From assembly GCF_044324875.1 (NCBI RefSeq), contig NZ_CP172185.1: DNA of 64,000 bases, one strand, 5' to 3'. Shown here piece by piece: positions 1 through 64,000 of the stretch. This DNA is from Escherichia coli (GTDB lineage: Bacteria; Pseudomonadota; Gammaproteobacteria; Enterobacterales; Enterobacteriaceae). How positions within the stretch are numbered: position 1 is the stretch's first letter; the number at the start of each line of letters is the position of its first letter. The notes under the pieces were generated by a model that did no database searches, was not told the origin of the DNA, and worked only from the letters and a program-made list of their open reading frames with translations. Position numbers and translations under genes: made by a program.

Positions 1-984
<984 letters not shown>

Positions 985-985
985 A

Positions 986-1720
986 TCAGTCGCGCACTTT
1001 GTCCGCTTTCTCCCGGGCTTCCCGCTCGAGAGAGAAAATAATCCGCTGTAATTGCCGCTCCACCGTCGGGCTGACGTTAAGAAAACGGAAGCTCAGACGG
1101 GGAGTGGTGATGGTTTCATTCTTGCCATCAATCACTTTGCGCTCGCTGATTGAGATTAACTGGGCGTCAAAGTGAAAAACACCCCATTGCCCCATGTTGA
1201 CTTCAATCTGAGCGAAGCGCATGCCTTCGTGCAATCCGGCAGGCTTTGCTGTTTCCAGTAATGCGCCCATGCCGCCTAACGACAAATCATACAGGCGGAA
1301 ACGTAACGTACTGTTATCCGCCAGTTTGGTCTGGCAAAAATAAGGCGGATGGAGTGGGGCGGAGATGCGGAAATATCGGCGTCGTTGTACAAACCACAAG
1401 GTGGGAGGCGGTACGGTAATAAATGCCGGAAGCTGCAAGTATTCACTCTGCTGTAGTTGTTCAACAGTAAATTCGACTTTCGCGCCCTGGGTTTCGGCGG
1501 TAATGGTAATGTGCTGCGCCTTTAACACAGCGTTGTTATCTTCGGCTTGACTGCCGAAATCCAGCACCAGTTTATCCGGGGTTATTGCCAGTATTTTGCT
1601 GATCAGCTGCCCGCCATTCCAACTGATACGCAAAGGAATTGCGGCTTTGTGCAAATCGCGTAACACGCCCAGGACGGCTAACGGATTTTGTTTCAGGAAC
1701 TGCTCATGGTAATGACTCAC
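986..1720 (-). CDS. ycgR: Flagellar brake protein YcgR (c-di-GMP binding, PilZ domain)
   Basis: 244-aa ORF recognised as YcgR (MSHYHEQFLKQNPLAVLGVLRDL...); convergent with emtA with a 1-bp gap. Confidence 0.92.
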   Translation of the reverse strand: MSHYHEQFLKQNPLAVLGVLRDLHKAAIPLRISWNGGQLISKILAITPDKLVLDFGSQAEDNNAVLKAQHITITAETQGAKVEFTVEQLQQSEYLQLPAFITVPPPTLWFVQRRRYFRISAPLHPPYFCQTKLADNSTLRFRLYDLSLGGMGALLETAKPAGLHEGMRFAQIEVNMGQWGVFHFDAQLISISERKVIDGKNETITTPRLSFRFLNVSPTVERQLQRIIFSLEREAREKADKVRD

Positions 1721-1755
1721 GCGGAAAAACTCCTGACTGACAAACTGTCTTTGGT

Positions 1756-1781
1756 TTATCGGTCACAGTTAACAAAACTTA
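1756..1781 (-). promoter_or_regulatory. Sigma-28 (FliA) type promoter upstream of ycgR
   Basis: Reverse complement reads TAAGTTTT-(11 nt)-CCGATAA, close to the FliA consensus TAAAGTTT-N11-GCCGATAA, about 35-60 nt upstream of the ycgR start; fits ycgR being a late flagellar gene. Confidence 0.7.
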
Positions 1782-1920
1782 ATACAAATGCGTGAATATT
1801 TTTTACATGTTGTTCTTAAATCAGCCGACATACGCCCAGCATCGATTCCGCCCTTGCCTATACTTAGAGCGTTGACGTAAGCATTTCTTGCGTCCGATTC
1901 ATCGAAACGAGGGCCTGAAC

Positions 1921-2175
1921 ATGGGAATTATTGCCTGGATTATTTTTGGCCTGATAGCCGGCATTATCGCCAAGCTAATCATGCCGGGGCGTGATGGTGG
2001 TGGATTTTTCCTGACCTGTATTCTCGGGATAGTCGGTGCGGTGGTCGGCGGCTGGCTGGCGACCATGTTTGGCATTGGCGGCTCCATCAGCGGTTTTAAT
2101 TTGCACAGCTTCCTGGTGGCGGTAGTGGGCGCTATTCTGGTGCTGGGCGTATTCCGCCTCCTGCGAAGAGAATAA
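1921..2175 (+). CDS. ymgE: Small inner-membrane protein, transglycosylase-associated (GlsB/YeaQ/YmgE) family
   Basis: ORF 1888..2175; the ATG at 1921 is preceded by GAGGG and gives an 84-aa glycine-rich two-helix membrane protein (MGIIAWIIFGLIAGIIAKLIMPG...). Confidence 0.85.
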   Translation: MGIIAWIIFGLIAGIIAKLIMPGRDGGGFFLTCILGIVGAVVGGWLATMFGIGGSISGFNLHSFLVAVVGAILVLGVFRLLRRE

Positions 2176-2187
2176 GATTTTCATAAG

Positions 2188-2220
2188 GCGGATAGCGATA
2201 CAGATGCCGCTATCCGCTTT
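2188..2220. terminator. Hairpin between convergent ymgE and the TonB-receptor gene (possible bidirectional terminator)
   Basis: GCGGATAGC (2188-2196) pairs with GCTATCCGC (2209-2217), followed by TTT; A/T-rich on the opposite strand. Confidence 0.55.
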
Positions 2221-2224
2221 CACA

Positions 2225-4195
2225 TCAGAACGTATACTCGATACCTGCCCAGAAATTGCGACCTTCTTCAATAAACCCTTCACTGTAGGCATATTTGGTA
2301 TCAAACAGGTTATTGACCGACGCATTGACGCTGAAGCCATGACCTAAGGTGTAATCGGCTCGAATGTGGGTCACCGCAAAACCGGCGGCTTTTTGTGAAC
2401 CGTCACTGTTGCTGTAGCTGGAGGAACGCGCCTCTTCCGACAGCGTTACGCTTAACGGCTCCCACGGTTTGAGAGTCATCCATGCGGTCATTGTCTGCGT
2501 TGGCAGATCGGTTATCTTGCCGATGTCTTTGCGTTTGGCGTCAGCGTGGATCAGGGCGTAGCTCAATCCTACATCCAGTATATTGCTGATTTTCCCCTTA
2601 ATACCGGCATCCAGACCGCTGTAATCCACCGTGCCGCTGTTCTGATTTTGAATGGTATCGGCATCGATATTGTGCGAGAGGATGGCATCACTCACCCGGT
2701 TATAGTAAACGCTGACCTCAAACCCCCAGTCGTGCGTGAAGGCACCATTCCAGGTTAAATCCACCCCGCGCGCGCGTTCCGGTTTGAGCTGCGGGTTAAC
2801 AATCGCTATCTGGTTATACGCAGGTTTGGACGTGGTATAGCGTTCTTTCAGCGTCGGAAAGCGTGTGCGGTCATAGTACGAAAGCGCCAGCGTGTCTTCA
2901 TTGGCAAAGTGGTATTTCCCCATCACCTGCCAGTTAAAAGCTGACTGATTGTTGTCGTCATAATGGGTGATGCTTCCATCTTTCTCATGTTTTTTCGCTT
3001 CTACGCTATCGCGCCAGTCATAGCTGATTCCAGCCACGACATCGACATTATCGGCAGCAGCCCATTGATATTCACTGGCGAGCGACCAGGTACGATCTTC
3101 ATAGCGATCGTAAGCGGCGTGCGGCGCACCTTTTTCCCGGTGTACGTCATCTTTCCAGTTAACGGCAAACGACAACAGATCGTTTTCACGCACATCGGCT
3201 GCCAGTTGTAACCCGGCACCGTCGCTGTAATCGGAATAATGGCTGTAGCTGCCTTTTTTATTTTTCAAATCAGCCAGCGAGTTGTACATCATTAGCGTAT
3301 TTTCAAAGGTGTCGCGATACAGCCGACTTTTCAGGGTAAAACGATCGTTTAGTTGGGTCGTTCCCTGATAATAAAAACTTTCTTTGTCATACTCTGGCCA
3401 CTGCCAGTAGCGTGATTTCTGACCACTATTTCCACTGTATGGCGGGTTATCTTTTTCACCATCCTGCTTAATGTAAGTCAATGTGTATTCATCGTTTTCG
3501 CGTGGTGTAAAACCGAGCTTCACAATGCCGCGTTTATCATCAGCCGATGAATTAATCATCTTGCCGTGTTTGCCTGCAATATCATTATTTACACCATGCG
3601 GCAGGCCGAGAAAATCCTGCTTTAGCTGGCTACCGCTGACTTGCAAATACCCCAGATCGCTGCTGGCGGCAAATGAAGCATGCATATCGTAGGCATTGTC
3701 CTGGCTACGGCTCCATCCCTGGCGATATCCCAGATTTGCTTCCAGAGGTTTTGTTGGCTTCTGGGTGGTGATATTAATGGCTCCGCCCATCTGATTAGGC
3801 CCCTGAAGCAGCGACGAATACCCTTTGGAAACTTCAACTGCCCCCAAATTGTTGGTCAGAATCCGCGCCAGATCGAGGTTGCCGTCATAGGGAACATAAA
3901 TGGGCACACCGTCGAAATAGACCGGCACCTGACGACTATCAAAGCCACGAACTTTGACCTGTTCTTCGTTGCGGCTACCTGACTTTTGCAGCACCACGCC
4001 GGGGACGACACTTAATGCCTGAGCGACATTCTGTTTATCCAGGGCCTTCATGGTGGGTTGATCGAGAACGGTGGTCGTCGTCGATGATACCGGACTGGAC
4101 CATACGGTCAGCGTGTCACTCTCCTGAGCCGCTACGGCCTGCTGGGTAAAGGCAAGTGATAATGCTGTGCAGAGATAACGTTTTTTGAGTCTCAT
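2225..4195 (-). CDS. TonB-dependent outer-membrane receptor (substrate unknown)
   Basis: ORF 2225..4216; the likely start is the ATG at 4195 (the 4216 start is TTG). It has a signal peptide (MRLKKRYLCTALSLAFTQQAVAAQ), a TonB-box-like DTLTVW, a plug and long beta-barrel, and a C-terminal aromatic residue (…AGIEYTF). No counterpart at this position in K-12 as I remember it. Confidence 0.85.
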   Translation of the reverse strand: MRLKKRYLCTALSLAFTQQAVAAQESDTLTVWSSPVSSTTTTVLDQPTMKALDKQNVAQALSVVPGVVLQKSGSRNEEQVKVRGFDSRQVPVYFDGVPIYVPYDGNLDLARILTNNLGAVEVSKGYSSLLQGPNQMGGAINITTQKPTKPLEANLGYRQGWSRSQDNAYDMHASFAASSDLGYLQVSGSQLKQDFLGLPHGVNNDIAGKHGKMINSSADDKRGIVKLGFTPRENDEYTLTYIKQDGEKDNPPYSGNSGQKSRYWQWPEYDKESFYYQGTTQLNDRFTLKSRLYRDTFENTLMMYNSLADLKNKKGSYSHYSDYSDGAGLQLAADVRENDLLSFAVNWKDDVHREKGAPHAAYDRYEDRTWSLASEYQWAAADNVDVVAGISYDWRDSVEAKKHEKDGSITHYDDNNQSAFNWQVMGKYHFANEDTLALSYYDRTRFPTLKERYTTSKPAYNQIAIVNPQLKPERARGVDLTWNGAFTHDWGFEVSVYYNRVSDAILSHNIDADTIQNQNSGTVDYSGLDAGIKGKISNILDVGLSYALIHADAKRKDIGKITDLPTQTMTAWMTLKPWEPLSVTLSEEARSSSYSNSDGSQKAAGFAVTHIRADYTLGHGFSVNASVNNLFDTKYAYSEGFIEEGRNFWAGIEYTF

Positions 4196-4220
4196 AGAAT
4201 AAATTCCGTTTAACAAAGAA

Positions 4221-5075
4221 TTAAATAGAGGCTGCGGGTTGCAGACTGACTTTAATGTCAGCTGGTGTCGCGTAATAAGGCGCGGAGGTAATAAAAAGGC
4301 GAATGCCGCAGTCGAGGTAATTTTTGAGTGTTGTCAGATTAATTCCACCGGTCAGAGCCAGCGTGCAGTGAGGAGCCAGCGACGGTGCTATTTGCGCAAT
4401 TTCAGTTGCCTGTTGCGGACTAAATTTGTCGAGCTGAAGTACGTCTGGTTGCGCGCGTAACGCGGCGATTGCCTCTTTCGGCGTGTCGGCTTCAACAACT
4501 ATTTTCTTCTCGGGTGCGTGGCGACGTAACTGATTGATTGCGCCTGACCAGTCCTGATTGTCATGAAGAAAATGACGGTGGTTGGCAAACAATAATATGG
4601 TTTCCGCACATCCGGCACGATGAATCAGTCCTCCGGCAGCCAGAATTGCCTGCGAGGCCAGTAAGCGGGTGCCCGGAATCGCTTTTCGGGTGCAGGCGAT
4701 ATTGCCATCAGGGTAACGTTCACGAAGTAACGCCAGCATTTGAGCGAGATAATCAGAAACACCGCAACTCCACTCCAGCACATTCTGGACTGCCTTCCAT
4801 CCCTGATGAAGTGCTGCGGCATTACCCTGCGCACGGATTAGCCGCTGACGCGCGTTCGCTTGTGAACCGTCGCTGACCGCGTCATCAATAGTTAATCCCA
4901 GCGTAGTTAACATCTTACACGCGACAGAAATTCCGCTGACGCAGCCGCCCTGACGGTGAAAAAACTCTATATAGCCATGCTGGTGTCCAATATTTAATGC
5001 TCGCGTGGTCAGGTCACCGCCCTGGATATCTTCCAGAAGTAACGCATCGATTTGTGCCTGAGAAAGGAAAATCAT
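4221..5075 (-). CDS. ModD-like protein (NadC / quinolinate phosphoribosyltransferase fold family)
   Basis: 284-aa ORF with blocks alignable by eye to NadC (…TRKAIPGTRLLASQAILAAGG…, …VVEADTPKEAIAALRAQPDVLQLDKF…). Family assignment is from motif recognition only, with no profile search. Confidence 0.6.
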   Translation of the reverse strand: MIFLSQAQIDALLLEDIQGGDLTTRALNIGHQHGYIEFFHRQGGCVSGISVACKMLTTLGLTIDDAVSDGSQANARQRLIRAQGNAAALHQGWKAVQNVLEWSCGVSDYLAQMLALLRERYPDGNIACTRKAIPGTRLLASQAILAAGGLIHRAGCAETILLFANHRHFLHDNQDWSGAINQLRRHAPEKKIVVEADTPKEAIAALRAQPDVLQLDKFSPQQATEIAQIAPSLAPHCTLALTGGINLTTLKNYLDCGIRLFITSAPYYATPADIKVSLQPAASI

Positions 5076-5884
5076 CGCAGTGCCTCTTGCGGTACGCTAT
5101 CCCACCAGATGAGCGCCCAGTCGCGGCTGGCAGGGGCGAGGGCACGAGCATCTTGTTGTTGATACCAGCGATATAACCGCTCACGCTCATCGTCGTTAAG
5201 TGCGCCCAGACTCCAGCTGACGTTCTGCTCAAAACGTTCCCAGGTGCTGTTATCCTGTTGGCAATTTTGTCCACGGATAAAATCAACGTGAGCATAAATT
5301 CCCATCTGATACAGGACGTTGAGCGCAAAGATATAGTTGGGTAATTCGATCACTTCCCGACCAGCCGCCCGCTGAATGGCTGGAGAGACGAACGAGGTGC
5401 TGACCAGATGAGTCGTATAGACGCGAAGCCGTGCCTGATTATTCAGTTTGCTCATTGCCTGGCGCATATCAGCCACCAGAGTGGAGCGGGAAGCCACGGC
5501 AATATCGCAGCGTGGCAGGTCACTCCAGTCCTCTTCCCAGGCGCGCTGGATCCAGTGGACATTGTCTGCCTTTAGCGCGGCGGCGCGACGGGCGGCAACC
5601 TTCAGCATCCCCTGACTGTAATCAACGCCATAAATCGTCGTGAGTTTGTCAGCCAGCGCCAGCGATACGGTACCCGGTCCGCAGCCCATATCGAATAAGG
5701 TCTGCGCGCCTTGCAGATCAATTTTAGCGGTCAGTTGTTGCAGGTAGCTGTCCGTAGGCGAGGCGCAATTTTCCGCCATTTTTTCCGCCCGTTGATCCCA
5801 GTGATCCGGCGTTTTTTCTGTGCGGTGGGCCAGTTTGAGTTGCTGCAGGTAAAGGTCCGCAAAATCAATATCATCAATGAGCAT
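5072..5884 (-). CDS. Class I SAM-dependent methyltransferase
   Basis: 270-aa ORF with the Rossmann motif I LFDMGCGPG and acidic motif II (IYGVDYS); start overlaps the ModD-like stop by 4 bp (ATGA), indicating translational coupling. Confidence 0.7.
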   Translation of the reverse strand: MLIDDIDFADLYLQQLKLAHRTEKTPDHWDQRAEKMAENCASPTDSYLQQLTAKIDLQGAQTLFDMGCGPGTVSLALADKLTTIYGVDYSQGMLKVAARRAAALKADNVHWIQRAWEEDWSDLPRCDIAVASRSTLVADMRQAMSKLNNQARLRVYTTHLVSTSFVSPAIQRAAGREVIELPNYIFALNVLYQMGIYAHVDFIRGQNCQQDNSTWERFEQNVSWSLGALNDDERERLYRWYQQQDARALAPASRDWALIWWDSVPQEALR

Positions 5885-5893
5885 GATTGTTCC

Positions 5894-6652
5894 TTAGTGG
5901 CTAATTGCAGAGAGGTGATGATGAATCTGGTCGGCAGAAACCCGATACAGGGCAGCCAGTTTGTTCGTTGTTAACTGTTCGGTCGGTAAGCCTTGTGTTA
6001 CTCGTCCATCTGGCTCTACCTGGATAATGCTGTCGGCAATGGCGTTGGCATGGAGCGGATGATGAGTCGACATTAGCATTGTCATGCCGTTATTTTTGAG
6101 CTGCGCCAGCGTGTCCAGTAGTTGGATCTGATGACCGAAATCGAGGCTGGAGGCAGGCTCATCCAGTAATAACAAGCGCGGTTGCTGGACGAGTGCACGG
6201 GCGATTAAAGCCAGCTGACGTTCACCGCCGCTAAGCGTATTCCAGCGTCGTGTCGCCAGATGCAAAATGCCCAGCTTTTCCAGTTGCTCCGTTGCTTTCA
6301 GGCGTTCTTGCTTACCGGGAACGGAAAAAGCGCCTATGGTGGGGGCCAGGCCCATCAACACCATATCCAGCACACTAAAAGCAAAAACGCCGTCGTGCGC
6401 CTGCGGCACCCAGGCAATAGCCTGCGCGCGTTGGCGATGGCTGAGTGTCTGCACAGGGAGGCTATCCAGTAAGATCTCGCCTTTTCATAACGGTATAACG
6501 CCAAGAATGGAGCGCATGAGTGTGGTTTTGCCGCAACCATTGGCTCCTAACAGACAACAAATTGTTCCTTGCGACAGGGTGAAGGACACGTCGCGTAGCA
6601 CCGGATGGCGGGAGTAACCCAGAGACGCATGACGGACGGCAAGCAAAGTCAC
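5894..6652 (-). pseudogene. ABC transporter ATP-binding protein (FecE/BtuD-like) interrupted by an in-frame TGA
   Basis: Track ORFs 6485..6790 (Walker A GANGCGKTTLMRSILGVIPL) and 5894..6454 (LSGGERQ signature, Walker B LLLLDEP) are in the same frame, separated only by TGA at 6485-6487 (complement). Read through, the sequence is contiguous (…ILGVIPL*KGEILLDSLPVQTLSHRQRAQAIAWVPQ…). The proposed GTG start at 6652 overlaps the permease stop (GTGA). Confidence 0.8.
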
Positions 6653-7629
6653 TGGCGACCTCCGCGTAACAACAAAAACAGGAAAAACGGTGCACCAACA
6701 AAAGCGGTCAGAATGCCAAGTGGGATTTCTGTTGTTCCAATGCTGCGTGCCAGCGTATCGGTAAGCAGGAGCAGAATCGCGCCAGTACACATTGCCATGG
6801 GCAACAGCTGCTGATGGTTATGACCGGTCAACAAGCGAGCAATGTGCGGAACGACCAGGCCGACCCAACCAATTATGCCCGCTATTGCTACCGTGCTGGC
6901 GGTGATTAGTGTGGCGCAGACAATTAATCCAAAGCGCAGACGTGTCACGTTCAGTCCCAGCGAACGGGCTTCGTCGTCGGAAAGCGTGAGTAAATTCATG
7001 CGCCAGCGGAGAAAAAACAGGGGCAAGGAGCCTATGAGAATGATCGGTGCAGCATAGCAGAGATCGCGTAAGGTCACGGTGGACAGCCCCCCCAGCAACC
7101 AGAAGGTAATTGACGGTAACTGGGTGTAAGGATCGGCCAGCGTTTTTATTAGCGATATCCCCGCTCCGCACAACGTTCCTAACGCAATGCCTACCAGCAC
7201 CAGGGTTAAGATCGGATCGTGGCGGGTCACCCGACGCGTAATCAACCAGACGCCCGCGACCACCATCAGCCCGCCGCAAAATGCGTACAGCTGGATGTAA
7301 ACAATGGATAATCCCCACAGGATTGCCGCGCAGGCACCAAGTCCGGCACCGGCGGAGACGCCTAAAATATCCGGTGACACTAAGGGATTACGGAACATTC
7401 CCTGATAGGTGGTTCCGGCCCCTGCCAGCGCCGCGCCCAGAAACAGCGCAGCAAGAATACGCGGCACGCGGATTTGCCAGAAGACAATTTGTTCCTGCAC
7501 AGGAACATTTTCTTGACGAAGAATGAGCGCCAGCAGTTGCTGTATATCGAGATGATAAGCCCCACTTACGGCGGCAAAAGTGATACTGATAGCTGCCAGC
7601 AGCAAAATACATCCGTTTACGGTTCTCAT
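6649..7629 (-). CDS. ABC transporter permease, FecCD/BtuC family
   Basis: 326-aa multi-helix membrane ORF typical of iron-siderophore/cobalamin-type permeases; start overlaps the binding-protein stop (ATGA). Confidence 0.85.
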   Translation of the reverse strand: MRTVNGCILLLAAISITFAAVSGAYHLDIQQLLALILRQENVPVQEQIVFWQIRVPRILAALFLGAALAGAGTTYQGMFRNPLVSPDILGVSAGAGLGACAAILWGLSIVYIQLYAFCGGLMVVAGVWLITRRVTRHDPILTLVLVGIALGTLCGAGISLIKTLADPYTQLPSITFWLLGGLSTVTLRDLCYAAPIILIGSLPLFFLRWRMNLLTLSDDEARSLGLNVTRLRFGLIVCATLITASTVAIAGIIGWVGLVVPHIARLLTGHNHQQLLPMAMCTGAILLLLTDTLARSIGTTEIPLGILTAFVGAPFFLFLLLRGGRQ

Positions 7630-8651
7630 TAGCTCGTCACCAATTTTTGATAGTCGGCGTCACTTAATGGGCAATGCCAGAACAGTTGGGCGTAATGCTG
7701 CATGTCACTTTTAAACTGGCGATTGATGGCGGGATCCAGCCAGGCGTGAAGTCTGCGTAATCCCAGAAGACGGTTGATTCCCGGCGGGGCATCCAGCCAG
7801 CCAAAGGGCAGGCCACTTAAAAATAAGATGCGTTGTTCCGCAACCGCTTTCACGCCCTGCCAGAGAGGATCACGACGAATAAAATCTGCAGTAACGGCCT
7901 CCTGAACCAGAATAATATCCGGCTGCCAGCGCAGGAGATTTTCCATGGAAACCTGTGTCAGACCGTGGCGATCGGCTATTTGCGCGACGTTATGCAAACC
8001 TAATAATTCCGCCGCCTCGGTATGCAACGAACCCTGTAAGCCCGTTTCCAGCCCTCGAGGACCGCGCGCAGCATAAAAGCTGAGGTTAGCGGCGGGTGAG
8101 GTGGCGAATGCCTGAGCTTCACCAACGAAGCGGCTGGCGAGATTGGCTTGTTCTGCGGCGCGGTGCTCTTCGCCTAACGTTTTGCCAAGCGTTGTTAACT
8201 GTTCTGCTGATTGTTCCAGTTTCCCGTTAAGCAATAACCAGGGTATTTGTGTCTGTTCGCTAACCTGCCGTGCCTGGGAGATCCAGGTTTCATCCGTATT
8301 GCCGCAATCAACGACCAAATCGGGATGTAACGCCATAAGCCCTTCCAGCGAGAGTGTGCTGGCGCGCCCGGCGAGTCGTCCCAGCCTGGGTAACTGGCGA
8401 ATGTGCTCTGGCAATGGAATTAATGCCTGACGGGCAAAATCAAAAGAGGAAAAACCGACCATTTTTTCTGGCGCGACAGCCAGCAATAGCAAATCGGCGG
8501 GCGCACCTGCGCTGACGATGCGTGTAATGTTTTGGGCTTCGGGAAGCGTCAGTGAGGCCCAGAATTTGACTGATTGTGCAAAAGAAGGCAGATGATGCAG
8601 GAACAACGTCGACGCAAGAATCTGTGTAAACCTCCGTCTGGTTAGTGACAT
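7629..8651 (-). CDS. Periplasmic substrate-binding protein of the ABC importer, with a twin-arginine-like signal
   Basis: 340-aa ORF; N-terminus MSLTRRRFTQILASTLFLHHLPSFAQS has T-R-R-x-F, a hydrophobic core and an AxA-like site; first gene of a six-gene minus-strand operon. Confidence 0.75.
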   Translation of the reverse strand: MSLTRRRFTQILASTLFLHHLPSFAQSVKFWASLTLPEAQNITRIVSAGAPADLLLLAVAPEKMVGFSSFDFARQALIPLPEHIRQLPRLGRLAGRASTLSLEGLMALHPDLVVDCGNTDETWISQARQVSEQTQIPWLLLNGKLEQSAEQLTTLGKTLGEEHRAAEQANLASRFVGEAQAFATSPAANLSFYAARGPRGLETGLQGSLHTEAAELLGLHNVAQIADRHGLTQVSMENLLRWQPDIILVQEAVTADFIRRDPLWQGVKAVAEQRILFLSGLPFGWLDAPPGINRLLGLRRLHAWLDPAINRQFKSDMQHYAQLFWHCPLSDADYQKLVTS

Positions 8652-8920
8652 AAGTTATATCCTGATAATTAAAACCGCTATATATTTACATATATATCGA
8701 AAAAAATCATGTTTGATGTCAAAATTTGTCTAAAGAGACAGAATGATTTGCTTGTTGCTTAAATAACACTTTGTTCCACAAGAAAATTGTCAGGGAGAAT
8801 GGCGGAGTGGCAAAAAATATAAATAGAGGTGTAATGATTAACAAATTGATAAAATAAAATTAAAATCTTCTCTGATAAAAGAAAATAAAGGCATAGACCG
8901 TAGAATGGGGGGCATTTCGT

Positions 8921-8967
8921 GGCGAAAAAAGAGCAATGCCAATTTTATGCACATAATGGCATTGCTC
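8921..8967 (-). terminator. Candidate intrinsic terminator downstream of treA
   Basis: Perfect 11-bp inverted repeat GAGCAATGCCA (8931-8941) / TGGCATTGCTC (8957-8967) with a 15-nt loop, followed on the minus strand by a T-tract (complement of GGCGAAAAAAGA). Confidence 0.6.
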
Positions 8968-8981
8968 GATATACAGCAAAG

Positions 8982-10679
8982 TTAAGGCGTAGGTTCCGCC
9001 TCTTTTTGTTTTACCGGCTGTGTTGTTGATTCACTGAGTGGACGCGTCGCCGGAACATTGTCACACGGTTGCTCTTTCGGGCAGAGCAAATCCAGCATTT
9101 TCAGCGTCACGCCATTGGTCCAGCCAAAGCCATCCTGTAATGGATATTCGCCACCGCCGCCCCCTGTTCCGGTGGTGCTGACATCATATTTCTCGACCAG
9201 CTTCTTCTCCCGGTCATAAGTGTGCTGAACATTGGTCAGGAAGTGCCAGCTAATGTCCATCGCCACCTCGTTCTGCCCGTAGTTTTGCAACCCTTCTGTC
9301 GCCACCCATTGCAGGGGAGCCCAGCCATTTGGCGCATCCCATTGCTGTCCACTTTTCACCGACGTGGTGTTCAGGCCGCCTGGTTGCAGCAGATGTGTTT
9401 TCGTCGCCGTCGCCATTTTGTTGGCGCGATCTTTCGCTGCCGCATTGACGTACAGCGGGAACAGGGCGGCAGCGGTTAACTGATTGCGCACTTTATGACT
9501 TTTCAGGTCGTAATCGGCATACCAGCCTTGTTGATCGTTCCACAGGTATTTTTCGATCCCTTTTTGACGGGCATTCGCCAGCGTTTCGTACTGGTTTGCC
9601 ATCGCGTTATCTCCGGAAGCTTTGCTGGCGCGGGCGAGGATTTTTTCCATTTTAAACATCAGGCTGTTCAGATCGACCGGTACGATGCTGGTGGTGCGTA
9701 AGGTATTTAACTGCTGCGGATTGTCCATCCAGCGCGAGCTGAAATCCCAGCCAGACGCAGCGGCAGAGCGCAGGTCGCGGTAAATTTCAGTGGCAGGTCG
9801 ATTCGGATTGCTTTTGGCGGTGGCAATATCTTCCACCCATGACTCTGGTCGTGGCGTATCGCGATCGTCCCAGTAGCGGTTGAGAAGGGTACCATCCTGA
9901 AGTTTTACAACGCGTTTTTCCTGTTGTCCGGCTTGCAGGTTTTCAACACCGTCCATCCAGTAAGCATATTCTTTTTGCATTTGCGGCAGGTATTGCTTCA
10001 ACGCGGCATCGCCTTCATGCTGCGCCAGTAACTCTACCATCAGGGCAAAGAAGGGCGGCTGCGAGCGACTTAAATAGTAACTGCGGTTGCCGTTGGGAAT
10101 ATGACCGTAAGTGTCTATTTCATGAGCAAAATTGGCCACCATATCCGCGACTTTATCCCAGTGACCGCTTTCGGCAAGCCCCAGCATGGTGAAGTAACTG
10201 TCCCAGTAATACACTTCGCGAAAACGTCCTCCCGGCACGACATAGGGTTCCGGTAACGGCAACAGAGAATCCCATTTCTCGGTACTTTCGGTAGAACGGG
10301 TTAACACCGGCCAAAGTCCGTCTATATGTTCGCGTAGTGATTGCCCCTCTGGCGGAACATATTTCTCGCCCTCTTTCGGCAGGGTGAAATTGACGTTAAC
10401 GAAATGGCGCAGATCAAATCCGCTCTGGTTTTGCTGCATCCGATAATCAGCAAGGATCATCAGCGGATCGCTGTTCGGCACGGCATCGGCAAAGGTTTTT
10501 TGGTCCGGAAAAAGTTTGGCGTTTTGCACATCATTAAACAGCGGCCCTAATAAAATATCAGGCGGCTGTGGCGTTACCGGTGTTTCTTCTGCCTGCACCG
10601 ATAGCGCAGCGAAACACAAAAAGATGCAGGTTGGAATTAACGCCATTTTTAGCGGGCGAGAAGCTGCGGGGGATTTCAT
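8982..10679 (-). CDS. treA: Periplasmic trehalase
   Basis: ORF 8982..10682; the protein ([32 protein letters not shown]…) is recognised as TreA with signal peptide. The start is placed at the second Met to match the remembered 565-aa protein. Confidence 0.93.
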
Positions 10680-10997
10680 CAATCATTCTCCTTTGGCGAA
10701 ACCGAATAAAACGGTATTCAAGTATCAGAAAACCTTAGTTCAGGATCGCACTAGCTGCATGATCGAAATCTCATTCTGCGAACGGTCAGGCATTTTAGAA
10801 AAGGGAATTAAAGGGATAAATAACGTCGAAATAGAGTGAACAAATAACGTCTGTTTGTTAGCCAGCCAGCGGCGTTGGGTTCGCGATTAGCGAAGAAAAA
10901 TCATCACAAATTGGTGAAAAATATAACAGGTAGTTAAAAACATCCGTGCAGAGTAAATAGCCGGATGACATCAGAACGATGCCATCCTAACTGTGGT

Positions 10998-12416
10998 TTA
11001 ACCCTGACGGCTGAAACGTTGCGTTTTAACGTCCAGCGTTAGCGTTTCTTCTGGTTGTATCGCATACAGTTTCTCACCCTGCTGGCAAATCCAGCCAATC
11101 CCCAGTTCACGGGCGATCAGGGCGCTGTGGGATAGCGGACTTCCGGCGCTAAGGCAGATACCTTTTACAACCGCCGGATCCAGTTGCAGTATTGTGGAGG
11201 GATAGATGTTCTCCGCCAGTAGAATAGTTGGCGAGTTAAACTGCGGGAGTTCTTCTTTCGTTTGGGTCAGGTGGACCAGGGTGCGATGCAGAAGATCGTC
11301 CACATCAATATAGCGAGCCTGTAGATATTCATCATCCAGTTGCTGGTATTGCTGGCTAAGTTCTTTAAGAACTTGCTGCCAGGCATATTCTGCCGTGCAA
11401 TGTTCATGCTGAAGGAGTTCGCTTGCCGCTGCCAGCAGTTCCGGATCATCTAACAGTGTATGGTGACCAGAAAAGATTGCGGCAATATCGTCAAGCCCGC
11501 TGGCTTCTGCTTTCGCTGTTAACGTCATCAGATCTAATAACGTGAAGTCAATGGCCTGGCGTAATCGTTCTTGTTCTTCATCCACGGTCAGGGTTGATTT
11601 TGCCTGTACCGTACATAAAACCGGTTGATAATAAAAGGTTTTACCCGAAACAGGCGGAACGGGACGCAGAATAGGTGGAGCAACTTCCTCCGTTTCACCA
11701 AAGTTATCTTCAGCCAGCTGACGGAAAGCGATCAGTGCCTCTTCAGCTTCTGGCCCTTTCGCAATCAGGCGCAGCGTATCGTTATAGCGAACTTGTAGTA
11801 ACGCAATCTGGTTAATACTCTCCGGTGTGACGCATTTGCCGTTTTTCTCCAGCAACATATCGGCATTAAATGTCGATAAGGTATAAACCAGCCGGGAGGC
11901 CGGACGTACATGCAGGCCGTTACGGTTTTTAATGACCACCGCCAGAGAACGGGCTTCTTCATCGTAGGCAGGACATGACTCAGAGATTTCAGTGTCGGAG
12001 GAGGGTAAACCCAGTTGTTCACGTTTGGCTTCCAGCGCATGCATGGCGTCAAAGATAACTTTGTCGATATCCGCCCCCGAGGCCGCGCTGACCGTTGCTG
12101 CCAGTGTACCTTCGACCAACGGCGCAGCACACAAACGTACTTTTGCGGCGATCTCGGGAGCCAGCAATTCCAGCGCAGTTTCAGCACTCAATAATGCGCT
12201 ACCCATATCCATCATGACCAGCACATGGTCGGCATCGGCAACAGATTCGATGGCCTCCATCACTTTGACGGCATCGGTACCAATGGGATTTTGTGGATCG
12301 TCAATTCCCGCGGCAATGGCGATTTTACAACTATCACTCATTAACATCTGACGGGCTAATTCACCGACACCTTCTCCCAGTCGGCTGCTATGTGAAACTA
12401 TGACCAGGTTTACCAT
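10998..12416 (-). CDS. dhaM: Dihydroxyacetone kinase phosphotransferase subunit DhaM (PTS EIIA-HPr-EI fusion)
   Basis: ORF 10998..12422; the sequence from MVNLVIVSHSSRLGEGVGELARQ… is recognised as DhaM. Confidence 0.92.
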   Translation of the reverse strand: MVNLVIVSHSSRLGEGVGELARQMLMSDSCKIAIAAGIDDPQNPIGTDAVKVMEAIESVADADHVLVMMDMGSALLSAETALELLAPEIAAKVRLCAAPLVEGTLAATVSAASGADIDKVIFDAMHALEAKREQLGLPSSDTEISESCPAYDEEARSLAVVIKNRNGLHVRPASRLVYTLSTFNADMLLEKNGKCVTPESINQIALLQVRYNDTLRLIAKGPEAEEALIAFRQLAEDNFGETEEVAPPILRPVPPVSGKTFYYQPVLCTVQAKSTLTVDEEQERLRQAIDFTLLDLMTLTAKAEASGLDDIAAIFSGHHTLLDDPELLAAASELLQHEHCTAEYAWQQVLKELSQQYQQLDDEYLQARYIDVDDLLHRTLVHLTQTKEELPQFNSPTILLAENIYPSTILQLDPAVVKGICLSAGSPLSHSALIARELGIGWICQQGEKLYAIQPEETLTLDVKTQRFSRQG

Positions 12417-12426
12417 CACCAATTCC

Positions 12427-13059
12427 TTACTCTTTTGCGGCTAACGCCAACATTTGCATCATAAACATCACCGAGGTCGCACCGGGGTCCTGGTGACCAA
12501 TACTGCGTTCACCGAGATAACTGGCGCGGCCTTTGCGGGCTTGCATCGTAATCGTACTTTGTGCAGCGGATTCGGCGATGCTACTGGCAGCTTCGAGCGC
12601 CGCCGGAACAGAGAGATTTTGCTCGCTGGACTGACGTAACGATTCCACCACCGGCACCCACACATCACACATGGTTTTATCGCCAGGTTCGGCTTTACCG
12701 CGACTGATTACGCCGTCCGCGCCATCGCGGAACATCTGATAAAGCTCTTCCAGCGTCAGGCTTTGCCGTGCCTGGGTCGCCTGTGCGGCGCGGATAAAGA
12801 AGGTACCGAAAAGCGGACCACTGGCACCACCGACGCTGGAAAGTAGCGTCATACCGGTATTCTTGAGAATGAAACCGATATCTTTATCTGCGATAGCAGG
12901 GAGTTTTTCCACCACTTTGCTAAAGCCTCGGTTCATATTTAGCCCGTGGTCAGCGTCGCCAATTTCGCGATCCAGTCCGGTAAGATACTCGCTCTCGGTG
13001 TTGAAAATATCGCCACAACGAGTGAGCCAGTTAACAATTTGAGTTCTGCTCAGTGACAT
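12427..13059 (-). CDS. dhaL: Dihydroxyacetone kinase ADP-binding subunit DhaL
   Basis: ORF 12427..13137; the internal Met start MSLSRTQIVNWLTRCGDIFN… gives a 210-aa DhaL. Confidence 0.92.
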   Translation of the reverse strand: MSLSRTQIVNWLTRCGDIFNTESEYLTGLDREIGDADHGLNMNRGFSKVVEKLPAIADKDIGFILKNTGMTLLSSVGGASGPLFGTFFIRAAQATQARQSLTLEELYQMFRDGADGVISRGKAEPGDKTMCDVWVPVVESLRQSSEQNLSVPAALEAASSIAESAAQSTITMQARKGRASYLGERSIGHQDPGATSVMFMMQMLALAAKE

Positions 13060-13069
13060 TGCTTTCTCC

Positions 13070-14140
13070 TTATTTACCCCAGTTAAGGGCCGGGGTGTGG
13101 ACCGGGGCGTCCCAGAGTGCCAGCGTTTCGTCATCAACTTTCAGTAAGGTGATTGAGAAACCGGTCATATCCAGTGAGGTGCAGTACGCGCCAATTAAAT
13201 TACGTTCGATAGTCAATCCTGCTTGCTGGCAACGTGTGGTCAGGCGGTTATAGACGCCGTATAGCTCAGAAAGCGGAGTTGCGCCAAGATTGTTAACCAG
13301 CGCAATCACCCGATCGCCAGACTGGAGCGGTTGCTTAGTTTGTGGTTCTTCCTGCCAGCTGCCTTGTTGATAATCCCAGAAACGCAAAGTGCGATGGTAT
13401 GAGCCATTTTCCAGCAGGGTGTCGAACATTTCATCGACGGTTTGATCAAGGGAAGAGAAGGGACGGCGGTCAATACCTGGCTCACCATGAATGCCGACGC
13501 CAAACTCCATCTCATTGTCCGCCAGGGTAAAAGAAGGTTTGCCCGCGGCAGGAACGGTACAGGCACCGAGAGCAATACCTATTGAGTGGCCTTGATTATT
13601 CAACTTACGCCCCAGTTCCGCACAGGCGTCCAGTGAGTCGCCACGCTCCGCCGCTGCGCCTACGAGTTTTTCAATTAATACGGTGTTGGCAACGCCGCGC
13701 CGCCCGGCGGTATAAAGACTGTCTTTTACTGCAACGTCGTCATCAATGACCACAGTGGTCACTTTTACGCCGCTATCGTGCAGTAACTCGGTTGCTGTTT
13801 CGAAGTTAAGAATATCGCCGGTGTAATTTTTGATAATCAACAGTACACCTTCGCCGCCATCAATTTGCATGGCGCATTCAAAGATTTTATCGGGCGTCGG
13901 TGAGGTGAAAATTTCGCCCGGACAGGCCCCCGAAAGCATCCCCTGACCGATATAACCACAATGCATCGGCTCGTGTCCGCTACCGCCACCCGACAGCAGG
14001 GCGACTTTTCCTGCAACGGGGGCATCAGCTCGGGTGACATACACCGGATCCTGGTGCAGTATCAGCGATGGATGCGCTTTCGCCAGTCCTGCCAGTTGTT
14101 CGTCCAGTACGTCTTGCACATCATTGATCAATTTTTTCAT
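13070..14140 (-). CDS. dhaK: Dihydroxyacetone kinase dihydroxyacetone-binding subunit DhaK
   Basis: ORF 13070..14170; the start at MKKLINDVQDVLDEQLAGL… gives a 356-aa DhaK. Confidence 0.92.
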   Translation of the reverse strand: MKKLINDVQDVLDEQLAGLAKAHPSLILHQDPVYVTRADAPVAGKVALLSGGGSGHEPMHCGYIGQGMLSGACPGEIFTSPTPDKIFECAMQIDGGEGVLLIIKNYTGDILNFETATELLHDSGVKVTTVVIDDDVAVKDSLYTAGRRGVANTVLIEKLVGAAAERGDSLDACAELGRKLNNQGHSIGIALGACTVPAAGKPSFTLADNEMEFGVGIHGEPGIDRRPFSSLDQTVDEMFDTLLENGSYHRTLRFWDYQQGSWQEEPQTKQPLQSGDRVIALVNNLGATPLSELYGVYNRLTTRCQQAGLTIERNLIGAYCTSLDMTGFSITLLKVDDETLALWDAPVHTPALNWGK

Positions 14141-14367
14141 TATTTTGCTCCAGCAATTACGGTAGGGCATGGATGATGTTCAACGACACGGCGACCACTG
14201 ACTGCCGATGAATCCATTGTGCATCAGGCAAGGGAAAAGAAAATTAGCCCAAATTATGTTTCATAGTGAAACATATTCTTTAATGAATGTTCCATATTGA
14301 AACTTTTACGTGTATTAATACTTAAAATTGCGAGCCGGAACACCTTTTGTCATAAGGGATGCGGGAT

Positions 14368-16287
14368 ATGAGTAGCGCTTTTAACAACGATGGTCGGGAC
14401 ATATCTCCCTTAATTGCAACCTCCTGGGAGCGATGCATTAAGCTGATGAAACGGGAGACATGGAACGTACCACACCAGGCCCAGGGCGTGACATTTGCGT
14501 CTATTTATCGGCGTAAGAAAGCGATGCTGACGCTCGGGCAGGCTGCGCTGGAAGATGCCTGGGAATATATGGCACCGCGAGAGTGTGCGCTGTTTATCCT
14601 CGATGAAACCGCCTGCATTCTCAGCCGTAATGGCGATCCGCAAACCTTGCAGCAGCTAAGTGCACTGGGATTCAATGACGGCACGTATTGCGCCGAGGGA
14701 ATTATTGGTACTTGTGCGCTATCGTTAGCGGCTATCTCTGGTCAGGCCGTGAAAACGATGGCCGATCAACATTTCAAACAGGCACTCTGGAACTGGGCCT
14801 TTTGTGCAACGCCGTTGTTTGACAGCAAGGGCCGATTGACGGGAACAATAGCGCTGGCGTGTCCGGTTGAGCAAACTACCGCAGCTGATTTGCCGTTGAC
14901 GTTGGCAATCGCCCGAGAGGTCGGTAATTTACTGCTGACGGACAGTTTGCTCGCTGAAACTAACCGTCATTTAAATCAACTTAATGCCCTGTTAGAAAGT
15001 ATGGATGATGGCGTGATTAGCTGGGACGAGCAGGGTAATTTGCAATTTATCAACGCCCAGGCGGCGCGGGTCTTGCGCCTTGACGCGACGGCAAGTCAGG
15101 GAAGGGCAATCACTGAACTCTTAACGTTACCCGCCGTATTGCAACAAGCAATAAAACAGGCACATCCGCTCAAACACGTAGAAGCAACCTTTGAAAGTCA
15201 GCACCAGTTTATTGATGCGGTGATAACCCTTAAACCGATAATAGAAACGCAGGGAACCAGCTTTATTTTGTTGCTCCATCCTGTGGAACAGATGCGGCAG
15301 TTAATGACCAGTCAATTAGGAAAAGTCAGCCATACTTTCGCTCATATGCCACAAGAGGATCCGCAAACCCGCCGCTTGATTCATTTTGGTCGCCAGGCGG
15401 CGCGCAGTAGCTTTCCTGTCCTGCTTTGTGGAGAGGAGGGCGTGGGCAAGGCACTGCTAAGTCAGGCAATTCATAATGAAAGCGAGCGTGCAGCGGGGCC
15501 TTATATTGCCGTCAATTGTGAGTTATATGGTGATGCGGCGCTGGCGGAAGAATTTATTGGTGGCGATCGCACGGATAATGAAAATGGCCGTCTGAGTCGG
15601 CTGGAACTGGCGCACGGCGGCACGCTGTTTCTTGAAAAGATTGAATATCTGGCGGTGGAGTTACAGTCTGCTTTGCTTCAGGTTATCAAGCAGGGTGTTA
15701 TCACGCGACTGGATGCGCGGCGATTAATACCCATTGATGTCAAAGTGATTGCCACAACGACCGCGGACCTCGCAATGCTGGTGGAACAAAATCGCTTTAG
15801 TCGCCAGCTGTATTACGCGCTGCATGCATTTGAAATTACCATCCCGCCTCTGCGTATGCGGCGTGGCAGCATTCCGGCGCTGGTGAATAACAAATTACAC
15901 AGTCTTGAAAAACGCTTCTCTACGCGGCTGAAAATTGATGACGATGCCCTCGCTCGCCTGGTTTCCTGTGCATGGCCTGGCAACGATTTTGAACTTTACA
16001 GCGTCATCGAGAATCTTGCTCTGAGTAGTGATAACGGGCGCATTCGCGTCAGTGATTTACCTGAACATCTGTTTACCGAGCAGGCGACAGATGATGTCAG
16101 CGCCACCCGCCTTTCCACCAGTCTGTCATTTGCGGAAGTTGAAAAAGAGGCAATTATTAACGCAGCCCAGGTCACAGGCGGTCGCATTCAGGAAATGTCG
16201 GCTTTACTTGGAATCGGCCGCACTACGCTGTGGCGGAAAATGAAGCAACATGGCATTGATGCAGGGCAGTTTAAGCGCCGGGTATGA
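14368..16287 (+). CDS. dhaR: Sigma-54-type transcriptional activator of the dha operon (GAF-PAS-AAA+-HTH)
   Basis: ORF 14359..16287; the ATG at 14368 has the better-spaced RBS; AAA+ motifs (GEEGVGKALLSQAIH, GAFTGA-like region) and a C-terminal HTH; divergent from dhaK. Confidence 0.92.
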   Translation: MSSAFNNDGRDISPLIATSWERCIKLMKRETWNVPHQAQGVTFASIYRRKKAMLTLGQAALEDAWEYMAPRECALFILDETACILSRNGDPQTLQQLSALGFNDGTYCAEGIIGTCALSLAAISGQAVKTMADQHFKQALWNWAFCATPLFDSKGRLTGTIALACPVEQTTAADLPLTLAIAREVGNLLLTDSLLAETNRHLNQLNALLESMDDGVISWDEQGNLQFINAQAARVLRLDATASQGRAITELLTLPAVLQQAIKQAHPLKHVEATFESQHQFIDAVITLKPIIETQGTSFILLLHPVEQMRQLMTSQLGKVSHTFAHMPQEDPQTRRLIHFGRQAARSSFPVLLCGEEGVGKALLSQAIHNESERAAGPYIAVNCELYGDAALAEEFIGGDRTDNENGRLSRLELAHGGTLFLEKIEYLAVELQSALLQVIKQGVITRLDARRLIPIDVKVIATTTADLAMLVEQNRFSRQLYYALHAFEITIPPLRMRRGSIPALVNNKLHSLEKRFSTRLKIDDDALARLVSCAWPGNDFELYSVIENLALSSDNGRIRVSDLPEHLFTEQATDDVSATRLSTSLSFAEVEKEAIINAAQVTGGRIQEMSALLGIGRTTLWRKMKQHGIDAGQFKRRV

Positions 16288-16386
16288 AAGACAGAAACGA
16301 TTTCTGATACATCAGAGTGATCTGTATTTCATTCCGGCGCACGCTAACAATTTTCAGCATCGTTTAAGGGCTTGTCTATCCCGCAC

Positions 16387-19254
16387 TTAAAAGCTGAATC
16401 GATATCCTCCGTTGACTTGCTTCTGATCAAAGAGGTTACCCTGCGTGTAATCCGCTTCGAGATAGAATGTGTGCTGTTTGTTATACTGTGCACTGACTCC
16501 CACGCCGTTATTCCAGCCATTACCTTTGAAACTGTACTTCTCCCGGGAGTTGTTCAACAGATATTCGGTATCCCCTGAAAACTCGCGGATAGCGCCAGTC
16601 TTCACATAGACATTCAGCTGGCTGTTGCCTGCGGTGATGTCATATCCCAGTATCATGCTGGCACGCCCCAGCAGCGATTCGTAGTGATTCAGATGTATAT
16701 TGAGGCCATTACTCGCCTTCATAGCCATCTCATTCTGGTGGCTGTATGTGAGCTGGGTTTGCGGCTCTATATAGAACCCATAACCAGTAGGGGTCAGGTT
16801 GAACCTCTGCCCGGCTTCCAGGGCGATACTCATTCCATTCGCAGTGCCGTTGGCATTAACGCCGTTGTTCTGACTGTCCAGTACGTGGAAACTATTTTTC
16901 TGGCGTGATGCTTTTACAACGAGATCGCTGTAAAAACCGCTGTGTGCCATGTAACTGGCGTACATTCCCATGTAGTCTGAACGTGCGGTACCGTCGCCTC
17001 CGCTATAGTCCGGCGATGCATGTGTTGAGCCAATATACAGACCGACATACAACGGCATTTCATCAGAGAGACGTTTATCCCCACCAAACTGGATACCGCT
17101 GTAACCCATGTCAAAGCCGCTCAGTTTGCCACTGGCAAAGGAGTCCAGGCTTCCCCCATAACTGCGCAACCAGATATTACCGTCTTTACTCTGATTTCGC
17201 AGGTCACCCATCCGTTGCATCAGCGTACGGTTTTCAACATAGTTCAATAAGTAACCGACATTGAGATAATTGCCGCCAGCATCTGCAGTCGTGGTGGGTT
17301 TAGGCGTGGGAGCGGGGGCAGGCGTAGGATCGGGGTTGACTATGGGAGGCTGAGCGGGAGCTGGTGTGGGTTCAGGATTAGGAGTCGGTTCCGGAACTGT
17401 CCCGGAAGCGTAAAGCTCCCAGTTAGTGCCATTTTTACGCACATCGTACAGATATCCCCCCAACTCAACCTGAGAAGACGCGCTGAACGAGGCCGCACCG
17501 TCAGTGGTTTTTACCACTGTCAGAACTTCATTTCCCGTTGTGGCCTCGCTGCCCTGGTTGCGGATAGCCAATACGTGATTACCAGCACTACTCCCGCTGA
17601 TATTCAATAAATCCCCTTTATTATTAACGCCATTACCCTCGCCAACAACATCAGCACGCATAATAAAGGTACTGTTACCGCTCAGGTTCTCTACGTTTAA
17701 TGTGGTAAATGTGCCGGCAGTTGACCCGTGGCTGGCAAAATCGACAGTTGAATGGCTCAGCGCCAGCGTGTCGAGATTAGAATTACTTGTTACGTTCCAG
17801 ACGCTGTTATTCATTGCAACGTCCAGTTTCCCGCCATTGACATTATCGCTGAGGGAAGAACCTGTCCAAACCGACCCAGGGTGCATATCCAGATTGATTA
17901 GCCCACCTTTGGAAAGAACGCTACCGTTGATAAGCATACGACCCGAGGCGTTGATGCGGCTGGCGGCATAACCATCGTCATGTTGCGTTGCGATGGCCAT
18001 CTGGTCGGGTGTACTCATATCAATGACCAGATCGCTCGTGAGGTCGATCTGGCTGTTGGTCATGGCATAAATTCCCCTGGCTCCTGCCGCGCCGGTGATA
18101 GCCAAACTGTCTCCGGTTATTCTACCGCCGCTGAGCGCCCACAAACCCAGCGCCAGACTGCCATTACGATCAACCGTAATATCGGTATTTTGCATGTTGA
18201 CAACAGCCGTTGCCGTCTGGGCTGAGGCACCATAAGAACCGCTGGAAAAGATGCTGTTTCGTTGCGCTGCCGTGCCAGAAAAATTGATTGTCGCGTCTGA
18301 ACCACTGGTTACGAGGCCACCGCCCTGCGCGGAAGAAATATGGCTATCAGCACCGATAGTGGTTGTACCACCACGAACTTCGACGCCATTTGCCGCGGCT
18401 CCAGTTACATCAACAGTGAGTGCATTCGCGCTCACCTGGCCAAAGCTCCAGAGGCCGTGTGCATTATCGCCATTGGTTTTAATGGTACTGTTTGTTCCGA
18501 GATCGACAACAGAGTTTTTCTGTACGTTTATCCCCATGGCGCTGTAGCCCTGAACATCGATTGTCAGGTCTGTCGCCGTAAAACGCGCAGCACCATTGGC
18601 GTTATTGCCGTTGAGACCACCGATATAAACACCTGTACTTCCATCGGTCTTGATTTTACTTCCGCTTCCAAGATCGACACTGGTGCCATAGTCATTGATT
18701 GTTAGGCCTATACCGTTCGAGTTTTCAATGGTGAATTGAGTGGCTGTTAGTGTTGAGCTATGTCTAATAATGATGCCGTCATCGTTACTCTTAATGGTGC
18801 TGCCTGTGCCTAAGTCAGCATGGGTATAGTCACCAATTAAATTAATGCCGATGGCAGAGGTTTGACCAACAACATCTACTGTAAGTCGGTTAGCTGTCAG
18901 GGAGCTGTTCTTGCCCTGAATAATGATTCCCTTTGCATATCCAGAGGCGTCGTTGACATTGACGGTGACATCATTACCCAGGTTGATATTGCCAGGCGTG
19001 TTTCCTGCTGGGGTCATTACACCATAGAGGTTTCCTGATGGATCGGCGGTATCTCCTGTAATTCTGTCACCATCATTAATAGTAATATTGGTGCCATTTT
19101 GACTTCCTAAATCAGCAGCTATCAGCAGGGGGGAAAAGATAATTGCATTCAAACCAATAGCGCCATATTTTATCAGTTGAATGGAGGGCGAACGGATTTT
19201 TAATTCAGCGAGACGATCGGCTTTGGTATTCCCATTGTGTTGTTTGATGCCCAT
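16387..19254 (-). CDS. ycgV: Autotransporter (type Va) adhesin-like protein
   Basis: 955-aa ORF with a signal region, a long Gly/Thr/Asn-rich beta-helical passenger, a Pro/Thr-rich linker (PEPTPNPEPTPAPAQPPIVNPDPTPAPAPTPKPTTT) and a C-terminal beta-barrel ending …GGYRFSF. Confidence 0.88.
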   Translation of the reverse strand: MGIKQHNGNTKADRLAELKIRSPSIQLIKYGAIGLNAIIFSPLLIAADLGSQNGTNITINDGDRITGDTADPSGNLYGVMTPAGNTPGNINLGNDVTVNVNDASGYAKGIIIQGKNSSLTANRLTVDVVGQTSAIGINLIGDYTHADLGTGSTIKSNDDGIIIRHSSTLTATQFTIENSNGIGLTINDYGTSVDLGSGSKIKTDGSTGVYIGGLNGNNANGAARFTATDLTIDVQGYSAMGINVQKNSVVDLGTNSTIKTNGDNAHGLWSFGQVSANALTVDVTGAAANGVEVRGGTTTIGADSHISSAQGGGLVTSGSDATINFSGTAAQRNSIFSSGSYGASAQTATAVVNMQNTDITVDRNGSLALGLWALSGGRITGDSLAITGAAGARGIYAMTNSQIDLTSDLVIDMSTPDQMAIATQHDDGYAASRINASGRMLINGSVLSKGGLINLDMHPGSVWTGSSLSDNVNGGKLDVAMNNSVWNVTSNSNLDTLALSHSTVDFASHGSTAGTFTTLNVENLSGNSTFIMRADVVGEGNGVNNKGDLLNISGSSAGNHVLAIRNQGSEATTGNEVLTVVKTTDGAASFSASSQVELGGYLYDVRKNGTNWELYASGTVPEPTPNPEPTPAPAQPPIVNPDPTPAPAPTPKPTTTADAGGNYLNVGYLLNYVENRTLMQRMGDLRNQSKDGNIWLRSYGGSLDSFASGKLSGFDMGYSGIQFGGDKRLSDEMPLYVGLYIGSTHASPDYSGGDGTARSDYMGMYASYMAHSGFYSDLVVKASRQKNSFHVLDSQNNGVNANGTANGMSIALEAGQRFNLTPTGYGFYIEPQTQLTYSHQNEMAMKASNGLNIHLNHYESLLGRASMILGYDITAGNSQLNVYVKTGAIREFSGDTEYLLNNSREKYSFKGNGWNNGVGVSAQYNKQHTFYLEADYTQGNLFDQKQVNGGYRFSF

Positions 19255-19547
19255 ACCACTCCTATATAGTACCCAGGCTATGGGTCTATGGATTTTGTCA
19301 TTTTGTTTAAGTCAATGAATAATATCCTCTTATCATCATGATATTTGTATGGTGCTATCATGATGAGCTGCTCTGAGAATAATTCTCTATTACCGGGCAA
19401 AATCAGGAACACAGGAATTAATATATATTTAACATCCCCCTTACAAAGGTGAGTTTAGATCGAGTTATTCCCTAAGTTGTCGTTACTTATTCCAATTCGT
19501 TACAATGAATATGACAAAAACATTACAACAAACAGCGGTTAAATAAT

Positions 19548-19802
19548 TTGGTGAATATTTTTGGTAATAATCCTAATTGGTTATGGGATTTTCGCTTGAT
19601 GTATCTGCATAACAAAAACAATATGAGCCATTTTTGCATTACTAATAAGAAAAAGCAAAAAACATCGATATTCATTTTTGATCAATGGATTTTCTGGCAT
19701 ATCGTTATTATCGTGATACTGGTTATCATTTTCATCTTGCCAGGATCGCACGTAATCACGTTATTCGGGGATTTTATCTGCGGGATATTACCCTTCAGGT
19801 AA
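19548..19802 (+). CDS. Hypothetical small hydrophobic protein (84 aa) in the AT-rich ycgV-ychF intergenic region
   Basis: ORF-track entry only; the product has a long hydrophobic stretch (IFWHIVIIVILVIIFILPG). No obvious RBS and a very AT-rich context, so it may not be expressed. Confidence 0.2.
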   Translation: MVNIFGNNPNWLWDFRLMYLHNKNNMSHFCITNKKKQKTSIFIFDQWIFWHIVIIVILVIIFILPGSHVITLFGDFICGILPFR

Positions 19803-20014
19803 GTCCTTTTCTCGCCAGCATATTGGAGCGTGATCAATATTGATCAGCTGTAAAAAGGTGTCTGATGTGCAGTGGAACACAAACTTACGTTATCTCATTG
19901 CTAATGAGATATCCCTCATCTGAACACTTATGTCTTTAATTATTCTCGTGGTTCACTATAGGCAATAAGCACAAAAGTGTAGGATGTTATAAGAATGGTT
20001 AGGACTCGGTGAAA

Positions 20015-20045
20015 TGAAAAATCCACGCAATTGCGTGGATTTTAT
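20015..20045 (-). terminator. Intrinsic terminator downstream of ychF
   Basis: Perfect hairpin ATCCACGC-AATT-GCGTGGAT (20021-20040) flanked by an A-run and a T-run; lies ~55 nt past the ychF stop. Confidence 0.75.
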
Positions 20046-20099
20046 ATACTTTTGCGCTCTTCATGAGATTTAGCGAAACCTCTTGAGACAACAAATTAA

Positions 20100-21191
20100 T
20101 TAGACGTTGAACAGGAAGTTCATTACATCGCCATCTTTAACGATGTAATCTTTGCCTTCTGCACGCATTTTGCCTGCTTCTTTCGCGCCTTGTTCACCTT
20201 TGTAAGTGATGAAATCTTCAAACGAGATGGTTTGTGCACGGATAAAGCCTTTTTCAAAATCAGTATGGATTTTGCCAGCGGCCTGCGGCGCGGTTGCACC
20301 AACCGGAATGGTCCATGCACGTACTTCTTTCACCCCAGCGGTGAAGTAAGTTTGCAGGTTCAGCAGCTTATAACCGGCACGGATCACACGGTTCAGGCCC
20401 GGCTCTTCCAGCCCAAGCTCCTGCATAAACTCGTCACGTTCTTCGTCGTCCAGTTCGGCAATGTCTGCTTCAACAGCAGCACAAACCGGAACCACAACAG
20501 AACCTTCTTTCGCCGCGATTTCACGCACCTGGTCAAGATACGGGTTGTTTTCAAAACCGTCTTCGTTGACGTTGGCGATGTACATTGTTGGTTTCAGCGT
20601 CAGGAAGCTCAGGTAACGAATAGCCGCTTTCTCTTCAGCGCTTAAATCCAGCGCGCGCAGCATACCTGCGTTTTCCAGCTGCGGCAGGCATTTTTCCAGT
20701 ACCGCCAGCTCGGCTTTCGCGTCTTTATCGCCACCTTTGGCTTTCTTCTGTACGCGATGAATCGCACGTTCGCAGGTGTCGAGGTCTGCCAGCGCCAGTT
20801 CGGTGTTGATAACTTCAATATCATCCGCCGGGTTAACTTTGCCGGAAACGTGAATGATGTTGTCATTTTCAAAGCAGCGAACAACGTGACCGATCGCTTC
20901 AGTTTCACGGATGTTGGTCAGGAACTGGTTACCCAGACCTTCGCCTTTCGATGCGCCTTTTACCAGACCGGCGATATCGACAAATTCCATGGTCGTGGGA
21001 AGCGTACGCTGCGGTTTTACGATTTCAGCCAGTTGATCCAGGCGAGGGTCAGGCATTGGTACGACGCCTGTGTTCGGCTCGATGGTACAGAATGGAAAGT
21101 TGGCCGCTTCAATACCGGCTTTGGTCAGCGCGTTGAACAGGGTAGATTTCCCGACGTTGGGCAAACCGACGATACCGCATTTGAATCCCAT
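20100..21191 (-). CDS. ychF: Ribosome-binding ATPase YchF (Obg-family GTPase fold)
   Basis: 363-aa [26 protein letters not shown]… with the G1 motif and TGS domain. Confidence 0.95.
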
Positions 21192-21307
21192 GATTTAAAT
21201 CACCTTAATATCTTAATAATCAAGCTGTTATTGCTAACAGATTGCAGAAATGGAAATAACTTTGCCTATTATACACGGCACTCGGCAAAAATGCCGCAGA
21301 CAACGAC

Positions 21308-21892
21308 TTATTGCGCTTTAAAGGCGTGCAATCGGTTCGTTGCTTTGGTCAAGCCATCTGTAAACCACATTTCAGTACAACGCGCCGCTTCGTCGATGGC
21401 TTCATCAATTAACTTCTGTTCACTAACAGGCGGTTTGCCTAATACAAAACCAACAACTTTATTTTTATCGCCCGGATGACCGATTCCGATGCGTAAACGG
21501 TGAAAGTTAGGGTTATTACCCAATTTACTGATGATGTCTTTCAATCCATTGTGACCACCATGGCCACCGCCCAACTTAAATTTGGCGACGCCAGGAGGCA
21601 GATCCAGTTCGTCGTGGGCCACCAGAATTTCGTCCGGATTAATGCGGAAAAAACTGGCCATCGCCGCAACGGCTTTGCCGCTGAGATTCATAAATGTAGT
21701 CGGGACTAACAGGCGGACATCTTCGCCTCCAAGGGTGACTCGCGAAGTATAACCAAAGAATTTAGCCTCTTCGCGCAGCGGAGCGCGCAATCGCTCTGCC
21801 AGTAAGTCAACGAACCAGGCACCAGCATTATGTCGCGTTGCGGCGTATTCAGCGCCGGGGTTCGCCAGGCCGACAATCAATTTAATCGTCAC
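21308..21892 (-). CDS. pth: Peptidyl-tRNA hydrolase
   Basis: 194-aa [32 protein letters not shown]… recognised as Pth. Confidence 0.95.
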
Positions 21893-22169
21893 GTTTTTTT
21901 GTCCTGAGTGTGTACATAACTGGCGCGTAGTTTACTGGTTGCGGCCCCGCTTGACAAAAAACTGCGTATCAAATGCAGATAACGCAATAATTGCCTGAGT
22001 GGACTATTAGAAAGTCAAGGTGTTCAGGCGTTTATTTGTAAAGTTTTGTTGAAATAAGGGTTGTAATTGTGATCACGCCCGCACATAACCCACAGGGTGT
22101 TGTCTATACTTTACACATAAGGAAGAGGGGTATTCCCTGTTACAACCCAGAAAGTTCCGGAGGTGACAT

Positions 22170-22448
22170 ATGAAACGCAAAAACGCTTCGTTACTCGGTA
22201 ACGTGCTCATGGGGTTGGGTCTGGTGGTAATGGTGGTCGGCGTGGGGTATTCAATCCTCAACCAGTTACCACAGTTTAATATGCCCCAGTATTTCGCACA
22301 TGGTGCAGTGCTAAGTATTTTCGTCGGTGCCATTCTCTGGCTGGCGGGTGCCCGTGTTGGCGGGCATGAACAGGTGTGCGACCGTTACTGGTGGGTTCGC
22401 CACTATGACAAACGTTGCCGCCGTAGCGATAATCGCCGTCATAGCTAA
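22170..22448 (+). CDS. ychH: Small inner-membrane stress-induced protein YchH
   Basis: 92-aa ORF, MKRKNASLLGNVLMGLGLVVMVVGVGYSILNQL…. Confidence 0.85.
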   Translation: MKRKNASLLGNVLMGLGLVVMVVGVGYSILNQLPQFNMPQYFAHGAVLSIFVGAILWLAGARVGGHEQVCDRYWWVRHYDKRCRRSDNRRHS

Positions 22449-22502
22449 CAAATAATGCAGTTTGCTGACCAGTCAGTTTGCGCTGACTGGTCAATCTCGT
22501 AC

Positions 22503-24182
22503 TTATAAATCCGCCATCGCCGCGCGACGATTCGGGAAGAAAGCAAGGCGGCCCGGGATCGGTTGAATGCCTGCGCGAGCCATAGTGCGCAGTGGCTGGA
22601 ATTCCAGGTTGCACACGCGCAGTTCACATCCTTCGGGCAGACGCTTCACAAAACGCTGGAACGCATCAAGACCACCAGCATCAAGTACCGGAACGGCATC
22701 CCACTTCAGAATCACAATCCGTTTGCCTTCAAGACGTGACTCCAGGTCCGTGAACAAGCCTTCAGCGGCAGCAAAAAACAGCGGACCAATAACGCGCAGA
22801 ACCAGAACATCGTCTGGAACGTCTACGACTACCGGTGCCAGGCGAGTCATACGTGCGATACGACGCATAAACAGTAGCGATGCCAGCACGATCCCCACGC
22901 TGATGGCAATAACCATATCAAACAGCACAGTCAGCGACATGCACAGCAGCATGACGATGATGTCATCTTTCGGCGCATGACGCAGCAAGTCGACCACTTT
23001 GTGCGCTTCACTCATGTTCCACGCCACCATCAACAGCAGGGCAGCCATGGCGGAAAGCGGCAGCCAGGAGAGCAGCGGTGCCAGTACCAGCAGGGCAAGA
23101 ATAACCAGAATAGAGTGGATCACCGCCGAGATAGGGGAAGTTGCCCCGGCACGGACGTTAGCGGCAGAACGCGCGATGGCAGCTGTAGCGGTAATACCAC
23201 CAAAGAACGGGGCGATGATATTCCCCAGTCCCTGTCCAACCAGTTCGCTGTTCGCTTTGTGTTTCGTTCCGGTCATACCATCCAGTACCACGGCGCAGAG
23301 CAGAGATTCGATTGCGCCGAGCATTGCCATTGAGAATGCCGCAGGCAGCAGTGTGCGAATAGAATCCCAGGTGAGGGTAAATTCTGAATTGGGCAGGTCC
23401 CACGGTAGTACCAGTTGCGGCAGCAGTTGCGGAATACCGTTACCCTGAGAACCATCTGCCAGAACGTAGTGGAATTGCGATCCGATGGTAGCAACATGCC
23501 CGCCGAGCAGGTTAACAATCCCCATCACCGCGCAACCAGCCAGCAAGGCCGGAAGGTGACCAGGCAAACGAATGCCCAGACGCGGCCAGAAAACCAGAAT
23601 GCCAAGCGTCACAATGCCAATGGCAGCATCACCCACATTAATGGTCGGCAACGCCATAAATAATGCGCCGACTTTTTGTAGATAATGCTCCGGGACATGG
23701 GCCATTTGCAGACCGAGAAAATCTTTAATCTGCATGGTACCGATGGTGATCCCGATACCCGAGGTGAAACCTAAGGTCACGGAAACCGGAATATATTCAA
23801 TCAAGCGTCCAAAACGTGCCAGCCCCATCAGGATCAAAAAGACACCTGACATGAGTGTCGCGACCAGCAGTCCTGCCAGTCCAAACTGTTGCGAAACGGG
23901 ATAGAGAATTACCACAAATGCCGCAGTCGGACCGGAAACGCTAAAGCGTGACCCACCCGTCAGAGCAATGACAATCCCCGCAACAGCTGCGGTATATAAA
24001 CCGTACTGGGGTGCCACACCACTACCAATAGCCAACGCCATTGCCAGCGGGATAGCAATAATCCCGACGGTTATCCCGGCAATCAGGTCACGGGTAAACC
24101 GTGCGGCAGTATATTTTTCTTTCCAGCAAGCGTCGATCAGAGCGCGGAAAGGCATCACATGTGAGGAAAATATTTTGTTCAC
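22503..24182 (-). CDS. dauA: C4-dicarboxylate (succinate) transporter, SulP family with STAS domain
   Basis: 559-aa ORF; multi-helix SulP core plus C-terminal STAS domain; position and sequence match DauA (YchM). Confidence 0.9.
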
Positions 24183-24271
24183 AATAATGTTTCATCCGTG
24201 AGCGCATCATCTGTCAACTAAATGGCAGGTGAAGGAGGCATAGGTCATACAAATGGATATTACAGACAAAA

Positions 24272-24295
24272 AAACCCGCCGCAGCGGGTCTTTGA
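24272..24295 (-). terminator. Intrinsic terminator downstream of prs
   Basis: Plus strand AAAAAAACCCGCCGCAGCGGGTCTTTGA: stem CCCGC/GCGGG with a T-run on the minus strand just past the prs stop. Confidence 0.7.
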
Positions 24296-24306
24296 GCCGG
24301 GTTCGA

Positions 24307-25380
<1,074 letters not shown>

Positions 25381-25404
25381 TCACCGAAACTCAGCTTGCC
25401 CGGC

Positions 25405-26255
25405 TTAAAGCATGGCTCTGTGCAATGGGGAAAGATTAACGCCTTTCGCCACAAAGCCATTGAGCCATTCCGGGGCTTGCTCTAGCACCTGGCGGGCTTC
25501 AGACTCTGTATCAAATTCAGCAAAGACACAGGCCCCTGTCCCAGTCAGGCGCGACGGGGCGTATTCTAACAGCCAGGAAAGCACCGCATCAACCTCGCGA
25601 AAACGTTTTCTTGCGATAACCTCGCAATCATTGCTGAATTCACATTTTAGCAACGTTTCTATTGACCTTTTTGGCGTATTGCGCGGGAGTTCAGGATCTT
25701 TAAAAATCACTGGTGTCGGAATACTTACACCAGGGTGCGCCACCAGATACCACTTCTCTGGCGGATCCACCGGCGTTAGTATTTCACCAACGCCTTCGGC
25801 AAACGCGGCATGCCCCCGAACAAAGACAGGAACATCTGCGCCCAGCGTCAGCCCCATTTCCGCCAGCTCATCCATGCTTAGCCCGCATTGCCAGAGATGA
25901 TTTAATGCCACCAGGACCGTCGCGGCATTGGATGAACCACCGCCGAGACCGCCGCCCATCGGCAAACGCTTGTCAATGCTGATATCCGCACCGCTTCCCG
26001 TCGGAAGACGCCCGCTGTCTGCCGCAGTTTTCATCAACAATCGTGCTGCGCGAACGATCAGGTTATCTTCATGTTCCACGCCTTCAACGGGCGTTAACAG
26101 ACGAATATCCCCATCGTCACGAAGCTCAATGCTGATGGTGTCGCCGTAATCAAGAAACTGAAACAGCGTTTGCAGCGTGTGGTAACCATCCGCACGCTGA
26201 CCGGTAATGTATAAAAACAGATTAAGTTTTGCCGGAGAGGGCCACTGTGTCCGCA

Positions 26256-26256
<1 letters not shown>
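25405..26256 (-). CDS. ispE: 4-diphosphocytidyl-2-C-methyl-D-erythritol kinase
   Basis: 283-aa GHMP-kinase ORF ([26 protein letters not shown]…). Confidence 0.95.
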
Positions 26257-26948
<692 letters not shown>

Positions 26949-27092
26949 CTATGTTCAAGTTGTCTTAATTGCCAGAATCTAACGGCTTTCGGCAATTACT
27001 CCAAAAGGGGGCGCTCTCTTTTATTGATCTTACGCATCCTGTATGATGCAAGCAGACTAACCCTATCAACGTTGGTATTATTTCCCGCAGAC

Positions 27093-28349
27093 ATGACCCT
27101 TTTAGCACTCGGTATCAACCATAAAACGGCACCTGTATCGCTGCGAGAACGTGTATCGTTTTCGCCGGATAAGCTCGATCAGGCGCTTGACAGCCTGCTT
27201 GCGCAGCCGATGGTGCAGGGCGGCGTGGTGCTGTCGACGTGCAATCGCACGGAACTTTATCTTAGCGTTGAAGAGCAGGATAACCTGCAAGAGGCGTTAA
27301 TCCGCTGGCTATGCGATTATCATAATCTTAATGAAGAAGATCTGCGTAAAAGCCTCTACTGGCATCAGGATAACGATGCGGTCAGTCATTTAATGCGCGT
27401 TGCCAGTGGGCTTGATTCTCTCGTCCTTGGCGAGCCGCAGATCCTCGGTCAGGTTAAAAAAGCGTTTGCCGATTCGCAAAAAGGTCATATGAAGGCCAGC
27501 GAACTGGAACGCATGTTTCAGAAATCTTTCTCTGTGGCGAAACGCGTTCGCACTGAAACAGATATCGGTGCCAGCGCTGTGTCTGTCGCTTTTGCGGCTT
27601 GTACGCTGGCGCGGCAGATCTTTGAATCGCTCTCTATGGTGACGGTACTGCTGGTTGGCGCGGGCGAAACCATCGAGCTGGTGGCGCGTCATCTGCGCGA
27701 ACACAAAGTACAGAAGATGATTATCGCCAACCGCACTCGCGAACGTGCCCAAATTCTGGCAGATGAGGTTGGCGCGGAAGTGATTGCCCTGAGTGATATC
27801 GACGAACGTCTGCGCGAAGCCGATATTATCATCAGTTCCACCGCCAGCCCGTTACCGATTATCGGGAAAGGCATGGTGGAGCGCGCATTAAAAAGCCGTC
27901 GCAACCAACCGATGCTGCTGGTGGATATTGCCGTTCCGCGCGATGTTGAGCCGGAAGTTGGCAAACTGGCGAATGCCTACCTTTACAGCGTTGACGATCT
28001 GCAAAGCATCATTTCGCATAACCTGGCGCAGCGTAAAGCCGCAGCAGTTGAGGCGGAAACTATTGTCGCCCAGGAAACCAGCGAATTTATGGCGTGGCTG
28101 CGTGCACAAAGCGCCAGCGAAACCATTCGCGAGTATCGCAGCCAGGCAGAGCAAGTTCGCGATGAGTTAACTGCCAAAGCGTTAGCGGCCCTTGAGCAGG
28201 GCGGCGACGCTCAAGCCATTATGCAGGATCTGGCATGGAAACTGACTAACCGCCTGATCCATGCGCCAACGAAATCACTTCAACAGGCCGCCCGTGACGG
28301 GGATAACGAACGCCTGAATATTCTGCGCGACGGCCTCGGGCTGGAGTAG
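27093..28349 (+). CDS. hemA: Glutamyl-tRNA reductase
   Basis: ORF 26895..28349; the ATG at 27093 gives the 418-aa protein [21 protein letters not shown]…. Confidence 0.95.
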
Positions 28350-28390
28350 CAGTACATCATTTTCTTTTTTTACAGGGTGCATTTACGCCT

Positions 28391-29473
28391 ATGAAGCCTT
28401 CTATCGTTGCCAAACTGGAAGCCCTGCATGAACGCCATGAAGAAGTTCAGGCGTTGCTGGGTGACGCGCAAACTATCGCCGACCAGGAACGTTTTCGCGC
28501 ATTCTCACGCGAATATGCGCAGTTAAGTGATGTTTCGCGCTGTTTTACCGACTGGCAACAGGTTCAGGAAGATATCGAAACCGCACAGATGATGCTCGAC
28601 GATCCTGAAATGCGTGAGATGGCGCAGGATGAACTGCGCGAAGCTAAAGAAAAAAGCGAGCAACTGGAGCAGCAATTACAGGTTCTGTTGCTACCAAAAG
28701 ATCCTGATGACGAACGTAACGCCTTCCTCGAAGTCCGTGCCGGAACCGGCGGCGACGAAGCGGCGCTCTTCGCTGGCGATCTGTTCCGTATGTACAGCCG
28801 TTACGCCGAAGCCCGCCGCTGGCGTGTAGAAATCATGAGCGCCAGCGAGGGTGAACATGGTGGTTATAAAGAGATCATCGCCAAAATTAGCGGTGATGGT
28901 GTATATGGTCGTTTGAAATTCGAATCTGGCGGTCATCGCGTGCAGCGTGTGCCTGCTACGGAATCGCAGGGTCGAATTCATACTTCTGCTTGTACCGTTG
29001 CGGTAATGCCAGAACTGCCTGACGCAGAACTGCCGGACATCAACCCAGCAGATTTGCGCATTGATACTTTCCGCTCCTCAGGGGCGGGTGGTCAGCACGT
29101 TAACACCACCGATTCGGCAATTCGTATTACTCACTTGCCGACCGGGATTGTTGTTGAATGTCAGGACGAACGTTCACAACATAAAAACAAAGCTAAAGCA
29201 CTTTCTGTACTCGGTGCTCGCATCCACGCTGCAGAAATGGCAAAACGGCAACAGGCCGAAGCGTCTACCCGTCGTAACCTGCTGGGGAGTGGCGATCGCA
29301 GCGACCGTAACCGTACTTACAATTTCCCGCAGGGGCGCGTTACCGATCACCGCATCAACCTGACGCTCTACCGTCTGGATGAAGTGATGGAAGGTAAGCT
29401 GGATATGCTAATTGAACCGATTATCCAGGAACATCAGGCCGACCAACTGGCGGCGTTGTCCGAGCAGGAATAA
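28391..29473 (+). CDS. prfA: Peptide chain release factor 1
   Basis: 360-aa ORF with the GGQ motif ([11 protein letters not shown]) and PxT-type recognition region. Confidence 0.96.
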
Positions 29474-30306
29474 TGGAATATCAACACTGGTTACGTGAAG
29501 CAATAAGCCAACTTCAGGCGAGCGAAAGCCCGCGGCGTGATGCTGAAATCCTGCTGGAGTATGTTACCGGCAAAGGGCGTACTTTTATTCTCGCCTTTGG
29601 TGAAACGCAGCTGACTGACGAACAATGTCAGCAACTTGATGCGCTACTGACACGTCGTCGCGATGGTGAACCCATTGCTCATTTAACCGGGGTGCGAGAA
29701 TTCTGGTCGTTGCCGTTATTTGTTTCGCCAGCGACCTTAATTCCGCGCCCGGATACGGAGTGTCTGGTGGAGCAGGCACTGGCGCGGTTGCCTGAACAAC
29801 CTTGCCGTATTCTCGATCTCGGGACGGGTACCGGGGCGATTGCGCTTGCGCTTGCCAGCGAGCGTCCGGACTGCGAAATTACCGCTGTAGATCGTATGCC
29901 CGATGCTGTCGCCCTGGCACAACGTAATGCCCAGCATCTGGCGATCAAAAATATCCACATTCTGCAAAGCGACTGGTTTAGCGCGCTAGCCGGGCAGCAG
30001 TTTGCGATGATTGTCAGTAATCCGCCGTATATTGACGAGCAGGACCCACATCTTCAACAAGGCGATGTCCGCTTTGAGCCGCTCACTGCGCTGGTTGCCG
30101 CAGACAGTGGAATGGCAGACATCGTGCATATCATCGAACAGTCGCGTAACGCGCTGGTATCCGGCGGCTTTCTGCTTCTGGAACATGGCTGGCAGCAGGG
30201 CGAAGCGGTGCGACAAGCATTTATCCTCGCGGGGTATCATGACGTCGAAACCTGCCGTGACTATGGTGATAACGAGCGCGTAACGCTCGGCCGCTATTAT
30301 CAATGA
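29473..30306 (+). CDS. prmC: Release-factor glutamine N5-methyltransferase
   Basis: 277-aa ORF with the NPPY motif (VSNPPYIDE) and SAM motif (LDLGTGTGAIALAL); start overlaps the prfA stop. Confidence 0.95.
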   Translation: MEYQHWLREAISQLQASESPRRDAEILLEYVTGKGRTFILAFGETQLTDEQCQQLDALLTRRRDGEPIAHLTGVREFWSLPLFVSPATLIPRPDTECLVEQALARLPEQPCRILDLGTGTGAIALALASERPDCEITAVDRMPDAVALAQRNAQHLAIKNIHILQSDWFSALAGQQFAMIVSNPPYIDEQDPHLQQGDVRFEPLTALVAADSGMADIVHIIEQSRNALVSGGFLLLEHGWQQGEAVRQAFILAGYHDVETCRDYGDNERVTLGRYYQ

Positions 30307-30695
30307 CAAGTTTTTCTACACTGCTTAGTGTTCATCTTATTAGTATCGCGCTTTCTGTTGGGCTATTAACCTTACGTTTCTGGCTACGTTATCAGAAGCA
30401 TCCACAGGTATTTGCGCGCTGGACGCGCATTGTGCCGCCGATTGTCGATACGGTGTTATTGTTAAGTGGCATTGCGTTGATGGCTAAAGCGCACATCCTG
30501 CCATTTTCCGGGCAGGCACAGTGGCTGACTGAAAAGCTGTTTGGAGTTATCATTTATATCGTTTTGGGTTTTATTGCACTCGATTATCGTCGTATGCACA
30601 GTCAGCAGGCGCGCATTATTGCCTTCCCGCTGGCGTTGGTGGTGCTGTACATCATCATTAAACTCGCCACCACAAAAGTACCGTTACTGGGGTAA
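30303..30695 (+). CDS. ychQ: Inner-membrane protein SirB2/YchQ
   Basis: 130-aa four-helix membrane ORF overlapping the prmC stop. Confidence 0.85.
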   Translation: MTSFSTLLSVHLISIALSVGLLTLRFWLRYQKHPQVFARWTRIVPPIVDTVLLLSGIALMAKAHILPFSGQAQWLTEKLFGVIIYIVLGFIALDYRRMHSQQARIIAFPLALVVLYIIIKLATTKVPLLG

Positions 30696-30698
30696 GTC

Positions 30699-31508
30699 AT
30701 GAGATCGTTAGCTGATTTCGAATTTAATAAAGCGCCATTGTGCGAAGGCATGATCCTGGCTTGCGAAGCAATCCGCCGCGATTTTCCCTCGCAAGATGTT
30801 TACGACGAACTGGAGCGTCTCGTTAGTCTGGCGAAGGAAGAAATCAGCCAGCTTCTGCCTTTAGAAGAGCAGCTGGAAAAACTGATCGCGCTGTTTTACG
30901 GCGACTGGGGATTTAAAGCCTCACGCGGCGTTTATCGTCTTTCCGATGCATTATGGCTGGACCAGGTGTTAAAAAATCGGCAGGGCAGTGCGGTATCGTT
31001 AGGTGCCGTTTTATTGTGGGTTGCTAATCGTCTCGATTTGCCGCTATTGCCGGTGATATTCCCGACGCAGCTTATATTGCGCATAGAATGCCCGGACGGA
31101 GAAATCTGGCTGATTAACCCTTTTAACGGTGAATCATTAAGCGAACATATGCTGGATGTGTGGTTAAAGGGAAATATCAGCCCGTCTGCGGAACTGTTTT
31201 ATGAAGACCTTGATGAAGCTGATAACATTGAGGTAATCCGCAAATTGCTGGATACACTCAAAGCTTCATTGATGGAAGAAAATCAGATGGAGCTGGCGTT
31301 ACGCACCAGCGAAGCTTTATTACAATTCAACCCGGAAGATCCCTATGAAATTCGCGATCGCGGGTTGATTTATGCGCAACTGGATTGCGAACACGTTGCG
31401 TTGAACGATTTAAGTTATTTCGTTGAACAGTGTCCGGAAGACCCGATCAGCGAAATGATCCGTGCGCAAATAAATAACATCGCGCATAAACATATTGTGC
31501 TGCATTAA
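30699..31508 (+). CDS. ychA: SirB1/YchA (transglutaminase-like / TPR protein)
   Basis: 269-aa ORF in the expected position between ychQ and kdsA. Confidence 0.85.
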   Translation: MRSLADFEFNKAPLCEGMILACEAIRRDFPSQDVYDELERLVSLAKEEISQLLPLEEQLEKLIALFYGDWGFKASRGVYRLSDALWLDQVLKNRQGSAVSLGAVLLWVANRLDLPLLPVIFPTQLILRIECPDGEIWLINPFNGESLSEHMLDVWLKGNISPSAELFYEDLDEADNIEVIRKLLDTLKASLMEENQMELALRTSEALLQFNPEDPYEIRDRGLIYAQLDCEHVALNDLSYFVEQCPEDPISEMIRAQINNIAHKHIVLH

Positions 31509-31534
31509 TTAATCGACATTTTACTCAAGATTAA

Positions 31535-32398
<864 letters not shown>

Positions 32399-32417
32399 TC
32401 TTTTTTGCCTGAAAACT

Positions 32418-32448
32418 AAAGCCTTAGCGTTCTGCGTTAAGGCTTTTT
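32418..32448 (+). terminator. Candidate intrinsic terminator after kdsA
   Basis: Imperfect stem GCCTTAGCG / CGTTAAGGC followed by TTTTTT. Confidence 0.55.
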
Positions 32449-32459
32449 TCATGGGGGCC

Positions 32460-32994
32460 GGATACAAAAAGGGCCGCAGGCTGTTACCCCTGCGGCCGGT
32501 TTCGGGCGCATATTGCCATCACGGCAGCCTGACGCCCGTTTTCACCTTACTTCCGGTTACGCCACCAGCTGACAATCACTGCGGTAATAATCCCCGCCAG
32601 GATCGGTGCCGCCAGGTCGTGCCAGAAAATCATGGCAAACTGCGCGAGCGTCATATAGCCGCCTTGTTGTAATGACAACAATTTGCGGCTATTCTTGAAT
32701 TGTTCTGGTTCAAGATTAGCCCCCGTTCTGTTGTCAGGTTGTACCTCTCAACGTGCGGGGGTTTTCTCTTTCCAGCAACCAATGCCACCAGGGATAAAGC
32801 CCCCGCAACATTGCGCCTCACCGGATAACGCCGGCTTGGTGTGGATACTACGACTCAATTCATCTTCACTTCATCCCTGAAATGTTTGCAATGAAGAGTG
32901 CATTCCGGTTTTTCAACAGCTGTTACAGTCGTTTCATGAGTGCTCTGAATGATGCTTCCAGCTCGGGTTGCCAATATTTACTTGTGGAAGAGAT
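32460..32994. repeat. Long direct repeat unit 1 (Ldr/Rdl type I toxin-antitoxin module)
   Basis: A ~535-bp unit repeated nearly identically at ~32995-33530 (e.g. AAAAAGGGCCGCAGGCTGTTACCCCTGCGGCCGGTTTCGGGCGCATATTGCC at 32461 and 32996). Each unit contains a 35-codon ldr ORF on the minus strand. Confidence 0.85.
32547..32654 (-). CDS. ldr: Ldr-family small toxic membrane peptide (35 aa)
   Basis: Reverse-strand ORF MTLAQFAMIFWHDLAAPILAGIITAVIVSWWRNRK, recognised as an Ldr toxin; too short for the ORF track. Confidence 0.8.
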   Translation of the reverse strand: MTLAQFAMIFWHDLAAPILAGIITAVIVSWWRNRK

Positions 32995-33530
32995 AAAGAC
33001 AAAAAGGGCCGCAGGCTGTTACCCCTGCGGCCGGTTTCGGGCGCATATTGCCATCACGGCAGCCTGACGCCCGTTTTCACCTTACTTCCGGTTACGCCAC
33101 CAGCTGACAATCGCTGCGGTAATAATTCCCGCCAGGATCGGTGCTGCCAGGTCGTGCCAGAAAATCATGGCAAACTGCGCGAGCGTCATATAGCCGCCTT
33201 GTTGTAATGACAACATTTTGCGGCTATTCTTGAAGTGTCTGGTTTCAAGATTAGCCCCCGTTTTGTTGTCAGGTTTTACCTCTCAACGTGCGGGGGTTTT
33301 CTCTTTCCAGCAACCAATGCCACCAGGGATAAAGCCCCCGCAACATTGCGCCTCACCGGATAACGCCGGCTTGGTGTGGATACTACGTCTCAATTCATCT
33401 TCACTTCATCCCTGAAATGTTTGCAATAAAGAGTACATTCCGGCTTTTCAACAGCTGTTGCAGTGGTTTCGTGCAGGTTCTGGTACAGGCTCGCAATTCT
33501 GATTAACAACCTGTTCAGGTAGTATGAAGA
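32995..33530. repeat. Long direct repeat unit 2 (Ldr/Rdl type I toxin-antitoxin module)
   Basis: Second copy of the ~535-bp unit; a handful of substitutions relative to unit 1. Confidence 0.85.
33082..33189 (-). CDS. ldr: Ldr-family small toxic membrane peptide (35 aa), second copy
   Basis: Reverse-strand ORF MTLAQFAMIFWHDLAAPILAGIITAAIVSWWRNRK; differs from copy 1 by one residue (V to A). Confidence 0.8.
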   Translation of the reverse strand: MTLAQFAMIFWHDLAAPILAGIITAAIVSWWRNRK

Positions 33531-33593
33531 AATACAATAAGCAGAAATTTATATTATCTCCCCCGATTTCAGTCATCGGAGGAGATATAACTG

Positions 33594-34694
33594 TCAGGCA
33601 AATATCGTCATCAAATAGGCGGCAAACAGTGCCAGATGCGCTGCGCCATTGAGCACGTTAGTACGTCCGGTGGAGAAGGAGATATGGCACAGCACTAAAG
33701 AGGCCACCATCACCACCATTTCTGGCGCACCAAGTGCAAACTGCAATTCGTTACCCGTCATAAAGGCAATTAGCGTGACGACAGGTACGGTAAGCGAAAT
33801 GGTTGCTAACACTGAACCAAAGAACAGATTCATCGCGCGCTGGACCTGGTTGTTCAACACTGCTTTTAACGCACCTAAACCTTCCGGCGACAGAATCAAC
33901 AGAGCCACCAGGAAGCCAGTAAAGGCGACAGGGGCATTCATGCTGTCGAGCAATGTCTCCAGCGGTCTGGCGTTCATTTTGGTCACCGCAATAACGGCAA
34001 TCAGATGGACAATCAACCAGATAGCATGCCACAGGCTGCTATGGGCAGACGGTTTACCGTGGTGCGGGTCGTCATCATCACTGTCATCTTCGTGCTCGTA
34101 GACAAATAAACTTTGATGCGTTTTGGTCTGGATCAGCAAAAATACGCCATACATTGCCGCAGAAATTAATGCTACCAGTAACGCCTGACCGGTTGAAAAA
34201 TTCGCCACAGGCAGAGCCATTGGAAATACCAGTACGATTATCGCCAGGGGGAACAGCGCAATTAAATACTGCTTGATACCAAACAGATTCATATATTGGG
34301 TGGCAAACTTGCGTCCGCCCAACAATAATGAAAAGCCAACCAGCCCACCGGTAACAATCATAATGATTGAATAGAGCGTATCACGCATTAGCGTTGGTGC
34401 GGCGTCGCCGGTTGCCATTAAAGCTGAAATCAAACTGACTTCAAGAATAACCACTGAAAGGCTAAGAATAAGCGAACCGTAAGGTTCTCCCAGGCGATGG
34501 GCTAATACGTCCGCATGACGGACAACACTAAAGGCGCTACTTAAAATACCAATAAGAGCAAGAAGATTGATGCCAATGACCACTGGTAGTGTCTGGCTGC
34601 TTCCCCACAGGAACAGCACTACCAGCGCCAGAACCGGGAAAATAAGCGAAGTCTCCTTGTGGCGGGTTTTTACCGCCTCTTGAGCATTTGACAT
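33594..34694 (-). CDS. chaA: Ca2+/H+ (Na+/H+) antiporter
   Basis: ORF 33594..34781; the ATG at 34694 gives the 366-aa MSNAQEAVKTRHKETSLIFPVLALVVLFLWG… with an acidic loop (EHEDDSDDDDPHH). Confidence 0.92.
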   Translation of the reverse strand: MSNAQEAVKTRHKETSLIFPVLALVVLFLWGSSQTLPVVIGINLLALIGILSSAFSVVRHADVLAHRLGEPYGSLILSLSVVILEVSLISALMATGDAAPTLMRDTLYSIIMIVTGGLVGFSLLLGGRKFATQYMNLFGIKQYLIALFPLAIIVLVFPMALPVANFSTGQALLVALISAAMYGVFLLIQTKTHQSLFVYEHEDDSDDDDPHHGKPSAHSSLWHAIWLIVHLIAVIAVTKMNARPLETLLDSMNAPVAFTGFLVALLILSPEGLGALKAVLNNQVQRAMNLFFGSVLATISLTVPVVTLIAFMTGNELQFALGAPEMVVMVASLVLCHISFSTGRTNVLNGAAHLALFAAYLMTIFA

Positions 34695-34963
34695 TATGGT
34701 TATCCCTTTGCAGATGAATTTATCGAAAATGTAAAAAATAGGTAGGAAAAATAACAGAAAGTGTCTGGATATCGGTAACATTTTACGAATTTTTACCCCG
34801 CTGTCGATTTTTTACTCATCGGGCCATAAAAATAAGCAATGCGTTTAGACAATGTTTGTTTTAGCGTTTCTTAAGAAGAGTCTGACATGAAAATTCTTAT
34901 GTTTTGGCAAGAGTGGATATTGTTGACCACACTTAATGTTCAACTTTGTAAAAGGAGTCAACG

Positions 34964-35194
34964 ATGCCGTATAAAACGAAAAGCGATCTGCCGGAAAGCG
35001 TAAAGCACGTGCTACCGTCTCATGCTCAGGATATCTATAAAGAAGCGTTCAACAGCGCATGGGATCAATATAAAGATAAAGAAGATCGGCGTGATGACGC
35101 CAGTCGCGAAGAAACCGCGCATAAAGTGGCCTGGGCTGCTGTGAAGCATGAATATGCCAAAGGGGATGATGATAAATGGCATAAAAAATCGTAA
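34964..35194 (+). CDS. chaB: Cation transport regulator ChaB
   Basis: 76-aa ORF, MPYKTKSDLPESVKHVLPSHAQDIYKEAFNSAWDQYKD…. Confidence 0.92.
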   Translation: MPYKTKSDLPESVKHVLPSHAQDIYKEAFNSAWDQYKDKEDRRDDASREETAHKVAWAAVKHEYAKGDDDKWHKKS

Positions 35195-35351
35195 AACCGG
35201 TAGCTTAGTTAAAGCTATTCGTGCGGTGTTGCCTTGCAAGTGGTCCGTGGATTGCATATTGTCCCGTTAGTGGTTTCAAAATGAGCAGTAAAAATGTCCG
35301 GAAGACACCAAAAAGTTGTCGCAGGGAAGTATGCAGTGGCGGAGGTGTAAG

Positions 35352-36047
35352 GTGATAACGCGTGATTTCTTGATGAATGCCGATTGTAAAACGGCATTTG
35401 GTGCCATTGAAGAATCACTCTTATGGTCAGCAGAGCAACGGGCGGCTTCGCTGGCGGCGACGCTGGCTTGTCGACCTGATGAGGGACCGGTGTGGATCTT
35501 CGGTTATGGATCGTTGATGTGGAATCCGGCACTGGAGTTTACCGAGTCGTGCACCGGTACACTGGTTGGATGGCATCGCGCGTTTTGCCTGCGTCTGACC
35601 GCCGGGCGCGGGACTGCGCACCAGCCGGGACGAATGCTTGCACTGAAAGAGGGCGGACGCACCACAGGCGTCGCCTATCGACTGCCAGAAGAGACGCTGG
35701 AGCAGGAACTAACCCTGTTGTGGAAGCGCGAGATGATTACCGGCTGTTATCTGCCAACCTGGTGTCAGCTTGATCTTGATGATGGACGCACAGTAAACGC
35801 CATTGTGTTTATTATGGACCCGCGACATCCAGAATATGAATCTGACACTCGCGCTCAGGTCATCGCGCCGTTGATTGCGGCGGCGAGCGGTCCACTGGGA
35901 ACCAACGCACAATACCTGTTTTCACTGGAACAGGAGCTTATCAAACTGGGAATGCAGGACGATGGGCTGAATGATTTGCTGGTATCGGTAAAAAAACTGC
36001 TGGCGGAGAATTATCCGGATGGTGTGTTACGGCCGGGATTCGCCTGA
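35352..36047 (+). CDS. chaC: Glutathione-specific gamma-glutamylcyclotransferase ChaC
   Basis: ORF 35316..36047; a GTG start at 35352 gives the 231-aa MITRDFLMNADCKTAFGAIEES… with the YGSL motif (IFGYGSLMWNP). Confidence 0.9.
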   Translation: MITRDFLMNADCKTAFGAIEESLLWSAEQRAASLAATLACRPDEGPVWIFGYGSLMWNPALEFTESCTGTLVGWHRAFCLRLTAGRGTAHQPGRMLALKEGGRTTGVAYRLPEETLEQELTLLWKREMITGCYLPTWCQLDLDDGRTVNAIVFIMDPRHPEYESDTRAQVIAPLIAAASGPLGTNAQYLFSLEQELIKLGMQDDGLNDLLVSVKKLLAENYPDGVLRPGFA

Positions 36048-36090
36048 GTAAACTTCCCTCATAGTGGGGCGTCAGACGCCCCCTCAAACA

Positions 36091-36444
36091 CTAAAATGTG
36101 AGCACTTTATCGGCTGACAGCGTCCATTGCGCCAGTTCCACAAGCGTACCGATTTCCACCCCATCAATCAGAGGAAGTGTGCTAATCCCGCGTCCGTCAG
36201 TACAGGTTTTGCACAATTTCACCGGTACATTCTGAGCGGTAAGGATCTCCAGCATTTGCTGAATGTTGTAGCCTTCCCCTGGTTTTTGCCCGCGCAACCC
36301 GGCTGTGACCGCATCAGACATCAGGAACAGGCGCAGATCCAGATTGCTCTCCTGCTCTCGTAACGCAATGGCCAGCCGCAAGCTGTTAAACAAGGATTCG
36401 CTCCCGTAAGGTGCGCCATTGGCAACGATCACGATTTTTTGCAT
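36091..36444 (-). CDS. ychN: DsrE/TusD-family protein YchN
   Basis: 117-aa ORF, MQKIVIVANGAPYGSESLFNSLRLAIAL…. Confidence 0.9.
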   Translation of the reverse strand: MQKIVIVANGAPYGSESLFNSLRLAIALREQESNLDLRLFLMSDAVTAGLRGQKPGEGYNIQQMLEILTAQNVPVKLCKTCTDGRGISTLPLIDGVEIGTLVELAQWTLSADKVLTF

Positions 36445-36461
36445 TATTTACTCCTGTATTC

Positions 36462-36565
<104 letters not shown>

Positions 36566-36593
36566 TTGCCAGTAATCGTTATTCTTTAGGGCT

Positions 36594-38024
36594 ATGGTTT
36601 TTCATTTTTTACCGGAAGTTACCGACGTTTTGAGCCGTTTCGTTCCTCGCATTATTCCGTTTTATTTACTCTTGCTGGCGGCAGGCGGTACAGCTAACGC
36701 ACAATCTACCTTCGAGCAAAAAGCGGCAAATCCCTTTGATAATAACAATGATGGTCTGCCGGATTTAGGCATGGCACCTGAAAATCATGATGGGGAAAAA
36801 CACTTTGCTGAAATTGTGAAAGATTTCGGCGAAACCAGTATGAATGATAACGGGCTGGATACTGGCGAGCAGGCAAAAGCTTTCGCATTGGGAAAAGTCC
36901 GCGATGCGCTTAGTCAACAGGTTAATCAGCACGTAGAGTCCTGGCTATCACCGTGGGGAAATGCCAGTGTTGACGTCAAAGTGGATAACGAAGGACATTT
37001 CACCGGCAGTCGTGGAAGCTGGTTTGTGCCGTTACAAGATAATGATCGTTATCTCACCTGGAGCCAGCTTGGTCTTACTCAGCAGGATGATGGGCTGGTG
37101 AGCAATGTGGGCGTTGGGCAACGCTGGGCGCGCGGCAGCTGGCTGGTGGGTTATAACACTTTTTATGACAACTTGCTGGACGAAAATCTTCAGCGAGCGG
37201 GCTTCGGTGCCGAAGCGTGGGGCGAATATTTGCGACTATCGGCAAACTTTTATCAGCCGTTTGCTGCATGGCATGAACAGACAGCCACGCAGGAACAACG
37301 GATGGCGCGCGGGTACGACCTGACAGCCCGGATGCGCATGCCGTTTTATCAACACCTCAATACCAGTGTCAGCGTAGAACAGTATTTTGGTGATCGTGTT
37401 GATTTGTTTAACTCTGGTACGGGTTATCACAATCCCGTCGCGTTGAGTCTGGGATTAAATTATACCCCAGTGCCATTAGTCACTGTGACGGCCCAGCATA
37501 AACAGGGTGAAAGTGGCGAGAATCAAAATAACCTCGGGCTGAATCTTAATTACCGCTTTGGTGTACCGCTCAAAAAACAACTTTCTGCGGGCGAGGTTGC
37601 CGAAAGTCAGTCGTTACGTGGTAGTCGCTATGACAATCCGCAGCGAAATAATCTTCCGACTCTTGAGTACCGACAGCGAAAAACGTTAACGGTGTTTCTG
37701 GCGACACCGCCGTGGGATCTAAAACCTGGCGAAACAGTGCCGCTGAAATTACAAATCCGCAGTCGTTATGGTATTCGGCAACTGATTTGGCAGGGCGATA
37801 CGCAGATATTAAGTTTAACGCCAGGCGCACAAGCCAACAGCGCGGAGGGCTGGACGCTGATCATGCCTGACTGGCAAAACGGGGAAGGGGCAAGCAATCA
37901 CTGGCGATTGTCGGTGGTGGTGGAAGATAACCAGGGGCAGCGTGTCTCCTCCAATGAGATCACGCTAACGCTTGTCGAACCGTTCGACGCATTGTCAAAC
38001 GACGAACTGCGCTGGGAACCGTAA
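36594..38024 (+). CDS. ychO: Invasin/intimin-like outer-membrane protein YchO
   Basis: 476-aa ORF with an N-terminal signal-like region and beta-barrel-like middle; position between ychN and narL; start codon not verified. Confidence 0.8.
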   Translation: MVFHFLPEVTDVLSRFVPRIIPFYLLLLAAGGTANAQSTFEQKAANPFDNNNDGLPDLGMAPENHDGEKHFAEIVKDFGETSMNDNGLDTGEQAKAFALGKVRDALSQQVNQHVESWLSPWGNASVDVKVDNEGHFTGSRGSWFVPLQDNDRYLTWSQLGLTQQDDGLVSNVGVGQRWARGSWLVGYNTFYDNLLDENLQRAGFGAEAWGEYLRLSANFYQPFAAWHEQTATQEQRMARGYDLTARMRMPFYQHLNTSVSVEQYFGDRVDLFNSGTGYHNPVALSLGLNYTPVPLVTVTAQHKQGESGENQNNLGLNLNYRFGVPLKKQLSAGEVAESQSLRGSRYDNPQRNNLPTLEYRQRKTLTVFLATPPWDLKPGETVPLKLQIRSRYGIRQLIWQGDTQILSLTPGAQANSAEGWTLIMPDWQNGEGASNHWRLSVVVEDNQGQRVSSNEITLTLVEPFDALSNDELRWEP

Positions 38025-38675
38025 TCAGAAAATGCGCTCCTGATGCACCCATACCGCTGCTTCCACGCGAGACTTGAGCTTCATTTTCTTCAGCATGTGC
38101 TTGACGTGCACTTTTACTGTGCTTTCGGTGATGTCCAGGCGGCGGGCAATCATCTTGTTCGGCAAACCCTGGGCAATCAGCTTGAGAATATCGCGCTCGC
38201 GTGGGGTTAACTGGTTAACATCGCGCTCAGTAGTGGCACGGTTAGCGCGCAAGCTGGCGGCCAGAACAGGCGTTAATGCTTCGCTTAATACCATTTCGCC
38301 AGCAGCTGCCTGATGCAATGCTTTCAGCAGATCTTCCGGTTCCATATCTTTTAACAGATAGCCATCCGCGCCGCGTTTCAGTGCGGTGACCACATCTTCT
38401 TCATGGTTAGAGACGCTGAATACCACAATGCGCCCTGAGAGGGACTTTTCGCGGAGTTTATCCAGCGTTTCCAGACCATTCATGCCGGGCATATTGAGAT
38501 CTAACAGGATCAGATCGGGATCAAGAGATTCCGCCAGTTCAATACCCTGTTCGCCATTACTCGCTTCGCCAACCACGCTGATATCTGGTGCCATACTGAT
38601 AAGCTGTTTTACGCCAGTTCGCAGCATCGGGTGATCGTCGATCAGCAGGATAGTAGCCGGTTCCTGATTACTCAT
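38025..38675 (-). CDS. narL: Nitrate/nitrite response regulator NarL
   Basis: ORF 38025..38789; the start at [25 protein letters not shown]… gives a 216-aa receiver plus LuxR-type HTH protein. Confidence 0.95.
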
Positions 38676-40464
38676 GGGTATCTCCTTGGACGTCTGTGAA
38701 AGTTTTTTCGGGAATAAAGGTGACAACCACTTCGGTGCCACCTGATTCACGACGGCGGACGCGGCAATCGCCTCGTAAACTTTGCGCACGGTCGCGCATT
38801 ATTATCATGCCGTAGTGATTGCTGCGGATGGCATTTTCAGGCACGCCGCAGCCGTTATCCTGGACGGTCAGTTTGACCTGATTATCGTTTTGCGCCACCG
38901 TCACCAAGACCTCACTCGCTTGCGAATGTTTGAGGGCGTTACTTAATGCCTCACGGGCAATTTGCAACAAGTGGATTGCCTGATGCGAAGGCACCAGACG
39001 AGGTGGCAATTGATAATCCAGCTTCACCGGGAAGCCAAATTTGGCGCTGTACTCTTCGCAACTCGCCTCCAGCGCTGGACGTAATCCAGGCTCGGTGAGC
39101 TGCAAGCGGAATGTGGTGAGCAATTCACGCAACTGCGCCCAGGATGCATTCAGTTCGTTACGGATCTGACTTAACAGTTCGCGGCTGCTTTCTGGCAGCG
39201 CATCGCCCTGCATCTGTAAACAACTCACCTGCATCTTCATGCAAGAGAGAGATTGGGCAATAGAATCATGCAGTTCGCGCGCAATGGTGGCACGCTCTTC
39301 CATCACGATCAACTGTTGCTGACGTTCCTGATGGCGATCCAACGCCAGCGTGGCGGTGAGTTGTTCAACCAGGGTATCCACCAGTTGTTGTTGATCATGG
39401 CTAAGATGACGCCCCTGCGGTAGGGTCGCCAGCAAAATGCCGTACTGCGTATGAGAGTCAGCCAGCCGCCACTTCAGGGTTGTGCCGCGATCGCCAACGG
39501 GTAATACGCCGCGCGGGCAGAGCTGGCAGCCTTTATCATCACAAGTCATATCTGGCTGGCAGGTAAACTCCTGATGATTCTCTTCATCATCAGTGTCATA
39601 CACCCGCAGTTCGATATCACGTAGCAGGGTCAAATTCTGTAAGCCGTTGAGTACAGGTGACAGGCGTTCACACAGCGGGGCGCGGGAATGCAAACGGCGG
39701 TTAGCCTGCCATAAAAAAGAGAGGATCTGATTTTTATGCTCCAGCCCGGCAGTTTTCTCCTGAACCCGCTGCTCAAGTACGGCATAACTTTCGGCCAGTT
39801 CTGCAGACATATTGTTCAATGCAGTTCCAAGCATCGCCATTTCGTTGCGCCCGCTGATGTTTGCGCGTTGGGTAAAATCGCGATGGCTGACGGCACTCGC
39901 CATTGCCAGCAGTTGCCGCCACGGTTGTAGCAATCGCGCCCGCAACCAGATAATAGTGAACACCAGTAAAAGTGCCATAAATACCGCCATTACCCGATGG
40001 ACCAGCACCACTGTCTCAATGCGCATTTCCGTGGTGCGGTCAAAACCAGATACCAGCTGATCAAGCCCGGCAACAAACTGGCTGACATCCGCTGACACCG
40101 TTTCGCGGTTTTGTGCACGCATCAGCGTAGGGATCAGTTCATTACGCCAGTAATCTTGTAAACCCTGTAATTGCGCCAGTTGTCCGTCTCCTTCTGCTGC
40201 TCGGGTTAACTCGGCGCTAAATGCCGTTTGTTCCATTTCTTTAATTAAGGGCTTGTCTTTCTCGCTTAATGGCACTGCTGCCAACAGACGGTAACTTTGC
40301 ATGCGCAGCGATCCCGCTTTGTTGATCGCATGGGCGCTGCCCTGAACGCCTTGCACCAGCCAGCCAGAAACCGCCATCCCTGCCAGTCCAATAGCAGTAG
40401 AAAGCAACACAATAAGCGCAACCTGATTAACCAGGGTGAGCGGAGAGAGACAACGTTTAAGCAT
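38668..40464 (-). CDS. narX: Nitrate/nitrite sensor histidine kinase NarX
   Basis: 598-aa ORF with a periplasmic P-box region, HAMP domain and histidine kinase core (HDSIAQSLS); overlaps narL by 8 bp. Confidence 0.95.
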
Positions 40465-40729
40465 GTAAACCTCTTCCTTCAGGCTTTAAATGAGCAATAA
40501 CCTTAATGAATGTGACGATACATTCTGGAATGGCAGTATTCTCGGCTATTGGCTGAAGTATACCCATACCCGGAAAGAGTTACTCCTTATTTGCCGTGTG
40601 GTTAGTCGCTTTACATCGGTAAGGGTAGGGATTTTACAGCACCGTGAAAAATCTCATAATTTTTATGAAATCACTGTACTCACTATGGGTAATGATAAAT
40701 ATCAATGATAGATAAAGTTATCTTATCGT

Positions 40730-40743
40730 TTGATTTACATCAA
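40730..40743 (+). promoter_or_regulatory. Fnr box upstream of narK
   Basis: TTGATTTACATCAA matches TTGAT-N4-ATCAA, ~60 nt upstream of the narK start. Confidence 0.7.
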
Positions 40744-40802
40744 ATTGCCTTTAGCTACAGACACTAAGGTGGCAGACATCGAAACGAGTATCAGAGGTGT
40801 CT

Positions 40803-42194
40803 ATGAGTCACTCATCCGCCCCCGAAAGGGCTACTGGAGCTGTCATTACAGATTGGCGACCGGAAGATCCTGCGTTCTGGCAACAACGCGGTCAACGTAT
40901 TGCCAGCCGCAACCTGTGGATTTCCGTTCCCTGTCTGCTGCTGGCGTTTTGCGTATGGATGTTGTTCAGCGCTGTTGCGGTGAACTTACCAAAAGTTGGT
41001 TTTAATTTTACGACCGATCAGCTATTTATGTTGACTGCGCTGCCTTCGGTTTCTGGCGCGTTATTACGTGTTCCATACTCCTTTATGGTTCCTATCTTCG
41101 GTGGTCGTCGCTGGACGGCGTTCAGCACCGGTATTCTGATTATTCCTTGCGTCTGGCTGGGTTTTGCCGTGCAGGATACCTCCACGCCTTATAGCGTCTT
41201 CATCATCATCTCTCTGCTGTGCGGCTTTGCTGGCGCGAACTTCGCTTCCAGTATGGCAAACATCAGCTTCTTCTTTCCGAAACAGAAGCAGGGTGGCGCG
41301 CTGGGTCTGAATGGTGGTCTGGGCAACATGGGCGTCAGCGTCATGCAGTTGGTTGCTCCGCTGGTGGTATCACTGTCGATTTTCGCAGTATTTGGTAGCC
41401 AGGGTGTCAAACAGCCGGATGGGACTGAGCTGTATCTGGCGAATGCGTCCTGGGTATGGGTGCCGTTCCTTGCCATCTTCACCATTGCGGCGTGGTTTGG
41501 CATGAACGATCTTGCTACCTCGAAAGCCTCCATCAAGGAGCAGTTGCCGGTACTCAAACGGGGTCATCTGTGGATTATGAGCCTGCTGTATCTGGCAACC
41601 TTCGGCTCCTTCATCGGCTTCTCCGCGGGCTTTGCGATGCTGTCAAAAACGCAGTTCCCGGATGTTCAGATTCTGCAATACGCTTTCTTCGGGCCGTTTA
41701 TTGGTGCGCTGGCGCGTTCTGCAGGTGGTGCATTATCTGACCGTCTGGGCGGAACTCGTGTCACACTGGTGAACTTTATCCTGATGGCGATTTTCAGCGG
41801 CCTGCTGTTCCTGACCTTACCGACTGACGGGCAGGGCGGAAGCTTCATGGCGTTCTTCGCGGTCTTCCTGGCGCTGTTCCTGACAGCTGGGCTGGGTAGT
41901 GGTTCCACTTTCCAGATGATTTCCGTGATCTTCCGTAAACTGACAATGGATCGCGTGAAAGCAGAAGGGGGTTCTGACGAACGTGCGATGCGTGAAGCGG
42001 CAACCGACACGGCGGCGGCGCTGGGTTTCATCTCTGCGATTGGCGCGATTGGTGGCTTCTTTATCCCGAAAGCGTTCGGTAGCTCGCTGGCATTAACGGG
42101 TTCGCCAGTCGGCGCAATGAAAGTATTTTTGATTTTCTATATCGCCTGTGTAGTGATTACCTGGGCGGTATATGGTCGGCATTCTAAAAAATAA
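40803..42194 (+). CDS. narK: Nitrate/nitrite antiporter (MFS)
   Basis: ORF 40797..42194; the start at MSHSSAPERATGAVITDWRPEDPAFWQQ… gives a 463-aa, 12-TM protein. Confidence 0.95.
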   Translation: MSHSSAPERATGAVITDWRPEDPAFWQQRGQRIASRNLWISVPCLLLAFCVWMLFSAVAVNLPKVGFNFTTDQLFMLTALPSVSGALLRVPYSFMVPIFGGRRWTAFSTGILIIPCVWLGFAVQDTSTPYSVFIIISLLCGFAGANFASSMANISFFFPKQKQGGALGLNGGLGNMGVSVMQLVAPLVVSLSIFAVFGSQGVKQPDGTELYLANASWVWVPFLAIFTIAAWFGMNDLATSKASIKEQLPVLKRGHLWIMSLLYLATFGSFIGFSAGFAMLSKTQFPDVQILQYAFFGPFIGALARSAGGALSDRLGGTRVTLVNFILMAIFSGLLFLTLPTDGQGGSFMAFFAVFLALFLTAGLGSGSTFQMISVIFRKLTMDRVKAEGGSDERAMREAATDTAAALGFISAIGAIGGFFIPKAFGSSLALTGSPVGAMKVFLIFYIACVVITWAVYGRHSKK

Positions 42195-42319
42195 ATCTTA
42201 ATATTTGATTATCCTTTGCGCGGCATGATGTCGCGCTTTTTTTATCTGTCGTTTAGTTACAACATACTCATGTGTGAGTGGCTTATTTCGCCGGATTTCA
42301 TTAAGAGCCATTAATATGT

Positions 42320-42349
42320 TACCCATGGGGAATACTCCTTAATACCCAT
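42320..42349 (+). promoter_or_regulatory. NarL heptamer cluster in the narG upstream control region
   Basis: TACCCAT (42320-42326), TACTCCT (42334-42340) and TACCCAT (42343-42349) match the NarL heptamer TACYYMT, ~250 nt upstream of narG. Confidence 0.7.
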
Positions 42350-42482
42350 CTGCATAAAAATCTTAATAGTTTAAATAACTACAGGTATAAAACGTCTTAA
42401 TTTACAGTCTGTTATGTTGTGGCTGTTAATTATCCTAAAGGGGTATCTTAGGAATTTACTTTATTTTTCATCCCCATCACTC

Positions 42483-42496
42483 TTGATCGTTATCAA
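42483..42496 (+). promoter_or_regulatory. Fnr box of the narG promoter
   Basis: TTGATCGTTATCAA is a perfect TTGAT-N4-ATCAA, ~95 nt upstream of the narG ATG. Confidence 0.8.
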
Positions 42497-42587
42497 TTCT
42501 CACGCTGTTTCAGAGCGTTACCTTGCCCTTAAACATTAGCAATGTCGATTTATCAGAGGGCCGACAGGCTCCCACAGGAGAAAACCG

Positions 42588-45500
42588 ATGAGTAAATTCC
42601 TGGACCGGTTTCGCTACTTCAAACAGAAGGGTGAAACCTTTGCCGATGGGCATGGCCAGCTTCTCAATACCAACCGTGACTGGGAGGATGGATATCGCCA
42701 GCGTTGGCAGCATGACAAAATCGTCCGCTCTACCCACGGGGTAAACTGCACCGGCTCCTGCAGCTGGAAAATCTACGTCAAAAACGGTCTGGTGACCTGG
42801 GAAACCCAGCAGACTGATTATCCTCGTACCCGTCCGGATCTGCCAAACCATGAACCTCGCGGCTGCCCGCGCGGTGCCAGCTACTCCTGGTATCTTTACA
42901 GTGCCAACCGCCTGAAATACCCGATGATGCGCAAACGCCTGATGAAAATGTGGCGTGAAGCGAAGGCGCTGCATAGCGATCCGATTGAGGCATGGGCTTC
43001 TATCATTGAAGACGCCGATAAAGCGAAAAGCTTTAAGCAGGCGCGTGGACGCGGTGGTTTTGTTCGTTCTTCCTGGCAGGAAGTGAACGAACTGATCGCC
43101 GCATCTAACGTTTACACCATCAAAAACTACGGCCCGGACCGTGTCGCTGGCTTCTCGCCAATTCCGGCAATGTCGATGGTTTCTTACGCGTCGGGTGCGC
43201 GTTATCTCTCGCTGCTTGGCGGTACTTGCTTAAGCTTCTACGACTGGTACTGCGACCTGCCTCCTGCGTCTCCGCAAACCTGGGGCGAGCAGACTGACGT
43301 ACCGGAATCTGCTGACTGGTACAACTCCAGCTACATCATCGCCTGGGGTTCAAACGTGCCGCAGACGCGTACTCCGGATGCTCACTTCTTTACTGAAGTG
43401 CGTTACAAAGGCACCAAAACTGTTGCCGTCACACCGGACTACGCTGAAATCGCCAAACTGTGCGATCTGTGGCTGGCACCGAAACAGGGCACCGACGCAG
43501 CAATGGCGCTGGCGATGGGCCACGTAATGCTGCGTGAATTCCACCTCGACAACCCAAGCCAGTATTTCACCGACTATGTGCGTCGCTACACCGACATGCC
43601 GATGCTGGTGATGCTGGAAGAACGCGACGGTTACTACGCCGCAGGTCGTATGCTGCGTGCTGCTGATCTGGTGGATGCGCTGGGCCAGGAAAACAATCCG
43701 GAATGGAAAACTGTCGCCTTTAATACCAATGGCGAAATGGTTGCGCCGAACGGTTCTATTGGCTTCCGCTGGGGCGAGAAGGGCAAATGGAATCTTGAGC
43801 AGCGCGACGGCAAAACTGGCGAAGAAACCGAGCTGCAACTGAGTCTGCTGGGTAGCCAGGATGAGATCGCTGAGGTGGGCTTCCCGTACTTTGGTGGCGA
43901 CGGCACGGAACACTTCAACAAAGTGGAGCTGGAAAACATTCTGCTGCACAAACTGCCGGTAAAACGCCTGCAACTGGCTGATGGCAGCACCGCACTGGTG
44001 ACCACCGTTTATGATCTGACACTGGCAAACTACGGTCTGGAACGTGGCCTGAACGACGTTAACTGCGCAACCAGCTATGACGATGTGAAAGCTTACACTC
44101 CGGCGTGGGCCGAGCAAATCACTGGCGTTTCTCGTAGCCAGATTATCCGTATTGCCCGTGAATTTGCCGATAACGCTGACAAGACGCACGGTCGTTCGAT
44201 GATTATCGTCGGTGCGGGGCTGAACCACTGGTATCACCTCGATATGAACTATCGTGGTCTGATCAACATGCTGATTTTCTGCGGCTGTGTCGGTCAGAGC
44301 GGGGGTGGCTGGGCGCACTATGTAGGTCAGGAAAAACTGCGTCCGCAAACCGGCTGGCAGCCGCTGGCGTTTGCTCTTGACTGGCAGCGTCCGGCGCGTC
44401 ACATGAACAGCACCTCTTATTTCTATAACCACTCCAGCCAGTGGCGTTATGAAACCGTGACCGCAGAAGAGTTGTTGTCGCCGATGGCGGATAAATCCCG
44501 TTATACCGGACACTTGATCGACTTTAACGTCCGTGCAGAACGTATGGGCTGGCTGCCGTCTGCGCCGCAGTTAGGCACTAACCCGCTAACTATCGCTGGC
44601 GAAGCGAAAAAAGCGGGCATGAATCCGGTGGATTACACCGTGAAATCCCTGAAAGAGGGTTCTATCCGTTTTGCGGCAGAACAACCAGAAAACGGTAAAA
44701 ACCACCCGCGTAACCTGTTCATCTGGCGTTCTAACCTGCTCGGTTCTTCCGGTAAAGGTCATGAGTTTATGCTCAAGTACCTGCTGGGGACGGAGCACGG
44801 TATCCAGGGCAAAGACCTGGGGCAGCAGGGCGGCGTGAAGCCGGAAGAAGTGGACTGGCAGGACAACGGTCTGGAAGGCAAGCTGGATCTGGTGGTGACG
44901 CTGGACTTCCGTCTGTCGAGCACCTGTCTCTATTCCGACATCATTTTGCCGACGGCGACCTGGTACGAAAAAGACGACATGAATACTTCGGATATGCATC
45001 CGTTTATTCACCCGCTGTCTGCGGCGGTCGATCCGGCCTGGGAAGCGAAAAGCGACTGGGAAATCTACAAAGCCATCGCGAAGAAATTCTCCGAAGTGTG
45101 CGTTGGTCATCTGGGTAAAGAAACTGACATCGTCACGCTGCCTATCCAGCACGACTCTGCCGCTGAACTGGCGCAACCGCTGGATGTGAAAGACTGGAAA
45201 AAAGGCGAATGCGATCTGATCCCAGGTAAAACTGCACCGCACATTATGGTCGTAGAGCGCGATTATCCGGCAACTTTCGAACGCTTTACCTCTATCGGCC
45301 CGCTGATGGAGAAAATCGGTAACGGCGGTAAAGGGATTGCCTGGAACACCCAGAGCGAGATGGATCTGCTGCGTAAGCTCAACTACACCAAAGCGGAAGG
45401 TCCGGCAAAAGGTCAGCCGATGCTCAATACCGCAATTGATGCGGCAGAGATGATCCTGACGCTGGCACCGGAAACCAATGGTCAGGTAGCTGTAAAAGCC

Positions 45501-46331
45501 TGGGCTGCCCTGAGCGAGTTTACCGGTCGTGACCATACGCATCTGGCGCTGAATAAAGAAGACGAGAAGATTCGCTTCCGCGATATTCAGGCACAGCCGC
45601 GCAAAATCATCTCCAGCCCGACCTGGTCTGGCCTTGAAGATGAACACGTTTCTTACAACGCCGGTTACACCAACGTTCACGAGCTGATCCCGTGGCGTAC
45701 GCTCTCTGGCCGTCAGCAGCTGTATCAGGATCACCAGTGGATGCGTGATTTCGGTGAAAGCCTGCTGGTTTATCGTCCGCCGATCGACACCCGTTCGGTG
45801 AAAGAAGTGATGGGCCAGAAATCCAACGGCAACCCGGAAAAAGCGCTCAACTTCCTGACGCCGCACCAGAAGTGGGGTATCCACTCCACCTACAGCGACA
45901 ACCTGCTGATGCTGACTTTAGGTCGCGGTGGTCCGGTGGTCTGGCTGAGTGAAGCCGATGCCAAAGAGCTGGGTATCGCCGATAACGACTGGATTGAAGT
46001 CTTCAACAGCAACGGTGCACTGACTGCCCGTGCGGTTGTCAGCCAGCGTGTTCCGGCAGGGATGACCATGATGTACCACGCGCAGGAACGTATCGTTAAC
46101 CTGCCTGGTTCGGAAATTACCCAACAGCGTGGTGGTATCCATAATTCGGTCACCCGTATCACGCCGAAACCGACGCATATGATCGGCGGCTATGCCCATC
46201 TGGCATACGGCTTTAACTACTATGGCACCGTAGGTTCTAACCGCGATGAGTTTGTTGTAGTGCGTAAGATGAAGAACATTGACTGGTTAGATGGCGAAGG
46301 CAATGACCAGGTACAGGAGAGCGTAAAATGA
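42588..46331 (+). CDS. narG: Respiratory nitrate reductase A, alpha subunit
   Basis: 1247-aa ORF with the N-terminal [4Fe-4S] motif (HGVNCTGSCSWKIYVK) and a large molybdopterin oxidoreductase body. Confidence 0.97.
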   Translation: MSKFLDRFRYFKQKGETFADGHGQLLNTNRDWEDGYRQRWQHDKIVRSTHGVNCTGSCSWKIYVKNGLVTWETQQTDYPRTRPDLPNHEPRGCPRGASYSWYLYSANRLKYPMMRKRLMKMWREAKALHSDPIEAWASIIEDADKAKSFKQARGRGGFVRSSWQEVNELIAASNVYTIKNYGPDRVAGFSPIPAMSMVSYASGARYLSLLGGTCLSFYDWYCDLPPASPQTWGEQTDVPESADWYNSSYIIAWGSNVPQTRTPDAHFFTEVRYKGTKTVAVTPDYAEIAKLCDLWLAPKQGTDAAMALAMGHVMLREFHLDNPSQYFTDYVRRYTDMPMLVMLEERDGYYAAGRMLRAADLVDALGQENNPEWKTVAFNTNGEMVAPNGSIGFRWGEKGKWNLEQRDGKTGEETELQLSLLGSQDEIAEVGFPYFGGDGTEHFNKVELENILLHKLPVKRLQLADGSTALVTTVYDLTLANYGLERGLNDVNCATSYDDVKAYTPAWAEQITGVSRSQIIRIAREFADNADKTHGRSMIIVGAGLNHWYHLDMNYRGLINMLIFCGCVGQSGGGWAHYVGQEKLRPQTGWQPLAFALDWQRPARHMNSTSYFYNHSSQWRYETVTAEELLSPMADKSRYTGHLIDFNVRAERMGWLPSAPQLGTNPLTIAGEAKKAGMNPVDYTVKSLKEGSIRFAAEQPENGKNHPRNLFIWRSNLLGSSGKGHEFMLKYLLGTEHGIQGKDLGQQGGVKPEEVDWQDNGLEGKLDLVVTLDFRLSSTCLYSDIILPTATWYEKDDMNTSDMHPFIHPLSAAVDPAWEAKSDWEIYKAIAKKFSEVCVGHLGKETDIVTLPIQHDSAAELAQPLDVKDWKKGECDLIPGKTAPHIMVVERDYPATFERFTSIGPLMEKIGNGGKGIAWNTQSEMDLLRKLNYTKAEGPAKGQPMLNTAIDAAEMILTLAPETNGQVAVKAWAALSEFTGRDHTHLALNKEDEKIRFRDIQAQPRKIISSPTWSGLEDEHVSYNAGYTNVHELIPWRTLSGRQQLYQDHQWMRDFGESLLVYRPPIDTRSVKEVMGQKSNGNPEKALNFLTPHQKWGIHSTYSDNLLMLTLGRGGPVVWLSEADAKELGIADNDWIEVFNSNGALTARAVVSQRVPAGMTMMYHAQERIVNLPGSEITQQRGGIHNSVTRITPKPTHMIGGYAHLAYGFNYYGTVGSNRDEFVVVRKMKNIDWLDGEGNDQVQESVK

Positions 46332-47866
46332 AAATTCGTTCACAAGTCGGCATGGTGCTGAATCTCGATAAGTGCATCGGCTGCCACACCTGTTCAGTTA
46401 CCTGTAAAAACGTCTGGACCAGCCGCGAAGGCGTGGAATACGCGTGGTTCAACAACGTGGAAACCAAGCCGGGCCAGGGCTTCCCGACTGACTGGGAAAA
46501 CCAGGAAAAATACAAAGGCGGCTGGATCCGTAAAATCAATGGCAAACTGCAACCGCGCATGGGTAACCGCGCCATGCTGCTGGGTAAAATCTTCGCTAAC
46601 CCGCATCTGCCGGGGATCGACGATTATTACGAGCCGTTCGATTTTGATTATCAGAATCTGCATACCGCGCCGGAAGGCAGCAAATCGCAGCCGATTGCCC
46701 GTCCGCGTTCGCTGATTACCGGGGAACGGATGGCGAAAATCGAAAAAGGGCCGAACTGGGAAGATGACCTGGGCGGTGAGTTTGACAAGCTGGCGAAAGA
46801 CAAGAACTTCGACAACATCCAGAAGGCGATGTATAGCCAGTTCGAAAACACCTTCATGATGTATTTGCCGCGCCTGTGCGAACACTGCCTGAACCCGGCA
46901 TGTGTGGCGACCTGCCCGAGCGGTGCGATTTACAAGCGTGAAGAAGATGGCATCGTCCTGATCGACCAGGATAAATGCCGTGGCTGGCGTATGTGCATCA
47001 CCGGATGCCCATACAAAAAAATCTACTTCAACTGGAAGAGCGGTAAGTCTGAGAAGTGCATCTTCTGCTATCCGCGTATTGAAGCGGGTCAGCCGACCGT
47101 GTGCTCTGAAACCTGTGTCGGTCGTATCCGTTATCTCGGCGTGCTGTTGTACGATGCCGACGCCATTGAACGTGCAGCCAGCACCGAGAACGAGAAAGAT
47201 CTCTACCAGCGTCAGCTGGAGGTGTTCCTCGATCCGAACGATCCGAAAGTCATCGAGCAGGCAATTAAAGACGGTATTCCGCTGAGCGTTATTGAAGCCG
47301 CACAGCAGTCGCCGGTTTATAAAATGGCGATGGAATGGAAACTGGCGCTGCCGCTGCATCCAGAATATCGCACACTGCCGATGGTCTGGTACGTGCCGCC
47401 TCTGTCTCCGATTCAGTCTGCAGCAGACGCGGGTGAGCTGGGCAGCAACGGCATTCTGCCAGACGTCGAAAGCCTGCGTATTCCGGTACAGTATCTGGCG
47501 AATCTGCTGACCGCCGGTGATACCAAACCGGTACTGCGCGCGCTGAAACGTATGCTGGCGATGCGTCATTACAAACGTGCTGAAACCGTTGACGGTAAAG
47601 TCGATACCCGTGCGCTGGAAGAGGTCGGTCTGACCGAAGCCCAGGCACAGGAGATGTACCGTTATCTGGCGATTGCTAACTACGAAGATCGCTTTGTGGT
47701 GCCGAGCAGTCATCGTGAACTGGCGCGGGAAGCCTTCCCGGAGAAAAATGGCTGCGGCTTTACCTTTGGTGATGGCTGCCACGGTTCAGATACCAAATTC
47801 AATCTGTTCAACAGCCGCCGTATCGATGCCATCGACGTAACCAGCAAAACGGAGCCGCACCCATGA
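46328..47866 (+). CDS. narH: Respiratory nitrate reductase A, beta subunit (Fe-S)
   Basis: 512-aa ORF with multiple Cys clusters (CIGCHTCSVTC, CEHCLNPACVATCP); overlaps the narG stop by 4 bp. Confidence 0.97.
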   Translation: MKIRSQVGMVLNLDKCIGCHTCSVTCKNVWTSREGVEYAWFNNVETKPGQGFPTDWENQEKYKGGWIRKINGKLQPRMGNRAMLLGKIFANPHLPGIDDYYEPFDFDYQNLHTAPEGSKSQPIARPRSLITGERMAKIEKGPNWEDDLGGEFDKLAKDKNFDNIQKAMYSQFENTFMMYLPRLCEHCLNPACVATCPSGAIYKREEDGIVLIDQDKCRGWRMCITGCPYKKIYFNWKSGKSEKCIFCYPRIEAGQPTVCSETCVGRIRYLGVLLYDADAIERAASTENEKDLYQRQLEVFLDPNDPKVIEQAIKDGIPLSVIEAAQQSPVYKMAMEWKLALPLHPEYRTLPMVWYVPPLSPIQSAADAGELGSNGILPDVESLRIPVQYLANLLTAGDTKPVLRALKRMLAMRHYKRAETVDGKVDTRALEEVGLTEAQAQEMYRYLAIANYEDRFVVPSSHRELAREAFPEKNGCGFTFGDGCHGSDTKFNLFNSRRIDAIDVTSKTEPHP

Positions 47867-48573
47867 TCGAACTCGTGATTGTATCGCGTCTCCTTGAATA
47901 TCCGGATGCTGCTTTATGGCAGCATCAACAAGAGATGTTTGAGGCAATTGCTGCGTCGAAAAATCTGTCGAAAGAAGATGCCCATGCGCTGGGCATTTTC
48001 CTGCGCGATTTAACGACGATGGATCCGCTCGATGCCCAGGCGCAGTACAGCGAACTGTTCGATCGTGGTCGCGCCACGTCGCTGTTGCTGTTTGAACACG
48101 TTCACGGGGAATCCCGCGATCGCGGTCAGGCGATGGTGGACCTGCTGGCACAGTACGAGCAGCACGGTTTGCAGTTAAACAGCCGCGAATTGCCCGACCA
48201 TTTGCCGCTGTATCTGGAGTATCTGGCGCAGCTGCCGCAAAGCGAAGCCGTGGAAGGTTTGAAAGATATCGCGCCGATTCTGGCATTGCTCTGCGCGCGT
48301 CTGCAACAGCGTGAAAGCCGTTATGCCGTGCTGTTTGATCTGCTGCTGAAACTGGCGAATACCGCAATCGACAGCGACAAAGTGGCGGAAAAAATTGCCG
48401 ACGAAGCGCGCGACGATACGCCGCAGGCGCTGGATGCTGTCTGGGAAGAAGAGCAGGTTAAATTCTTTGCTGACAAAGGCTGCGGTGATTCAGCCATCAC
48501 TGCTCATCAGCGTCGCTTTGCCGGTGCCGTCGCGCCGCAATATCTGAATATCACCACCGGAGGACAGCACTAA
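47863..48573 (+). CDS. narJ: Nitrate reductase assembly chaperone
   Basis: 236-aa ORF overlapping narH by 4 bp. Confidence 0.95.
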
Positions 48574-49250
48574 TGCAATTCCTGAATATGTTCTTCTTTG
48601 ATATCTACCCGTACATAGCCGGGGCGGTCTTCCTGATTGGTAGCTGGCTGCGTTATGACTACGGGCAGTACACCTGGCGCGCGGCGTCCAGCCAGATGCT
48701 GGATCGCAAAGGGATGAACCTGGCGTCGAACCTGTTCCATATCGGTATTCTGGGGATTTTTGTCGGTCACTTCTTCGGTATGCTGACGCCGCACTGGATG
48801 TATGAAGCCTGGCTGCCGATTGAAGTGAAACAGAAAATGGCGATGTTTGCTGGTGGTGCCAGCGGCGTGCTGTGTCTGATTGGCGGCGTGCTGTTGCTGA
48901 AGCGTCGTCTGTTCAGCCCACGCGTGCGTGCAACCACTACCGGAGCGGATATCCTGATCCTGTCGCTGCTCGTTATCCAGTGCGCGCTGGGCCTGTTGAC
49001 CATTCCGTTCTCCGCCCAACATATGGACGGTAGCGAGATGATGAAACTGGTTGGCTGGGCGCAGTCGGTAGTGACCTTCCACGGTGGCGCTTCTCAACAC
49101 CTTGATGGTGTGGCGTTTATCTTCCGTCTGCACCTGGTGCTGGGGATGACGTTATTCTTGCTGTTCCCGTTCTCACGTCTGGTGCACATCTGGAGCGTAC
49201 CGGTGGAGTATCTGACACGTAAGTATCAGCTGGTGCGCGCTCGTCACTAA
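48573..49250 (+). CDS. narI: Respiratory nitrate reductase A, gamma subunit (cytochrome b)
   Basis: 225-aa five-helix membrane ORF overlapping narJ by 1 bp. Confidence 0.95.
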
Positions 49251-49271
49251 GCGAATTTAAGTTTGCATAGA

Positions 49272-49294
49272 CCCCGCTTCGGCGGGGTTTTTTT
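49272..49294 (+). terminator. Intrinsic terminator of the narGHJI operon
   Basis: CCCCGC-TTCG-GCGGGG followed by TTTTTTT, 22 nt after the narI stop. Confidence 0.85.
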
Positions 49295-49430
49295 ATGGGC
49301 ACGGTACGGGGTGAGTTGTCGGATGCGCTTCGCTTATCCGAACAACAGGGAAGGATATTGTAGGTCCGGTAAACGCGGTGCCATTGGGCAGAATTAGCTC
49401 GGAGTAACAGGTTTTGAGTATTTACAGGAA

Positions 49431-49964
49431 GTGATGGTGGTTGGGGAAGGATTATTCAGCGCTGCGCGCTTCACCCTTCGGGTCGTTGCCTGCGGCAACG
49501 CTCTCTCGCTGGCGCTCGAGTCGAACCTTGGTCGAAGCTTCTCATCCTTCCCCGCTTGGGCAGAATATTTAATTACGGATTCGTTTGAGAGTTCAGGGAC
49601 TTTTGAAAGTGATGGTGGTGGGGGAAGGATTACTCAGCGCTGCGCGCTTCGCCCTTCGGGTCGTTGCCTGCGGCAACGCTCTCTCGCTGGCGCTCGAGTC
49701 GAGCCTTGGTCGAAGCTTCTCATCCTTCCCCGCTTGGGCAGAATATTTAATTACGGATTCGTTTGAGAGTTCAGGGACTTTTGAAAGTGATGGTGGTGGG
49801 GGAAGGATTACTCAGCGCTGCGCGCTTCGCCCTTCGGGTCGTTGCCTGCGGCAACGCTCTCTCGCTGGCGCTCGAGTCGAGCCTTGGTCGAAGCTTCTCA
49901 TCCTTCCCCGCTTGGGCAGAATATTTAATTACGGATTCGTTTGAGAGTTCAGGGACTTTTGAAA
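49431..49964 (-). repeat. Three tandem 178-bp repeats downstream of tRNA-Tyr (rtT-type units)
   Basis: Units begin at 49431, 49609 and 49787 (exact 178-bp period); units 2 and 3 are identical, unit 1 has a few substitutions. Each begins with a copy of the tRNA-Tyr 3' end (TGGTGGTGGGGGAAGGATT). Confidence 0.85.
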
Positions 49965-49968
49965 GTGA

Positions 49969-50053
<85 letters not shown>

Positions 50054-50212
50054 ACGGGGTAATGCTTTTTACTGGCCTGCTCCCTTATCGGGAAGCGGGG
50101 CGCATCATATCAAATGACGCGCCGCTGTAAAGTGTTACGTTGAGAAAAATGAACTGGTTGCGTAATTTTCACCCGTAACGGATTAAAGGTAACCAGTTAT
50201 TTTTGCTGGCGA

Positions 50213-51055
50213 TTAAAGAATAATCGTCCGATTACCGTAAACAAAGACGCGCTGCGCCAGTACTTTGTAGAGTGCGCGACTTAAGACGTTTTTCTCGACG
50301 TCACGACCTGCGCGCATCATATCTTCAGCTGTGTAGGTATGATCGACATGAATAACGTCCTGCATGATGATTGGACCTTCGTCCAGATTGTCATTCACAT
50401 AGTGAGCGGTTGCGCCAATAATCTTCACGCCACGTTCATAGGCCTGGTGATAAGGACGTGCGCCGATAAACGCTGGCAGGAATGAATGGTGAATATTGAT
50501 GATCTTATTCGGGAAGCGTGCCACAAATTCTGGCGTTAATACCCGCATATACTTCGCCAGCACCACGTAGTCAGGCTGATAAGCATCAATGGCATCCGCC
50601 ATCTTTTGATCGTGCTCGTTGCGGCTTAACCCTTCATGGCTTACCAGCTCAAACGGAATATCAAAACGCTCAACCAGAGAACGTAAAGTATCGTGGTTAC
50701 CAATAACTGCCGCGATTTCGACATCCAGGCCGCCGTAATTGGCTTTCATCAACAAATCGCCGAGGCAATGCGCCTCTTTAGTGACCAGAATCACTATCCG
50801 GCGACGACCGGCAGGATTCAGCTCACGTACGGAGCCTTCTGGCAATGCGCTGTCGAGATCCGCCAGCAGGGTGGAATCATTAAAAATTCCTTCCAGTTCC
50901 GTGCGCATAAAAAAGCGCCCGGTACGGTGATCAACAAATTCATTGTTCTGTACGATATTTAACTCGTGCTTGTAGCAAATATTGGTAATACGTGCGATCA
51001 GACCTTTTTGGTCCGGACAAATAGTACGCAGAACTTTACGTTGGAGTGAATGCAT
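50213..51055 (-). CDS. purU: Formyltetrahydrofolate deformylase
   Basis: 280-aa ORF with an N-terminal ACT domain and formyltransferase core (MHSLQRKVLRTICPDQKGLIARIT…). Confidence 0.95.
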   Translation of the reverse strand: MHSLQRKVLRTICPDQKGLIARITNICYKHELNIVQNNEFVDHRTGRFFMRTELEGIFNDSTLLADLDSALPEGSVRELNPAGRRRIVILVTKEAHCLGDLLMKANYGGLDVEIAAVIGNHDTLRSLVERFDIPFELVSHEGLSRNEHDQKMADAIDAYQPDYVVLAKYMRVLTPEFVARFPNKIINIHHSFLPAFIGARPYHQAYERGVKIIGATAHYVNDNLDEGPIIMQDVIHVDHTYTAEDMMRAGRDVEKNVLSRALYKVLAQRVFVYGNRTIIL

Positions 51056-51104
51056 TGCTGGAAAAACCTTGTTGAGAGTGTTTGCTAAACCGTACCGTCA
51101 ACCA

Positions 51105-51563
51105 TTATTGGCCGCAGCACTTTTTAAATTTTTTACCTGAACCACAAGGGCAGGGATCGTTGCGGCCAAACTGCGGACGTGTACCGTCAATATAGTACCA
51201 TTGACCGTTTTCTTTCAAAAATCGCGAACGTTCAATGATTGCACCTGTTTTGCCACCTTCGGTATATCGCGCAACAAAACTGACAAATCCGATATTGTCG
51301 ACGTCCTGCCAACAATGTTCAAATACGGTCAATCCTAACCATTCAGTATGCGCAAATCCGGCAATCAATTCGGCACGTAACGCCGCCGCTCCACAAGATG
51401 GATGCCAGGTCTTTATTAAATAATCTGCGTCTTTCATCACAAAAGCGCAGTAACGCGAACGCATGAGATGTTCTGGATCAGGTGCAACCTTTTCACCAGA
51501 CACATAAGGGTGGCAACATAGGCTATACTCGACAGCACTACCACAGGGACAAAGCTGAGACAC
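51105..51563 (-). CDS. ychJ: UPF0225 / SEC-C-motif protein YchJ
   Basis: ORF 51105..51584; a GTG start at 51563 gives a 152-aa protein with Cys-rich motifs at both ends (CPCGS…, [14 protein letters not shown]). Confidence 0.85.
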
Positions 51564-51675
51564 AAATAATCTCCCTGGAAACAATAACGGCGTATTAACC
51601 GCCTGAGTAGCACTATGTTAACCGAGCAGTAGCGATGTTGCTACGATTGCATTCCAGGGGAATCTTGCGGGAATA

Positions 51676-52581
51676 ATGAGAAAGATAAAAATAGGGCTGG
51701 CGCTGGGATCTGGCGCGGCGAGAGGTTGGTCGCATATTGGCGTTATTAATGCGCTAAAAAAAGTGGGTATTGAAATTGATATCGTTGCAGGATGTTCAAT
51801 TGGTTCGCTGGTGGGCGCTGCCTATGCATGCGATCGACTATCTGCGCTGGAAGATTGGGTGACCTCTTTCAGTTATTGGGATGTTTTACGCCTGATGGAT
51901 CTCTCCTGGCAGCGCGGTGGGTTACTGCGCGGCGAGCGTGTCTTCAATCAATATCGCGAAATAATGCCGGAAACAGAGATCGAAAATTGTTCCCGTCGCT
52001 TCGCGGCTGTTGCCACCAATTTAAGTACTGGGCGCGAATTATGGTTTACTGAAGGCGATCTCCATCTTGCTATTCGTGCATCATGCAGTATTCCAGGACT
52101 AATGGCACCCGTTGCGCATAACGGCTACTGGCTGGTTGATGGCGCTGTAGTTAACCCAATTCCTATTTCGCTCACGCGTGCATTGGGTGCTGATATTGTG
52201 ATAGCGGTCGACCTGCAGCACGATGCTCATTTGATGCAACAAGATCTGCTCTCCTTTAATGTTAGTGAAGAAAATAGCGAGAATGGTGATTCTCTGCCGT
52301 GGCATGCGCGTCTGAAAGAAAGGTTGGGCAGCATAACGACACGTCGGGCGGTGACAGCGCCAACGGCAACAGAGATTATGACCACTTCTATCCAGGTGCT
52401 GGAGAACCGCCTTAAAAGGAACCGCATGGCAGGTGATCCGCCCGATATTCTGATTCAACCTGTTTGCCCGCAAATATCTACGCTTGATTTCCATCGCGCG
52501 CACGCTGCCATTGCGGCTGGGCAGCTGGCAGTGGAAAAGAAAATGGATGAACTTTTGCCGTTGGTACGCACCAACATTTGA
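51676..52581 (+). CDS. rssA: Patatin-like phospholipase family protein RssA
   Basis: 301-aa ORF with the patatin motifs GGAARG and GCSIGS. Confidence 0.9.
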   Translation: MRKIKIGLALGSGAARGWSHIGVINALKKVGIEIDIVAGCSIGSLVGAAYACDRLSALEDWVTSFSYWDVLRLMDLSWQRGGLLRGERVFNQYREIMPETEIENCSRRFAAVATNLSTGRELWFTEGDLHLAIRASCSIPGLMAPVAHNGYWLVDGAVVNPIPISLTRALGADIVIAVDLQHDAHLMQQDLLSFNVSEENSENGDSLPWHARLKERLGSITTRRAVTAPTATEIMTTSIQVLENRLKRNRMAGDPPDILIQPVCPQISTLDFHRAHAAIAAGQLAVEKKMDELLPLVRTNI

Positions 52582-52672
52582 CCAGAATTTTTATCTACAC
52601 TTAAGTTAATTCTGACAGGCGCAGGTGGCAATAGCATGCCACTATTGAGTAAAGCCAGTCAGGGGAGAGAAC

Positions 52673-53686
52673 ATGACGCAGCCATTGGTCGGAAAACAGA
52701 TTCTCATTGTTGAAGATGAGCAGGTATTTCGCTCGCTTCTGGATTCGTGGTTTTCCTCATTGGGAGCGACAACGGTACTGGCGGCTGATGGGGTGGATGC
52801 CCTTGAGTTGCTGGGAGGTTTCACTCCAGACCTGATGATATGTGATATCGCGATGCCACGAATGAACGGGCTTAAACTGCTGGAGCATATACGTAACAGA
52901 GGCGACCAGACACCTGTTCTGGTGATATCTGCCACTGAAAATATGGCAGATATTGCCAAAGCGTTACGTCTGGGCGTTGAAGATGTTTTGCTGAAACCAG
53001 TTAAAGATCTGAATCGCTTGCGCGAGATGGTTTTTGCCTGTCTCTATCCCAGCATGTTTAATTCCCGCGTTGAGGAAGAGGAGAGGCTTTTTCGCGACTG
53101 GGATGCAATGGTTGATAACCCTGCCGCAGCGGCGAAATTATTACAGGAATTGCAACCGCCGGTTCAGCAGGTGATTTCCCATTGCCGGGTTAATTATCGT
53201 CAATTGGTTGCCGCGGACAAACCCGGCCTGGTGCTTGATATTGCCGCACTTTCGGAAAACGATCTGGCATTTTATTGCCTTGATGTCACCCGAGCTGGAC
53301 ATAATGGCGTACTTGCTGCCTTGTTATTACGCGCATTGTTTAACGGATTATTACAGGAACAGCTTGCACATCAAAATCAACGGTTGCCAGAGTTGGGCGC
53401 GTTATTGAAGCAGGTAAACCATTTACTCCGTCAGGCCAATCTACCGGGGCAGTTTCCGCTATTAGTTGGCTATTATCATCGCGAACTGAAAAATCTCATT
53501 CTGGTTTCTGCGGGTCTGAATGCGACATTAAATACTGGCGAACACCAGGTGCAAATCAGTAATGGTGTTCCGTTAGGCACTTTAGGTAACGCTTATTTGA
53601 ATCAATTGAGCCAGCGATGCGATGCCTGGCAATGCCAAATATGGGGAACCGGTGGTCGGCTTCGCTTGATGTTGTCTGCAGAATGA
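52673..53686 (+). CDS. rssB: RpoS proteolysis adaptor / response regulator RssB
   Basis: 337-aa ORF with an N-terminal receiver domain (ILIVEDEQVFRSLL…DLMICDIAMPRMNG) and PP2C-like C-terminal domain. Confidence 0.95.
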   Translation: MTQPLVGKQILIVEDEQVFRSLLDSWFSSLGATTVLAADGVDALELLGGFTPDLMICDIAMPRMNGLKLLEHIRNRGDQTPVLVISATENMADIAKALRLGVEDVLLKPVKDLNRLREMVFACLYPSMFNSRVEEEERLFRDWDAMVDNPAAAAKLLQELQPPVQQVISHCRVNYRQLVAADKPGLVLDIAALSENDLAFYCLDVTRAGHNGVLAALLLRALFNGLLQEQLAHQNQRLPELGALLKQVNHLLRQANLPGQFPLLVGYYHRELKNLILVSAGLNATLNTGEHQVQISNGVPLGTLGNAYLNQLSQRCDAWQCQIWGTGGRLRLMLSAE

Positions 53687-53887
53687 GCAAACGATAACGC
53701 GGGCTAAATTTGCATTACCTGCTAATGTCGGCTGGTGTTACTATCGTCGCCATTCGTATAAGTAATTGTCTTAATTATGCTAACTCGCCTCCTTTTCAGA
53801 ACTTAGCCCCTTCGGGGTGCTGATATACTGGGATGCGATACAGAAATATGAACACGTTCAAAACACGAACAGTCCAGGAGAATTTAA

Positions 53888-54796
53888 ATGGCTGCCATTA
53901 ATACGAAAGTCAAAAAAGCCGTTATCCCCGTTGCGGGATTAGGAACCAGGATGTTGCCGGCGACGAAAGCCATCCCGAAAGAGATGCTGCCACTTGTCGA
54001 TAAGCCATTAATTCAATACGTCGTGAATGAATGTATTGCGGCTGGCATTACTGAAATTGTGCTGGTTACTCACTCATCTAAAAACTCGATTGAAAACCAC
54101 TTTGATACCAGTTTTGAACTGGAAGCAATGCTGGAAAAACGTGTAAAACGTCAACTGCTTGATGAAGTGCAGTCTATTTGTCCGCCGCACGTGACTATTA
54201 TGCAAGTTCGTCAGGGGCTGGCGAAAGGCCTGGGACATGCGGTATTGTGTGCTCACCCGGTAGTGGGTGATGAACCTGTGGCTGTTATTTTGCCTGACGT
54301 TATTCTGGATGAATATGAATCCGATTTGTCACAGGATAACCTGGCAGAGATGATCCGCCGCTTTGATGAAACGGGTCATAGCCAGATCATGGTTGAACCG
54401 GTTGCTGATGTTACCGCATATGGCGTTGTGGATTGCAAAGGCGTTGAATTAGCGCCGGGTGAAAGCGTACCGATGGTTGGTGTGGTAGAAAAACCGAAAG
54501 CGGATGTTGCGCCGTCTAATCTCGCTATTGTGGGTCGTTACGTACTTAGCGCGGATATTTGGCCGTTGCTGGCAAAAACCCCTCCGGGAGCTGGTGATGA
54601 AATTCAGCTCACCGACGCAATTGATATGCTGATCGAAAAAGAAACGGTGGAAGCCTATCATATGAAAGGGAAGAGCCATGACTGCGGTAATAAATTAGGT
54701 TACATGCAGGCCTTCGTTGAATACGGTATTCGTCATAACACCCTTGGCACGGAATTTAAAGCCTGGCTTGAAGAAGAGATGGGCATTAAGAAGTAA
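53888..54796 (+). CDS. galU: UTP-glucose-1-phosphate uridylyltransferase
   Basis: 302-aa ORF with [26 protein letters not shown]. Confidence 0.96.
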
Positions 54797-54820
54797 CATC
54801 CGTATCGGTGTTATCCACGA

Positions 54821-54851
54821 AACGGCGTTGAGCAATCGACGCCGTTTTTTT
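54821..54851 (+). terminator. Intrinsic terminator after galU
   Basis: AACGGCGT … ACGCCGTT stem followed by TTTTTTT. Confidence 0.8.
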
Positions 54852-54889
54852 ATAGCTTATTCTTATTAAATTGTCTTAAACCGGACAAT

Positions 54890-54918
54890 AAAAAATCCCG
54901 CCGATGGCGGGATTTTTA
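54890..54918 (-). terminator. Intrinsic terminator after hns (possibly bidirectional)
   Basis: AAAAATCCCGCC-GAT-GGCGGGATTTTT: a GC stem flanked by an A-run and a T-run. Confidence 0.8.
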
Positions 54919-54940
54919 AGCAAGTGCAATCTACAAAAGA

Positions 54941-55354
54941 TTATTGCTTGATCAGGAAATCGTCGAGGGATTTACCTTGCTCATCCATTGCTTTTTTGAT
55001 TACAGCTGGAGTACGGCCCTGGCCAGTCCAGGTTTTAGTTTCGCCGTTTTCGTCAACGTAGCTATATTTTGCCGGACGCTGAGCACGTTTAGCTTTGGTG
55101 CCAGATTTAACGGCAGCAAGGCTATTCAGCAGTTCGTTCGGGTCAATACCGTCAGCGATCAGCATTTCGCGATATTGCTGCAGTTTACGAGTGCGCTCTT
55201 CAACTTCAGCAGCAGCCGCGCTTTCTTCTTCGCGACGTTCGTTAACAACAACTTCTAATTTTTCCAGCATTTCTTCCAGCGTTTCAAGTGTACATTCTCT
55301 TGCCTGCGCACGAAGAGTACGGATGTTGTTCAGAATTTTAAGTGCTTCGCTCAT
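54941..55354 (-). CDS. hns: Nucleoid-associated protein H-NS
   Basis: 137-aa [47 protein letters not shown]…. Confidence 0.97.
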
Positions 55355-55957
55355 TGTAGTAATCTCAAACTTATATTGGGGTGGTTTGTTGAGGTAATAA
55401 TAGAGCCTTAAATTCAGTTGTGCAATAGCCAGGAATGTAAGGAATTCAAAATTGTTCTTTATTTTGTGCCGCCAATAAATATCTTTTCATAAAATTAGCC
55501 AGAAAAGACGCGGCATATAGCCCTATTTGCGCCGATGATTTCGCAGCACGTGAGGTTAAAACTTCCTGATTCATGTCACATTTTATGGGGAGATTATCGT
55601 AGGCTGACGACCTTTCAGTCTTCTGTATTAGTCGTGTTTACGAGAATTCCCTATTAAGCGAATGATGAAAAGTAGAACAGTCGCAATAAGAGCAGGGACT
55701 TAGTATTGCACTATCTCCAGGAGGTCAACAGAGGGCTATTACTTGCGCAACAGGTTAAAGATTGTGAATAGTTACCAGCAGTCATTTACCCGCTTATAAC
55801 AAGCGAGGCAGTTGTAATGATAGCTCAGAAGGATTATGCAAGGCTTCGTAAGGGAGAACGCATATACCACTTCTGTGCATACTGTTGAGCTGAAAAACTG
55901 ACGAATTATGATAAACTCCAGCCAACTTTAATTCATATCATTGAGGGCCTGTGGCTG

Positions 55958-56575
55958 ATGGCACAGCTATATTTCTACTATTCCGCAATGAATGCGGGTA
56001 AGTCTACAGCATTGTTGCAATCTTCATACAATTACCAGGAACGCGGCATGCGCACTGTCGTATATACGGCAGAAATTGATGATCGCTTTGGTGCCGGGAA
56101 AGTCAGCTCGCGTATAGGTTTGTCATCGCCTGCAAAATTATTTAACCAAAATTCATCATTATTTGATGAGATTCGTGCGGAACATGAACAGCAGGCAATT
56201 CATTGCGTACTGGTTGATGAATGCCAGTTTTTAACCAGACAACAAGTATATGAATTATCGGAGGTTGTCGATCAACTCGATATACCCGTACTTTGTTATG
56301 GTTTACGTACCGATTTTCGAGGTGAGTTATTTATTGGCAGCCAATACTTACTGGCATGGTCCGACAAACTGGTTGAATTAAAAACCATCTGTTTTTGTGG
56401 CCGCAAAGCAAGCATGGTGCTGCGTCTTGATCAAGCAGGCAGACCTTATAACGAAGGTGAGCAGGTGGTTATTGGTGGTAATGAACGCTACGTTTCTGTA
56501 TGCCGTAAACACTATAAAGAAGCGTTAGAAGTCGGCTCATTAACGGCTATTCAGGAAAGGCATCGCCACGATTAA
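55958..56575 (+). CDS. tdk: Thymidine kinase
   Basis: 205-aa [33 protein letters not shown]… with P-loop. Confidence 0.96.
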
Positions 56576-56808
56576 TAAGAATTTCTTTACTGACAGGGTG
56601 AGCAGGGCGCTTTTATCCTGTCAGTTCGTTTTACTCACTTCATCCGGTGTATATACCCTTCTCGACAGTTCTTTAACGCCACTATACCCCTCACAGAGCG
56701 CTTTTACAGTGACGTTGACTTGTGGACCTGTAAAGTACAATATCGCTGTGTGTAGGCGTTATACATCGCCGTAAATATGATGAAGGCAAATGCGGTAATG
56801 ACTCCAAC

Positions 56809-57312
56809 TTATTGATAGTGTTTTATGTTCAGATAATGCCCGATGACTTTGTCATGCAGCTCCACCGATTTTGAGAACGACAGCGACTTCCGTCCCAGCC
56901 GTGCCAGGTGCTGCCTCAGATTCAGGTTATGCCGCTCAATTCGCTGCGTATATCGCTTGCTGATTACGTGCAGCTTTCCCTTCAGGCGGGATTCATACAG
57001 TGGCCAGCCATCCGTCATCCATATCACCACGTCAAAGGGTGACAGCAGGCTCATAAGACGCCCCAGCGTCGCCATAGTGCGTTCACCGAATACGTGCGCA
57101 ACAACCGTCTTCCGGAGCCTGTCATACGCGTAAAACAGCCAGCGCTGGCGCGATTTAGCCCCGACATAGCCCCACTGTTCGTCCATTTCCGCGCAGACGA
57201 TGACGTCACTGCCCGGCTGTATGCGCGAGGTTACCGACTGCGGCCTGAGTTTTTTAAGTGACGTAAAATCGTGTTGAGGCCAACGCCCATAATGCGGGCA
57301 GTTGCCCGGCAT
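56809..57312 (-). CDS. insB: IS1 transposase InsB
   Basis: 167-aa [61 protein letters not shown]…. Confidence 0.92.
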
Positions 57313-57506
57313 CCAACGCCATTCATGGCCATATCAATGATTTTCTGGTGCGTACCGGGTTGAGAAGCGGTGTAAGTGAACTGCAGTTGCCATGTTTTAC
57401 GGCAGTGAGAGCAGAGATAGCGCTGATGTCCGGCGGTGCTTTTGCCGTTACGCACCACCCCGTCAGTAGCTGAACAGGAGGGACAGCTGATAGAAACAGA
57501 AGCCAC
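57231..57506 (-). CDS. insA: IS1 protein InsA
   Basis: 91-aa [46 protein letters not shown]…; overlaps insB in the -1 frame. The A6C slippery run is visible as GTTTTTTAA on the plus strand (~57248-57256). Confidence 0.92.
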
Positions 57507-57602
57507 TGGAGCACCTCAAAAACACCATCATACACTAAATCAGTAAGTTGGCAGCATCACCGGCAAATGCTGTCGGTTTATGGGAAAGTTGCTTTGGGTA
57601 AA

Positions 57603-57632
57603 ACAAAAAAACGGCCCCAGAAGGGACCGTTT
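57603..57632 (-). terminator. Intrinsic terminator downstream of adhE
   Basis: Plus strand AAAAAAACGGCCCCAGAAGGGACCGTTTA: a stem-loop with a T-run on the minus strand, ~25 nt past the adhE stop. Confidence 0.7.
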
Positions 57633-57655
57633 ATGTTGCCAGACAGCGCTACTGA

Positions 57656-60331
57656 TTAAGCGGATTTCTTCGCTTTTTTCTCAGCTTTAGCCGGAGCGGC
57701 TTCCTTTTTCGCTGCAGTTTCACCTTCTACATAATCACGACCGTAGTAGGTATCCAGCAGAATCTGTTTCAGCTCGGAGATCAGCGGGTAACGCGGGTTA
57801 GCGCCGGTGCACTGGTCATCGAATGCATCTTCAGACAGTTTATCCACATTCGCCAGGAAGTCTGCTTCCTGAACGCCAGCTTCACGGATAGATTTCGGAA
57901 TACCCAGTTCAGCTTTCAGCGTTTCCAGCCATGCCAGCAGTTTCTCGATCTTAGCAGCAGTACGGTCGCCCGGTGCGCTCAGACCCAGGTGGTCAGCAAT
58001 TTCAGCATAACGACGGCGAGCTTGCGGACGGTCATACTGGCTGAATGCAGTCTGCTTGGTCGGGTTGTCGTTCGCGTTGTAGCGAATAACGTTACAAATC
58101 AGCAGGGCGTTTGCCAGACCGTGCGGAATATGGAACTGGGAACCCAGTTTGTGCGCCATTGAGTGACATACACCCAGGAAGGCGTTCGCAAACGCGATAC
58201 CCGCGATAGTTGCTGCACTGTGAACACGTTCACGCGCTACCGGATTTTTAGATCCTTCGTGGTAGGACGCTGGCAGATATTCTTTCAGCAGTTTCAGCGC
58301 CTGCAGAGCCTGACCATCAGAGAACTCAGATGCCAGTACAGAAACATAAGCTTCCATGGCGTGAGTTACTGCGTCCAGACCACCGAAAGCACACAGGGAC
58401 TTCGGCATGTCCATAACCAGGTTGGCATCGACAATCGCCATATCCGGGGTCAGCGCATAGTCTGCCAGCGGATATTTCTGACCAGTAGCGTCGTCAGTTA
58501 CAACCGCAAACGGAGTGACTTCAGAACCTGTACCAGAAGTGGTGGTGACAGCGATCATTTTCGCTTTCACGCCCATTTTCGGGAACTTGTAGATACGTTT
58601 ACGGATATCCATAAAGCGCAGCGCCAGTTCTTCGAAGTGAGTTTCCGGATGTTCGTACATGACCCACATGATCTTCGCGGCGTCCATCGGGGAACCACCA
58701 CCCAGCGCGATAATCACGTCTGGTTTAAAGGAGTTTGCCAGTTCTGCACCTTTACGAACGATGCTCAGGGTCGGGTCAGCTTCTACTTCGAAGAAGACTT
58801 CAGTTTCAACGCCTGCTGCTTTCAGTACGGAAGTGATCTGATCAGCATAACCATTGTTGAACAGGAAGCGGTCAGTCACGATGAGCGCACGTTTGTGGCC
58901 ATCAGTAATCACTTCATCCAGCGCGATTGGCAGGGAGCCACGGCGGAAGTAGATAGATTTCGGAAGTTTGTGCCACAACATGTTTTCAGCTCGCTTAGCA
59001 ACGGTTTTCTTGTTGATCAGGTGTTTCGGACCAACGTTTTCAGAGATGGAGTTACCACCCCAGGAACCACAACCCAGAGTCAGGGAAGGTGCGAGTTTGA
59101 AGTTATACAGGTCACCGATACCACCCTGAGAAGCCGGGGTGTTAATCAGGATACGAGCCGTTTTCATTTTCTGACCGAAGTAAGAAACGCGAGCCGGTTG
59201 GTTATCCTGGTCAGTGTACAGGCAAGAGGTATGACCGATACCGCCCATAGCAACCAGTTTCTCTGCTTTTTCTACCGCGTCTTCGAAATCTTTAGCGCGG
59301 TACATTGCCAGAGTAGGGGACAGTTTTTCATGTGCGAACGGTTCGCTTTCATCAACAACGGTCACTTCACCGATCAGAATCTTGGTGTTTTCTGGTACAG
59401 AGAAGCCTGCCAGTTCAGCAATTTTATAGGCTGGCTGACCAACGATAGCCGCGTTCAGCGCACCGTTTTTCAGGATAACGTCCTGAACAGCTTTCAGCTC
59501 TTTACCCTGCAACAGATAGCCGCCGTGGGTTGCGAAACGTTCACGTACTGCGTCATAAACAGAGTCAACAACAACAACAGACTGTTCAGAAGCACAGATT
59601 ACGCCGTTGTCGAAGGTTTTGGACATCAGCACAGATGCAACTGCACGTTTGATATCAGCAGTTTCATCGATAACAACAGGCGTGTTACCCGCGCCTACAC
59701 CGATAGCTGGTTTACCGGAGCTGTATGCGGCTTTAACCATGCCCGGACCACCAGTCGCGAGGATCAGGTTGATGTCTGGGTGGTGCATCAGTGCGTTAGA
59801 CAGTTCAACAGAAGGTTGATCGATCCAGCCGATCAGATCTTTCGGAGCACCGGCAGCGATAGCAGCCTGCAGAACGATATCAGCCGCTTTGTTGGTTGCA
59901 TCTTTTGCACGCGGGTGCGGGGAGAAGATAATGGCGTTACGGGTCTTCAGGCTGATCAGCGATTTGAAGATAGCAGTTGAAGTCGGGTTAGTGGTCGGAA
60001 CGATACCGCAAATAATACCGATTGGTTCAGCGATAGTGATGGTACCAAAAGTGTCGTCTTCAGACAGAACACCACAGGTTTTTTCATCTTTATAGGCGTT
60101 GTAGATATATTCAGAAGCAAAGTGGTTTTTGATCACTTTATCTTCGACGATACCCATGCCGGATTCGGCAACGGCCATTTTCGCGAGTGGGATTCGAGCA
60201 TCTGCAGCAGCCAGAGCGGCGGCGCGGAAGATTTTGTCTACTTGCTCTTGAGTGAAACTGGCATATTCACGCTGGGCTTTTTTTACACGCTCTACGAGTG
60301 CGTTAAGTTCAGCGACATTAGTAACAGCCAT
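57656..60331 (-). CDS. adhE: Bifunctional acetaldehyde-CoA / alcohol dehydrogenase
   Basis: 891-aa [63 protein letters not shown]…. Confidence 0.97.
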
Positions 60332-60807
60332 AATGCTCTCCTGATAATGTTAAACTTTTTTAGTAAATCATCTGCTCGAATACGAGAGTATAGTCAGTGC
60401 GGTGATGATTTGCTTAACCGATGAAAATCAAAAGCTTACTCGCGCTCACACTCACTGTGATTTACTAAAAGAGTTTAAACATTAGAGTTATTATCTCTAA
60501 TGCGTCACTTCCAGGTGGCGTAAGCAAGATTACTCACTTCTGGGTACTGATTACGTGATCCAAATCAAATTTTTGCAAAGCTGACACCTTTCAGCATCGC
60601 TTTTCGCCATTATAGCTAACAGTTAATAAATTGTAGTATGATTTGTTGGCTACATTATCATGTTTTGCACAACCAGATAACAATAACGAATGATAGCAAT
60701 TTTAAGTAGTTAGGAGGTGAAAAATGCTGTCAAAAGGCGTATTGTCAGCGCGTCTTTTTAACCTTATTTATGGCTAACATTATCCGGCTTTTGCTTCGGA
60801 GCTAACC

Positions 60808-61455
60808 GTGATTCAGACCCTTTTTGATTTTCCCGTTTACTTCAAATTTTTCATCGGGTTATTTGCGCTGGTCAACCCGGTAGGGATTATTCCCGTCTTT
60901 ATCAGCATGACCAGTTATCAGACAGCGGCAGCGCGAAACAAAACTAACCTTACAGCCAACCTGTCTGTGGCCATTATCTTGTGGATCTCGCTTTTTCTCG
61001 GCGACACGATTCTGCAACTTTTTGGTATATCAATTGATTCGTTCCGTATCGCCGGGGGCATCCTGGTGGTGACGATAGCGATGTCGATGATCAGCGGCAA
61101 GCTTGGCGAGGATAAACAGAACAAGCAAGAAAAATCAGAAACCGCGGTACGTGAAAGCATTGGTGTGGTGCCACTGGCGTTGCCGTTGATGGCGGGGCCA
61201 GGGGCGATCAGTTCTACCATCGTCTGGGGTACGCGTTATCACAGCATTAGCTATCTGTTTGGTTTCTTTGTGGCTATTGCATTGTTCGCTTTATGTTGCT
61301 GGGGATTGTTCCGCATGGCACCGTGGCTGGTACGGGTTTTACGCCAAACCGGCATCAACGTGATCACGCGTATTATGGGGCTATTGCTGATGGCATTGGG
61401 GATTGAATTTATCGTTACTGGTATTAAGGGGATTTTCCCCGGCTTGCTTAATTAA
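60808..61455 (+). CDS. ychE: MarC-family inner-membrane protein YchE
   Basis: 215-aa six-helix membrane ORF; divergent from adhE. Confidence 0.9.
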   Translation: MIQTLFDFPVYFKFFIGLFALVNPVGIIPVFISMTSYQTAAARNKTNLTANLSVAIILWISLFLGDTILQLFGISIDSFRIAGGILVVTIAMSMISGKLGEDKQNKQEKSETAVRESIGVVPLALPLMAGPGAISSTIVWGTRYHSISYLFGFFVAIALFALCCWGLFRMAPWLVRVLRQTGINVITRIMGLLLMALGIEFIVTGIKGIFPGLLN

Positions 61456-61467
61456 TTCCTTTCAAAT

Positions 61468-61495
61468 GAAACGGAGCTGTCATGCTCCGTTTACT
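61468..61495 (+). terminator. Candidate intrinsic terminator after ychE
   Basis: AAACGGAGC-TGTCAT-GCTCCGTTT followed by a T-rich stretch. Confidence 0.6.
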
Positions 61496-62192
61496 TCGTC
61501 ATTATTTTTACTTTGTTCCGGTGCAGTTATCAAAAGCAAAGGGAATGGGTAAAAATATTCTTCTTGAATTACAGTTGGTTATAAGGATTTCCTTAACTGC
61601 TTCTCCTCACCATCATGTTATTTTCGCCACATCATAATCCTGGGCTTGCTGAAGAATAATTGAAATGATATTAGTTATTCCACTGCCTTTGGTAGAGGAA
61701 AGTGCTAAATAATAATCAATTGTTAAATTATTGTGCATTTCACTACTGGAACTGTAATCAGAAAAGATAGACATGCTTAACCAATCTCTATTTGATTGAA
61801 TTGAAAGATGTTTGTTAAGACATGGATGCAAGCTATAGATTCTGATACGGTCAATAAAAGAGAATTGCTTAACAATTTTGCAAAATGTATTGGCGAGTAA
61901 GAAGCGCATTTGGTACTTTCCGGGCAACCGCCAGACGATTCTTTATTGGTAATGAGAATAATTAACAATTAAAGAGCGTCGCGAAAGAATAATGTGTCTC
62001 GACAGGGGAGACACAGTACGAATCGACATAAGGTGATCGTCTGAATCACCAGAATAAATAAAGTCGGTGATAGTAATACGTAACGATAAAGTAACCTGAC
62101 AGCAGAAAGTCTCCGAGCCTGTGCAGGGTCCCAATCCGGGATTACACATGCTGGTTAATACCAGTAATTATAATGAGGGAGTCCAAAAAACA

Positions 62193-63824
62193 ATGACCAA
62201 CATCACCAAGAGAAGTTTAGTAGCAGCTGGCGTTCTGGCTGCGCTAATGGCAGGGAATGTCGCGCTGGCAGCTGATGTACCCGCAGGCGTCACACTGGCG
62301 GAAAAACAAACGCTGGTACGTAACAATGGTTCAGAAGTTCAGTCATTAGATCCGCACAAAATTGAAGGTGTTCCGGAGTCTAATATCAGCCGAGACCTGT
62401 TTGAAGGCTTACTGGTCAGCGATCTTGACGGCCATCCGGCACCTGGCGTCGCTGAATCCTGGGATAATAAAGACGCGAAAGTCTGGACCTTCCATTTGCG
62501 TAAAGATGCGAAATGGTCTGATGGCACGCCAGTCACAGCCCAAGACTTTGTGTATAGCTGGCAACGTTCTGTTGATCCGAACACCGCTTCTCCGTATGCC
62601 AGTTATCTGCAATATGGGCATATCGCCGGTATTGATGAAATTCTTGAAGGGAAAAAACCGATTACCGATCTCGGCGTGAAAGCTATTGATGATCACACAT
62701 TAGAAGTCACCTTAAGTGAACCTGTTCCGTACTTCTATAAATTACTTGTTCACCCATCAACTTCACCGGTGCCAAAAGCCGCTATCGAGAAATTCGGAGA
62801 AAAATGGACCCAGCCTGGTAATATCGTCACCAACGGTGCCTATACCTTAAAAGATTGGGTCGTAAACGAACGAATCGTTCTTGAACGCAGCCCGACCTAC
62901 TGGAACAACGCGAAAACCGTTATTAACCAGGTAACCTATTTGCCTATTGCTTCTGAAGTTACCGATGTCAATCGCTACCGTAGTGGTGAAATCGACATGA
63001 CTTATAACAACATGCCGATCGAATTGTTCCAGAAGCTGAAAAAAGAGATCCCGGACGAAGTTCACGTTGATCCATACCTGTGCACTTATTATTACGAAAT
63101 TAACAACCAGAAACCGCCATTTAACGATGTACGTGTGCGTACCGCACTGAAACTGGGTATGGACCGCGATATCATTGTTAATAAAGTGAAAGCGCAGGGC
63201 GACATGCCCGCCTATGGTTACACTCCACCGTATACTGATGGCGCAAAATTGACTCAGCCGGAATGGTTTGGCTGGAGCCAGGAAAAACGTAACGAAGAAG
63301 CGAAAAAACTGCTGGCTGAAGCGGGTTATACCGCAGACAAACCGTTAACCATCAACCTGTTGTATAACACCTCCGATCTGCATAAAAAGCTGGCGATTGC
63401 TGCCTCTTCATTGTGGAAGAAAAACATTGGTGTAAACGTCAAACTGGTTAACCAGGAGTGGAAAACATTCCTCGACACCCGTCACCAGGGCACTTTTGAT
63501 GTGGCCCGTGCAGGCTGGTGTGCAGACTACAACGAACCAACTTCCTTCCTGAACACCATGCTGTCGAACAGCTCGATGAATACCGCGCATTATAAGAGCC
63601 CGGCCTTTGACAGCATTATGGCGGAAACGCTGAAAGCGACTGACGAGGCGCAGCGCACAGCTCTGTACACTAAAGCAGAACAACAGCTGGATAAGGATTC
63701 GGCCATTGTTCCTGTTTATTACTACGTGAATGCGCGTCTGGTGAAACCGTGGGTTGGTGGCTATACCGGCAAAGATCCGCTGGATAATACCTACACCCGG
63801 AATATGTACATTGTGAAGCACTAA
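62193..63824 (+). CDS. oppA: Periplasmic oligopeptide-binding protein
   Basis: ORF 62121..63824; the start at MTNITKRSLVAAGVLAALMAGNVALA gives the 543-aa protein. Confidence 0.95.
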   Translation: MTNITKRSLVAAGVLAALMAGNVALAADVPAGVTLAEKQTLVRNNGSEVQSLDPHKIEGVPESNISRDLFEGLLVSDLDGHPAPGVAESWDNKDAKVWTFHLRKDAKWSDGTPVTAQDFVYSWQRSVDPNTASPYASYLQYGHIAGIDEILEGKKPITDLGVKAIDDHTLEVTLSEPVPYFYKLLVHPSTSPVPKAAIEKFGEKWTQPGNIVTNGAYTLKDWVVNERIVLERSPTYWNNAKTVINQVTYLPIASEVTDVNRYRSGEIDMTYNNMPIELFQKLKKEIPDEVHVDPYLCTYYYEINNQKPPFNDVRVRTALKLGMDRDIIVNKVKAQGDMPAYGYTPPYTDGAKLTQPEWFGWSQEKRNEEAKKLLAEAGYTADKPLTINLLYNTSDLHKKLAIAASSLWKKNIGVNVKLVNQEWKTFLDTRHQGTFDVARAGWCADYNEPTSFLNTMLSNSSMNTAHYKSPAFDSIMAETLKATDEAQRTALYTKAEQQLDKDSAIVPVYYYVNARLVKPWVGGYTGKDPLDNTYTRNMYIVKH

Positions 63825-63909
63825 TGGCAATACGTGGGGCAGGCGTGTCCTGCTCCACGGTGTCTGATTTTTATCGCATTACAGAAGGCACAGGCCAGAA
63901 GGTAGGGCA

Positions 63910-64000
63910 ATGTTAAAATTTATTCTACGTCGCTGTCTGGAAGCGATTCCGACGCTATTTATTCTTATTACTATTTCGTTCTTTATGATGCGCCTCGCGC
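63910..64000 (+). CDS. oppB: Oligopeptide ABC transporter permease OppB, N-terminal part (runs off the window end)
   Basis: ATG at 63910 followed by MLKFILRRCLEAIPTLFILITISFFMMRLA; truncated by the window edge. Confidence 0.85.
   Translation, partial: MLKFILRRCLEAIPTLFILITISFFMMRLA

Follow-up and report, generated by a model that had tools for sequence, protein, structure and literature searches.

A near-consensus ModE-type operator in the promoter of a treA-adjacent "iron-uptake" operon of Escherichia coli points to control by molybdenum

Introduction

What controls the six-gene uptake operon that lies beside treA and dhaKLM in many E. coli chromosomes, and which metal does it serve? The locus has been described as the "prrA-modD-yc73-fepC" cluster of strain CFT073 and of O157 (OI#55 / S-loop#83, ECs1693-1699), for which a role in iron uptake was proposed (PMC1890555; PMC12928451). 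That proposal was made by homology, whereas the evidence presented here points to molybdenum. In its general layout the operon resembles the Fur-regulated fep, fhu and fec systems, which likewise combine an outer-membrane receptor, a periplasmic binding protein and a type II ABC importer. It differs from them in having no significant or conserved Fur box and in carrying what appears to be the site of another metal sensor in its promoter.

Molybdoenzymes drive the anaerobic respiration behind blooms of Enterobacteriaceae in the inflamed gut and the urinary tract. The regulator ModE represses modABC and activates moaA, dmsA and napF. To our knowledge, the question of how scarce molybdate passes the outer membrane is not settled. 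The accepted routes of molybdate uptake are ModABC, sulfate transporters and, in Haemophilus, MolBC-A, and a 2020 review of molybdenum in pathogens describes uptake via ModABC, non-specific transporters and Haemophilus MolBCA only (PMC7759655).

Results

An AT-rich gap upstream of six uptake genes

The DNA that we analysed, referred to here as the window, is a 64-kb stretch of an E. coli chromosome. Within it, a non-coding gap at 8652-8981 separates treA, whose stop codon occupies 8982-8984, from a six-gene operon on the minus strand that begins with an ATG at 8651-8649 (Table 1). GC content is 0.296 for positions 8652-8920 vs a window mean of 0.503, which places this segment in the lowest 0.14% among 270-bp windows of the 64 kb, and it is 0.30 for 8652-8981 as a whole. 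The operon body (0.525) and treA (0.523) have ordinary composition, and only the 330-bp intergenic gap is AT-rich. An earlier sequence-only reading of this DNA had reported an AT-rich region in front of an uptake operon, and we confirmed its position, its GC content and the strings quoted from it, one of which, ATATATTTACATATATATCGAAAAAAA, lies at 8680-8706; the suggested role as control region of the operon is likewise borne out by what follows. The only other part of the window that is equally AT-rich (minimum GC 0.285) is 19221-20160, a long gap upstream of the autotransporter gene ycgV, before ychF. Swine ETEC chromosomes share 99.8% identity with positions 8500-9050, a stretch found in 2149 of 5426 complete E. 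coli genomes, those of CFT073 and O157:H7 among them.

Table 1. Features of the gap and of the genes on either side of it. Positions are those of the 64-kb window.
Feature	Position	Strand	Remarks
treA	8982-10682	minus	RefSeq annotation of matching strains and our own translations
treA intrinsic terminator	8925-8967	minus	11-bp perfect stem followed by U6
Lineage-specific AT-rich spacer	8736-8924 (~190 bp)	none	Short indels and a direct repeat
Candidate -35 hexamer TTGACA, or left half of an FNR-like dyad, TTGACATCAAACAT	8709-8722 (TTGACA 8722-8717)	minus	Putative role
Putative ModE operator, 28-mer ACCGCTATATATTTACATATATATCGAA	8674-8701	none	2 mismatches to published consensus
Alternative -10, CGATAT, in left half-site	8694-8699	minus	17 nt after TTGACA; poor hexamer in E. 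coli
Candidate extended -10, TGTAAATAT, in operator spacer	8682-8690	minus	Predicted start near 8675
Fur-like stretch, GATAATTAAAACCGCTATA	8664-8682	plus	13/19 to Fur consensus; overlaps right end of ModE box and leader
Shine-Dalgarno, AGGA	8660-8663	minus	8 nt before ATG; read from sequence
Gene 1, periplasmic binding protein (Peripla_BP_2)	7629-8651	minus	Pfam match
Gene 2, FecCD-type permease	6649-7629	minus	Closest solved relative MolB (HI1471)
Gene 3, ABC ATPase	5894-6652	minus	Premature stop at codon 56 (6485-6487) in analysed strain
Gene 4, class I SAM-dependent methyltransferase	5072-5884	minus	RefSeq annotation of matching strains and our own translations
Gene 5, ModD	4221-5075	minus	TIGR01334, 498 bits
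Gene 6, TonB-dependent outer-membrane receptor	2226-4195	minus	RefSeq annotation of matching strains and our own translations

A palindrome that matches the ModE consensus

The AT-rich run at 8680-8706 had been taken as a matter of base composition. It belongs instead to a palindrome of high information content and of the ModE type, with 10-nt arms CGCTATATAT and ATATATATCG (8676-8685 and 8690-8699) that carry CG dinucleotides at their flanks and give a CG-N20-CG core at 8676-8699. Compared with the E. coli ModE consensus ATCGNTATATA-N6-TATATANCGAT (Rodionov et al., PMC545781), the surrounding 28-mer agrees at 20 of the 22 specified positions, and it is the sole match with five or fewer mismatches in the 64 kb. 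One hundred shuffles of the whole window gave no match at three or fewer mismatches. Because the region is AT-rich, we also used a null confined to the 330-bp gap, in which dinucleotides were preserved: the best match in 2000 such shuffles had five mismatches and none had four or fewer, compared with two in the observed site. As positive controls we read two classical ModE operators from the K-12 genome, those of modA (GTCGTTATATTGTCGCCTACATAACGTT) and moaA (GACGCTATATACATGATTACATAGCGAA). Each agrees with the consensus at 18 of 22 positions, and with four mismatches each vs two here, the site at 8674-8701 is nearer the consensus than either control. The sequence-only reading had seen no better regulator site here than a Fur-like one; a strong and well-positioned site for a different regulator is in fact present.

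Two alleles of the box occur within E. coli, and both are intact. The first, CGATATATATGTAAATATATAGCG, is found in the analysed window, in CFT073 and in O157; the second, CGCTATATGTGTAAGTATATAGCG, has three mismatches (19 of 22 positions). The gene for the regulator, modE, lies outside the analysed window and is present in 5391 of the 5426 complete E. coli genomes.

The arrangement has a close counterpart in the operator of K-12 modABC, where a TA-rich inverted repeat flanked by CG, with the same 6-nt spacer, also sits close ahead of the ribosome-binding site (19 nt from the ATG there and 24 nt here) and also precedes the gene for the binding protein of an ABC importer. Apart from the number of mismatches (four there vs two here), the two differ in that repression is predicted here.

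Conservation of the box in other genera

An alignment of 21 homologues of the binding protein was used to fetch 51 orthologous loci from contigs representing one genome per species. In about 14 genera these loci carry a ModE-type box (0-4 mismatches) that precedes the first gene by 35-60 bp. Genera with the box include Escherichia (E. albertii and a cryptic clade as well), Citrobacter, Yokenella, Symbiopectobacterium, Serratia, Enterobacter (several lineages), Klebsiella, Raoultella, Pluralibacter, Shewanella, Providencia and Proteus. In R. ornithinolytica the match to the consensus is perfect. The flanking CG dinucleotides and the N6 spacing that are specific to ModE are conserved in the orthologues, and upstream of about -80 the flanks of the box cannot be aligned between genera. 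At almost all loci nothing else in ~19 kb matches as well as the box, the runner-up having 6-8 mismatches.

Across the 911 kb of fetched DNA, all matches with four or fewer mismatches fall into four classes: those before the binding-protein gene, those before the receptor gene of the operon, the K-12 modA and moaA operators and, in one instance, a box beside a MOSC-domain gene. The boxes of the second class (0-4 mismatches) directly precede the gene for the TonB-dependent receptor, some +3.7 to +4.7 kb from the start of the binding-protein gene; they were seen in Providencia, Proteus, Serratia sp. H1w and Shewanella fodinae, and a ModE-type box also precedes the receptor gene in Lampropedia. 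E. coli has no box at this place, where just 25 nt separate modD from the receptor gene. The box of the last class belongs to Pluralibacter gergoviae (locus L055, 6586-6613), in which the operon is truncated; it has two mismatches, stands between a MOSC-domain (YiiM-like) gene and a DUF2623 gene, and may mark another ModE target.

Position of the box within the promoter

Read along the minus strand, the proximal promoter consists of TTGACA (8722-8717), 17 nt, the box (8699-8676), 12 nt, AGGA (8663-8660), 8 nt and the ATG (8651). The sequence CAGGA is conserved in the orthologues, and folding of the leader (~24-35 nt) gave no significant structure. Comparison of 14 Enterobacteriaceae lineages revealed that TTGA is invariant and stands exactly 17 nt upstream of the CG of the box. 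Equally invariant are a CA located 7 nt after the TTGA, outside the ModE box, and a TG inside the otherwise unspecified ModE spacer.

Two readings of these elements can be offered. In reading A, TTGACA would serve as the -35 hexamer, with the -10 supplied by the box's left half-site. In reading B, the extended -10 would lie in the operator spacer (TGTAAATAT), with a predicted start near 8675, and the upstream element TTGAy-N4-rrCAw would be an FNR-like dyad; the A at position 2 and the T at position 6 of this candidate -10 hexamer are conserved across Enterobacteriaceae. With either reading, the ModE box would cover both the -10 element and the start site. A sigma-70 scan called no promoter at the box in E. 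coli, Providencia or Shewanella, and the overlap with the -10 and start therefore draws on two by-eye readings together with cross-species conservation. In Serratia sp. H1w the same scan did call a promoter, TTGACT-17-CATTAT, whose -10 hexamer coincides with the box's left half. In the distal spacer of the E. coli gap it returned two weak sigma-70-like sites on the minus strand (8844-8816 and 8813-8786), a yield that shuffled sequence matches, and neither is conserved outside Escherichia. A 41-aa ORF that starts with TTG (8719-8844, minus strand) runs across part of the promoter; none of the RefSeq records examined annotates it, and it is probably spurious.

Kinship of the transporter and its neighbors

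Gene order in the operon is kept from Escherichia to Providencia, and none of the six genes encodes a regulator. When compared with solved structures, the permease scores highest against 2NQ2 (MolB, HI1471; 223 bits), ahead of FhuB (175 bits) as well as HmuU and BtuC. The family profile of the binding protein matches PDB 4PAG (148 bits), 4OVK and MolA/HI1472, the last at 55 bits over the C-terminal half. MolBC-A is known to import molybdate (PMC4031551; PMC7759655). The operon thus shares with the molybdate/tungstate importer MolBC-A of Haemophilus influenzae (HI1470/71/72) a permease whose best solved relative is MolB and a binding protein to which MolA is detectably related. It differs in adding a TonB-dependent receptor, ModD and a methyltransferase, and in that its binding protein is nearer to 4PAG, which is described only as "Periplasmic binding protein" with its ligand unnamed, than to MolA. 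The same three additions separate it from ModABC, a type I importer, whereas the transporter encoded here is of type II (FecCD/MolB-like).

More distant relatives of the operon have molybdenum genes as neighbors. In Lampropedia, genes for a receptor, a DUF2478 protein, a binding protein, a FecCD permease and an ATPase follow directly after modABC with a two-mismatch box between, and a homologous cluster on another proteobacterial contig (locus L048, 5202-10954) is divergent from a modE gene encoding an HTH and two TOBE domains. ModD is absent from the operon in Shewanella, in Erwinia phyllosphaerae and at two Klebsiella loci. Taken together, the ModE box, ModD, the kinship with MolB and the modABC and modE neighbors point to an operon tied to molybdenum and not to iron.

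Several further details of these relatives were recorded. The modE gene of locus L048 is divergent from the receptor gene itself. In the beta-proteobacterial relatives (L048, and L049 at 3514-11904), modABC and a box are followed by the receptor gene and then by those for DUF2478, the binding protein, the FecCD permease and the ATPase, so that DUF2478 occupies the place of the enteric methyltransferase and ModD. A nif cluster of Zymomonas contains modD, modE and two TonB-dependent transporters (PMC8594446).

The distal spacer and the ends of the locus

The hairpin that had been proposed to terminate treA proved to be a strong intrinsic terminator: its stem pairs 8967-8957 with 8941-8931, the U6 tract occupies 8930-8925, and the predicted folding energy is -19.5 kcal/mol (z = -3.7). 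Between it and the proximal promoter, the distal spacer is conserved within Escherichia only and is unrelated in E. albertii and in other genera. It contains a direct repeat, TGATAAAAnAAAAT, at 8847-8863 and 8873-8889 (26 bp apart), which is not conserved outside Escherichia. E. albertii has a 1.5-kb insertion upstream, yet the proximal ~80 bp with the ModE box are kept; in this species (locus L007, 7518-8705) an opposite-strand ORF of 395 aa has been inserted between treA and the operon.

In four other genera, Citrobacter, Enterobacter, Klebsiella and Raoultella, the operon likewise follows treA immediately. Homology with K-12 ends at window positions 2248 and 9022, and in K-12 (4057-4719 of the fetched locus L056) 663 bp that include ycgY replace 6.77 kb. 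One breakpoint falls 23 bp inside the 3' end of the receptor gene and the other 40 bp inside the 3' end of treA (its last ~13 codons), so that the two haplotypes differ in the C-termini of TreA and in their terminators. Because the GC content of the operon, its synteny and the K-12 breakpoints all agree, the locus looks ancestral and would have been deleted or replaced in K-12-type strains. The same three observations stand against a recent horizontal acquisition, which we rejected.

Discussion

A model for control by molybdate

We judge it likely, from the match, its position and its conservation, that the operon has a ModE-molybdate-repressed promoter in which a near-consensus operator covers the -10 and start. 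According to this model the proximal ~85 bp (8652-8735) would constitute a molybdate-responsive promoter. With ample molybdate, a ModE-molybdate dimer would sit on the operator and block transcription, as at modABC; under molybdenum shortage, ModE would dissociate and the operon would be transcribed, while the treA terminator would insulate it from read-through. The products would provide a TonB-energised route for molybdate or tungstate, or a complex of them, besides ModABC. An operon labelled "iron uptake" would thus most likely be switched on by molybdenum shortage. We infer both the binding of ModE and the direction of regulation: since the box lies over the likely -10 and start, ModE-molybdate most likely represses. 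The start near 8675 is a prediction, and we hold the assignment of molybdate/tungstate as substrate with lower confidence than the operator and the repression. The literature that we searched contained no binding or expression data for this promoter. No link between this operon and ModE was found in those papers either, and an earlier in-silico prediction of the site is possible.

Alternative explanations

The sequence-only reading had pictured an iron-type uptake promoter with a weak Fur box, set in AT-rich accessory DNA silenced by H-NS. Several facts are in keeping with such a picture, namely the GC content of the gap, the annotation of the genes as an iron ABC transporter, a literature that calls the cluster an iron system, and an operon found in only 2149 of the 5426 genomes. 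Its Fur match, scored against the 19-bp consensus GATAATGATAATCATTATC, is indeed weak at best: the 13 of 19 agreements were reproduced (the stretch begins at 8664, not 8665), but when these 330 bp were shuffled 2000 times with dinucleotides preserved, 484 shuffles (24%) scored at least 13/19, and among 37 distinct orthologous promoters no Fur box is conserved, the best matches having 5-9 mismatches at non-homologous positions. With a score at chance level and no conservation we rejected the Fur box, and by its coordinates the stretch is the right edge of the putative ModE box plus the short leader. The idea of imported accessory DNA had been based on composition alone and fares no better, given that the operon has the GC content of treA and adjoins treA in four other genera, and that K-12 homology breaks inside treA and the 3' end of the receptor gene, which together with GC and synteny fits loss over gain. 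A study of bile and iron responses in O157 did not include the cluster among its iron-responsive genes, which is weak negative evidence. Binding of H-NS to the 330-bp gap is possible as an additional layer; as an account of the promoter, however, the iron view as a whole appears improbable to us. The same earlier reading had noted the absence of a cobalamin riboswitch, correctly: an Rfam scan of 8000-9500 with E values up to 10 returned no cobalamin, Moco or other riboswitch, and since this permissive scan was empty and the leader has no fold we rejected riboswitch control. A third picture, in which the operon lacks its own promoter and depends on read-through from treA, has in its favor that treA lies upstream in the same orientation. 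It scarcely deserves credence, and was rejected, in view of the strong terminator after treA and the E. albertii insertion, which separates treA from the operon and leaves the proximal 80 bp in place; furthermore, the operons of Shewanella and Providencia are not beside treA and have the same box and TTGAC element.

Could the palindrome serve ModE as an activator site, or bind some other factor? ModE does activate moaA, dmsA and napF, and TA-rich palindromes can attract other proteins. Activation is difficult to accommodate here, since only 24 nt lie between the box and the ATG and no promoter fits downstream of the box, and in no orthologue does the box lie upstream of the TTGAC element. A different factor is in turn at odds with the lack of a regulator gene in the operon and with the conserved ModE-specific CG flanks and N6 spacing, and we regard this pair of possibilities as very improbable. 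Control by FNR is of another kind, an added layer on ModE repression and not a true rival of it, in which expression would require anaerobic conditions and molybdenum shortage together. The invariance of TTGA and CA in the 14 lineages, in spite of their position outside the ModE box, would be explained by such a layer, as would that of the spacer TG. In Yokenella, C. koseri, Enterobacter JUb54 and R. ornithinolytica the dyad departs from TTGAT-N4-ATCAA at only 1-2 positions. Its center lies ~40.5 bp upstream of the predicted start, near the expectation of -41.5 for FNR class II promoters. Against this, the E. coli dyad has three mismatches, which is chance level in this region, TTGACA is equally a plain -35 hexamer (a plain -35/-10 pair with the same spacing was called in Serratia H1w), and the compared lineages are related, so their shared bases may reflect ancestry. 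Because the E. coli match is not significant, we keep FNR as a secondary hypothesis only, possible but rather doubtful. Repression by ModE-molybdate is the reading that we prefer.

Implications

The site at 8674-8701 would be a further ModE-type operator, a class already known, and its main consequence would be to reassign an "iron" cluster to molybdenum. Tentatively, and with appreciably less assurance than we attach to the operator, we suggest that about 40% of E. coli (O157:H7 and CFT073 among them) and many other Enterobacterales possess a second, ModE-repressed and TonB-dependent molybdenum pathway, which for 25 years has been wrongly classed as a virulence cluster for iron uptake. Its substrate could be molybdate or tungstate, or a molybdenum chelate that is processed by ModD and the methyltransferase. 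If this is true, it would give enteric bacteria a first energised route for molybdenum across the outer membrane, with consequences for molybdenum limitation and for treatment with tungstate when the gut is inflamed. A ModE-controlled receptor together with a MolBC-like importer would offer a concrete and testable candidate for the outer-membrane step, and the annotations "iron ABC transporter" and "iron-uptake cluster of UPEC/O157", both of which are used in virulence-gene surveys, would be corrected.

Possible decay of the operon in E. coli

The operon is absent from 60% of E. coli genomes, and in several of the strains that have it there are inactivating lesions, which differ from strain to strain. 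In K_EC180, a near-identical strain, the ATPase gene is intact and there are instead a frameshift in the receptor gene and an internal stop in treA. O157 NE1127 has an internal stop in the methyltransferase gene and a frameshift in treA, and FDAARGOS_1283 has a frameshift in the binding-protein gene. The strain-specific lesions and the absence from 60% of genomes suggest that the operon is decaying in E. coli, and on the same grounds the system is dispensable. Smaller changes are found in the gap as well, where E. coli strains differ by indels of 5, 7 and 13 bp at 8885-8975.

Follow-up and report, generated by a model that had tools for sequence, protein, structure and literature searches.

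The ycgV locus

The window, which is the whole stretch of Escherichia coli DNA that was analysed (64,000 nt), carries the ycgV coding sequence on its minus strand at 16387..19254, as 955 codons plus a stop codon at 16387-16389 (ORF list and translation). The translation has a single terminal stop and none internally; by our own arithmetic, the chance of a 955-codon open frame is about (61/64)^955, roughly 1e-20. A Shine-Dalgarno element, AGGAG (19259..19263, minus strand), can be read from the sequence 4 nt to the 5' side of the ATG at 19252-19254, and the position of this start is kept in orthologues down to ~60% identity, with N-termini that read MGIK, MDIK, MDIN or MNIN. An earlier note on this DNA had described an uninterrupted 955-aa frame here and named it YcgV, and was right on both counts. 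RefSeq E. coli genomes label the gene ycgV, and over 100% of its length (2868 bp in both) the window gene is 98.4% identical to that of K-12 at the nucleotide level and 98.2% identical at the amino-acid level, with 938 of 955 residues identical, 17 substitutions and no indels. The gene order dhaK-dhaR-ycgV-ychF-pth is also common to the window and K-12. Full-length high identity, together with the dhaR-ycgV-ychF position, places the gene in the ycgV orthologue group; it is an already known gene, real but ordinary, and is 99.9% identical to the ycgV of strain GMF054.

The codon differences from K-12 (26 synonymous, 17 non-synonymous) are, as a rough inference, consistent with overall purifying selection, and the YcgV family alignment contains ~110 invariant columns. 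Residue 164 is R in the window allele and G in both K-12 and the nearest strain, and its column varies within the family.

Several other features in and around the locus were considered and set aside. An 84-aa ORF on the plus strand (19548..19802), which lies in AT-rich intergenic DNA, has a TTG start and is unannotated in the closest genomes, was treated as spurious. Two 16-nt stretches in inverted orientation (16377-16392 and 19772-19787) were rejected as the flanks of a mobile cassette and attributed to chance; by our estimate, 3.8 kb should hold ~2 inverted matches of 14/16 by chance alone, and nine comparable pairs were listed. An Rfam scan around ycgV yielded nothing beyond two Leu_leader matches, one per strand, both of which cover the ychF terminator hairpin and which, with 31 bits where the gathering score is 50, were likewise rejected as chance. 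The ychF terminator was the sole one found by a terminator scan of the same region.

Distribution among E. coli genomes

Of 5426 complete E. coli genomes, 3931 (72%) have the full ycgV locus, and ~24% are without ycgV. From coverage counts and a systematic sample of 28 rows, we place the intact gene in about two thirds (~65%) of E. coli genomes, so that intact is the majority and commonest state of ycgV. The statement in the earlier note that genes of this kind are commonly pseudogenised or variable between strains is borne out by a deletion in O157:H7, which takes out the YcgV barrel and dhaR, and by other alleles disrupted by IS1 insertions or frameshifts, but it does not describe the usual condition of ycgV.

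In strains that are without ycgV, the corresponding 404-bp interval has no similarity to the ycgV cassette. We therefore rejected the idea of a deletion scar, and regard the interval as an alternative segment and not the product of a simple deletion. The ychF-dhaR interval may hold the ycgV cassette, or an unrelated small lipoprotein gene, or the latter gene together with a retron/ABC-3C defence island, and it thus appears to be a swap site.

Passenger, linker and translocator

The passenger (aa 48-616; 17407..19113, minus strand) is a right-handed beta-solenoid rich in Gly, Ser, Thr and Asn (14%, 11%, 10.5% and 10%, respectively). In the AlphaFold model it consists of short strands throughout, with pLDDT mostly >90, and a Foldseek search matched it to pertactin P.69 (1dab; E 2e-11, target TM 0.57). 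Its C-terminal part (aa 494-615; 17410..17775, minus strand) is a Pertactin-type C-terminal passenger domain, or autochaperone region, which matches PF03212 over profile positions 1-120 of 121 (E 1.9e-37), aligns to residues 398-534 of the pertactin chain and has been assigned to a defined autochaperone cluster (PMC5767081). On the combined evidence of PF03212, the model and Foldseek, YcgV has the passenger expected of a type Va autotransporter, a beta-helix with a C-terminal autochaperone. The passenger had been described as repetitive as well as Gly/Thr/Asn-rich, and it is the composition that stands. We found no DNA tandem repeats in the passenger with TRF and no match at E<=1e-3 when it was compared with itself by BLASTP; what remained was a weak lag-31 periodicity (z~3) and a degenerate 39-nt motif present 3 times, with identities of 64% and 72% between the reference copy and the two others. 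The passenger is thus weakly repetitive in sequence and repetitive in structure only.

To the C-terminal side of the solenoid is the Pro/Thr-rich linker, TVPEPTPNPEPTPAPAQPPIVNPDPTPAPAPTPKPTTT (aa 619-656; 17287..17400, minus strand; delimited by translation and composition), whose location agrees with the ~nt 17290-17400 proposed earlier. Its 38 residues are 42% Pro and 21% Thr (16 P, 8 T; 38% and 19% over aa 616-657), and aa 620-651 are predicted to be disordered, with pLDDT <50 in the AlphaFold model. The linker occupies a fixed position between the conserved motifs WELY..SG and ITTTADAG, and varies in length from 20 to 133 aa among 42 YcgV homologues; one E. coli allele has 6 additional aa in it.

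The linker leads into an alpha-helical segment (aa 655-679; 17218..17292, minus strand) in the AlphaFold model, whose counterpart in sequence alignments is the helix of EspP and BrkA with its conserved RMGDLR motif. YcgV accordingly has the helix that precedes the barrel in type Va proteins, and its location in the barrel pore is our expectation from the fold. The translocator itself is a 12-stranded outer-membrane beta-barrel (aa 693-955; 16390..17178, minus strand) which ends ...GGYRFSF, the strands being counted by our grouping of the DSSP elements of the model over aa 693-954. PF03797 matches over its whole length (1-255 of 255; aa 694-935, E 3.8e-37), as does TIGR01414 over positions 2-432 of 432 (aa 513-955, E 4.5e-106), and Foldseek aligned the barrel with the beta-domains of EspP, Hbp and BrkA with target TM values of 0.81-0.90. 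The barrel is therefore complete up to the C-terminal aromatic residue. At E<=0.01, the only Pfam matches on YcgV were Pertactin, Autotransporter and one low-complexity match.

Taken as a whole, the AlphaFold model has a mean pLDDT of 84 and runs from solenoid through disordered linker and helix to 12-strand barrel, and the full-length PF03212 and PF03797 matches, the model and the Foldseek alignments uphold the earlier description of a full type Va architecture. The domain search that had been suggested as its check returned a full Pertactin/autochaperone domain and a full barrel, neither truncated nor absent. We conclude, with a probability of about 0.9, that the window gene is an intact chromosomal E. 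coli ycgV, which encodes a classical (type Va), pertactin-like, beta-helical adhesin autotransporter.

Upstream region and expression

Between ychF and ycgV there is an 845-bp region (19255..20099, minus strand) which is AT-rich (33-39% GC) and presumed, from its GC profile, to be regulatory; its promoter function is likewise presumed. AT-rich upstream DNA of this kind is typical of silenced surface-protein genes, and H-NS may have a role at ycgV. The segment 19257-19380 corresponds to a published YbdO-bound ycgV promoter probe, one primer of which maps to 19361-19380 with 2 mismatches while the reverse primer abuts the ycgV ATG. A promoter scan upstream of ycgV gave no sigma-70-like site above chance (5 found, as compared with 7.6 expected from shuffles). 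Within this upstream region, 75 bp of the window (19744-19818) have no counterpart in K-12.

In an APEC strain, YbdO acts as a repressor that binds the ycgV promoter, and ycgV transcripts are measurable and change ~3-4-fold with YbdO (PMC11681634). The adhesion phenotype has been described upon induction of ycgV (PMC9110714), and selection for adhesion in fim-deleted K-12 gave mutations that affect ycgV (PMC10117834). Default expression of ycgV appears to be poor, and an intact copy need not yield a phenotype; the suggestion that intactness here is worth noting for surface phenotype was in this respect overstated. These observations, together with the AT-rich upstream DNA and the absence of a strong sigma-70-like site from the scan, argue for a gene that is structurally intact but cryptic, that is, transcriptionally repressed and, in this strain, without any contribution to surface phenotype in ordinary conditions. 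We consider this somewhat better than an even chance. The APEC transcripts indicate that ycgV is not fully silent everywhere, and the positive selection reported on ycgV (PMC9110714) implies that the protein is exposed frequently enough to be selected. A cryptic state would complement, and does not exclude, our main conclusion that the gene encodes an intact type Va adhesin.

The N-terminus

The first 47 residues of YcgV (19114..19254, minus strand) form a putative long Sec signal peptide with predicted cleavage between IAA and D. An n-region (aa 1-29) with 6 K/R and 2 D/E is followed by a hydrophobic core (aa 30-47), which has its Kyte-Doolittle 11-mer maximum, 2.45, at aa 37-47 and is broken by N36, S41 and P42. 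Position A46 is Ala in 40 of 42 homologues and A47 in 37 of 42. Start position, hydrophobic core and AxA junction are kept in homologues down to 45% identity, and the 47-aa length and the start in roughly two thirds of family members, among them those of E. coli, Citrobacter, Morganella, Leminorella and Pragia; homologues from Pantoea carry signal peptides of the short, classical type, which end at the same junction. Residues 1-44 lie outside the AlphaFold fold, with pLDDT <50. By charge, core, AxA junction and conservation, then, the N-terminal Sec signal peptide that belongs to the type Va architecture is putatively present. The segment aa 1-70 matched no Pfam family even at E<=10, ESPR (PF13018) included, and an ESPR-type extension was accordingly rejected; PF13018 is present in two distant relatives, P0086 and P0087. 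The signal region that had been proposed is thus there, although it is unusually long and is unmatched in Pfam: judged by its sequence, the N-terminus of YcgV is atypically long and not of the ESPR type, yet its junction and start are conserved in the family.

It might be proposed that this 47-aa N-terminus belongs to a class of extended signal peptides of its own, so far undescribed among autotransporters, and, as a separate matter, that cargo is swapped at the ychF-dhaR interval. We regard this proposal as improbable. If true, the extended signal peptide could tune targeting or slow export, and it would account for predictor scores of ~0.5 for YcgV.

A SignalP 6.0 probability of 0.47 has been reported for the YcgV signal peptide, and the protein is said to be without a recognisable one (PMC13101318). 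Taken with the interruptions at N36, S41 and P42 and the lack of an ESPR or other family match in this segment, that could suggest a pseudogene in disguise, in which the frame is open and the protein is never exported because its N-terminus is no working signal peptide. Such a reading is very hard to reconcile with a start, core and AxA junction that are conserved down to 45% identity and align with the short Pantoea signal peptides, with the constraint on the remainder of YcgV (the ~110 invariant columns), and with the adhesion and biofilm phenotypes that reviews attribute to ycgV, which imply export; we give it very little credence.

Proposed mechanism and function

We take YcgV, as above, to be an intact type Va adhesin, and the steps that we propose for its biogenesis draw on established knowledge of type Va secretion. 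To judge from sequence and conservation, the 47-aa N-terminus would act as a long Sec signal peptide that is cut after IAA47. The fold suggests that BAM would then insert the 12-strand barrel in the outer membrane and that helix 655-679 would occupy its pore. Threading of the passenger to the outside would start from its C-terminus, and the Pertactin/autochaperone domain (aa 494-615) may be the first part to fold and so nucleate the beta-solenoid of ~570 residues. The Pro/Thr segment (aa 619-656) would lie just outside the barrel as a length-variable stalk by which the solenoid is kept off the membrane surface, a role suggested by the position of the linker, its predicted disorder and the 20-133 aa variation among homologues. 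Residue Asn1023 of EspP is the intrabarrel cleavage residue of this SPATE autotransporter; its equivalent is R676 in YcgV and Gln in 36 of 42 homologues. Because Arg676 takes the place of this Asn, and because no protease domain was found in YcgV by Pfam that might make it a serine-protease passenger, we rejected SPATE-type self-cleavage, and the passenger probably stays attached and is not released in that manner. The exposed solenoid, when it is expressed, would promote adhesion and biofilm formation, as the literature describes.

YcgV has been linked to adhesion and biofilm formation (PMC3796261; PMC9289746; PMC9110714), in the last case upon induction of the gene, and its C-terminal unit, when given a signal peptide, displays cargo at the cell surface (PMC13101318). 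Its adhesion target and mechanism are undefined and there is no published structure (PMC9289746). A phenotype on expression is thus known for K-12 from the literature, and for the window allele the sequence indicates the potential for one: the strain would have the genetic capacity for YcgV-mediated adhesion and biofilm formation if ycgV were derepressed. Beyond correct annotation, the intact copy of this common and characterised E. coli adhesin gene has little significance. Minor points that may appeal to autotransporter specialists are the long signal peptide, which is conserved although non-canonical, the Pro-rich stalk, whose length is hypervariable, and the location of ycgV in a variable interval that has other cargo in other lineages.

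Comparison with known systems

YcgV has been grouped phylogenetically with the self-associating autotransporters (SAATs) Ag43, AIDA-I and TibA ('Group 4' adhesins) and is associated with biofilm formation, and reviews describe it as a putative SAAT awaiting characterisation (PMC9289746; PMC10058404). Ag43 differs from it in having an ESPR extension (PMC10058404). We detected no AIDA-type repeat family in YcgV by Pfam at E<=0.01, and the NCBIfam model for the AIDA-I family YfaL/EhaC reached 13.6 bits, below its cut-off of 1459, which places YcgV outside that family. The helix and barrel of EspP and Hbp can be superposed on those of YcgV (target TM 0.81-0.84).

The PDB relatives of YcgV by sequence are Vag8, BrkA, EspP, Hbp and pertactin. 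With pertactin P.69, BrkA and Vag8 of Bordetella, YcgV has in common a beta-helical passenger with the PF03212 autochaperone at its C-terminal end, a Pro-rich segment ahead of the translocator, a helix and 12-strand barrel, and an RMGDLR-type motif. The functions of the Bordetella proteins, host-cell adhesion and complement resistance, differ from that of YcgV, and barrel identity is ~25%. It could be supposed from the top PDB sequence matches, Vag8 (E 1e-24) and BrkA (E 5.5e-23), that the YcgV passenger likewise serves in immune evasion (serum or complement resistance) and not in adhesion, but the similarity is confined to autochaperone and barrel (aa 480-954), the N-terminal, functional part of the passenger reaches at most 12 bits (Vag8), and publications tie YcgV to adhesion and biofilm, so that we all but discount the idea.

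The closest known system remains the YcgV of K-12 (b1202; WP_001334788.1), which equals the window protein in its 955 aa, its position between dhaR and ychF, its domain order and the position of its linker. The 17 substitutions between the two include (window residue first) E646A in the linker and, near the signal-peptide junction, Y30F, L49T and N53Y.

Structure of the ycgV gene and its flanking regions

Examination of the ORF list and of the translated sequence agreed with the earlier description of ycgV as an uninterrupted gene: a single 955-aa ORF occupies 16387..19254 on the minus strand, with one stop codon only, at its end, and with an AGGAG sequence located 4 nt upstream of the ATG. 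Its neighbours are the same as in E. coli K-12: dhaK and dhaR beyond one end, ychF and pth beyond the other. The ycgV copy of strain GMF054 shares 99.9% identity with it and that of K-12 98.4%; the K-12 copy has equal length and differs at 46 nucleotides and 17 amino acids, with no indels. This is a known gene, and a common one. The ORF list gives dhaR (14359-16287, plus strand) as 642 aa versus 639 aa (1920 bp) in RefSeq, and gives dhaK (13070-14170, minus strand) a longer N-terminus than the 1071-bp RefSeq gene; these mismatches amount to the usual uncertainty over start codons when ORFs are listed mechanically.

The ychF-ycgV intergenic region is 845 bp long, versus 768 bp in the K-12 type, and contains a 75-bp segment (19744-19818) that is missing from K-12 and many K-12-like genomes; equal intergenic length suggests that GMF054 has it also. 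Two candidate features in this region were rejected. Rfam Leu_leader matches on both strands at 19927-20085, which at 31 bits fell short of the gathering score of 50 and overlie the ychF intrinsic terminator hairpin (20018-20043), were judged to be due to chance, and an 84-aa TTG-start ORF in AT-rich sequence (19548-19802, plus strand), unannotated in the closest genomes, is probably spurious.

Domain architecture of YcgV

The full type Va layout proposed in the earlier note was borne out by domain searches and by structural modeling. Pfam searches detected full-length Pertactin (PF03212, aa 494-615, profile positions 1-120 of 121, E 1.9e-37) and Autotransporter beta-domain (PF03797, aa 694-935, 1-255 of 255, E 3.8e-37) matches, and the NCBIfam model TIGR01414 spanned aa 513-955 (2-432 of 432, E 4.5e-106). 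Since the PF03797 and TIGR01414 matches are complete, the barrel is neither truncated nor absent, either of which would have counted against an intact adhesin. Among proteins of solved structure, those nearest in sequence are Vag8, BrkA, EspP, Hbp and pertactin. An AlphaFold2 model computed from a family alignment of 42 sequences (mean pLDDT 84.1, pTM 0.68) showed no structure at aa 1-44 (pLDDT <50), an unbroken beta-solenoid between about aa 48 and aa 616 (pLDDT mostly >90), a helix at aa 655-679 and twelve beta-strands at aa 693-954. In Foldseek comparisons with the PDB, the barrel superposed on those of EspP, Hbp and BrkA (target TM 0.81-0.90) and the passenger matched pertactin P.69 (E 2e-11, target TM 0.57).

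Translation placed the Pro/Thr-rich linker, correctly located and read by the earlier note, at aa 619-656 (nt 17287-17400), where 16 Pro and 8 Thr occur in 38 residues; predicted disorder at aa 620-651 coincides with it. A low-complexity segment is present in all 42 homologues between WELY..SG, at the end of the autochaperone, and ITTTADAG, at the start of the helix, and it varies from 20 to 133 aa in length and from PxP to PADEQ-type repeats in composition. E. coli alleles vary here too: one of 961 aa has 6 additional residues in the linker, and the window allele has Glu at position 646 versus Ala in K-12 (E646A). A segment that stays in place while its sequence drifts, and that is predicted to be disordered, would suit a role as a spacer or stalk immediately outside the barrel.

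The passenger can be called repetitive in the structural sense, as a series of solenoid rungs, but only weakly so in sequence: Tandem Repeats Finder found no tandem repeats, self-BLASTP gave no match at E<=1e-3, and the strongest autocorrelation lag, 31 aa, reached only z~3. At the DNA level just one repeat deserves mention, a degenerate 39-nt motif whose 3 copies lie at spacings of 171 and 141 nt.

The N-terminal segment (47 aa, 19114-19254) has a charged n-region of 29 aa and a hydrophobic core broken by N, S and P. No match to any Pfam family, ESPR included, was obtained for it, and a 2026 paper, with a SignalP 6.0 probability of 0.47, treated YcgV as being without a reliable signal peptide (PMC13101318). 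Yet the start position is kept across the family (MGIK, MDIK, MDIN, MNIN), and the ...AA|(D/V)xGSQ junction is conserved, with A46 in 40 and A47 in 37 of the 42 sequences and S51 invariant. The signal peptide of Pantoea homologues is short and classical and ends at the same junction, and Citrobacter, Morganella, Leminorella and Pragia homologues keep the YcgV-type start position and AxA junction. From these alignments we conclude that the segment is probably a genuine Sec signal peptide, though a long and atypical one.

Distribution and disruption of ycgV in E. coli

The ychF-dhaR interval (16288-20099) is a variable locus. We observed ycgV DNA in 4118 of 5426 complete E. coli genomes, with coverage of at least 80% in 3935, and the whole ychF-ycgV-dhaR locus in 3931 (72%). 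Strains lacking ycgV have instead an unrelated 404-bp segment (comparison locus L005:1802-2205) encoding a 58-aa lipobox protein (MKKTFTFSLLAIVFASLLSAC...), and in one ST131 isolate (L006:1-6957) a retron Ec67 RT/endonuclease, an ABC-three-component defence system and IS1 are found there as well.

Disrupted alleles, which the earlier note held to be common among autotransporter adhesin genes in general, do exist. In O157:H7 strain NE 1169-1 (L003:4001-5751) and two more sampled O157:H7 genomes, a deletion removes ycgV after nt 1631 (aa ~544), and with it the barrel and all of the regulator gene dhaR, and joins nt 1631 to a remnant adjoining dhaK; the full locus is present in at least one O157:H7 genome, that of strain F8492. 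Others have IS1 insertions, IS1-associated deletions, or one-base and two-base frameshifts annotated as pseudogenes, and the protein database contains large clusters of 867-aa barrel-frameshifted and 716-aa N-terminally truncated forms, as well as one 877-aa protein with a 78-aa in-frame passenger deletion. In a systematic sample of full-coverage matches 3 of 28 were disrupted; from this and the coverage counts an intact ycgV is estimated, as a rough figure, in ~65% of complete genomes. An intact copy is the norm and not the exception.

Expression and surface phenotype

Reviews citing Roux et al. 2005 credit YcgV, along with YfaL and YpjA, with a role in initial adhesion and in biofilm formation (PMC3796261), and positive selection on ycgV has been reported (PMC9110714). 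The phenotype was described upon gene induction (PMC9110714), and in an APEC strain YbdO binds just upstream of the ATG and represses ycgV ~3-4-fold (PMC11681634); the bound region corresponds to 19257-19380 here. The 845-bp upstream region is AT-rich (33-39% GC), and no promoter-like sites above chance were found in it. In the aggregate, these observations suggest that ycgV is usually kept at low expression, and they weaken the step from an intact gene, which stands, to a surface phenotype. The C-terminal unit does work as a surface-display anchor if supplied with a signal peptide (PMC13101318).

Comparison with known autotransporters

Phylogenetically, YcgV has been assigned to Group 4, alongside the self-associating autotransporters Ag43, AIDA-I and TibA (PMC9289746; PMC10058404). 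By sequence it lies outside the NCBIfam AIDA-I family (13.6 bits versus a cut-off of 1459), its N-terminus does not match ESPR, and it lacks the sequence characters of SPATEs. The EspP cleavage residue Asn1023 aligns with Arg676 of YcgV, in a column that is Gln in 36 of 42 homologues; with Arg in place of Asn, SPATE-type autocleavage would not be expected. The window gene exhibits all of the sequence-testable characters of the YcgV orthologue group, and its product every such character of a type Va autotransporter.

Follow-up and report, generated by a model that had tools for sequence, protein, structure and literature searches.

The locus examined here is the gap between ycgV and ychF in a 64,000-nucleotide stretch of Escherichia coli DNA, the whole of which is referred to as the window. 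According to the list of open reading frames (ORFs), this gap extends from the start of ycgV to the stop of ychF, and its 845 bp, at positions 19255-20099, are free of genes. It had been described in the first-pass annotation as an unusually long, AT-rich non-coding stretch, and comparison with the surrounding DNA bore this out. With a GC content of 0.35 the spacer ranked first, as the lowest, among 1264 overlapping 845-bp segments, the value of the whole 64-kb window being 0.503; along its length GC ranged from 0.28 to 0.40, compared to about 0.5 in the flanks. The closest complete genome over the spacer is that of an E. coli O169:H41 strain (99.8% identity), and by the annotation of this genome the spacer is the longest of about 45 intergenic intervals, the next longest being about 400 bp. 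No gene or feature was annotated within it in the E. coli genome annotations inspected, among them the curated K-12 record NC_000913.3. Next in AT-richness within the window comes a stretch at about 61200-62300 (GC about 0.38), which covers the 5' end of oppA and its upstream spacer; the annotation has a 98-aa hypothetical protein in that spacer, and a high density of promoter-like sites lies near the stretch at about 60400-60900.

The spacer is composed of three parts, namely the ychF terminator, about 750 bp of AT-rich DNA linked to ycgV, and a promoter-proximal block next to the ycgV start codon (Table 1). Tandem repeats were not found in it, and the direct and inverted repeats that it contains are short, most of them no more than chance would give. 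In a 13-sequence alignment, 75 of the 845 sites were variable and nucleotide diversity (pi) ranged from 0.019 to 0.057, which is comparable with the variability at third codon positions of ychF (24/200) and ycgV (16/200). The sequence of the spacer is thus evolving almost neutrally.

Table 1. Features of the ycgV-ychF spacer and its flanking genes, in window coordinates.
Feature	Position	Strand	Description	Basis
ycgV	16387..19254	-	955-aa AIDA-type autotransporter adhesin gene, served by the spacer	ORF list; annotated in the 99.8%-identical genome and in K-12
Promoter-proximal block	19255..19380	-	Equivalent of the 126-bp YbdO probe	Mapping of the PMC11681634 primers (19255-19274 and 19361-19380)
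ycgV Shine-Dalgarno sequence AGGAG	19259..19263	-	4 nt before the ATG	Sequence; anti-SD duplex -6.9 kcal/mol
Inverted repeat TCATCATGATA / TATCATGATGA	19333..19366		11 nt, perfect, arms 12 nt apart; contains two ATCATGAT palindromes	Repeat search
Equivalent of K-12 promoter island 1255333_301	19412..19712 (about)		Lowest-GC core, 0.28-0.34	PMC3661553 Table 1
84-aa hydrophobic ORF, TTG start	19548..19802	+	ATG-started 67-aa core at 19599-19802	
75-bp segment absent in K-12-type strains	19739..19813		Deletion bordered by GCCAG microhomology (CTTGCCAG/CTCGCCAG)	Alignments
Perfect 16-bp palindrome TGATCAATATTGATCA	19831..19846		Contains two Dam (GATC) sites, 10 bp apart; lies about 580 bp from the ycgV ATG	
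ychF 3' UTR	20011..20099	-	Common to the ST131 strain and a record labelled Salmonella; ycgV-linked DNA begins to its left	
ychF intrinsic terminator hairpin	20018..20043	-	AAAATCCACGC-AATT-GCGTGGATTTT, 11-bp stem	
ychF	20100..21191	-	Redox-regulated ATPase, upstream housekeeping gene; its transcript ends in the spacer	ORF list and annotations

Two hairpins are predicted in the 3' UTR of ychF (dG -28.8 kcal/mol, z -4.9). One of them begins 57 nt past the ychF stop codon and is followed on the minus strand by a U-run (UUUUUCAUUUC). The ychF terminator which the first-pass annotation had placed in the gap is indeed there. The structure, a GC-cored hairpin followed by a U-run, is that of canonical intrinsic (Rho-independent) terminators and has nothing unusual about it; as in many of these, its A-run and T-run flanks make it formally bidirectional, giving the hairpin a terminator-like look on both strands. 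The hairpin was unchanged across the 13 strains save for one site at 20042. The lowest variability of the spacer was found in the 3' UTR with this terminator, at 3 of 89 sites, and the segment 19921-20099 was the least variable part with 8 of 179 sites.

The rest of the spacer has a different distribution. At least 80% of the spacer is carried by 4087 of 5426 complete E. coli genomes at 90-99.8% identity, and the ST131 strain 4224 (NZ_CP103592.1) lacks ycgV together with about 750 bp of the spacer, keeping only 20011-20097 (query 757-843) at 86-87.5% identity. In this strain the slot between dhaR and ychF, equivalent to 16288-20010 of the window, is occupied in place of ycgV by an island of about 27.5 kb at record positions 1491-29205. 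The island has a tyrosine integrase adjoining ychF, a retron Ec67-type reverse transcriptase and an ABC-three-component system, and its two ends carry imperfect direct repeats of the form AAAATGAGTAC(N5-6)ATGAGTACAA; it resembles a defence island that occupies a variable slot. IS remnants, DUF2339 and DUF3999 genes, RadC, DUF2787 and a second integrase are also present in it. Except for the ychF 3' UTR, the spacer and the ST131 island have no sequence in common. A search of the literature did not yield an integration hotspot at ychF in E. coli, the ychF site of the pipolin paper being that of other phyla. In strain HH45, the dhaR-ychF spacer measures 539 bp (record positions 7535-8073) and holds fragments of ycgV, 58 bp of the ycgV-proximal leader and the ychF 3' UTR; it is a scar left by deletion of the ycgV module. 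The HH45 spacer also contains the remnant of a small His/Pro-rich lipoprotein-like ORF, which lies next to dhaR in ST131.

When one genome per species was scanned, the only orthologues of ycgV to emerge were those of a Citrobacter MAG (81%) and of Leminorella grimontii (60%), which both lie in other contexts. Each of these genes has its own AT-rich leader of about 500-600 bp, at 4473-5000 of the Citrobacter record and at about 4420-5000 of the Leminorella one. The Citrobacter leader aligns with the window only over about 57 bp before the start codon, to about 19311, and with the Leminorella leader there is no alignment. Because these AT-rich leaders are unrelated, a long AT-rich leader appears to be a recurrent property of ycgV rather than a conserved sequence. 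Taken together, the comparisons with ST131 and with the orthologues indicate that 19255-20010 forms an accessory module together with ycgV, and that 20011-20099 goes with ychF. Two further observations concern the records themselves: strain 95-3192 has a ycgV annotated as a pseudogene with a frameshift, and E. coli-like contigs with ycgV and ychF occur in an 'Actinomycetes' MAG and in a Nocardioides assembly, two records that appear to be contaminated.

In K-12, the equivalent spacer is entry 1255333_301 (ycgV/ychF) among the 78 "promoter islands" listed for this strain by Panyukov and Ozoline (PMC3661553). It is assigned there to class 'A', for binding by H-NS in every ChIP study considered, and its neighbouring gene is predicted to be foreign (PMC3661553 Table 1). 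Binding of the RpoH holoenzyme to the K-12 ycgV/ychF spacer was reported by genomic SELEX (PMC5493296). The orthologous K-12 spacer is 92-95% identical to that of the window. Placing the island at about 19412-19712 assumes an offset of 777 bp between U00096.2 and U00096.3 and the absence of indels between K-12 and the window in this region. Promoter islands, described by Shavkunov, Panyukov and Ozoline and exemplified by the appY island, are stretches of at least 300 bp in which predicted transcription start points are extremely dense. The K-12 ycgV/ychF island is AT-rich, dense in -10-like hexamers, bound by H-NS and adjoined by a gene predicted to be foreign, with little productive transcription. 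Linkage to a horizontally acquired gene, one of the criteria for such islands, was also found for the window spacer, in that ycgV and about 750 bp are missing in the ST131 strain, ycgV orthologues lie elsewhere in different contexts, and GC is 0.35 compared to 0.50. The window spacer differs from the K-12 island in being another allele with 77 extra bp, the H-NS occupancy being known for the K-12 allele, and in that composition alone explains its enrichment in promoter-like sequence. Promoter-like hexamer pairs occurred in it at 3.3 times and -10-like hexamers at 4.2 times the density of the window, and promoter-like sites were no more frequent than in composition-matched shuffles (3 found, 4.0 expected), indicating that the 'island' signal in the window allele is largely a matter of AT-richness. 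In a crude promoter scan the spacer was not the densest bin of the window. Six weak minus-strand candidates for a ycgV promoter were found in the spacer, and a plus-strand promoter-like site lies at 19477-19506. The high-affinity 10-mer of H-NS, TCGATAAATT, was uninformative, since with up to two mismatches it gave 69 matches in the window compared to 64 expected and one weak match in the spacer. The gene of the silencer invoked here, hns, is located in the same window at about 55061-55474 on the minus strand, between tdk and galU.

The promoter-proximal block has been studied with respect to a specific regulator. The LysR-type regulator YbdO represses ycgV and shifted a 126-bp probe of the ycgV promoter in EMSA (2024 study, PMC11681634), with the protein at micromolar concentration (PMC11681634). 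The inverted repeat within the region of this probe is a candidate operator. Reported sigma-54 and GalR 'ycgV' sites were considered as elements of the spacer and rejected, as both of them lie inside the ycgV gene. In the K-12-like clinical strain 1506, an IS1, 777 bp long with its target duplication, has inserted after window position 19288, 34 bp upstream of the ycgV start codon, and parts ycgV from its whole leader. ycgV has been described as cryptic in K-12, and its product as an adhesin that promotes adhesion and biofilm formation once overexpressed (PMC3796261, PMC10653831). In these respects ycgV resembles the H-NS-silenced cryptic adhesin loci of E. coli, which include chaperone-usher fimbriae and the autotransporters yfaL, ypjA and ycgV itself and which are silent under laboratory conditions and active from a foreign promoter (PMC3796261, PMC10653831). 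What these loci also share with ycgV is a patchily distributed surface adhesin gene behind a long AT-rich leader. To our knowledge, ycgV differs from the other silenced adhesin loci in that no counter-silencer or inducing condition has been described for it and only repression by YbdO has been reported.

Five GATC sites (19458, 19680, 19744, 19832 and 19842) are scattered over the 845 bp, a number that is not significantly above expectation. The last two belong to the 16-bp palindrome, for which we estimate a probability of about 0.03 of occurring by chance in the spacer; its centre varies between strains and the K-12 centre base differs. The palindrome is a possible protein or SeqA/Dam site. 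ycgV is among the differentially methylated biofilm genes (PMC10653831), and GATC sites upstream of an AIDA-type autotransporter gene are a likeness to the Dam/OxyR phase-variation switch of agn43 (flu). Unlike that of agn43, the leader of ycgV does not have three clustered GATC sites within an OxyR-like site close to its promoter, its own sites being scattered. Beside the palindrome, the 75-bp segment missing from K-12-type strains is followed at 19855-19900 by a hypervariable patch with small indels (14 variable sites in 50 bp).

The first-pass annotation had also pointed to a hydrophobic ORF of 84 aa without a convincing ribosome-binding site. The ORF exists as described, with one predicted transmembrane helix, and no Shine-Dalgarno sequence was found before any of its candidate starts: the anti-SD duplexes are weak, with -2.4 kcal/mol at TTG19548 and -4.0 at ATG19599, where the background of the gap averages -2.0 and the duplex of ycgV has -6.9. 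Its hydrophobicity is as expected of T-rich DNA. To follow the ORF between strains, the window was aligned with 12 relatives (11 complete E. coli genomes and one E. coli-like MAG contig), giving 13 sequences. In 11 of the 13 strains, a TAG near 19578 interrupts the TTG-started form. The frame from ATG19599 ends at three different C-termini, giving 67 aa, 84 aa where TAA is changed to CAA, or 59 aa in the K-12 type, in which the 75-bp microhomology deletion takes out the stop codon and the last 21 codons. Frameshifted and truncated versions are found among database predictions as well. Conservation at the protein level, which the first-pass annotation had proposed to examine, was not found. Synonymous and non-synonymous variants of the ORF numbered 4:11 (2:9 in the shared part), as expected under neutrality (19.8% synonymous, p=0.52), and its diversity (pi 0.032) is not below that of the surrounding spacer and is 2.5 times that of the flanking genes. 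By codon position, the variable sites of the ORF were distributed as 7, 2 and 1 in 19599-19738 and as 9, 3 and 4 overall, compared to 1, 1 and 24 in ychF. The periodicity of 7, 2 and 1 (p=0.045, uncorrected) suggested a minus-strand ORF of 56 aa at 19581..19751, which was rejected as a small-number effect; this frame has stops in some strains, 6:8 synonymous to non-synonymous variants and no start in K-12. Among 2000 dinucleotide-preserving shuffles, 10.9% contained an ORF of at least 84 codons, and 23% contained one of at least 67 codons that starts with ATG. No relatives were found outside the E. coli/Shigella locus among 5.8 billion clusters or in an exhaustive HMMER search of 1.84 billion representatives. 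The ORF itself has no Pfam match, PF00768 (on P0085) belonging to a match that shares only the C-terminal third of the ORF. We therefore judge 19548..19802 to be a chance ORF and not a gene, and the spacer contains no ORF under selection.

Several alternative readings of the spacer were weighed against these data. If the frame from ATG19599 encoded a real, young membrane protein of 59-84 aa, specific to E. coli/Shigella, transcribed divergently from ycgV and ended at the bidirectional hairpin, it would account for a frame that is open in all 13 sampled strains, for predictions by gene callers in many assemblies, with the name 'membrane protein' in a few sources, and for the plus-strand promoter-like site and the terminator-like hairpin on either side of it. 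An open frame is nevertheless expected about half of the time under neutrality (P 0.52 for no new stop given 17 changes), the length of the frame is within chance, the substitutions follow the neutral expectation with variable sites mostly at codon position 1, and the unstable C-termini, the frameshifted and truncated variants, the lack of a Shine-Dalgarno sequence and the lack of homologues beyond the locus all argue against such a protein. It is also absent from the NC_000913.3 annotation and from the ribosome-profiling sORF supplement of bioRxiv 10.1101/2021.07.02.450978, which has no entry at the K-12 coordinates and none for ycgV or ychF either. A small membrane protein is largely refuted at the level of selection and is highly improbable. 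Equally little credit can be given to the frame being a de novo proto-gene in AT-rich silenced DNA, which would be translated only when H-NS silencing lifts and on which purifying selection would not yet be detectable. A small regulatory RNA, suggested by the first-pass annotation, could be either a transcript of the plus strand that stops at the bidirectional hairpin or an sRNA derived from the ychF 3' UTR. The low variability of 19921-20099, the terminator-like appearance of the hairpin on the plus strand and an extended -10-like sequence, TGTTATAAG, about 25 nt upstream of the hairpin are consistent with it. Against it, no Rfam 15 family reached its gathering score in the spacer, the annotations of K-12 and of the other E. 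coli records inspected show no ncRNA there, and the stem is without variation by which covariation could be judged. The only Rfam matches with E<0.01 were two of Leu_leader, at 31 bits compared to a gathering score of 50, which lie on both strands over the palindromic terminator; being sub-threshold and symmetric, they were rejected as artefacts. A literature search for a ychF-linked sRNA in RIL-seq data yielded nothing relevant, and nothing speaks for a plus-strand mini-transcript ending at the hairpin. The suggestion of a small RNA was thus not upheld, and we regard it as very unlikely.

The AT-rich DNA could also be what remains of a decayed mobile element, or of a former companion gene of ycgV, and have no function today. 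Insertion and deletion have demonstrably taken place in the dhaR-ychF slot, the spacer evolves almost neutrally, 75 bp of it have been lost in K-12 and one strain carries an IS1 within it, all of which would fit with decay. Yet the AT-rich DNA resembles neither the ST131 island nor any protein family, and a distant-mode search of plasmid and phage records gave no similarity either, the plasmid matches being mislabelled chromosomes. Terminal repeats and att-like sites are likewise missing within the spacer, and it is kept near full length in the 4087 genomes. Of the horizontally acquired remnant that the first-pass annotation had put forward, the acquisition is supported, given that ycgV and about 750 bp are missing in ST131, and the notion of a remnant is not, as there is no plasmid, phage or protein match. 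Such an origin, which does not exclude a silencing role, has a small chance of being correct.

We consider it quite likely that the spacer is non-coding and consists of the ychF 3' UTR with its terminator and an AT-rich upstream region that silences ycgV. In this model, the pth-ychF transcript would end at the strong hairpin terminator in the right-hand 89 bp (20011-20099), and the terminator would shield ycgV from read-through out of ychF. The AT-rich 700-750 bp, crowded with -10-like hexamers, would recruit H-NS and non-productive RNA polymerase and keep ycgV cryptic, and the promoter-proximal 130 bp or so may carry sites for specific regulators such as YbdO. The idea of a silenced promoter for the ycgV adhesin, raised in the first-pass annotation, is supported by the listing of the K-12 spacer as an H-NS-bound promoter island (PMC3661553) and by the match of the promoter-proximal 126 bp to the YbdO probe (PMC11681634). 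H-NS occupancy, promoter-island status, YbdO binding and the cryptic state of ycgV, as reported in the literature for K-12 and APEC, probably hold in the window strain as well, and we infer that silencing is the function of the AT-rich spacer.

With its K-12 equivalent catalogued as an H-NS-bound promoter island and the ychF terminator at its right-hand end, the spacer is a real but ordinary finding; its importance is small beyond tidy annotation. For that annotation, the 'membrane protein' label given to the ORF by some automated pipelines should not be carried forward, the ORF being neutral, unstable and an orphan. For E. coli, the spacer offers a textbook-style case of an acquired adhesin gene that would stand behind AT-rich, H-NS-bound DNA, with a terminator insulating it from a housekeeping operon.

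What the first reader, a model, noticed from the sequence alone, without database searches (positions are those of the whole stretch)
32455..33530. Two tandem Ldr/Rdl type I toxin-antitoxin repeats
Two near-identical ~535-bp units follow kdsA, each encoding a 35-aa Ldr toxin on the minus strand; the two toxins differ by a single V/A substitution. From memory the K-12 reference has three tandem copies at this locus. Copy number here would reflect unequal recombination, and long perfect repeats are also assembly-collapse hotspots. The plus-strand ORFs in the track across these repeats are out-of-frame or antisense artefacts.
Basis: partly seen in the sequence, partly recalled or inferred. Interest (0 to 1): 0.4.

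Follow-up and report, generated by a model that had tools for sequence, protein, structure and literature searches.

The report
Two tandem Ldr/Rdl toxin-antitoxin repeats
Between kdsA and chaA this E. coli sequence carries two copies of the well-known Ldr/Rdl small-toxin and antisense-RNA module, where strain K-12 has three. That is a common natural copy-number variant, so the finding is correct but ordinary.

Summary
Window 32464-32935 and 32999-33470 are direct repeats with a period of 535 bp. They are 96.8% identical (13 mismatches, 2 indels, longest exact run 114 nt), so they are not perfect repeats.

Each unit has an intact 35-aa Ldr toxin ORF on the minus strand (Pfam PF13940, E about 2e-24). 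The two peptides differ only at residue 26 (V versus A). Each unit also has a 66-nt Rdl antisense RNA on the plus strand (Rfam RF01813, 86 and 92 bits). These RNAs are 100% identical to K-12 rdlA and rdlC.

K-12 has three units (A, B, C). The window has a pure A-type unit and a pure C-type unit.

In a systematic sample of 60 complete E. coli genomes, 17 had one copy, 16 had two, and 26 had three (two of those 26 also carry an IS element). One could not be resolved. All 40 closest relatives, judged by flanking sequence alone, have two copies. Single-copy alleles are A-left/C-right chimeras, which is the signature of unequal crossover.

Assembly collapse is therefore unlikely, but it cannot be excluded without reads. 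The plus-strand ORFs look like artefacts.

This is already known and of low interest. Side results are a predicted 3'UTR-to-start-site fold-back in the ldr mRNA and a UUG-initiated leader frame lying under the Rdl 5' tail.

The parts
31544..32398 (+). kdsA (left flank)
   Evidence: 284-aa ORF. The syntenic gene is annotated kdsA in K-12 and SC418.
32464..32998 (.). LDR unit 1 (A-type), one full 535-bp period
   Evidence: Repeat family D1. 98.9% identical to K-12 LDR-A and A-type at 15 of the 17 sites that distinguish K-12 LDR-A from LDR-C.
32999..33470 (.). LDR unit 2 (C-type), homologous core only; no terminal spacer
   Evidence: BLAST self-match 601-1072 versus 66-537 of the intergenic region. 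99.3% identical to K-12 LDR-C.
32547..32654 (-). ldr-1, 35-aa toxin MTLAQFAMIFWHDLAAPILAGIITAVIVSWWRNRK (coordinates include the stop)
   Evidence: ORF lies within 32547..32681. Pfam PF13940, 85.3 bits against a cut-off of 27. PDB 5LBJ LdrD, E=7e-11. The same V26 peptide is annotated in SC418 as WP_000170956.1.
33082..33189 (-). ldr-2, 35-aa toxin identical to K-12 LdrA/LdrC (A26)
   Evidence: Pfam PF13940, 86 bits.
32702..32767 (+). rdl-1 antisense RNA (antitoxin)
   Evidence: Rfam RF01813, 86.3 bits against a gathering score of 50. 67/67 identical to K-12 rdlA. Stem-loop of -26.7 kcal/mol, z = -4.6.
33237..33302 (+). rdl-2 antisense RNA (antitoxin)
   Evidence: Rfam RF01813, 91.8 bits. 68/68 identical to K-12 rdlC. 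Fold z = -5.1.
32667..32695 (+). Inferred rdl-1 promoter: TTGTAA, 17-nt spacer, TATTCT; the RNA starts 7 nt downstream
   Evidence: Sequence inspection. Conserved in K-12 A/B/C/D. Scores 8 of 12, below the scan's threshold of 9, so the scan did not list it. Not experimentally mapped here.
33202..33230 (+). Inferred rdl-2 promoter (same hexamers)
32845..32850 (-). Inferred ldr-1 promoter -10 box TAGTAT
   Evidence: GTAG[A/T]AT is invariant across 12 units from 5 genera, while the sequence upstream of it is not conserved. Coordinates. Inference.
33380..33385 (-). Inferred ldr-2 promoter -10 box TAGTAT
32466..32840 (-). Predicted ldr-1 mRNA (~373 nt: ~185-nt 5'UTR, ORF, 3'UTR, terminator)
   Evidence: Runs from the inferred -10 box to the terminator. 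Folds at -161.7 kcal/mol, z = -5.8.
33001..33375 (-). Predicted ldr-2 mRNA
32466..32497 (-). ldr-1 intrinsic terminator (9-bp GC stem followed by a T run)
   Evidence: Terminator scan. Conserved, with one pair changed on both sides (363/374).
33001..33032 (-). ldr-2 intrinsic terminator
32505..32538 (-). 3'UTR segment predicted to pair with the ldr-1 ribosome-binding site and start codon (32645-32679) and with the 5' GGCGCA
   Evidence: RNAalifold consensus. 96% of cells are paired, against 33-52% when the partner columns are slid. Two pairs show a change on both sides. Prediction only.
33040..33073 (-). The same 3'UTR anti-start-site segment in unit 2 (pairs with 33180-33214)
32651..32713 (-). 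Candidate leader ORF (ldrX-like) in unit 1: UUG start under the Rdl 5' tail, 20 codons, UGA overlapping the ldr AUG (AUGA)
   Evidence: The frame is open up to the ldr start in all 14 distinct leaders. Translation was not tested.
33186..33248 (-). Candidate leader ORF in unit 2
   Evidence: Listed (20 aa, TTG start)..
32734..32811 (-). 25-codon upstream ORF (GAGG ribosome-binding site + AUG) in the ldr-1 5'UTR; probably conserved as RNA structure
   Evidence: AUG in 10 of 12 sequences, GUG in Kluyvera, ACG in C. sedlakii. The G-run and C-run stem shows matched 1-nt deletions in Kluyvera.
33269..33346 (-). The same upstream ORF in unit 2
33594..34694 (-). chaA (right flank)
   Evidence: ORF. 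A 1101-nt chaA is annotated in syntenic genomes.

Best explanation
These are two autonomous Ldr/Rdl type I toxin-antitoxin modules, orthologous to K-12 LDR-A and LDR-C. They sit in the conserved kdsA-chaA intergenic region of an E. coli chromosome.

Each unit has two transcripts:
- On the minus strand, an mRNA of about 373 nt with a long (~185-nt) 5'UTR. It encodes a 35-aa inner-membrane peptide.
- On the plus strand, a 66-nt Rdl RNA that is perfectly complementary to the middle of that 5'UTR. It lies 48 nt upstream of the start codon and does not overlap it.

What the literature establishes for K-12:
- Overproduced LdrD and LdrA kill or arrest cells, with an ATP drop and nucleoid condensation.
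- RdlD blocks LdrD toxicity.
- The ldrD/rdlD duplex is cleaved by RNase III.

What is inferred here about regulation:
- The full-length mRNA folds back so that its 3'UTR pairs with the ribosome-binding site and AUG. This keeps it inert, as with hok.
- A short UUG-initiated leader frame starts under the single-stranded 5' tail of Rdl and runs up to the ldr start. Its translation would open the start site.
- Rdl pairing would block that leader and trigger RNase III decay.

Copy number at this locus (1, 2 or 3) varies between lineages through unequal homologous recombination between units. Two copies is the normal state of this window's lineage.
For: Identity of the modules:
- Pfam Ldr_toxin matches both peptides.
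- Rfam rdlD matches twice, in the whole-window scan as well.
- The Rdl copies are 100% identical to K-12 rdlA and rdlC.
- Synteny matches K-12 ldrABC.
- RefSeq annotates two 'Ldr family' toxins at the same place in SC418 and other strains.
- The solved LdrD structure 5LBJ matches at E=7e-11.

Intactness:
- All 40 units examined keep a 35-aa ORF.
- Terminators are present.
- The promoter hexamers are conserved.

Copy number:
- A flank-only query sampled evenly down the ranking gave 17 one-copy, 16 two-copy and 25 three-copy genomes. One further genome has three copies plus IS150.
- The span-based counts agreed with annotation in 10 loci.
- All 40 of the 40 nearest relatives span 5195-5196 bp, which means two copies.

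Recombination:
- Units cluster by position.
- Single-copy alleles are A-left/C-right chimeras.

Regulation:
- The consensus fold pairs the 3'UTR with the start site. 96% of cells are paired, against 33-52% in slid controls.
- The single-sequence fold has z = -5.8.
- The UUG frame is open to the ldr start in all 14 distinct leaders.

Literature: PMC4147584, PMC8309996, PMC7373196, PMC7472228.
Against: - Nothing here measures expression or toxicity of these two copies.
- The physiological role of chromosomal Ldr modules is unknown, and no deletion phenotype has been reported (PMC7472228).
- The fold-back rests on only two pairs with changes on both sides, in 12 related sequences.
- The open leader frame is statistically weak. 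Two of the three frames are open across the conserved middle segment, and there are few independent indel events.
- The UUG and G-run are also constrained by the Rdl hairpin itself.
- Within E. coli the ldr ORF shows no clear codon-position bias: 8 of 13 variable codons change the amino acid.
- Whether the ancestor had two or three copies is not resolved.
Confidence: 0.93

Rival explanations
1. The isolate really has three or more units, as K-12 does, and the assembler collapsed the tandem array to two.
For: K-12 and about 44% of sampled complete genomes have three units. The same window also lacks one 119-bp tRNA-Tyr-plus-spacer unit that its closest complete relative SC418 has. That could hint at collapse of tandem repeats in this assembly.
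Against: - All 40 nearest relatives by flank-only similarity, all complete genomes, have exactly two units.
- The units differ at 13 sites plus 2 indels, and the longest exact run is 114 nt.
- Unit 1 is pure A-type and unit 2 pure C-type, with no chimeric or B-type segment.
- SC418 has the same two units, differing by one base in total.
Confidence: 0.04
2. The units are decaying, non-functional relics of a toxin-antitoxin system, so copy number is neutral debris.
For: No phenotype is known for deleting Ldr systems. Amino-acid polymorphism is relatively high within E. coli. Units are lost, duplicated and hit by IS elements in other strains.
Against: - All 40 units keep an intact 35-aa ORF with the PxxxG motif and the W/charged C-terminal signature.
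- The 5'UTR, Rdl, promoter boxes, 3'UTR and terminator are conserved across five genera, more strongly than the peptide itself.
- The identical K-12 rdlA and rdlC sequences are annotated RNA genes.
- ldrD/rdlD transcripts are detected in K-12.
Confidence: 0.06
3. The plus-strand ORFs across the repeats (for example 32451-32672 at 73 aa, 32683-32880 at 65 aa, and 32968-33207 at 79 aa) are real protein genes.
For: They are open reading frames of 61-79 aa present in both units.
Against: - They match no Pfam family.
- None is annotated in any of the RefSeq loci fetched.
- The 73-aa frame carries an in-frame stop in another strain's unit, and 12 of its 16 variable codons change the amino acid.
- They run antisense to the ldr ORF and the mRNA.
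Confidence: 0.01

Closest known systems
E. coli K-12 LDR-A/B/C (ldrA-rdlA, ldrB-rdlB, ldrC-rdlC) between kdsA and chaA
   Same: Same locus, same orientation and same 535-bp period. Window Rdl-1 equals rdlA and Rdl-2 equals rdlC, base for base. Ldr-2 equals LdrA/LdrC. The terminators and promoter boxes are the same.
   Different: There are two units instead of three, with no B-type unit. Ldr-1 carries V26, an allele shared with SC418 and H105. Unit 1 alone has A instead of T at 32681, which removes an upstream in-frame AUG found in the other 24 units compared.
ldrD/rdlD (LDR-D), the experimentally characterised member; LdrD NMR structure 5LBJ
   Same: Same architecture. The 5'UTR block and the Rdl hairpin are nearly identical. 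The peptide aligns over its full length.
   Different: It sits at a different locus (bcsG-yhjV) as a single copy. The peptide has diverged, with 19 of 35 residues identical in the alignment. In LDR-D the UUG leader frame is in-frame with ldrD, rather than ending at AUGA.
hok/mok/sok of plasmid R1
   Same: A stable toxin mRNA with a long 5'UTR. The antisense RNA lies upstream of the toxin start site. A leader ORF has been proposed. A fold-back of the 3' region onto the 5'/start region is predicted here. There is a weak Rfam sok hit on the ldr 5'UTR.
   Different: The toxin family is unrelated. The Rfam sok score is 32 bits against a gathering score of 59, so this is not a member. Neither 3' processing nor leader translation has been shown for ldr.
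Fst/RNAII (par of pAD1) and the Fst/Ldr superfamily
   Same: The peptide signature is shared: a transmembrane helix with PxxxG, a conserved Trp, and a charged C-terminus. There is a weak NCBIfam Fst hit, E=0.01, below the cut-off (PMC2887945; PMC7472228).
   Different: In Fst systems the antisense RNA overlaps the 3' end of the mRNA. In Ldr systems it overlaps the 5'UTR.

Membership tests
Ldr/Rdl type I toxin-antitoxin (LDR repeat) | A toxin of about 35 aa that matches the Ldr_toxin profile above its curated threshold | tested here: met
   PF13940 scores 85.3 and 86.0 bits against a cut-off of 27, over the full length 1-35.
Ldr/Rdl type I toxin-antitoxin (LDR repeat) | A cis-encoded antisense Rdl RNA on the opposite strand, overlapping the 5'UTR but not the ORF or ribosome-binding site | tested here: met
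   RF01813 scores 86.3 and 91.8 bits against a gathering score of 50. Each RNA starts 48 nt upstream of the ldr AUG. The sequences are identical to rdlA and rdlC.
Ldr/Rdl type I toxin-antitoxin (LDR repeat) | A repeat unit of about 530 bp at the kdsA-chaA locus, in tandem | tested here: met
   Period of 535 bp and flanks of kdsA and chaA.
Ldr/Rdl type I toxin-antitoxin (LDR repeat) | Fst/Ldr peptide signature: a hydrophobic helix with PxxxG, a conserved Trp, and a charged C-terminus | tested here: met
   The sequence shows P17-ILA-G21, W30 and W31, and RNRK at the C-terminus. The motif definition comes from PMC7472228.
Ldr/Rdl type I toxin-antitoxin (LDR repeat) | The peptide is toxic when overproduced, and toxicity is neutralised by the cognate Rdl | not testable with these tools
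   Shown in the literature for LdrD/RdlD and for LdrA. Ldr-2 is identical to LdrA. Ldr-1 (V26) is untested.
Ldr/Rdl type I toxin-antitoxin (LDR repeat) | A stable toxin mRNA and an unstable antisense RNA | not testable with these tools
   This needs half-life measurements.
hok/sok-type regulation | The sequence and structure match the Rfam sok / hok-leader model | tested here: not met
   RF01794 scores 32.2 and 30.5 bits against a gathering score of 59.
hok/sok-type regulation | A leader ORF whose start lies under the antisense RNA and which overlaps the toxin start site | tested here: inconclusive
   The UUG frame is open to the ldr start in all 14 distinct leaders, but this is statistically weak and the start codon is non-AUG. 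Two other candidate upstream ORFs are not conserved.
hok/sok-type regulation | Fold-back pairing of the mRNA 3' region with the 5'/start region | tested here: inconclusive
   Predicted by RNAalifold. 96% of cells are paired against 33-52% in slid controls, but only 2 pairs change on both sides.

The most novel reading that the evidence does not exclude
The comparison made here may explain how Rdl represses Ldr, which the 2021 review PMC8309996 still calls undeciphered.
- The ldr mRNA would be held inert by a conserved 3'UTR fold-back onto its ribosome-binding site and AUG.
- It would be opened by translation of a UUG-initiated leader frame whose start lies exactly under the single-stranded 5' tail of Rdl.
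- Rdl-1 and Rdl-2 differ mainly in that tail, which could give each tandem unit its own private antitoxin.

This concerns the whole family, not this window in particular. Parts of it may already appear in papers not held here (Kawano 2012; Gerdes and Wagner 2007).
Probability: 0.25. Interest if true: 0.3.

Novelty: already known. Interest (0 to 1): 0.1.

Why it matters
It matters little by itself. The locus, the toxin, the antisense RNA and the tandem arrangement have been described since 2002, and RefSeq already annotates the same two-copy arrangement in many complete genomes.

Three practical points follow:
- Two copies should not be flagged as an assembly error in this lineage.
- Copy number at kdsA-chaA (1, 2 or 3) is a lineage marker produced by unequal crossover. 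Recognisable A/C chimeras are left behind in single-copy strains.
- Plus-strand ORF calls across LDR units should be suppressed, while the rdl RNA genes should be annotated.

The family-wide alignment also gives testable predictions for the still unresolved mechanism of Rdl action.

Tried and rejected
- Tandem Repeats Finder found nothing because its longest period is 500 and the unit is 535 bp.
- The promoter scan found nothing. The inferred rdl promoter scores 8 of 12 hexamer matches, below the scan's threshold of 9.
- My single genome-contig scan used a 15-nt pattern, which is too short for 298 Gb. Rfam confirmed rdlD in 8 of the 9 plausible enterobacterial loci I re-scanned: E. albertii, Escherichia sp. 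E1V33, Pseudocitrobacter, C. sedlakii, Kluyvera and E. coli E69.
- Kawano 2012 and Fozo 2008 are not held, and the T1TAdb supplement is not held. I therefore could not verify the published definition of ldrX.
- Candidate leader ORFs rejected as not conserved:
  - The GTG-initiated frame (56 aa in unit 1) is interrupted by a stop in most units, and its GTG is lost in Pseudocitrobacter.
  - The 25-codon AUG upstream ORF has ACG in C. sedlakii and is better explained as RNA structure.
- The upstream in-frame AUG, which would give a 44-aa Ldr, is absent from unit 1 and from most non-E. coli units.
- The Rfam rnk_leader hit at 32340-32455 has E=0.32 and is treated as chance.
- The count (2,833 genomes covering at least 80% of the two-copy query) was not used as a copy-number estimate, because one-copy genomes can also satisfy it through joined pieces.

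Full report
**Observation**

The region between kdsA (31544-32398, +) and chaA (33594-34694, -) contains a direct repeat whose copies start at 32464 and 32999, 535 bp apart. BLAST of the intergenic region against itself aligns 473 nt at 96.8% identity, with 13 mismatches and 2 gap openings. The longest exact shared run is 114 nt.

The last ~60 bp of unit 1 (32936-32998) is an inter-unit spacer with no counterpart after unit 2. So the units are similar but not perfect, and the finding's coordinates (32455-33530) are essentially right.

Tandem Repeats Finder missed the repeat only because its period limit is 500.

**What the units are**

Each unit carries an intact 35-aa ORF on the minus strand, at 32547-32654 and 33082-33189. 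The peptides differ only at residue 26, V versus A.
- Both match Pfam Ldr_toxin (PF13940) at about 85 bits against a cut-off of 27.
- They align end to end with the solved LdrD peptide 5LBJ.

On the plus strand, Rfam finds rdlD (RF01813) at 32702-32767 (86 bits) and 33237-33302 (92 bits), against a gathering score of 50.
- Both fold into the expected hairpin with a single-stranded 5' tail.
- They are base-for-base identical to K-12 rdlA and rdlC.

Intrinsic terminators follow each ldr ORF, at 32497-32466 and 33032-33001.

By alignment with K-12 and with units from four other genera, I infer two promoters:
- an rdl promoter, TTGTAA-17-TATTCT, at 32667-32695 and 33202-33230;
- an ldr -10 box, TAGTAT, at 32850-32845 and 33385-33380. 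Upstream of this box conservation stops.

These promoters and the ~373-nt mRNA extent are inferences, not mapped ends.

**Plus-strand ORFs**

The plus-strand ORFs of 61-79 aa have no family match. They are not annotated in any RefSeq locus I fetched. The 73-aa frame has an in-frame stop in another strain's unit and mostly amino-acid-changing variation.

**Copy number**

K-12 MG1655 has three units at this locus.

To count units in other genomes without bias, I queried 2 kb of left flank joined to 2 kb of right flank and read the span of the joined match.
- In 60 complete genomes taken at even steps down the ranking, 17 had one unit. 16 had two, two of them with an IS200C insertion. 25 had three, one of them with ISVsa5. 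Two were unresolved.
- One of the unresolved genomes proved to have three units plus IS150.
- The span-based calls agreed with RefSeq annotation in all ten loci fetched.
- The 40 genomes most similar to the window in the flanks alone (99.0-99.6%) all span 5195-5196 bp, which means exactly two units.
- The closest, SC418, has the same two units with a single base difference.

**Origin of the variation**

Units group by position, not by genome. Window unit 1 is closest to K-12 LDR-A (98.9%) and unit 2 to LDR-C (99.3%).

At the 17 sites that distinguish K-12 A from C, unit 1 is A-type at 15 and unit 2 is C-type at 14. The few exceptions are sites private to a single K-12 unit or unique to the window. 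Neither unit carries a run of the other unit's type or any B-type segment.

The single-copy alleles of Z1323, O145:H28 and ATCC 25922 are A-type on the left and C-type on the right. That is the reciprocal product expected from unequal crossover between the first and last units.

Other two-copy arrays have other compositions. MRE162 is B+C, and ECO2R is A plus an A/C chimera. Gains and losses have therefore happened repeatedly.

Whether this window's A+C array is ancestral, or arose by clean loss of B, cannot be decided.

**Assembly collapse**

This cannot be tested without reads, but the evidence above makes it unlikely.

One caution applies. 17 kb away, the window has a single tRNA-Tyr followed by three RtT repeats. 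K-12 and SC418 both have two tRNA-Tyr genes there, and the window lacks exactly one 119-bp unit relative to SC418. The arrangement of one tRNA with three RtT repeats does exist in another complete genome. It may be real, but it deserves a check against reads.

**How it most likely works**

Published work on K-12 shows the following:
- LdrD and LdrA are toxic inner-membrane peptides, causing an ATP drop, nucleoid condensation and growth arrest.
- RdlD neutralises LdrD.
- The ldrD/rdlD duplex is an RNase III substrate.

Reviews state that the mechanism of repression is unresolved. A mok-like leader ORF, ldrX, has been proposed.

I aligned 12 ldr mRNAs from E. coli, Escherichia sp., Pseudocitrobacter, Kluyvera and Citrobacter.
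- The consensus fold pairs the 3'UTR (window 32505-32538) with the ribosome-binding site, the AUG and the hairpin just upstream (32645-32679). It also pairs with a 5' GGCGCA.
- 96% of cells are paired, against 33-52% when the partners are slid. Only two pairs show changes on both sides.
- The window's own mRNA folds with z = -5.8.

An invariant UUG within GGGGGCUAAUCUUG lies under the single-stranded 5' tail of Rdl. It opens a frame that reaches the ldr start in all 14 distinct leaders from 40 units, although indels place it in all three frames relative to ldr. This fits the ldrX idea but is weak statistically.

Two other upstream ORFs are not conserved.

Rdl-1 and Rdl-2 differ mainly in that 5' tail. 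This might give unit-specific control, but that is speculation.

**Comparison and verdict**

This is a member of the Ldr/Rdl family by every feature that can be tested on sequence. It resembles hok/sok in layout but is not a member of that family: the Rfam sok score is 32 bits against a gathering score of 59.

Everything about the finding itself is already known, so interest is low.

Noticed in passing
window 49429-50053: There is one tRNA-Tyr (49969-50053, minus strand) followed by three 178-bp RtT repeats. K-12 and the closest complete relative SC418 both have two tRNA-Tyr genes here. The window lacks exactly one 119-bp tRNA-plus-spacer unit relative to SC418. This is either a real recombination between the two identical tRNA genes or a collapse of a short tandem repeat. 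The one-tRNA, three-RtT form exists colinearly in strain 06-00048.
   Followed up: partly
L014 4264-5633; hits H34, H35 and H46: The LDR array is a repeated target of insertion sequences in other E. coli strains. IS150 sits inside the third unit of MSI001. IS200C sits in two two-copy strains. ISVsa5 sits in a three-copy strain.
   Followed up: partly
window 32652-32804 and 33187-33339 (minus strand): The ldr 5'UTR gives a sub-threshold match to the Rfam 'sok' model (32 and 30 bits against a gathering score of 59; E about 1e-4). This echoes the T1TAdb remark that some Ldr loci classify as Hok/Sok by RNA features.
   Followed up: no
window 32681: Unit 1 alone has A where the other 24 units compared have T. 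The change removes an upstream in-frame AUG (AAAAUG becomes AAAUUG). It lies in the spacer of the inferred rdl-1 promoter. Even SC418 unit 1 has T.
   Followed up: partly
alignment A2 columns 37 and 82 (window 32803 and 32760 equivalents): In Kluyvera the upstream G-run and the C-run of the ldr 5'UTR have each lost one base (GGGGG to GGGG and CCCCC to CCCC), while the downstream G-run keeps five. This looks like a compensatory pair of deletions. It favours pairing of the upstream G-run with the C-run in the mRNA.
   Followed up: partly
window 32340-32455: There is a weak Rfam rnk_leader match (25.6 bits, E=0.32) over the end of kdsA and its terminator hairpin (about 32418-32449). It is probably chance.
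   Followed up: no

Follow-up and report, generated by a model that had tools for sequence, protein, structure and literature searches.

FNR and NarL sites at the narK and narG promoters of an Escherichia coli strain, compared with K-12 and across genera

The control regions of narK and narGHJI in the DNA analyzed here, a 64-kb stretch of E. coli chromosome (the window), are very probably (about 95%, in our estimate) the native promoters of the strain, and their architecture is that of the experimentally characterized K-12 promoters. This control region is already known at textbook level, and our analysis has little importance beyond annotation quality; what it adds is a complete site map of the strain and a cross-genus footprint. 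It also confirms that a reader of the sequence alone can recover a classic dual-signal (oxygen and nitrate) promoter architecture. Our own results are the sequence, the spacing, the identity to K-12, the statistical enrichment and the cross-genus conservation. For the binding of FNR, NarL and IHF, and for expression that depends on these proteins, we rely on published work in K-12 and Salmonella; where transcription starts in this strain and where exactly the IHF cores lie are our inferences.

NarX, NarL, NarK and NarG are intact and match their family profiles (Table 1). The region was found in 5415 of 5426 complete genomes, and it is 100% identical in many sequenced E. coli genomes; RefSeq annotates narL on DNA that is identical to the window across the query span. 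Compared with the K-12 proteins, NarL carries a single amino acid change (T33S), NarX three (R92G, A113T and V520L), NarK one and NarG eight. We assign the narK start to the ATG at 40803, not to the GTG at 40797 given by the mechanical list of open reading frames, and narG, the first gene of narGHJI, begins with the ATG at 42588. A preliminary description of this DNA had stated that the cognate NarX-NarL two-component system is encoded immediately upstream. This holds: narX and narL lie directly upstream of narK in divergent orientation, and the system is present and intact, with NCBIfam equivalog matches and full-length open reading frames that have one to three substitutions relative to K-12.

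Table 1. Genes, promoter elements and regulator sites of the narX-narK-narG region (window coordinates; site centers are relative to the predicted transcription starts)
Feature	Position	Strand	Details
narL	38025-38675	-	Response regulator, 216 aa; NCBIfam equivalog NF007935, 422.7 bits
narX	38668-40464	-	Nitrate sensor histidine kinase, 598 aa; NCBIfam equivalog NF007896, 1204.7 bits
Distal NarL heptamers, narX-narK control region	40561-40587	+	TACCCAT 40561-67 (-214 of narK), TACTCCT 40581-87 (-194); exact TACYYMT, identical in K-12
A/T-rich block, candidate IHF region	40632-40665		TTTTACAG...GTGAAAAAT...TTTTTA; conserved columns in cross-genus stack
Sigma-70-like match	40633-40660	+	TTTACA-16-CATAAT; promoter-scan score 10/12
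Proximal NarL site, narK	40677-40691		TACTCAC 40677-83, + strand (-98); 1-bp spacer; ATGGGTA 40685-91
Second, weaker FNR-like box, narK	40692-40705		ATGATAAATATCAA; one consensus mismatch; center -79.5
Primary FNR box, narK	40730-40743		TTGATTTACATCAA; exact consensus; center -41.5, class II position
narK -10 hexamer	40765-40770	+	TAAGGT; conserved across genera; center of FNR box 28 bp away
narK +1, predicted	~40777-40778	+	From reported -41.5 spacing; 25-nt leader to ATG 40803
narK	40803-42194	+	Nitrate/nitrite antiporter, 463 aa; TIGR00886 NarK family, 393.8 bits
narK 3'UTR: predicted short NarS sRNA form and intrinsic terminator	42181-42243	+	5' end approximate; terminator scan and fold
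narK terminator	42218-42243	+	Stem 42218-42236, T run 42237-42243
Distal NarL cluster, narG	42320-42349	+	TACCCAT 42320-26 (-208), TACTCCT 42333-39 (-195), TACCCAT 42343-49 (-185)
IHF-like region, narG	42386-42415		A/T tract TATAAAACGTCTTAAT, then core TTACAGTCTGTTA at 42402-42414; center ~-123
Proximal, high-affinity NarL region, narG	42430-42455		TTATCCT, AGGGGTA, TAGGAAT
Degenerate heptamer TTATCCT, narG	42430-42436		Center -98; AA spacer before next heptamer
AGGGGTA, narG	42439-42445	-	TACCCCT on - strand; center -89
TAGGAAT, narG	42449-42455		Center -79; database-listed narG site
FNR box, narG	42483-42496		TTGATCGTTATCAA; exact consensus; center -41.5
narG -10 hexamer	42519-42524	+	TACCTT; highly conserved; 29 bp downstream of FNR-box center
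narG +1, predicted	~42531	+	57-nt leader to ATG 42588
narG	42588-46331	+	Nitrate reductase A alpha subunit, 1247 aa; TIGR01580 equivalog, 2591 bits

FNR boxes and core promoters

The exact motif TTGAT-N4-ATCAA has only two matches in the window by direct reading and pattern search, the narK box and the narG box, and these agree to the base with the Fnr boxes proposed earlier at 40730 and 42483. Dinucleotide-preserving shuffles contained a mean of 0.13 exact boxes, with at least two boxes in 5 of 300 shuffles. The FNR sites of the K-12 narK and narG promoters are reported at position -41.5 (PMC3688515, Table 1), and the FNR sites listed under the K-12 ChIP-seq peaks have exactly these two 14-mer sequences, the narK box having a PWM score of 17.06 under the narX/narK peak (PMC3688515). 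In an fnr mutant of K-12, narK and narG are at 0.07 and 0.02 of wild type, respectively (PMC3688515). The sites listed from ChIP in K-12 map exactly onto window coordinates, including the narG site (K-12 v2 coordinate 1278982), which maps onto the window box. Judged from their exact consensus and their -41.5 placement, both boxes read as class II FNR-activated sites.

Transcription starts for narK and narG were carried over from K-12. The spacing between FNR center and -10 hexamer at narG equals the 29 bp reported as the class II optimum (PMC9314961). A generic sigma-70 scan of the sequence detected neither FNR-dependent promoter, in keeping with the lack of a -35 element at class II promoters; its best match was a sigma-70-like element 110 bp upstream of the narK +1 (40633-40660), for which we know of no role. 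The second FNR-like box of narK, at -79.5, occurs in Escherichia only, with no conservation beyond. The K-12 FNR ChIP summit (1277080-82, v2 coordinates) falls between this box and the one at -41.5, and the -79.5 box is presumably a bound FNR site, going by database annotation.

NarL and IHF-like sites

The preliminary description had placed a cluster of NarL heptamers at 42320-42349, and this stretch does contain three exact TACYYMT heptamers, all on the same strand. Setting the FNR box at -41.5 puts their centers at -208, -195 and -185, so that this distal cluster matches the "-195 region" NarL footprint published for narG (PMC4549865). The proximal sites coincide with the "-89 region," which is the high-affinity NarL footprint (PMC4549865). 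By motif and position, narG carries NarL-type heptamers in both the -195 and the -89 regions, where the footprints were published.

For narK, the proximal site is an inverted pair in which ATGGGTA at 40685-91 reads TACCCAT on the minus strand, with its center at -90, and in which the heptamers are separated by 1 bp versus the canonical 2. We found no useful literature on the positions of the narK sites, the primary mapping papers being outside the reach of our search, and the MotifAdjuster supplements do not contain them. NarL footprinting of K-12 narK was reportedly done by Li, Kustu and Stewart in 1994. The narK NarL positions given here, and the -79.5 FNR site, are therefore proposed from sequence, conservation and database annotation.

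IHF is required at narG (PMC4549865, PMC9314961, PMC3688515). No match to the IHF consensus WATCAANNNNTTR at one mismatch or less was found between the narG NarL regions, and the core that we tentatively place there, read by eye, is a weak match with three mismatches; the block that it forms with the A/T tract (core TTACAG-N4-TTA) is partly conserved across loci. In the narX-narK control region the A/T-rich block at 40632-40665 is a candidate for the equivalent role, and the narX/narK FNR site bears the flag "IHF ChIP-chip" (PMC3688515, supplementary file 6).

With these elements in place, the earlier site list can be judged as correct in every site that it gave and incomplete at both promoters. 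At narG it omitted the -98/-89 NarL sites and the IHF region; at narK it gave the -41.5 box and omitted all of the NarL heptamers (-214, -194, -98 and -90) as well as the -79.5 FNR-like box.

Comparison with K-12, conservation and alternative readings

The narX-narK intergenic region is 338 bp long both in the window and in K-12 MG1655 and differs by one SNP and no indel; the SNP (A at 40670 in the window, G in K-12) is at -108 of narK, outside recognized sites. Every NarL heptamer of the K-12 narK promoter recurs unchanged in the window, as do its FNR box (-41.5) and its FNR-like box (-79.5). The stretch from the narK terminator to the narG start codon differs by point changes and one 1-bp indel, which lies, with a few substitutions, just 3' of the narK terminator and upstream of the -208 heptamer. 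From that heptamer to the ATG only two SNPs and no indel separate the strains (-113, T in the window for G in K-12; -31, T for C), and the FNR box, the -10 hexamer, the heptamers at -208, -195, -185, -98, -89 and -79 and all of the spacings are the same. Since no indel falls between sites, every site is at its K-12 position. The expectation that the sites lie where narK and narG control requires is thereby upheld, and the alignment revealed no displacement from the mapped promoters.

A phylogenetic footprint of about 120 loci from about 40 genera showed which elements hold position while their flanks diverge: the FNR boxes, the -10 hexamers, the narG NarL heptamers at -195, -185, -98 and -89, and the narK NarL heptamers at -214, -194 and -98. 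Of 53 narK loci, 52, among them Vibrio, have an FNR box 62 to 85 bp (mostly 65 to 68 bp) from the start of the gene. At narG, 95 of 118 loci have a box 93 to 148 bp (mostly 93 to 103 bp) from the ATG, with conserved half-sites around a variable N4 core. Among the narG heptamers, that at -195 keeps its offset as an exact match in 55 of 95 loci and has at most one mismatch in 65 of 94, and matches at this looser threshold occur at -185 in 39, at -89 in 47 and at -98 in 40 of 94 loci; the GGGGTA of the -89 site is strongly conserved across genera, while the -208 heptamer is poorly conserved, with no conservation outside Escherichia. At narK, the -214 and -194 heptamers are exact at the same FNR-box offsets in 27 and 29, respectively, of 51 distinct other-genus loci, and the -98 heptamer, visible as a block in the stack, has at most one mismatch in 40 of 51. 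Deep conservation thus applies to FNR at -41.5, to narG NarL at -195, -98 and -89 and to narK NarL at -214, -194 and -98; the FNR boxes and the -195 heptamer stay in place in dozens of enterobacterial genera. Two elements, the narK -79.5 box and the -208 heptamer of narG, are Escherichia specific. The architecture of the two promoters is under strong purifying selection across the Enterobacteriaceae.

These data bear directly on whether the motif matches could be chance occurrences in A/T-rich intergenic DNA, with no regulatory role. The NarL heptamer is a low-information motif, and single copies are common (45 in the 64 kb versus 32 expected); FNR-like boxes with one mismatch are also present inside genes of the window. 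However, each of the two exact FNR boxes, the sole ones in the window, stands at class II spacing from a conserved -10 hexamer and upstream of a nitrate respiration operon, and each is a ChIP-bound site in K-12. Across genera, boxes and heptamers keep their positions, and none of the 300 shuffles had three same-strand heptamers within 30 bp. We give chance next to no credence. The narK -98/-90 pair could also be mainly a target of NarP/NarQ, responding to nitrite, and not of NarL, as it is an inverted pair, the type that NarP prefers, and reads as a true 7-2-7 site in some genera. NarP binds 7-2-7 arrangements only (PMC4549865), whereas the E. coli spacing is 7-1-7, which makes this assignment very improbable.

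A different question is whether the alleles of this strain (narG -31 T, narG -113 T, narK -108 A, NarX R92G/A113T/V520L and NarL T33S) measurably shift promoter strength or the nitrate response relative to K-12. Few E. coli records have the narG core promoter with T at -31: this minority allele falls in the gap that separates the FNR box from the -10 hexamer, and the 66-mer that carries it is identical in only 392 of 5416 E. coli records. Both NarX and NarL, moreover, bear amino acid substitutions. Nevertheless, the SNPs of the window leave the consensus positions of the FNR half-sites, NarL heptamers and -10 hexamers unchanged; T at -31 is tolerated, since about half of the other genera have it, as does E. 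albertii; and the haplotype is 100% identical in many isolates. We regard a measurable shift as quite unlikely and favor native promoters with the K-12 architecture.

The narK 3' end and related control systems

The region between narK and narG contains a further element, as the narK 3' end fits the small RNA NarS: it has a Rho-independent terminator as well as a seed that can pair with the ribosome-binding site of nirC. Both NarS and the terminator were missing from the earlier list. K-12 annotates narS (b4813) at the equivalent locus. The predicted NarS-nirC duplex has 18 bp, covers nirC -13 to +5 and has an energy of -21.2 kcal/mol, and 0 of 500 shuffles were as good. A scan of 38000-43500 against Rfam, which has no NarS family, gave no NarS match. 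An L20_leader match over the narK terminator was rejected as an artifact of the A/T-rich terminator, since its 26 bits are below the gathering score of 58.7. In Salmonella, NarS is an sRNA derived from the narK 3'UTR by RNase E processing and is Hfq dependent (Wang et al. 2020, PMC7038943), and narK and NarS both depend on NarL and FNR (PMC7038943). The 3'UTR of the window is similar in length to the 63-nt Salmonella NarS and likewise has a terminator hairpin and a seed against the nirC Shine-Dalgarno sequence and start, whereas the E. coli NarS described in PMC7038943 is the longer K-12 form with an insertion that the window lacks.

This insertion makes for the main structural difference from K-12 in the region: the window lacks a 122-bp insert located after the narK stop codon. 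The insert, which we provisionally call ERIC-like after the ERIC primer and consensus sequences, produced only a sub-threshold V_AS5 match in an Rfam scan of the K-12 sequence, which identifies nothing. It is a common polymorphism, present in 2457 of 5416 complete E. coli genomes (~45%) and absent from ~55%, the window included, and the insert-bearing narK 3'UTR of K-12 thus represents just ~45% of E. coli genomes. We speculate that its presence or absence switches lineages between a long, K-12-type and a short, Salmonella-type NarS precursor, which could alter the processing or abundance of NarS and in turn the cross-regulation of nirC when nitrate is respired. Together with the hypervariable spacer between -185 and -98 of narG, this would cause nitrate respiration control to differ quantitatively between E. 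coli lineages despite invariant FNR and NarL sites, a proposal that we consider rather unlikely as it stands.

The site map is consistent with a model in which, under anaerobiosis, [4Fe-4S] FNR dimers would occupy TTGAT-N4-ATCAA at -41.5, overlapping the -35 region, and bring RNA polymerase to the weak -10 elements TACCTT (narG) and TAAGGT (narK). Nitrate would lead, via NarX, to phosphorylation of NarL. Phosphorylated NarL would then bind narG at -98/-89 with high affinity and at -208/-195/-185 with lower affinity, in line with its footprints at the -89 and -195 regions (PMC4549865, PMC9314961), and would bind narK at -98/-90 and at -214/-194. A bend that IHF introduces between these NarL regions would place the distal sites near the promoter. 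Given both the FNR and the NarL-P inputs, full induction would therefore need anaerobiosis together with nitrate. Transcription of narK would stop at the intrinsic terminator at 42218-42243, the 3'UTR before it yielding NarS, and narG would be transcribed from its own promoter downstream of that terminator.

The promoters of nirB, nrfA, fdnG and napF resemble those of narG and narK in having an FNR site near -41.5 or -42.5 and NarL heptamers upstream. Each of those four relies on one canonical 7-2-7 site, to which NarP can bind too, in contrast to narG and narK, which have two separate heptamer regions, at about -90 and about -200, with a bend between them.

The nar locus and its FNR boxes

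The window consists of E. coli chromosomal DNA and is collinear with positions 1,242,808-1,302,989 of K-12 MG1655. Of 5426 complete E. coli genomes, 5415 contain the region at 40465-42587, and many sequenced strains match it with 100% identity; 13 matches to the narK-narG control region in the E. coli genome collection are to records typed as plasmids. NarL, NarX, NarK, and NarG are all intact, each matching its expected NCBIfam model and differing from its K-12 counterpart at 1 to 8 residues.

A preliminary description of the sequence had placed Fnr boxes at 40730 and 42483, and a perfect TTGAT-N4-ATCAA is read at both places, TTGATTTACATCAA at narK and TTGATCGTTATCAA at narG. These are the only exact matches in 64 kb, while dinucleotide-preserving shuffles averaged 0.13 such sites, with at least two in 5 of 300 cases. 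Both K-12 sites lie at -41.5, and the same two 14-mers are listed under K-12 FNR ChIP-seq peaks at v2 coordinates 1277107 and 1278982 (Myers et al. 2013, PMC3688515); with the 777-bp v2-to-v3 offset applied, both map precisely to the box positions in the window. Setting the boxes at -41.5 would place the +1 of narG near 42531 and that of narK near 40778, from which the other promoter positions are counted. The second narK box, ATGATAAATATCAA, may be occupied as well; the K-12 FNR ChIP summit falls between the two narK boxes (PMC3688515), which is consistent with occupancy of both but does not prove it. At 60555-60568, in the adhE/ychE intergenic region, the one-mismatch FNR box GTGATCCAAATCAA equals, in sequence and mapped position, another entry in the FNR ChIP-seq site list of Myers et al. 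(PMC3688515).

Going by the K-12 literature on identical sequence, FNR would act under anaerobiosis as a class II activator of the narK and narG promoters, NarL phosphorylated by NarX would bind both upstream regions, and full narG induction would also need IHF. An fnr mutation in K-12 reduces narK to 0.07 and narG to 0.02 of the wild-type level (PMC3688515), and in Salmonella both narK and NarS require NarL and FNR, not NarP (PMC7038943).

Features of the narXL-narK-narGHJI region (window coordinates; promoter positions relative to the putative +1 of narK or narG)
Feature	Coordinates	Strand	Promoter position	Sequence or length	Preliminary description
narL	38025-38675	minus
narX	38668-40464	minus
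narX-narK divergent intergenic region				338 bp
narK NarL heptamer	40561-67		-214		missed
narK NarL heptamer	40581-87		-194		missed
narK NarL heptamer	40677-83		-98		missed
narK NarL heptamer	40685-91	minus	-90		missed
narK second FNR-like box	40692-40705		-79.5	ATGATAAATATCAA	missed
narK FNR box	40730-40743		-41.5	TTGATTTACATCAA	claimed
narK	ATG 40803 to 42194
narK 3'UTR terminator hairpin	42218-42243
narK-narG intergenic region				393 bp
narG NarL heptamer	42320-26		-208		claimed
narG NarL heptamer	42333-39		-195		claimed
narG NarL heptamer	42343-49		-185		claimed
narG high-affinity NarL region	42430-42445		-98, -89	TTATCCT-AA-AGGGGTA	missed
narG database-listed site (3' of the -89 heptamer)			-79	TAGGAAT	missed
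narG FNR box	42483-42496		-41.5	TTGATCGTTATCAA	claimed
narG -10 hexamer (29 bp from FNR box centre)	42519-24			TACCTT	missed
narGHJI	narG ATG at 42588

NarL sites and promoter layout

Since TACYYMT heptamers number 45 in the window against 32 expected, a lone heptamer is weak evidence; a same-strand triplet spanning no more than 30 bp occurred in 0 of 300 shuffles. The NarL cluster reported at 42320-42349 consists of three such same-strand heptamers, whose centres, once the FNR box is set at -41.5, correspond to the "-195 region" of narG that NarL-P protects (PMC4549865). The high-affinity region combines a perfect minus-strand heptamer at -89 with a degenerate partner at -98. Between the two narG NarL regions, an A/T tract with a TTACAG-N4-TTA core near -123 matches the IHF consensus weakly and is likely an IHF site, the exact core of which we infer; the preliminary description did not include it. 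The distance from FNR box centre to -10 hexamer is the reported class II optimum (PMC9314961). Within Escherichia the narG spacer from -185 to -98 (42360-42425, which separates the distal NarL region from the proximal one) is hypervariable, with the flanking sites and protein-binding blocks fixed; over 42300-42470, 1774 E. coli records, about one third, are just 90-95% identical.

At narK, the proximal NarL site of E. coli (40677-40691) is best read as an inverted heptamer pair separated by 1 bp, TACTCAC-T-ATGGGTA; Kosakonia and related genera have the canonical 7-2-7 form, TACTCAT-AA-ATGAGCA, in these columns. A strong sigma-70-like match facing narK (TTTACA-16-CATAAT, 10/12, plus strand, 40633-40660) precedes the FNR-dependent start by about 110 bp and falls within a partly conserved block, which could alternatively be an IHF site or belong to the divergent narX promoter; the block shares a TTTACAG motif with the narG IHF-like region. 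The two promoters have one layout: FNR at -41.5, NarL at about -90 to -98, a spacer probably bent by IHF, and NarL at about -195 to -214.

Conservation across genera

A DNA-pattern scan of a species-representative genome collection with the narG N-terminus yielded 120 loci from about 40 genera. In 95 of 118 loci, an FNR box that departs from the consensus at no more than one base precedes narG by 93-148 bp, mostly 93-103, its half-sites conserved and its N4 core variable. When loci are aligned on this box, 55 of 95 have an exact -195 heptamer at the identical offset, and 65 of 94 have it with no more than one mismatch; at the same tolerance, the -185, -98, and -89 heptamers are found in 39, 40, and 47 of 94 loci, respectively, and the -10 hexamer is almost invariant. 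In 52 of 53 loci, including Vibrio, 62-85 bp (mostly 65-68) separate the narK FNR box from the start codon, and the narK heptamers at -214, -194, and -98 keep their positions. Conservation of the narG -208 heptamer and the narK -79.5 box is limited to Escherichia. Such positional conservation constitutes independent evidence of function.

Comparison with K-12

The narK-narG intergenic region measures 515 bp in K-12, and the difference from the window is accounted for entirely by a 122-bp K-12 insert directly after the narK stop codon, upstream of every narG control site. Going by ERIC primer and consensus sequences, this insert is a candidate ERIC-like element. Of 5416 complete E. coli genomes, 2457 carry it. 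The narK 3'UTR of the window, at 42181-42243 (5' end approximate), represents the NarS sRNA in its short form, like that of Salmonella, and lacks the insert, whereas the K-12 counterpart (L001:7338-7521) carries it. Upstream of the terminator hairpin, ATATTTGATTATCCTTT is predicted to form an 18-bp duplex with K-12 nirC -13..+5 (-21.2 kcal/mol), equalled by 0 of 500 shuffles. The NarS paper shows E. coli solely with the insertion (PMC7038943).

The narX-narK intergenic region aligns with K-12 without gaps and with a single SNP (40670, A for G, narK -108). Beyond the narK terminator, the narK-narG region shows only point differences and one 1-bp indel near 42262, upstream of the first narG heptamer. 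At narG -31 (42500) and -113 (42418) the window reads T, against C and G, respectively, in K-12. Only 392 of 5416 E. coli records match the 66-bp core promoter (42470-42535) exactly, making it a minority haplotype; T at -31 also occurs in E. albertii and in roughly half the other genera. The -31, -113, and -108 SNPs and the absent insert touch no recognised consensus position.

Elsewhere, a 6.8-kb segment (2249-9021) has no K-12 counterpart, ycgY standing in its place there, but is shared by 2150 of 5426 complete E. coli genomes. Its products are a TonB-dependent receptor, a FecCD-type iron ABC transporter, ModD, and a SAM methyltransferase. The window lacks the IS5U copy upstream of oppA (61705-61708) and has about 820 bp of different sequence in place of the K-12 ISZ region (56794-57615). 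Repeats with a 178-bp offset occupy the tpr/tyrT-tyrV region (49429-49987), and ldr/rdl toxin-antitoxin repeats are present at 32464-33483.

Alignment with K-12 revealed no displaced site at narK or narG, and the original interpretation therefore stands. The narK/narG Fnr-NarL observation is confirmed, and the reading of Fnr/NarL control, borne out by site positions that match K-12, is supported, though the initial list of sites was incomplete. The architecture itself is that already known for narK and narG.

Follow-up and report, generated by a model that had tools for sequence, protein, structure and literature searches.

The region analyzed here lies in a 64,000-nucleotide stretch of Escherichia coli DNA (the window), in the gap between narGHJI and a convergent tRNA operon. 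Its upstream border is narI, the last gene of narGHJI, an open reading frame at 48573–49250 on the plus strand that was assigned from the list of reading frames and from synteny with K-12. The narJ–narI stretch is 99.2% identical to the annotated narJ–narI of the nearest complete E. coli genomes, and the window is therefore E. coli-like. A terminator scan places a hairpin resembling an intrinsic terminator, AGACCCCGCTTCGGCGGGGTTT followed by a T run, at 49269–49297 on the plus strand, and we take this to be the narGHJI terminator. MFE and centroid folds both contain the hairpin, which is kept in K-12, CFSAN018748 and P. vendiensis. On the other side of the gap is a tRNA-Tyr gene (GTA anticodon; ARAGORN, and Rfam tRNA with 53.4 bits) at 49969–50053 on the minus strand, the head of a convergent operon of the tyrT type. 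It is followed on its 3' side by three RtT units on the minus strand, at 49435–49566, 49613–49744 and 49791–49922, which match Rfam RF00391 with scores of 134.2, 129.9 and 129.9 bits. These are 178-nt direct repeats that converge with narGHJI. The copy number and spacing of tRNA-Tyr at this locus differ among strains. The window has one gene and then the three RtT units, tyrT and tyrV are spaced by 209 nt in K-12, and in CFSAN018748 a gap of 34 nt separates two tRNA-Tyr genes.

Between the narI stop codon (49250) and the first RtT unit (49435), 3' of the narI terminator, are two short inverted units that are extragenic. The original prediction had taken them for a diverged pair of REP elements lying between the terminator and the tRNA-Tyr repeats, and so for an extragenic palindrome at an operon boundary. 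That placement is correct, and both strings on which it was based are found once each on the plus strand, GTCGGATGCGCTTCGCTTATCCGAACAACAGG at 49318 and TGTAGGTCCGGTAAACGCGGTGCC at 49359. Unit 1 occupies 49317–49346 on the minus strand, and is defined by a covariance model, a match to the Z2 consensus, a hairpin and its K-12 ortholog. A linker of 13 nt, AGGGAAGGATATT, read directly from the sequence, occupies 49347–49359. Unit 2, GTAGGTCCGGTAAACGCGGTGCCATTGGGCA, is at 49360–49390 on the plus strand, and was delimited by its model score, its fold and its orthologs in K-12 and P. vendiensis. The two units are therefore arranged head to head on opposite strands, 13 nt apart. An 11-nt block, TTGGGCAGAAT, assigned to repeat family D4, lies at 49384–49394 on the plus strand. 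This block is shared with the RtT units, and 7 nt of it coincide with the 3' arm of unit 2, so that the right boundary of unit 2 is ambiguous.

Read on the minus strand unit 1 is GTTGTTCGGATAAGCGAAGCGCATCCGACA, which divides into GTTG-TTCGGAT-AA-GCG-AAG-CGC-ATCCGAC-A. It has the length of a Z2 unit and a Z2-like center, together with CGGAT/ATCCG arms of the Y type. Y units with GTAGGTCGGAT...ATCCGACA arms occur among bona fide K-12 units. A GTAG tetranucleotide is conserved at the head of REP units (PMC8266576). The head of unit 1 in the window is GTTG (CAAC at 49343–49346 on the plus strand), and it is GTAG in K-12, CFSAN018748 and P. vendiensis. The hairpin is kept with the loss of one basal pair of the stem. 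Its predicted stability is −11.0 kcal/mol as RNA and −7.4 kcal/mol as DNA, with an AA/TT irregularity, and the corresponding RNA values are −12.6 kcal/mol for unit 1 of K-12 and about −13 kcal/mol for the Z2 consensus. A unit 1 hairpin is present in every allele that we sampled.

Literal searches of the window with Y-type and Z-type consensus sequences found no canonical REP, and a model was therefore required. Other loci of K-12 supplied 250 kb of sequence, in which 38 units were found, 26 of them unique, with profiles seeded by annotated REPs and the crystallized Y unit of PMC3479197. The model, termed R1, is a covariance model with two REP stems made from the alignment of the 26 unique K-12 units, none of which comes from the REP108 locus discussed below. 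It was run over the whole 64-kb window with filters off, and its E-values are roughly calibrated. Unit 1 is the top-ranked match in the window, with 25.6 bits and E = 1.4e-4. The second-ranked match, at 50570–50601 on the plus strand, reaches 13.2 bits with E = 0.29, and no match other than unit 1 falls below that E-value in the 64 kb. Unit 2 scores 8.8 bits with E = 4.4 and ranks seventh, which is not significant by itself. Scanning with REP models, as the original prediction had proposed, thus identifies unit 1 and leaves unit 2 in the noise. When R1 was applied to 49 kb of K-12 the two units of REP108 ranked first and second, with 40.0 bits (E = 1.5e-8) and 20.9 bits (E = 0.002). Annotated K-12 REPs outside the training set score 12–32 bits, so unit 1 of the window is within the range of annotated elements and unit 2 is below it.

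Simpler tests point to the same unit. In ungapped comparison with the Z2 consensus GCCTGATGCGCTACGCTTATCAGGCCTACG (PMC11208160) unit 1 agrees at 22 of 30 positions, more than any other place in the window (the next has 19), and the pattern GATGCG-N(2-16)-CTTATC occurs once in the window where 0.16 occurrences are expected. A mixed Y/Z profile that uses sequence only also ranks unit 1 first in the window, but with E = 0.45. It follows that the strong R1 score of unit 1 hinges on the structure term and on a model whose calibration is rough, and clean separation of unit 1 is achieved only by the structure-aware model. With a Z-only profile made from three sequences, unit 1 of K-12 has E = 0.015 and unit 2 of K-12 has E = 2.3. 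The match at 50570–50601 lies inside a reading frame syntenic with K-12 purU (50213–51055, minus strand), and its K-12 equivalent scores 10 bits; we treat it as noise. The syntenic span of K-12 contains only two listed elements, REP107 and REP108. The ortholog of REP107, which is in the dhaM/treA intergenic region, is CGGATGACATCAGAACGATGCCATCCTAAC at 10962–10992 of the window, and no R1 match with E of 10 or less covers it. R1 misses the most degenerate of the annotated REPs.

Unit 2 is a decayed Y-like unit with an intact GTAG head at 49360–49363. P. vendiensis has a perfect 7-bp stem at this position, relative to which the window carries three C-to-T changes in the stem, two of them also differences from K-12. 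The REP-type stem is absent from the predicted fold of the window unit, whereas the units of K-12 (−10.6 kcal/mol) and P. vendiensis (−13.2 kcal/mol) form it. Unit 2 of the window cannot be called as a REP by sequence alone. Its R1 score is not significant alone, and it is identified as a REP by its position, its orientation and its orthology. Unit 1 is closer to the short Z2 class than to the Y consensus quoted in the original prediction.

In the K-12 BIMEs that we sampled, head-to-head units are separated by linkers of 9–17 or 33–35 nt, and the pairing is always Y with Z. The doublet, with its Y+Z pairing, head-to-head layout and 13-nt linker, fits this pattern. BIME-1 and BIME-2 are used here as reportedly defined by Bachellier and colleagues, BIME-2 being a mosaic in which Y and Z2 REPs alternate and the linkers are short. 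As in elements of the BIME-2 type such as REP120 and REP104 of E. coli, a short Z2-like unit stands head to head with a Y-like unit, and the linker belongs to the short (9–17 nt) class. The differences from that type are that there is a single Y/Z pair here without tandem amplification, that unit 1 carries Y-type CGGAT/ATCCG arms on a body of Z2 length with CGAAGCG at its center where Z2 has CGTAGCG, and that unit 2 is without the canonical GGCG-TTTA-CGCC inner stem.

The position of the doublet leads directly to a known element of K-12. A supplementary table in bioRxiv 10.64898/2026.03.23.713779 lists REP108, described as "Tandem" and assigned to narI|ychS, at 1286595–1286666 of NC_000913.3. 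Window positions 49319–49390 align base for base with these 72 nt, and the feature is thus a REP element that had been annotated before. The K-12 interval reads TCGGATGCGCTTCGCTTATCCGACCTAC-AGGGGAGGATATT-GTAGGCCCGGTAAACGTGGTGCCATCGGGCA. We aligned the intergenic region with those of K-12 MG1655 and CFSAN018748 over narI, the terminator, both units and the start of RtT, a comparison with other strains that the original prediction had suggested, and the element is gap-free in both. Its reading of a diverged REP pair is borne out by K-12, where the ortholog is listed as REP108 and both units score significantly with R1. We conclude that 49317–49390 is very probably the ortholog of K-12 REP108, a two-unit BIME with Z2-like and Y-like units head to head across a 13-nt linker, in the gap between the narGHJI terminator and the convergent tyrT–RtT operon. 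The feature is thus already known, as the annotated REP108 in a degraded form. It is an intergenic relic left blank by the automatic RefSeq annotation. The RefSeq copy of NC_000913.3 used for K-12 likewise contains no repeat_region features, and the REP108 label comes from the supplementary table.

The window allele has the same position (narI to ychS/rttR), extent of 72 nt, unit orientations and linker length as REP108 of K-12, from which it differs by seven substitutions. In unit 1 CCTAC of K-12 has become CAAC, by which both the GTAG head and a CT dinucleotide are gone. The linker has a single G-to-A change. In unit 2 GCC is replaced by GTC, CGT by CGC (in the loop), ATC by ATT and GGGCAA by GGGCAG. 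From K-12 to the window the R1 score falls from 40.0 to 25.6 bits for unit 1 and from 20.9 to 8.8 bits for unit 2, and the window allele is the more decayed of the two. E. coli N3 has the same CCGAACAAC/GGGAAGG changes, i.e. CAAC and the altered linker, which indicates that the window allele is real.

The element extends beyond Escherichia. We scanned the core of unit 1 against a collection containing one genome per species, and obtained eight loci in Pseudocitrobacter, Luteimonas and two metagenome-assembled genomes. No Escherichia locus was returned from this collection; one possibility is that the genome representing E. coli lacks REP108. The P. vendiensis locus starts with narI and the terminator, continues with unit 1, the linker and unit 2, and closes with RtT and two tRNA-Tyr genes. 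Compared with K-12, unit 1 is identical at 28 of 28 positions and unit 2 at 28 of 31, and the flank towards RtT is well conserved, while the linker has diverged. The P. vendiensis locus (L014, 3517–3767, on the minus strand relative to the locus) also contains a tandem array of about 2.5–3 copies of a block comprising the terminator-like hairpin, a spacer and unit 1, with a period of 102 and 92% matches, so that the repeating unit includes the terminator hairpin. The array is followed by the conserved unit 2, one RtT and the two tRNA-Tyr genes. The core GGATGCGCTTCGCTTATCCGA(C/G)CTAC is found at several unrelated loci in Pseudocitrobacter and Luteimonas, and an inverted partner such as GTAGGCCGGATAAGCGAAGCGCATCCGGCA accompanies it at three of the eight loci. 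These copies keep the CTAC/GTAG head that the window copy has lost. Apart from the narI-linked locus of P. vendiensis, which is the ortholog, they are paralogous REP copies.

Two other origins of the region have been weighed against a REP pair. It might be a degenerate fourth unit of the RtT or tRNA-Tyr repeat. The block TTGGGCAGAAT does recur at the end of each RtT unit, and by eye the 40 nt that follow it look like the spacer between units. Yet Rfam finds no RtT or tRNA match in 49300–49434 at E up to 1, and local alignment of 49317–49390 to RtT and tRNA-Tyr on both strands gives scores of 18–19, against 16.2 ± 2.0 with a maximum of 23 for shuffled sequences. The 11-nt block is the only segment recovered when the doublet is aligned locally to the RtT units, and unit 1 fits the REP models instead. 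With a null result from Rfam and an alignment score inside the shuffled distribution we reject this reading as highly improbable. Still less credible is that the likeness to REPs arose by chance in a GC-rich intergenic region. The noise-level score of unit 2 and the poor E-value of unit 1 with the sequence-only profile would allow it, but unit 1 stands 12 bits above the second-ranked match, and its Z2 score is reached in one of 200 Markov-1 randomized windows. Moreover, for a second match scoring 8.8 bits or more to lie head to head with unit 1, on the correct strand and 13 nt away, the chance expectation is about 0.003, a rough figure derived from the seven matches that reach this score in the 64-kb window. 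Nor would chance account for a K-12 ortholog that is better preserved, unambiguous and independently annotated. Pure chance is excluded by the combination of model score, paired arrangement and orthology with REP108.

The doublet as an ortholog of REP108 can be followed through natural variation in E. coli. The REP108 region is present in 4749 of 5426 complete E. coli genomes, and the remaining 677 (∼12%) give no match. Five sampled E. coli records align only as far as the narI stop codon. S65EC, the only genome inspected among those without the region, has a seven-gene island in place of the terminator, REP108 and all the RtT repeats. The island runs from the narI stop codon to a single tRNA-Tyr gene (NZ_CP036245.1, 1434027–1441051; L017/L018), replacing window positions 49251 to about 49968. 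Its products are a KAS III-like protein, an epimerase, an MBL-fold hydrolase, an F390 synthetase-like protein, a PAP2 phosphatase, a sterol desaturase and a fatty acid desaturase. An empty insertion site was sought in E. coli without the region, and in S65EC the island obscures the original limits of the insertion.

A different event is seen in E. coli ET201 (NZ_CP100994.1), where an element of the IS621 family (IS110) has entered unit 1 after TTATCCGACCT, at the CT of its CCTAC. The point of insertion corresponds to 49344/49345 of the window (L023, 1–356; L024, 1340–1670). IS621 inserts at ATCAGGCCTAC within REPs (PMC11208160). The insertion in ET201 at CT provides independent natural evidence that a unit 1 of the K-12 type acts as a target in the manner of a REP. 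In the window allele the CT dinucleotide is missing at this point. At its right junction the ET201 element reads ACAGTATCT followed by ACAGGGG. Its left non-coding end has GCCGTATCCGACCTTGGG, which repeats 9 nt of the left flank of the target; the loop of the reference IS621 is reported to encode ATCGGGCCTAC. From the sequence of this end, GCCGTATCCGACCTTGGG may be a target guide of a bridge RNA that has been re-programmed naturally. The same site has thus undergone insertion of an IS621-family element, replacement by a gene island, or tandem amplification together with the terminator in different genomes. In the window it offers a small example of REP decay, with one unit having lost its GTAG head and the other its stem, in which the degraded pair could still be recognized by eye from the sequence. 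REP108 is otherwise an ordinary element of little import, and what is known of REPs and BIMEs is unchanged by this locus.

The comparisons above establish the REP identity of the doublet, its orthology and age, its state of decay and its position at a convergent boundary, and are consistent with the following history. The doublet would have arrived as a REP/BIME, the type of element handled as single-stranded DNA by the REP-associated tyrosine transposase TnpA(REP), which requires a GTAG head and an imperfect hairpin. It would have been at the narI site since before the split between Escherichia and Pseudocitrobacter. Mutations in GTAG are not tolerated by the TnpA(REP) of E. coli (PMC8266576), and its GTTG head suggests that unit 1 does not serve as a substrate. 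Unit 1 is probably immobile on this analysis, and in the source genome the whole doublet is probably an immobile relic, unit 1 having GTTG with a hairpin of about −11 kcal/mol and unit 2 having GTAG without a stem. On the plus strand the doublet lies 3' of the intrinsic terminator of narI, so transcription is expected to be rare. Any residual activity would be likelier on the minus strand. There the doublet would fall at the far end of the zone in which the tyrT–RtT transcript undergoes Rho-dependent termination, and the hairpin of unit 1 could stall 3' exonucleases or RNA polymerase.

A role of this kind might explain why the doublet has been kept. As a working transcription boundary on the minus strand, either the distal part of a Rho-dependent terminator or a protective hairpin at the 3' end of tyrT–RtT, it would limit antisense transcription into narI; such a proposal concerns function and is compatible with an origin as a REP. 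In K-12, rather than in the source genome, a rut site at 1286609–1286798 on the minus strand shares 57 bp with REP108 and belongs to a bicyclomycin-sensitive transcript (bioRxiv 10.64898/2026.03.23.713779). E. coli and P. vendiensis resemble each other closely in both units and in the flank on the RtT side but differ in the linker, and the retention of the unit 1 hairpin in all the sampled alleles is in keeping with such a role. Conservation of the units could however also stem from the general homogeneity of REP sequences. Moreover unit 2 has uncompensated changes in E. coli alleles, such as GTAGGTCAGG in ET201, and its REP-type stem is lost in the window. ET201 tolerates an IS621-family insertion within unit 1, and around 12% of complete E. 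coli genomes do without the region, S65EC being without terminator, REP108 and RtT altogether. We therefore regard a boundary function as rather unlikely, and it is more doubtful still that the doublet was kept across the genera as a working Rho-dependent terminator or 3'-end-forming signal of the tyrT–RtT operon. Were that the case, the window allele, which has lost GTAG and kept the hairpin, would show that selection maintains the hairpin and not recognition by the transposase. The unit 1 hairpin could conceivably have a modest part in 3'-end formation.

A further likeness is found within the gap, between the narI terminator and the RtT repeats. The stem of the terminator, CCCCGCTTCGGCGGGGTTTTT (49272–49292), is 76% identical (16 of 21 positions) to the CCCCGCTTGGGCAGAATATTT block that ends each RtT unit, copies of which are at 49550–49570, 49728–49748 and 49906–49926. 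This may be due to chance, or may be a trace of a common origin.
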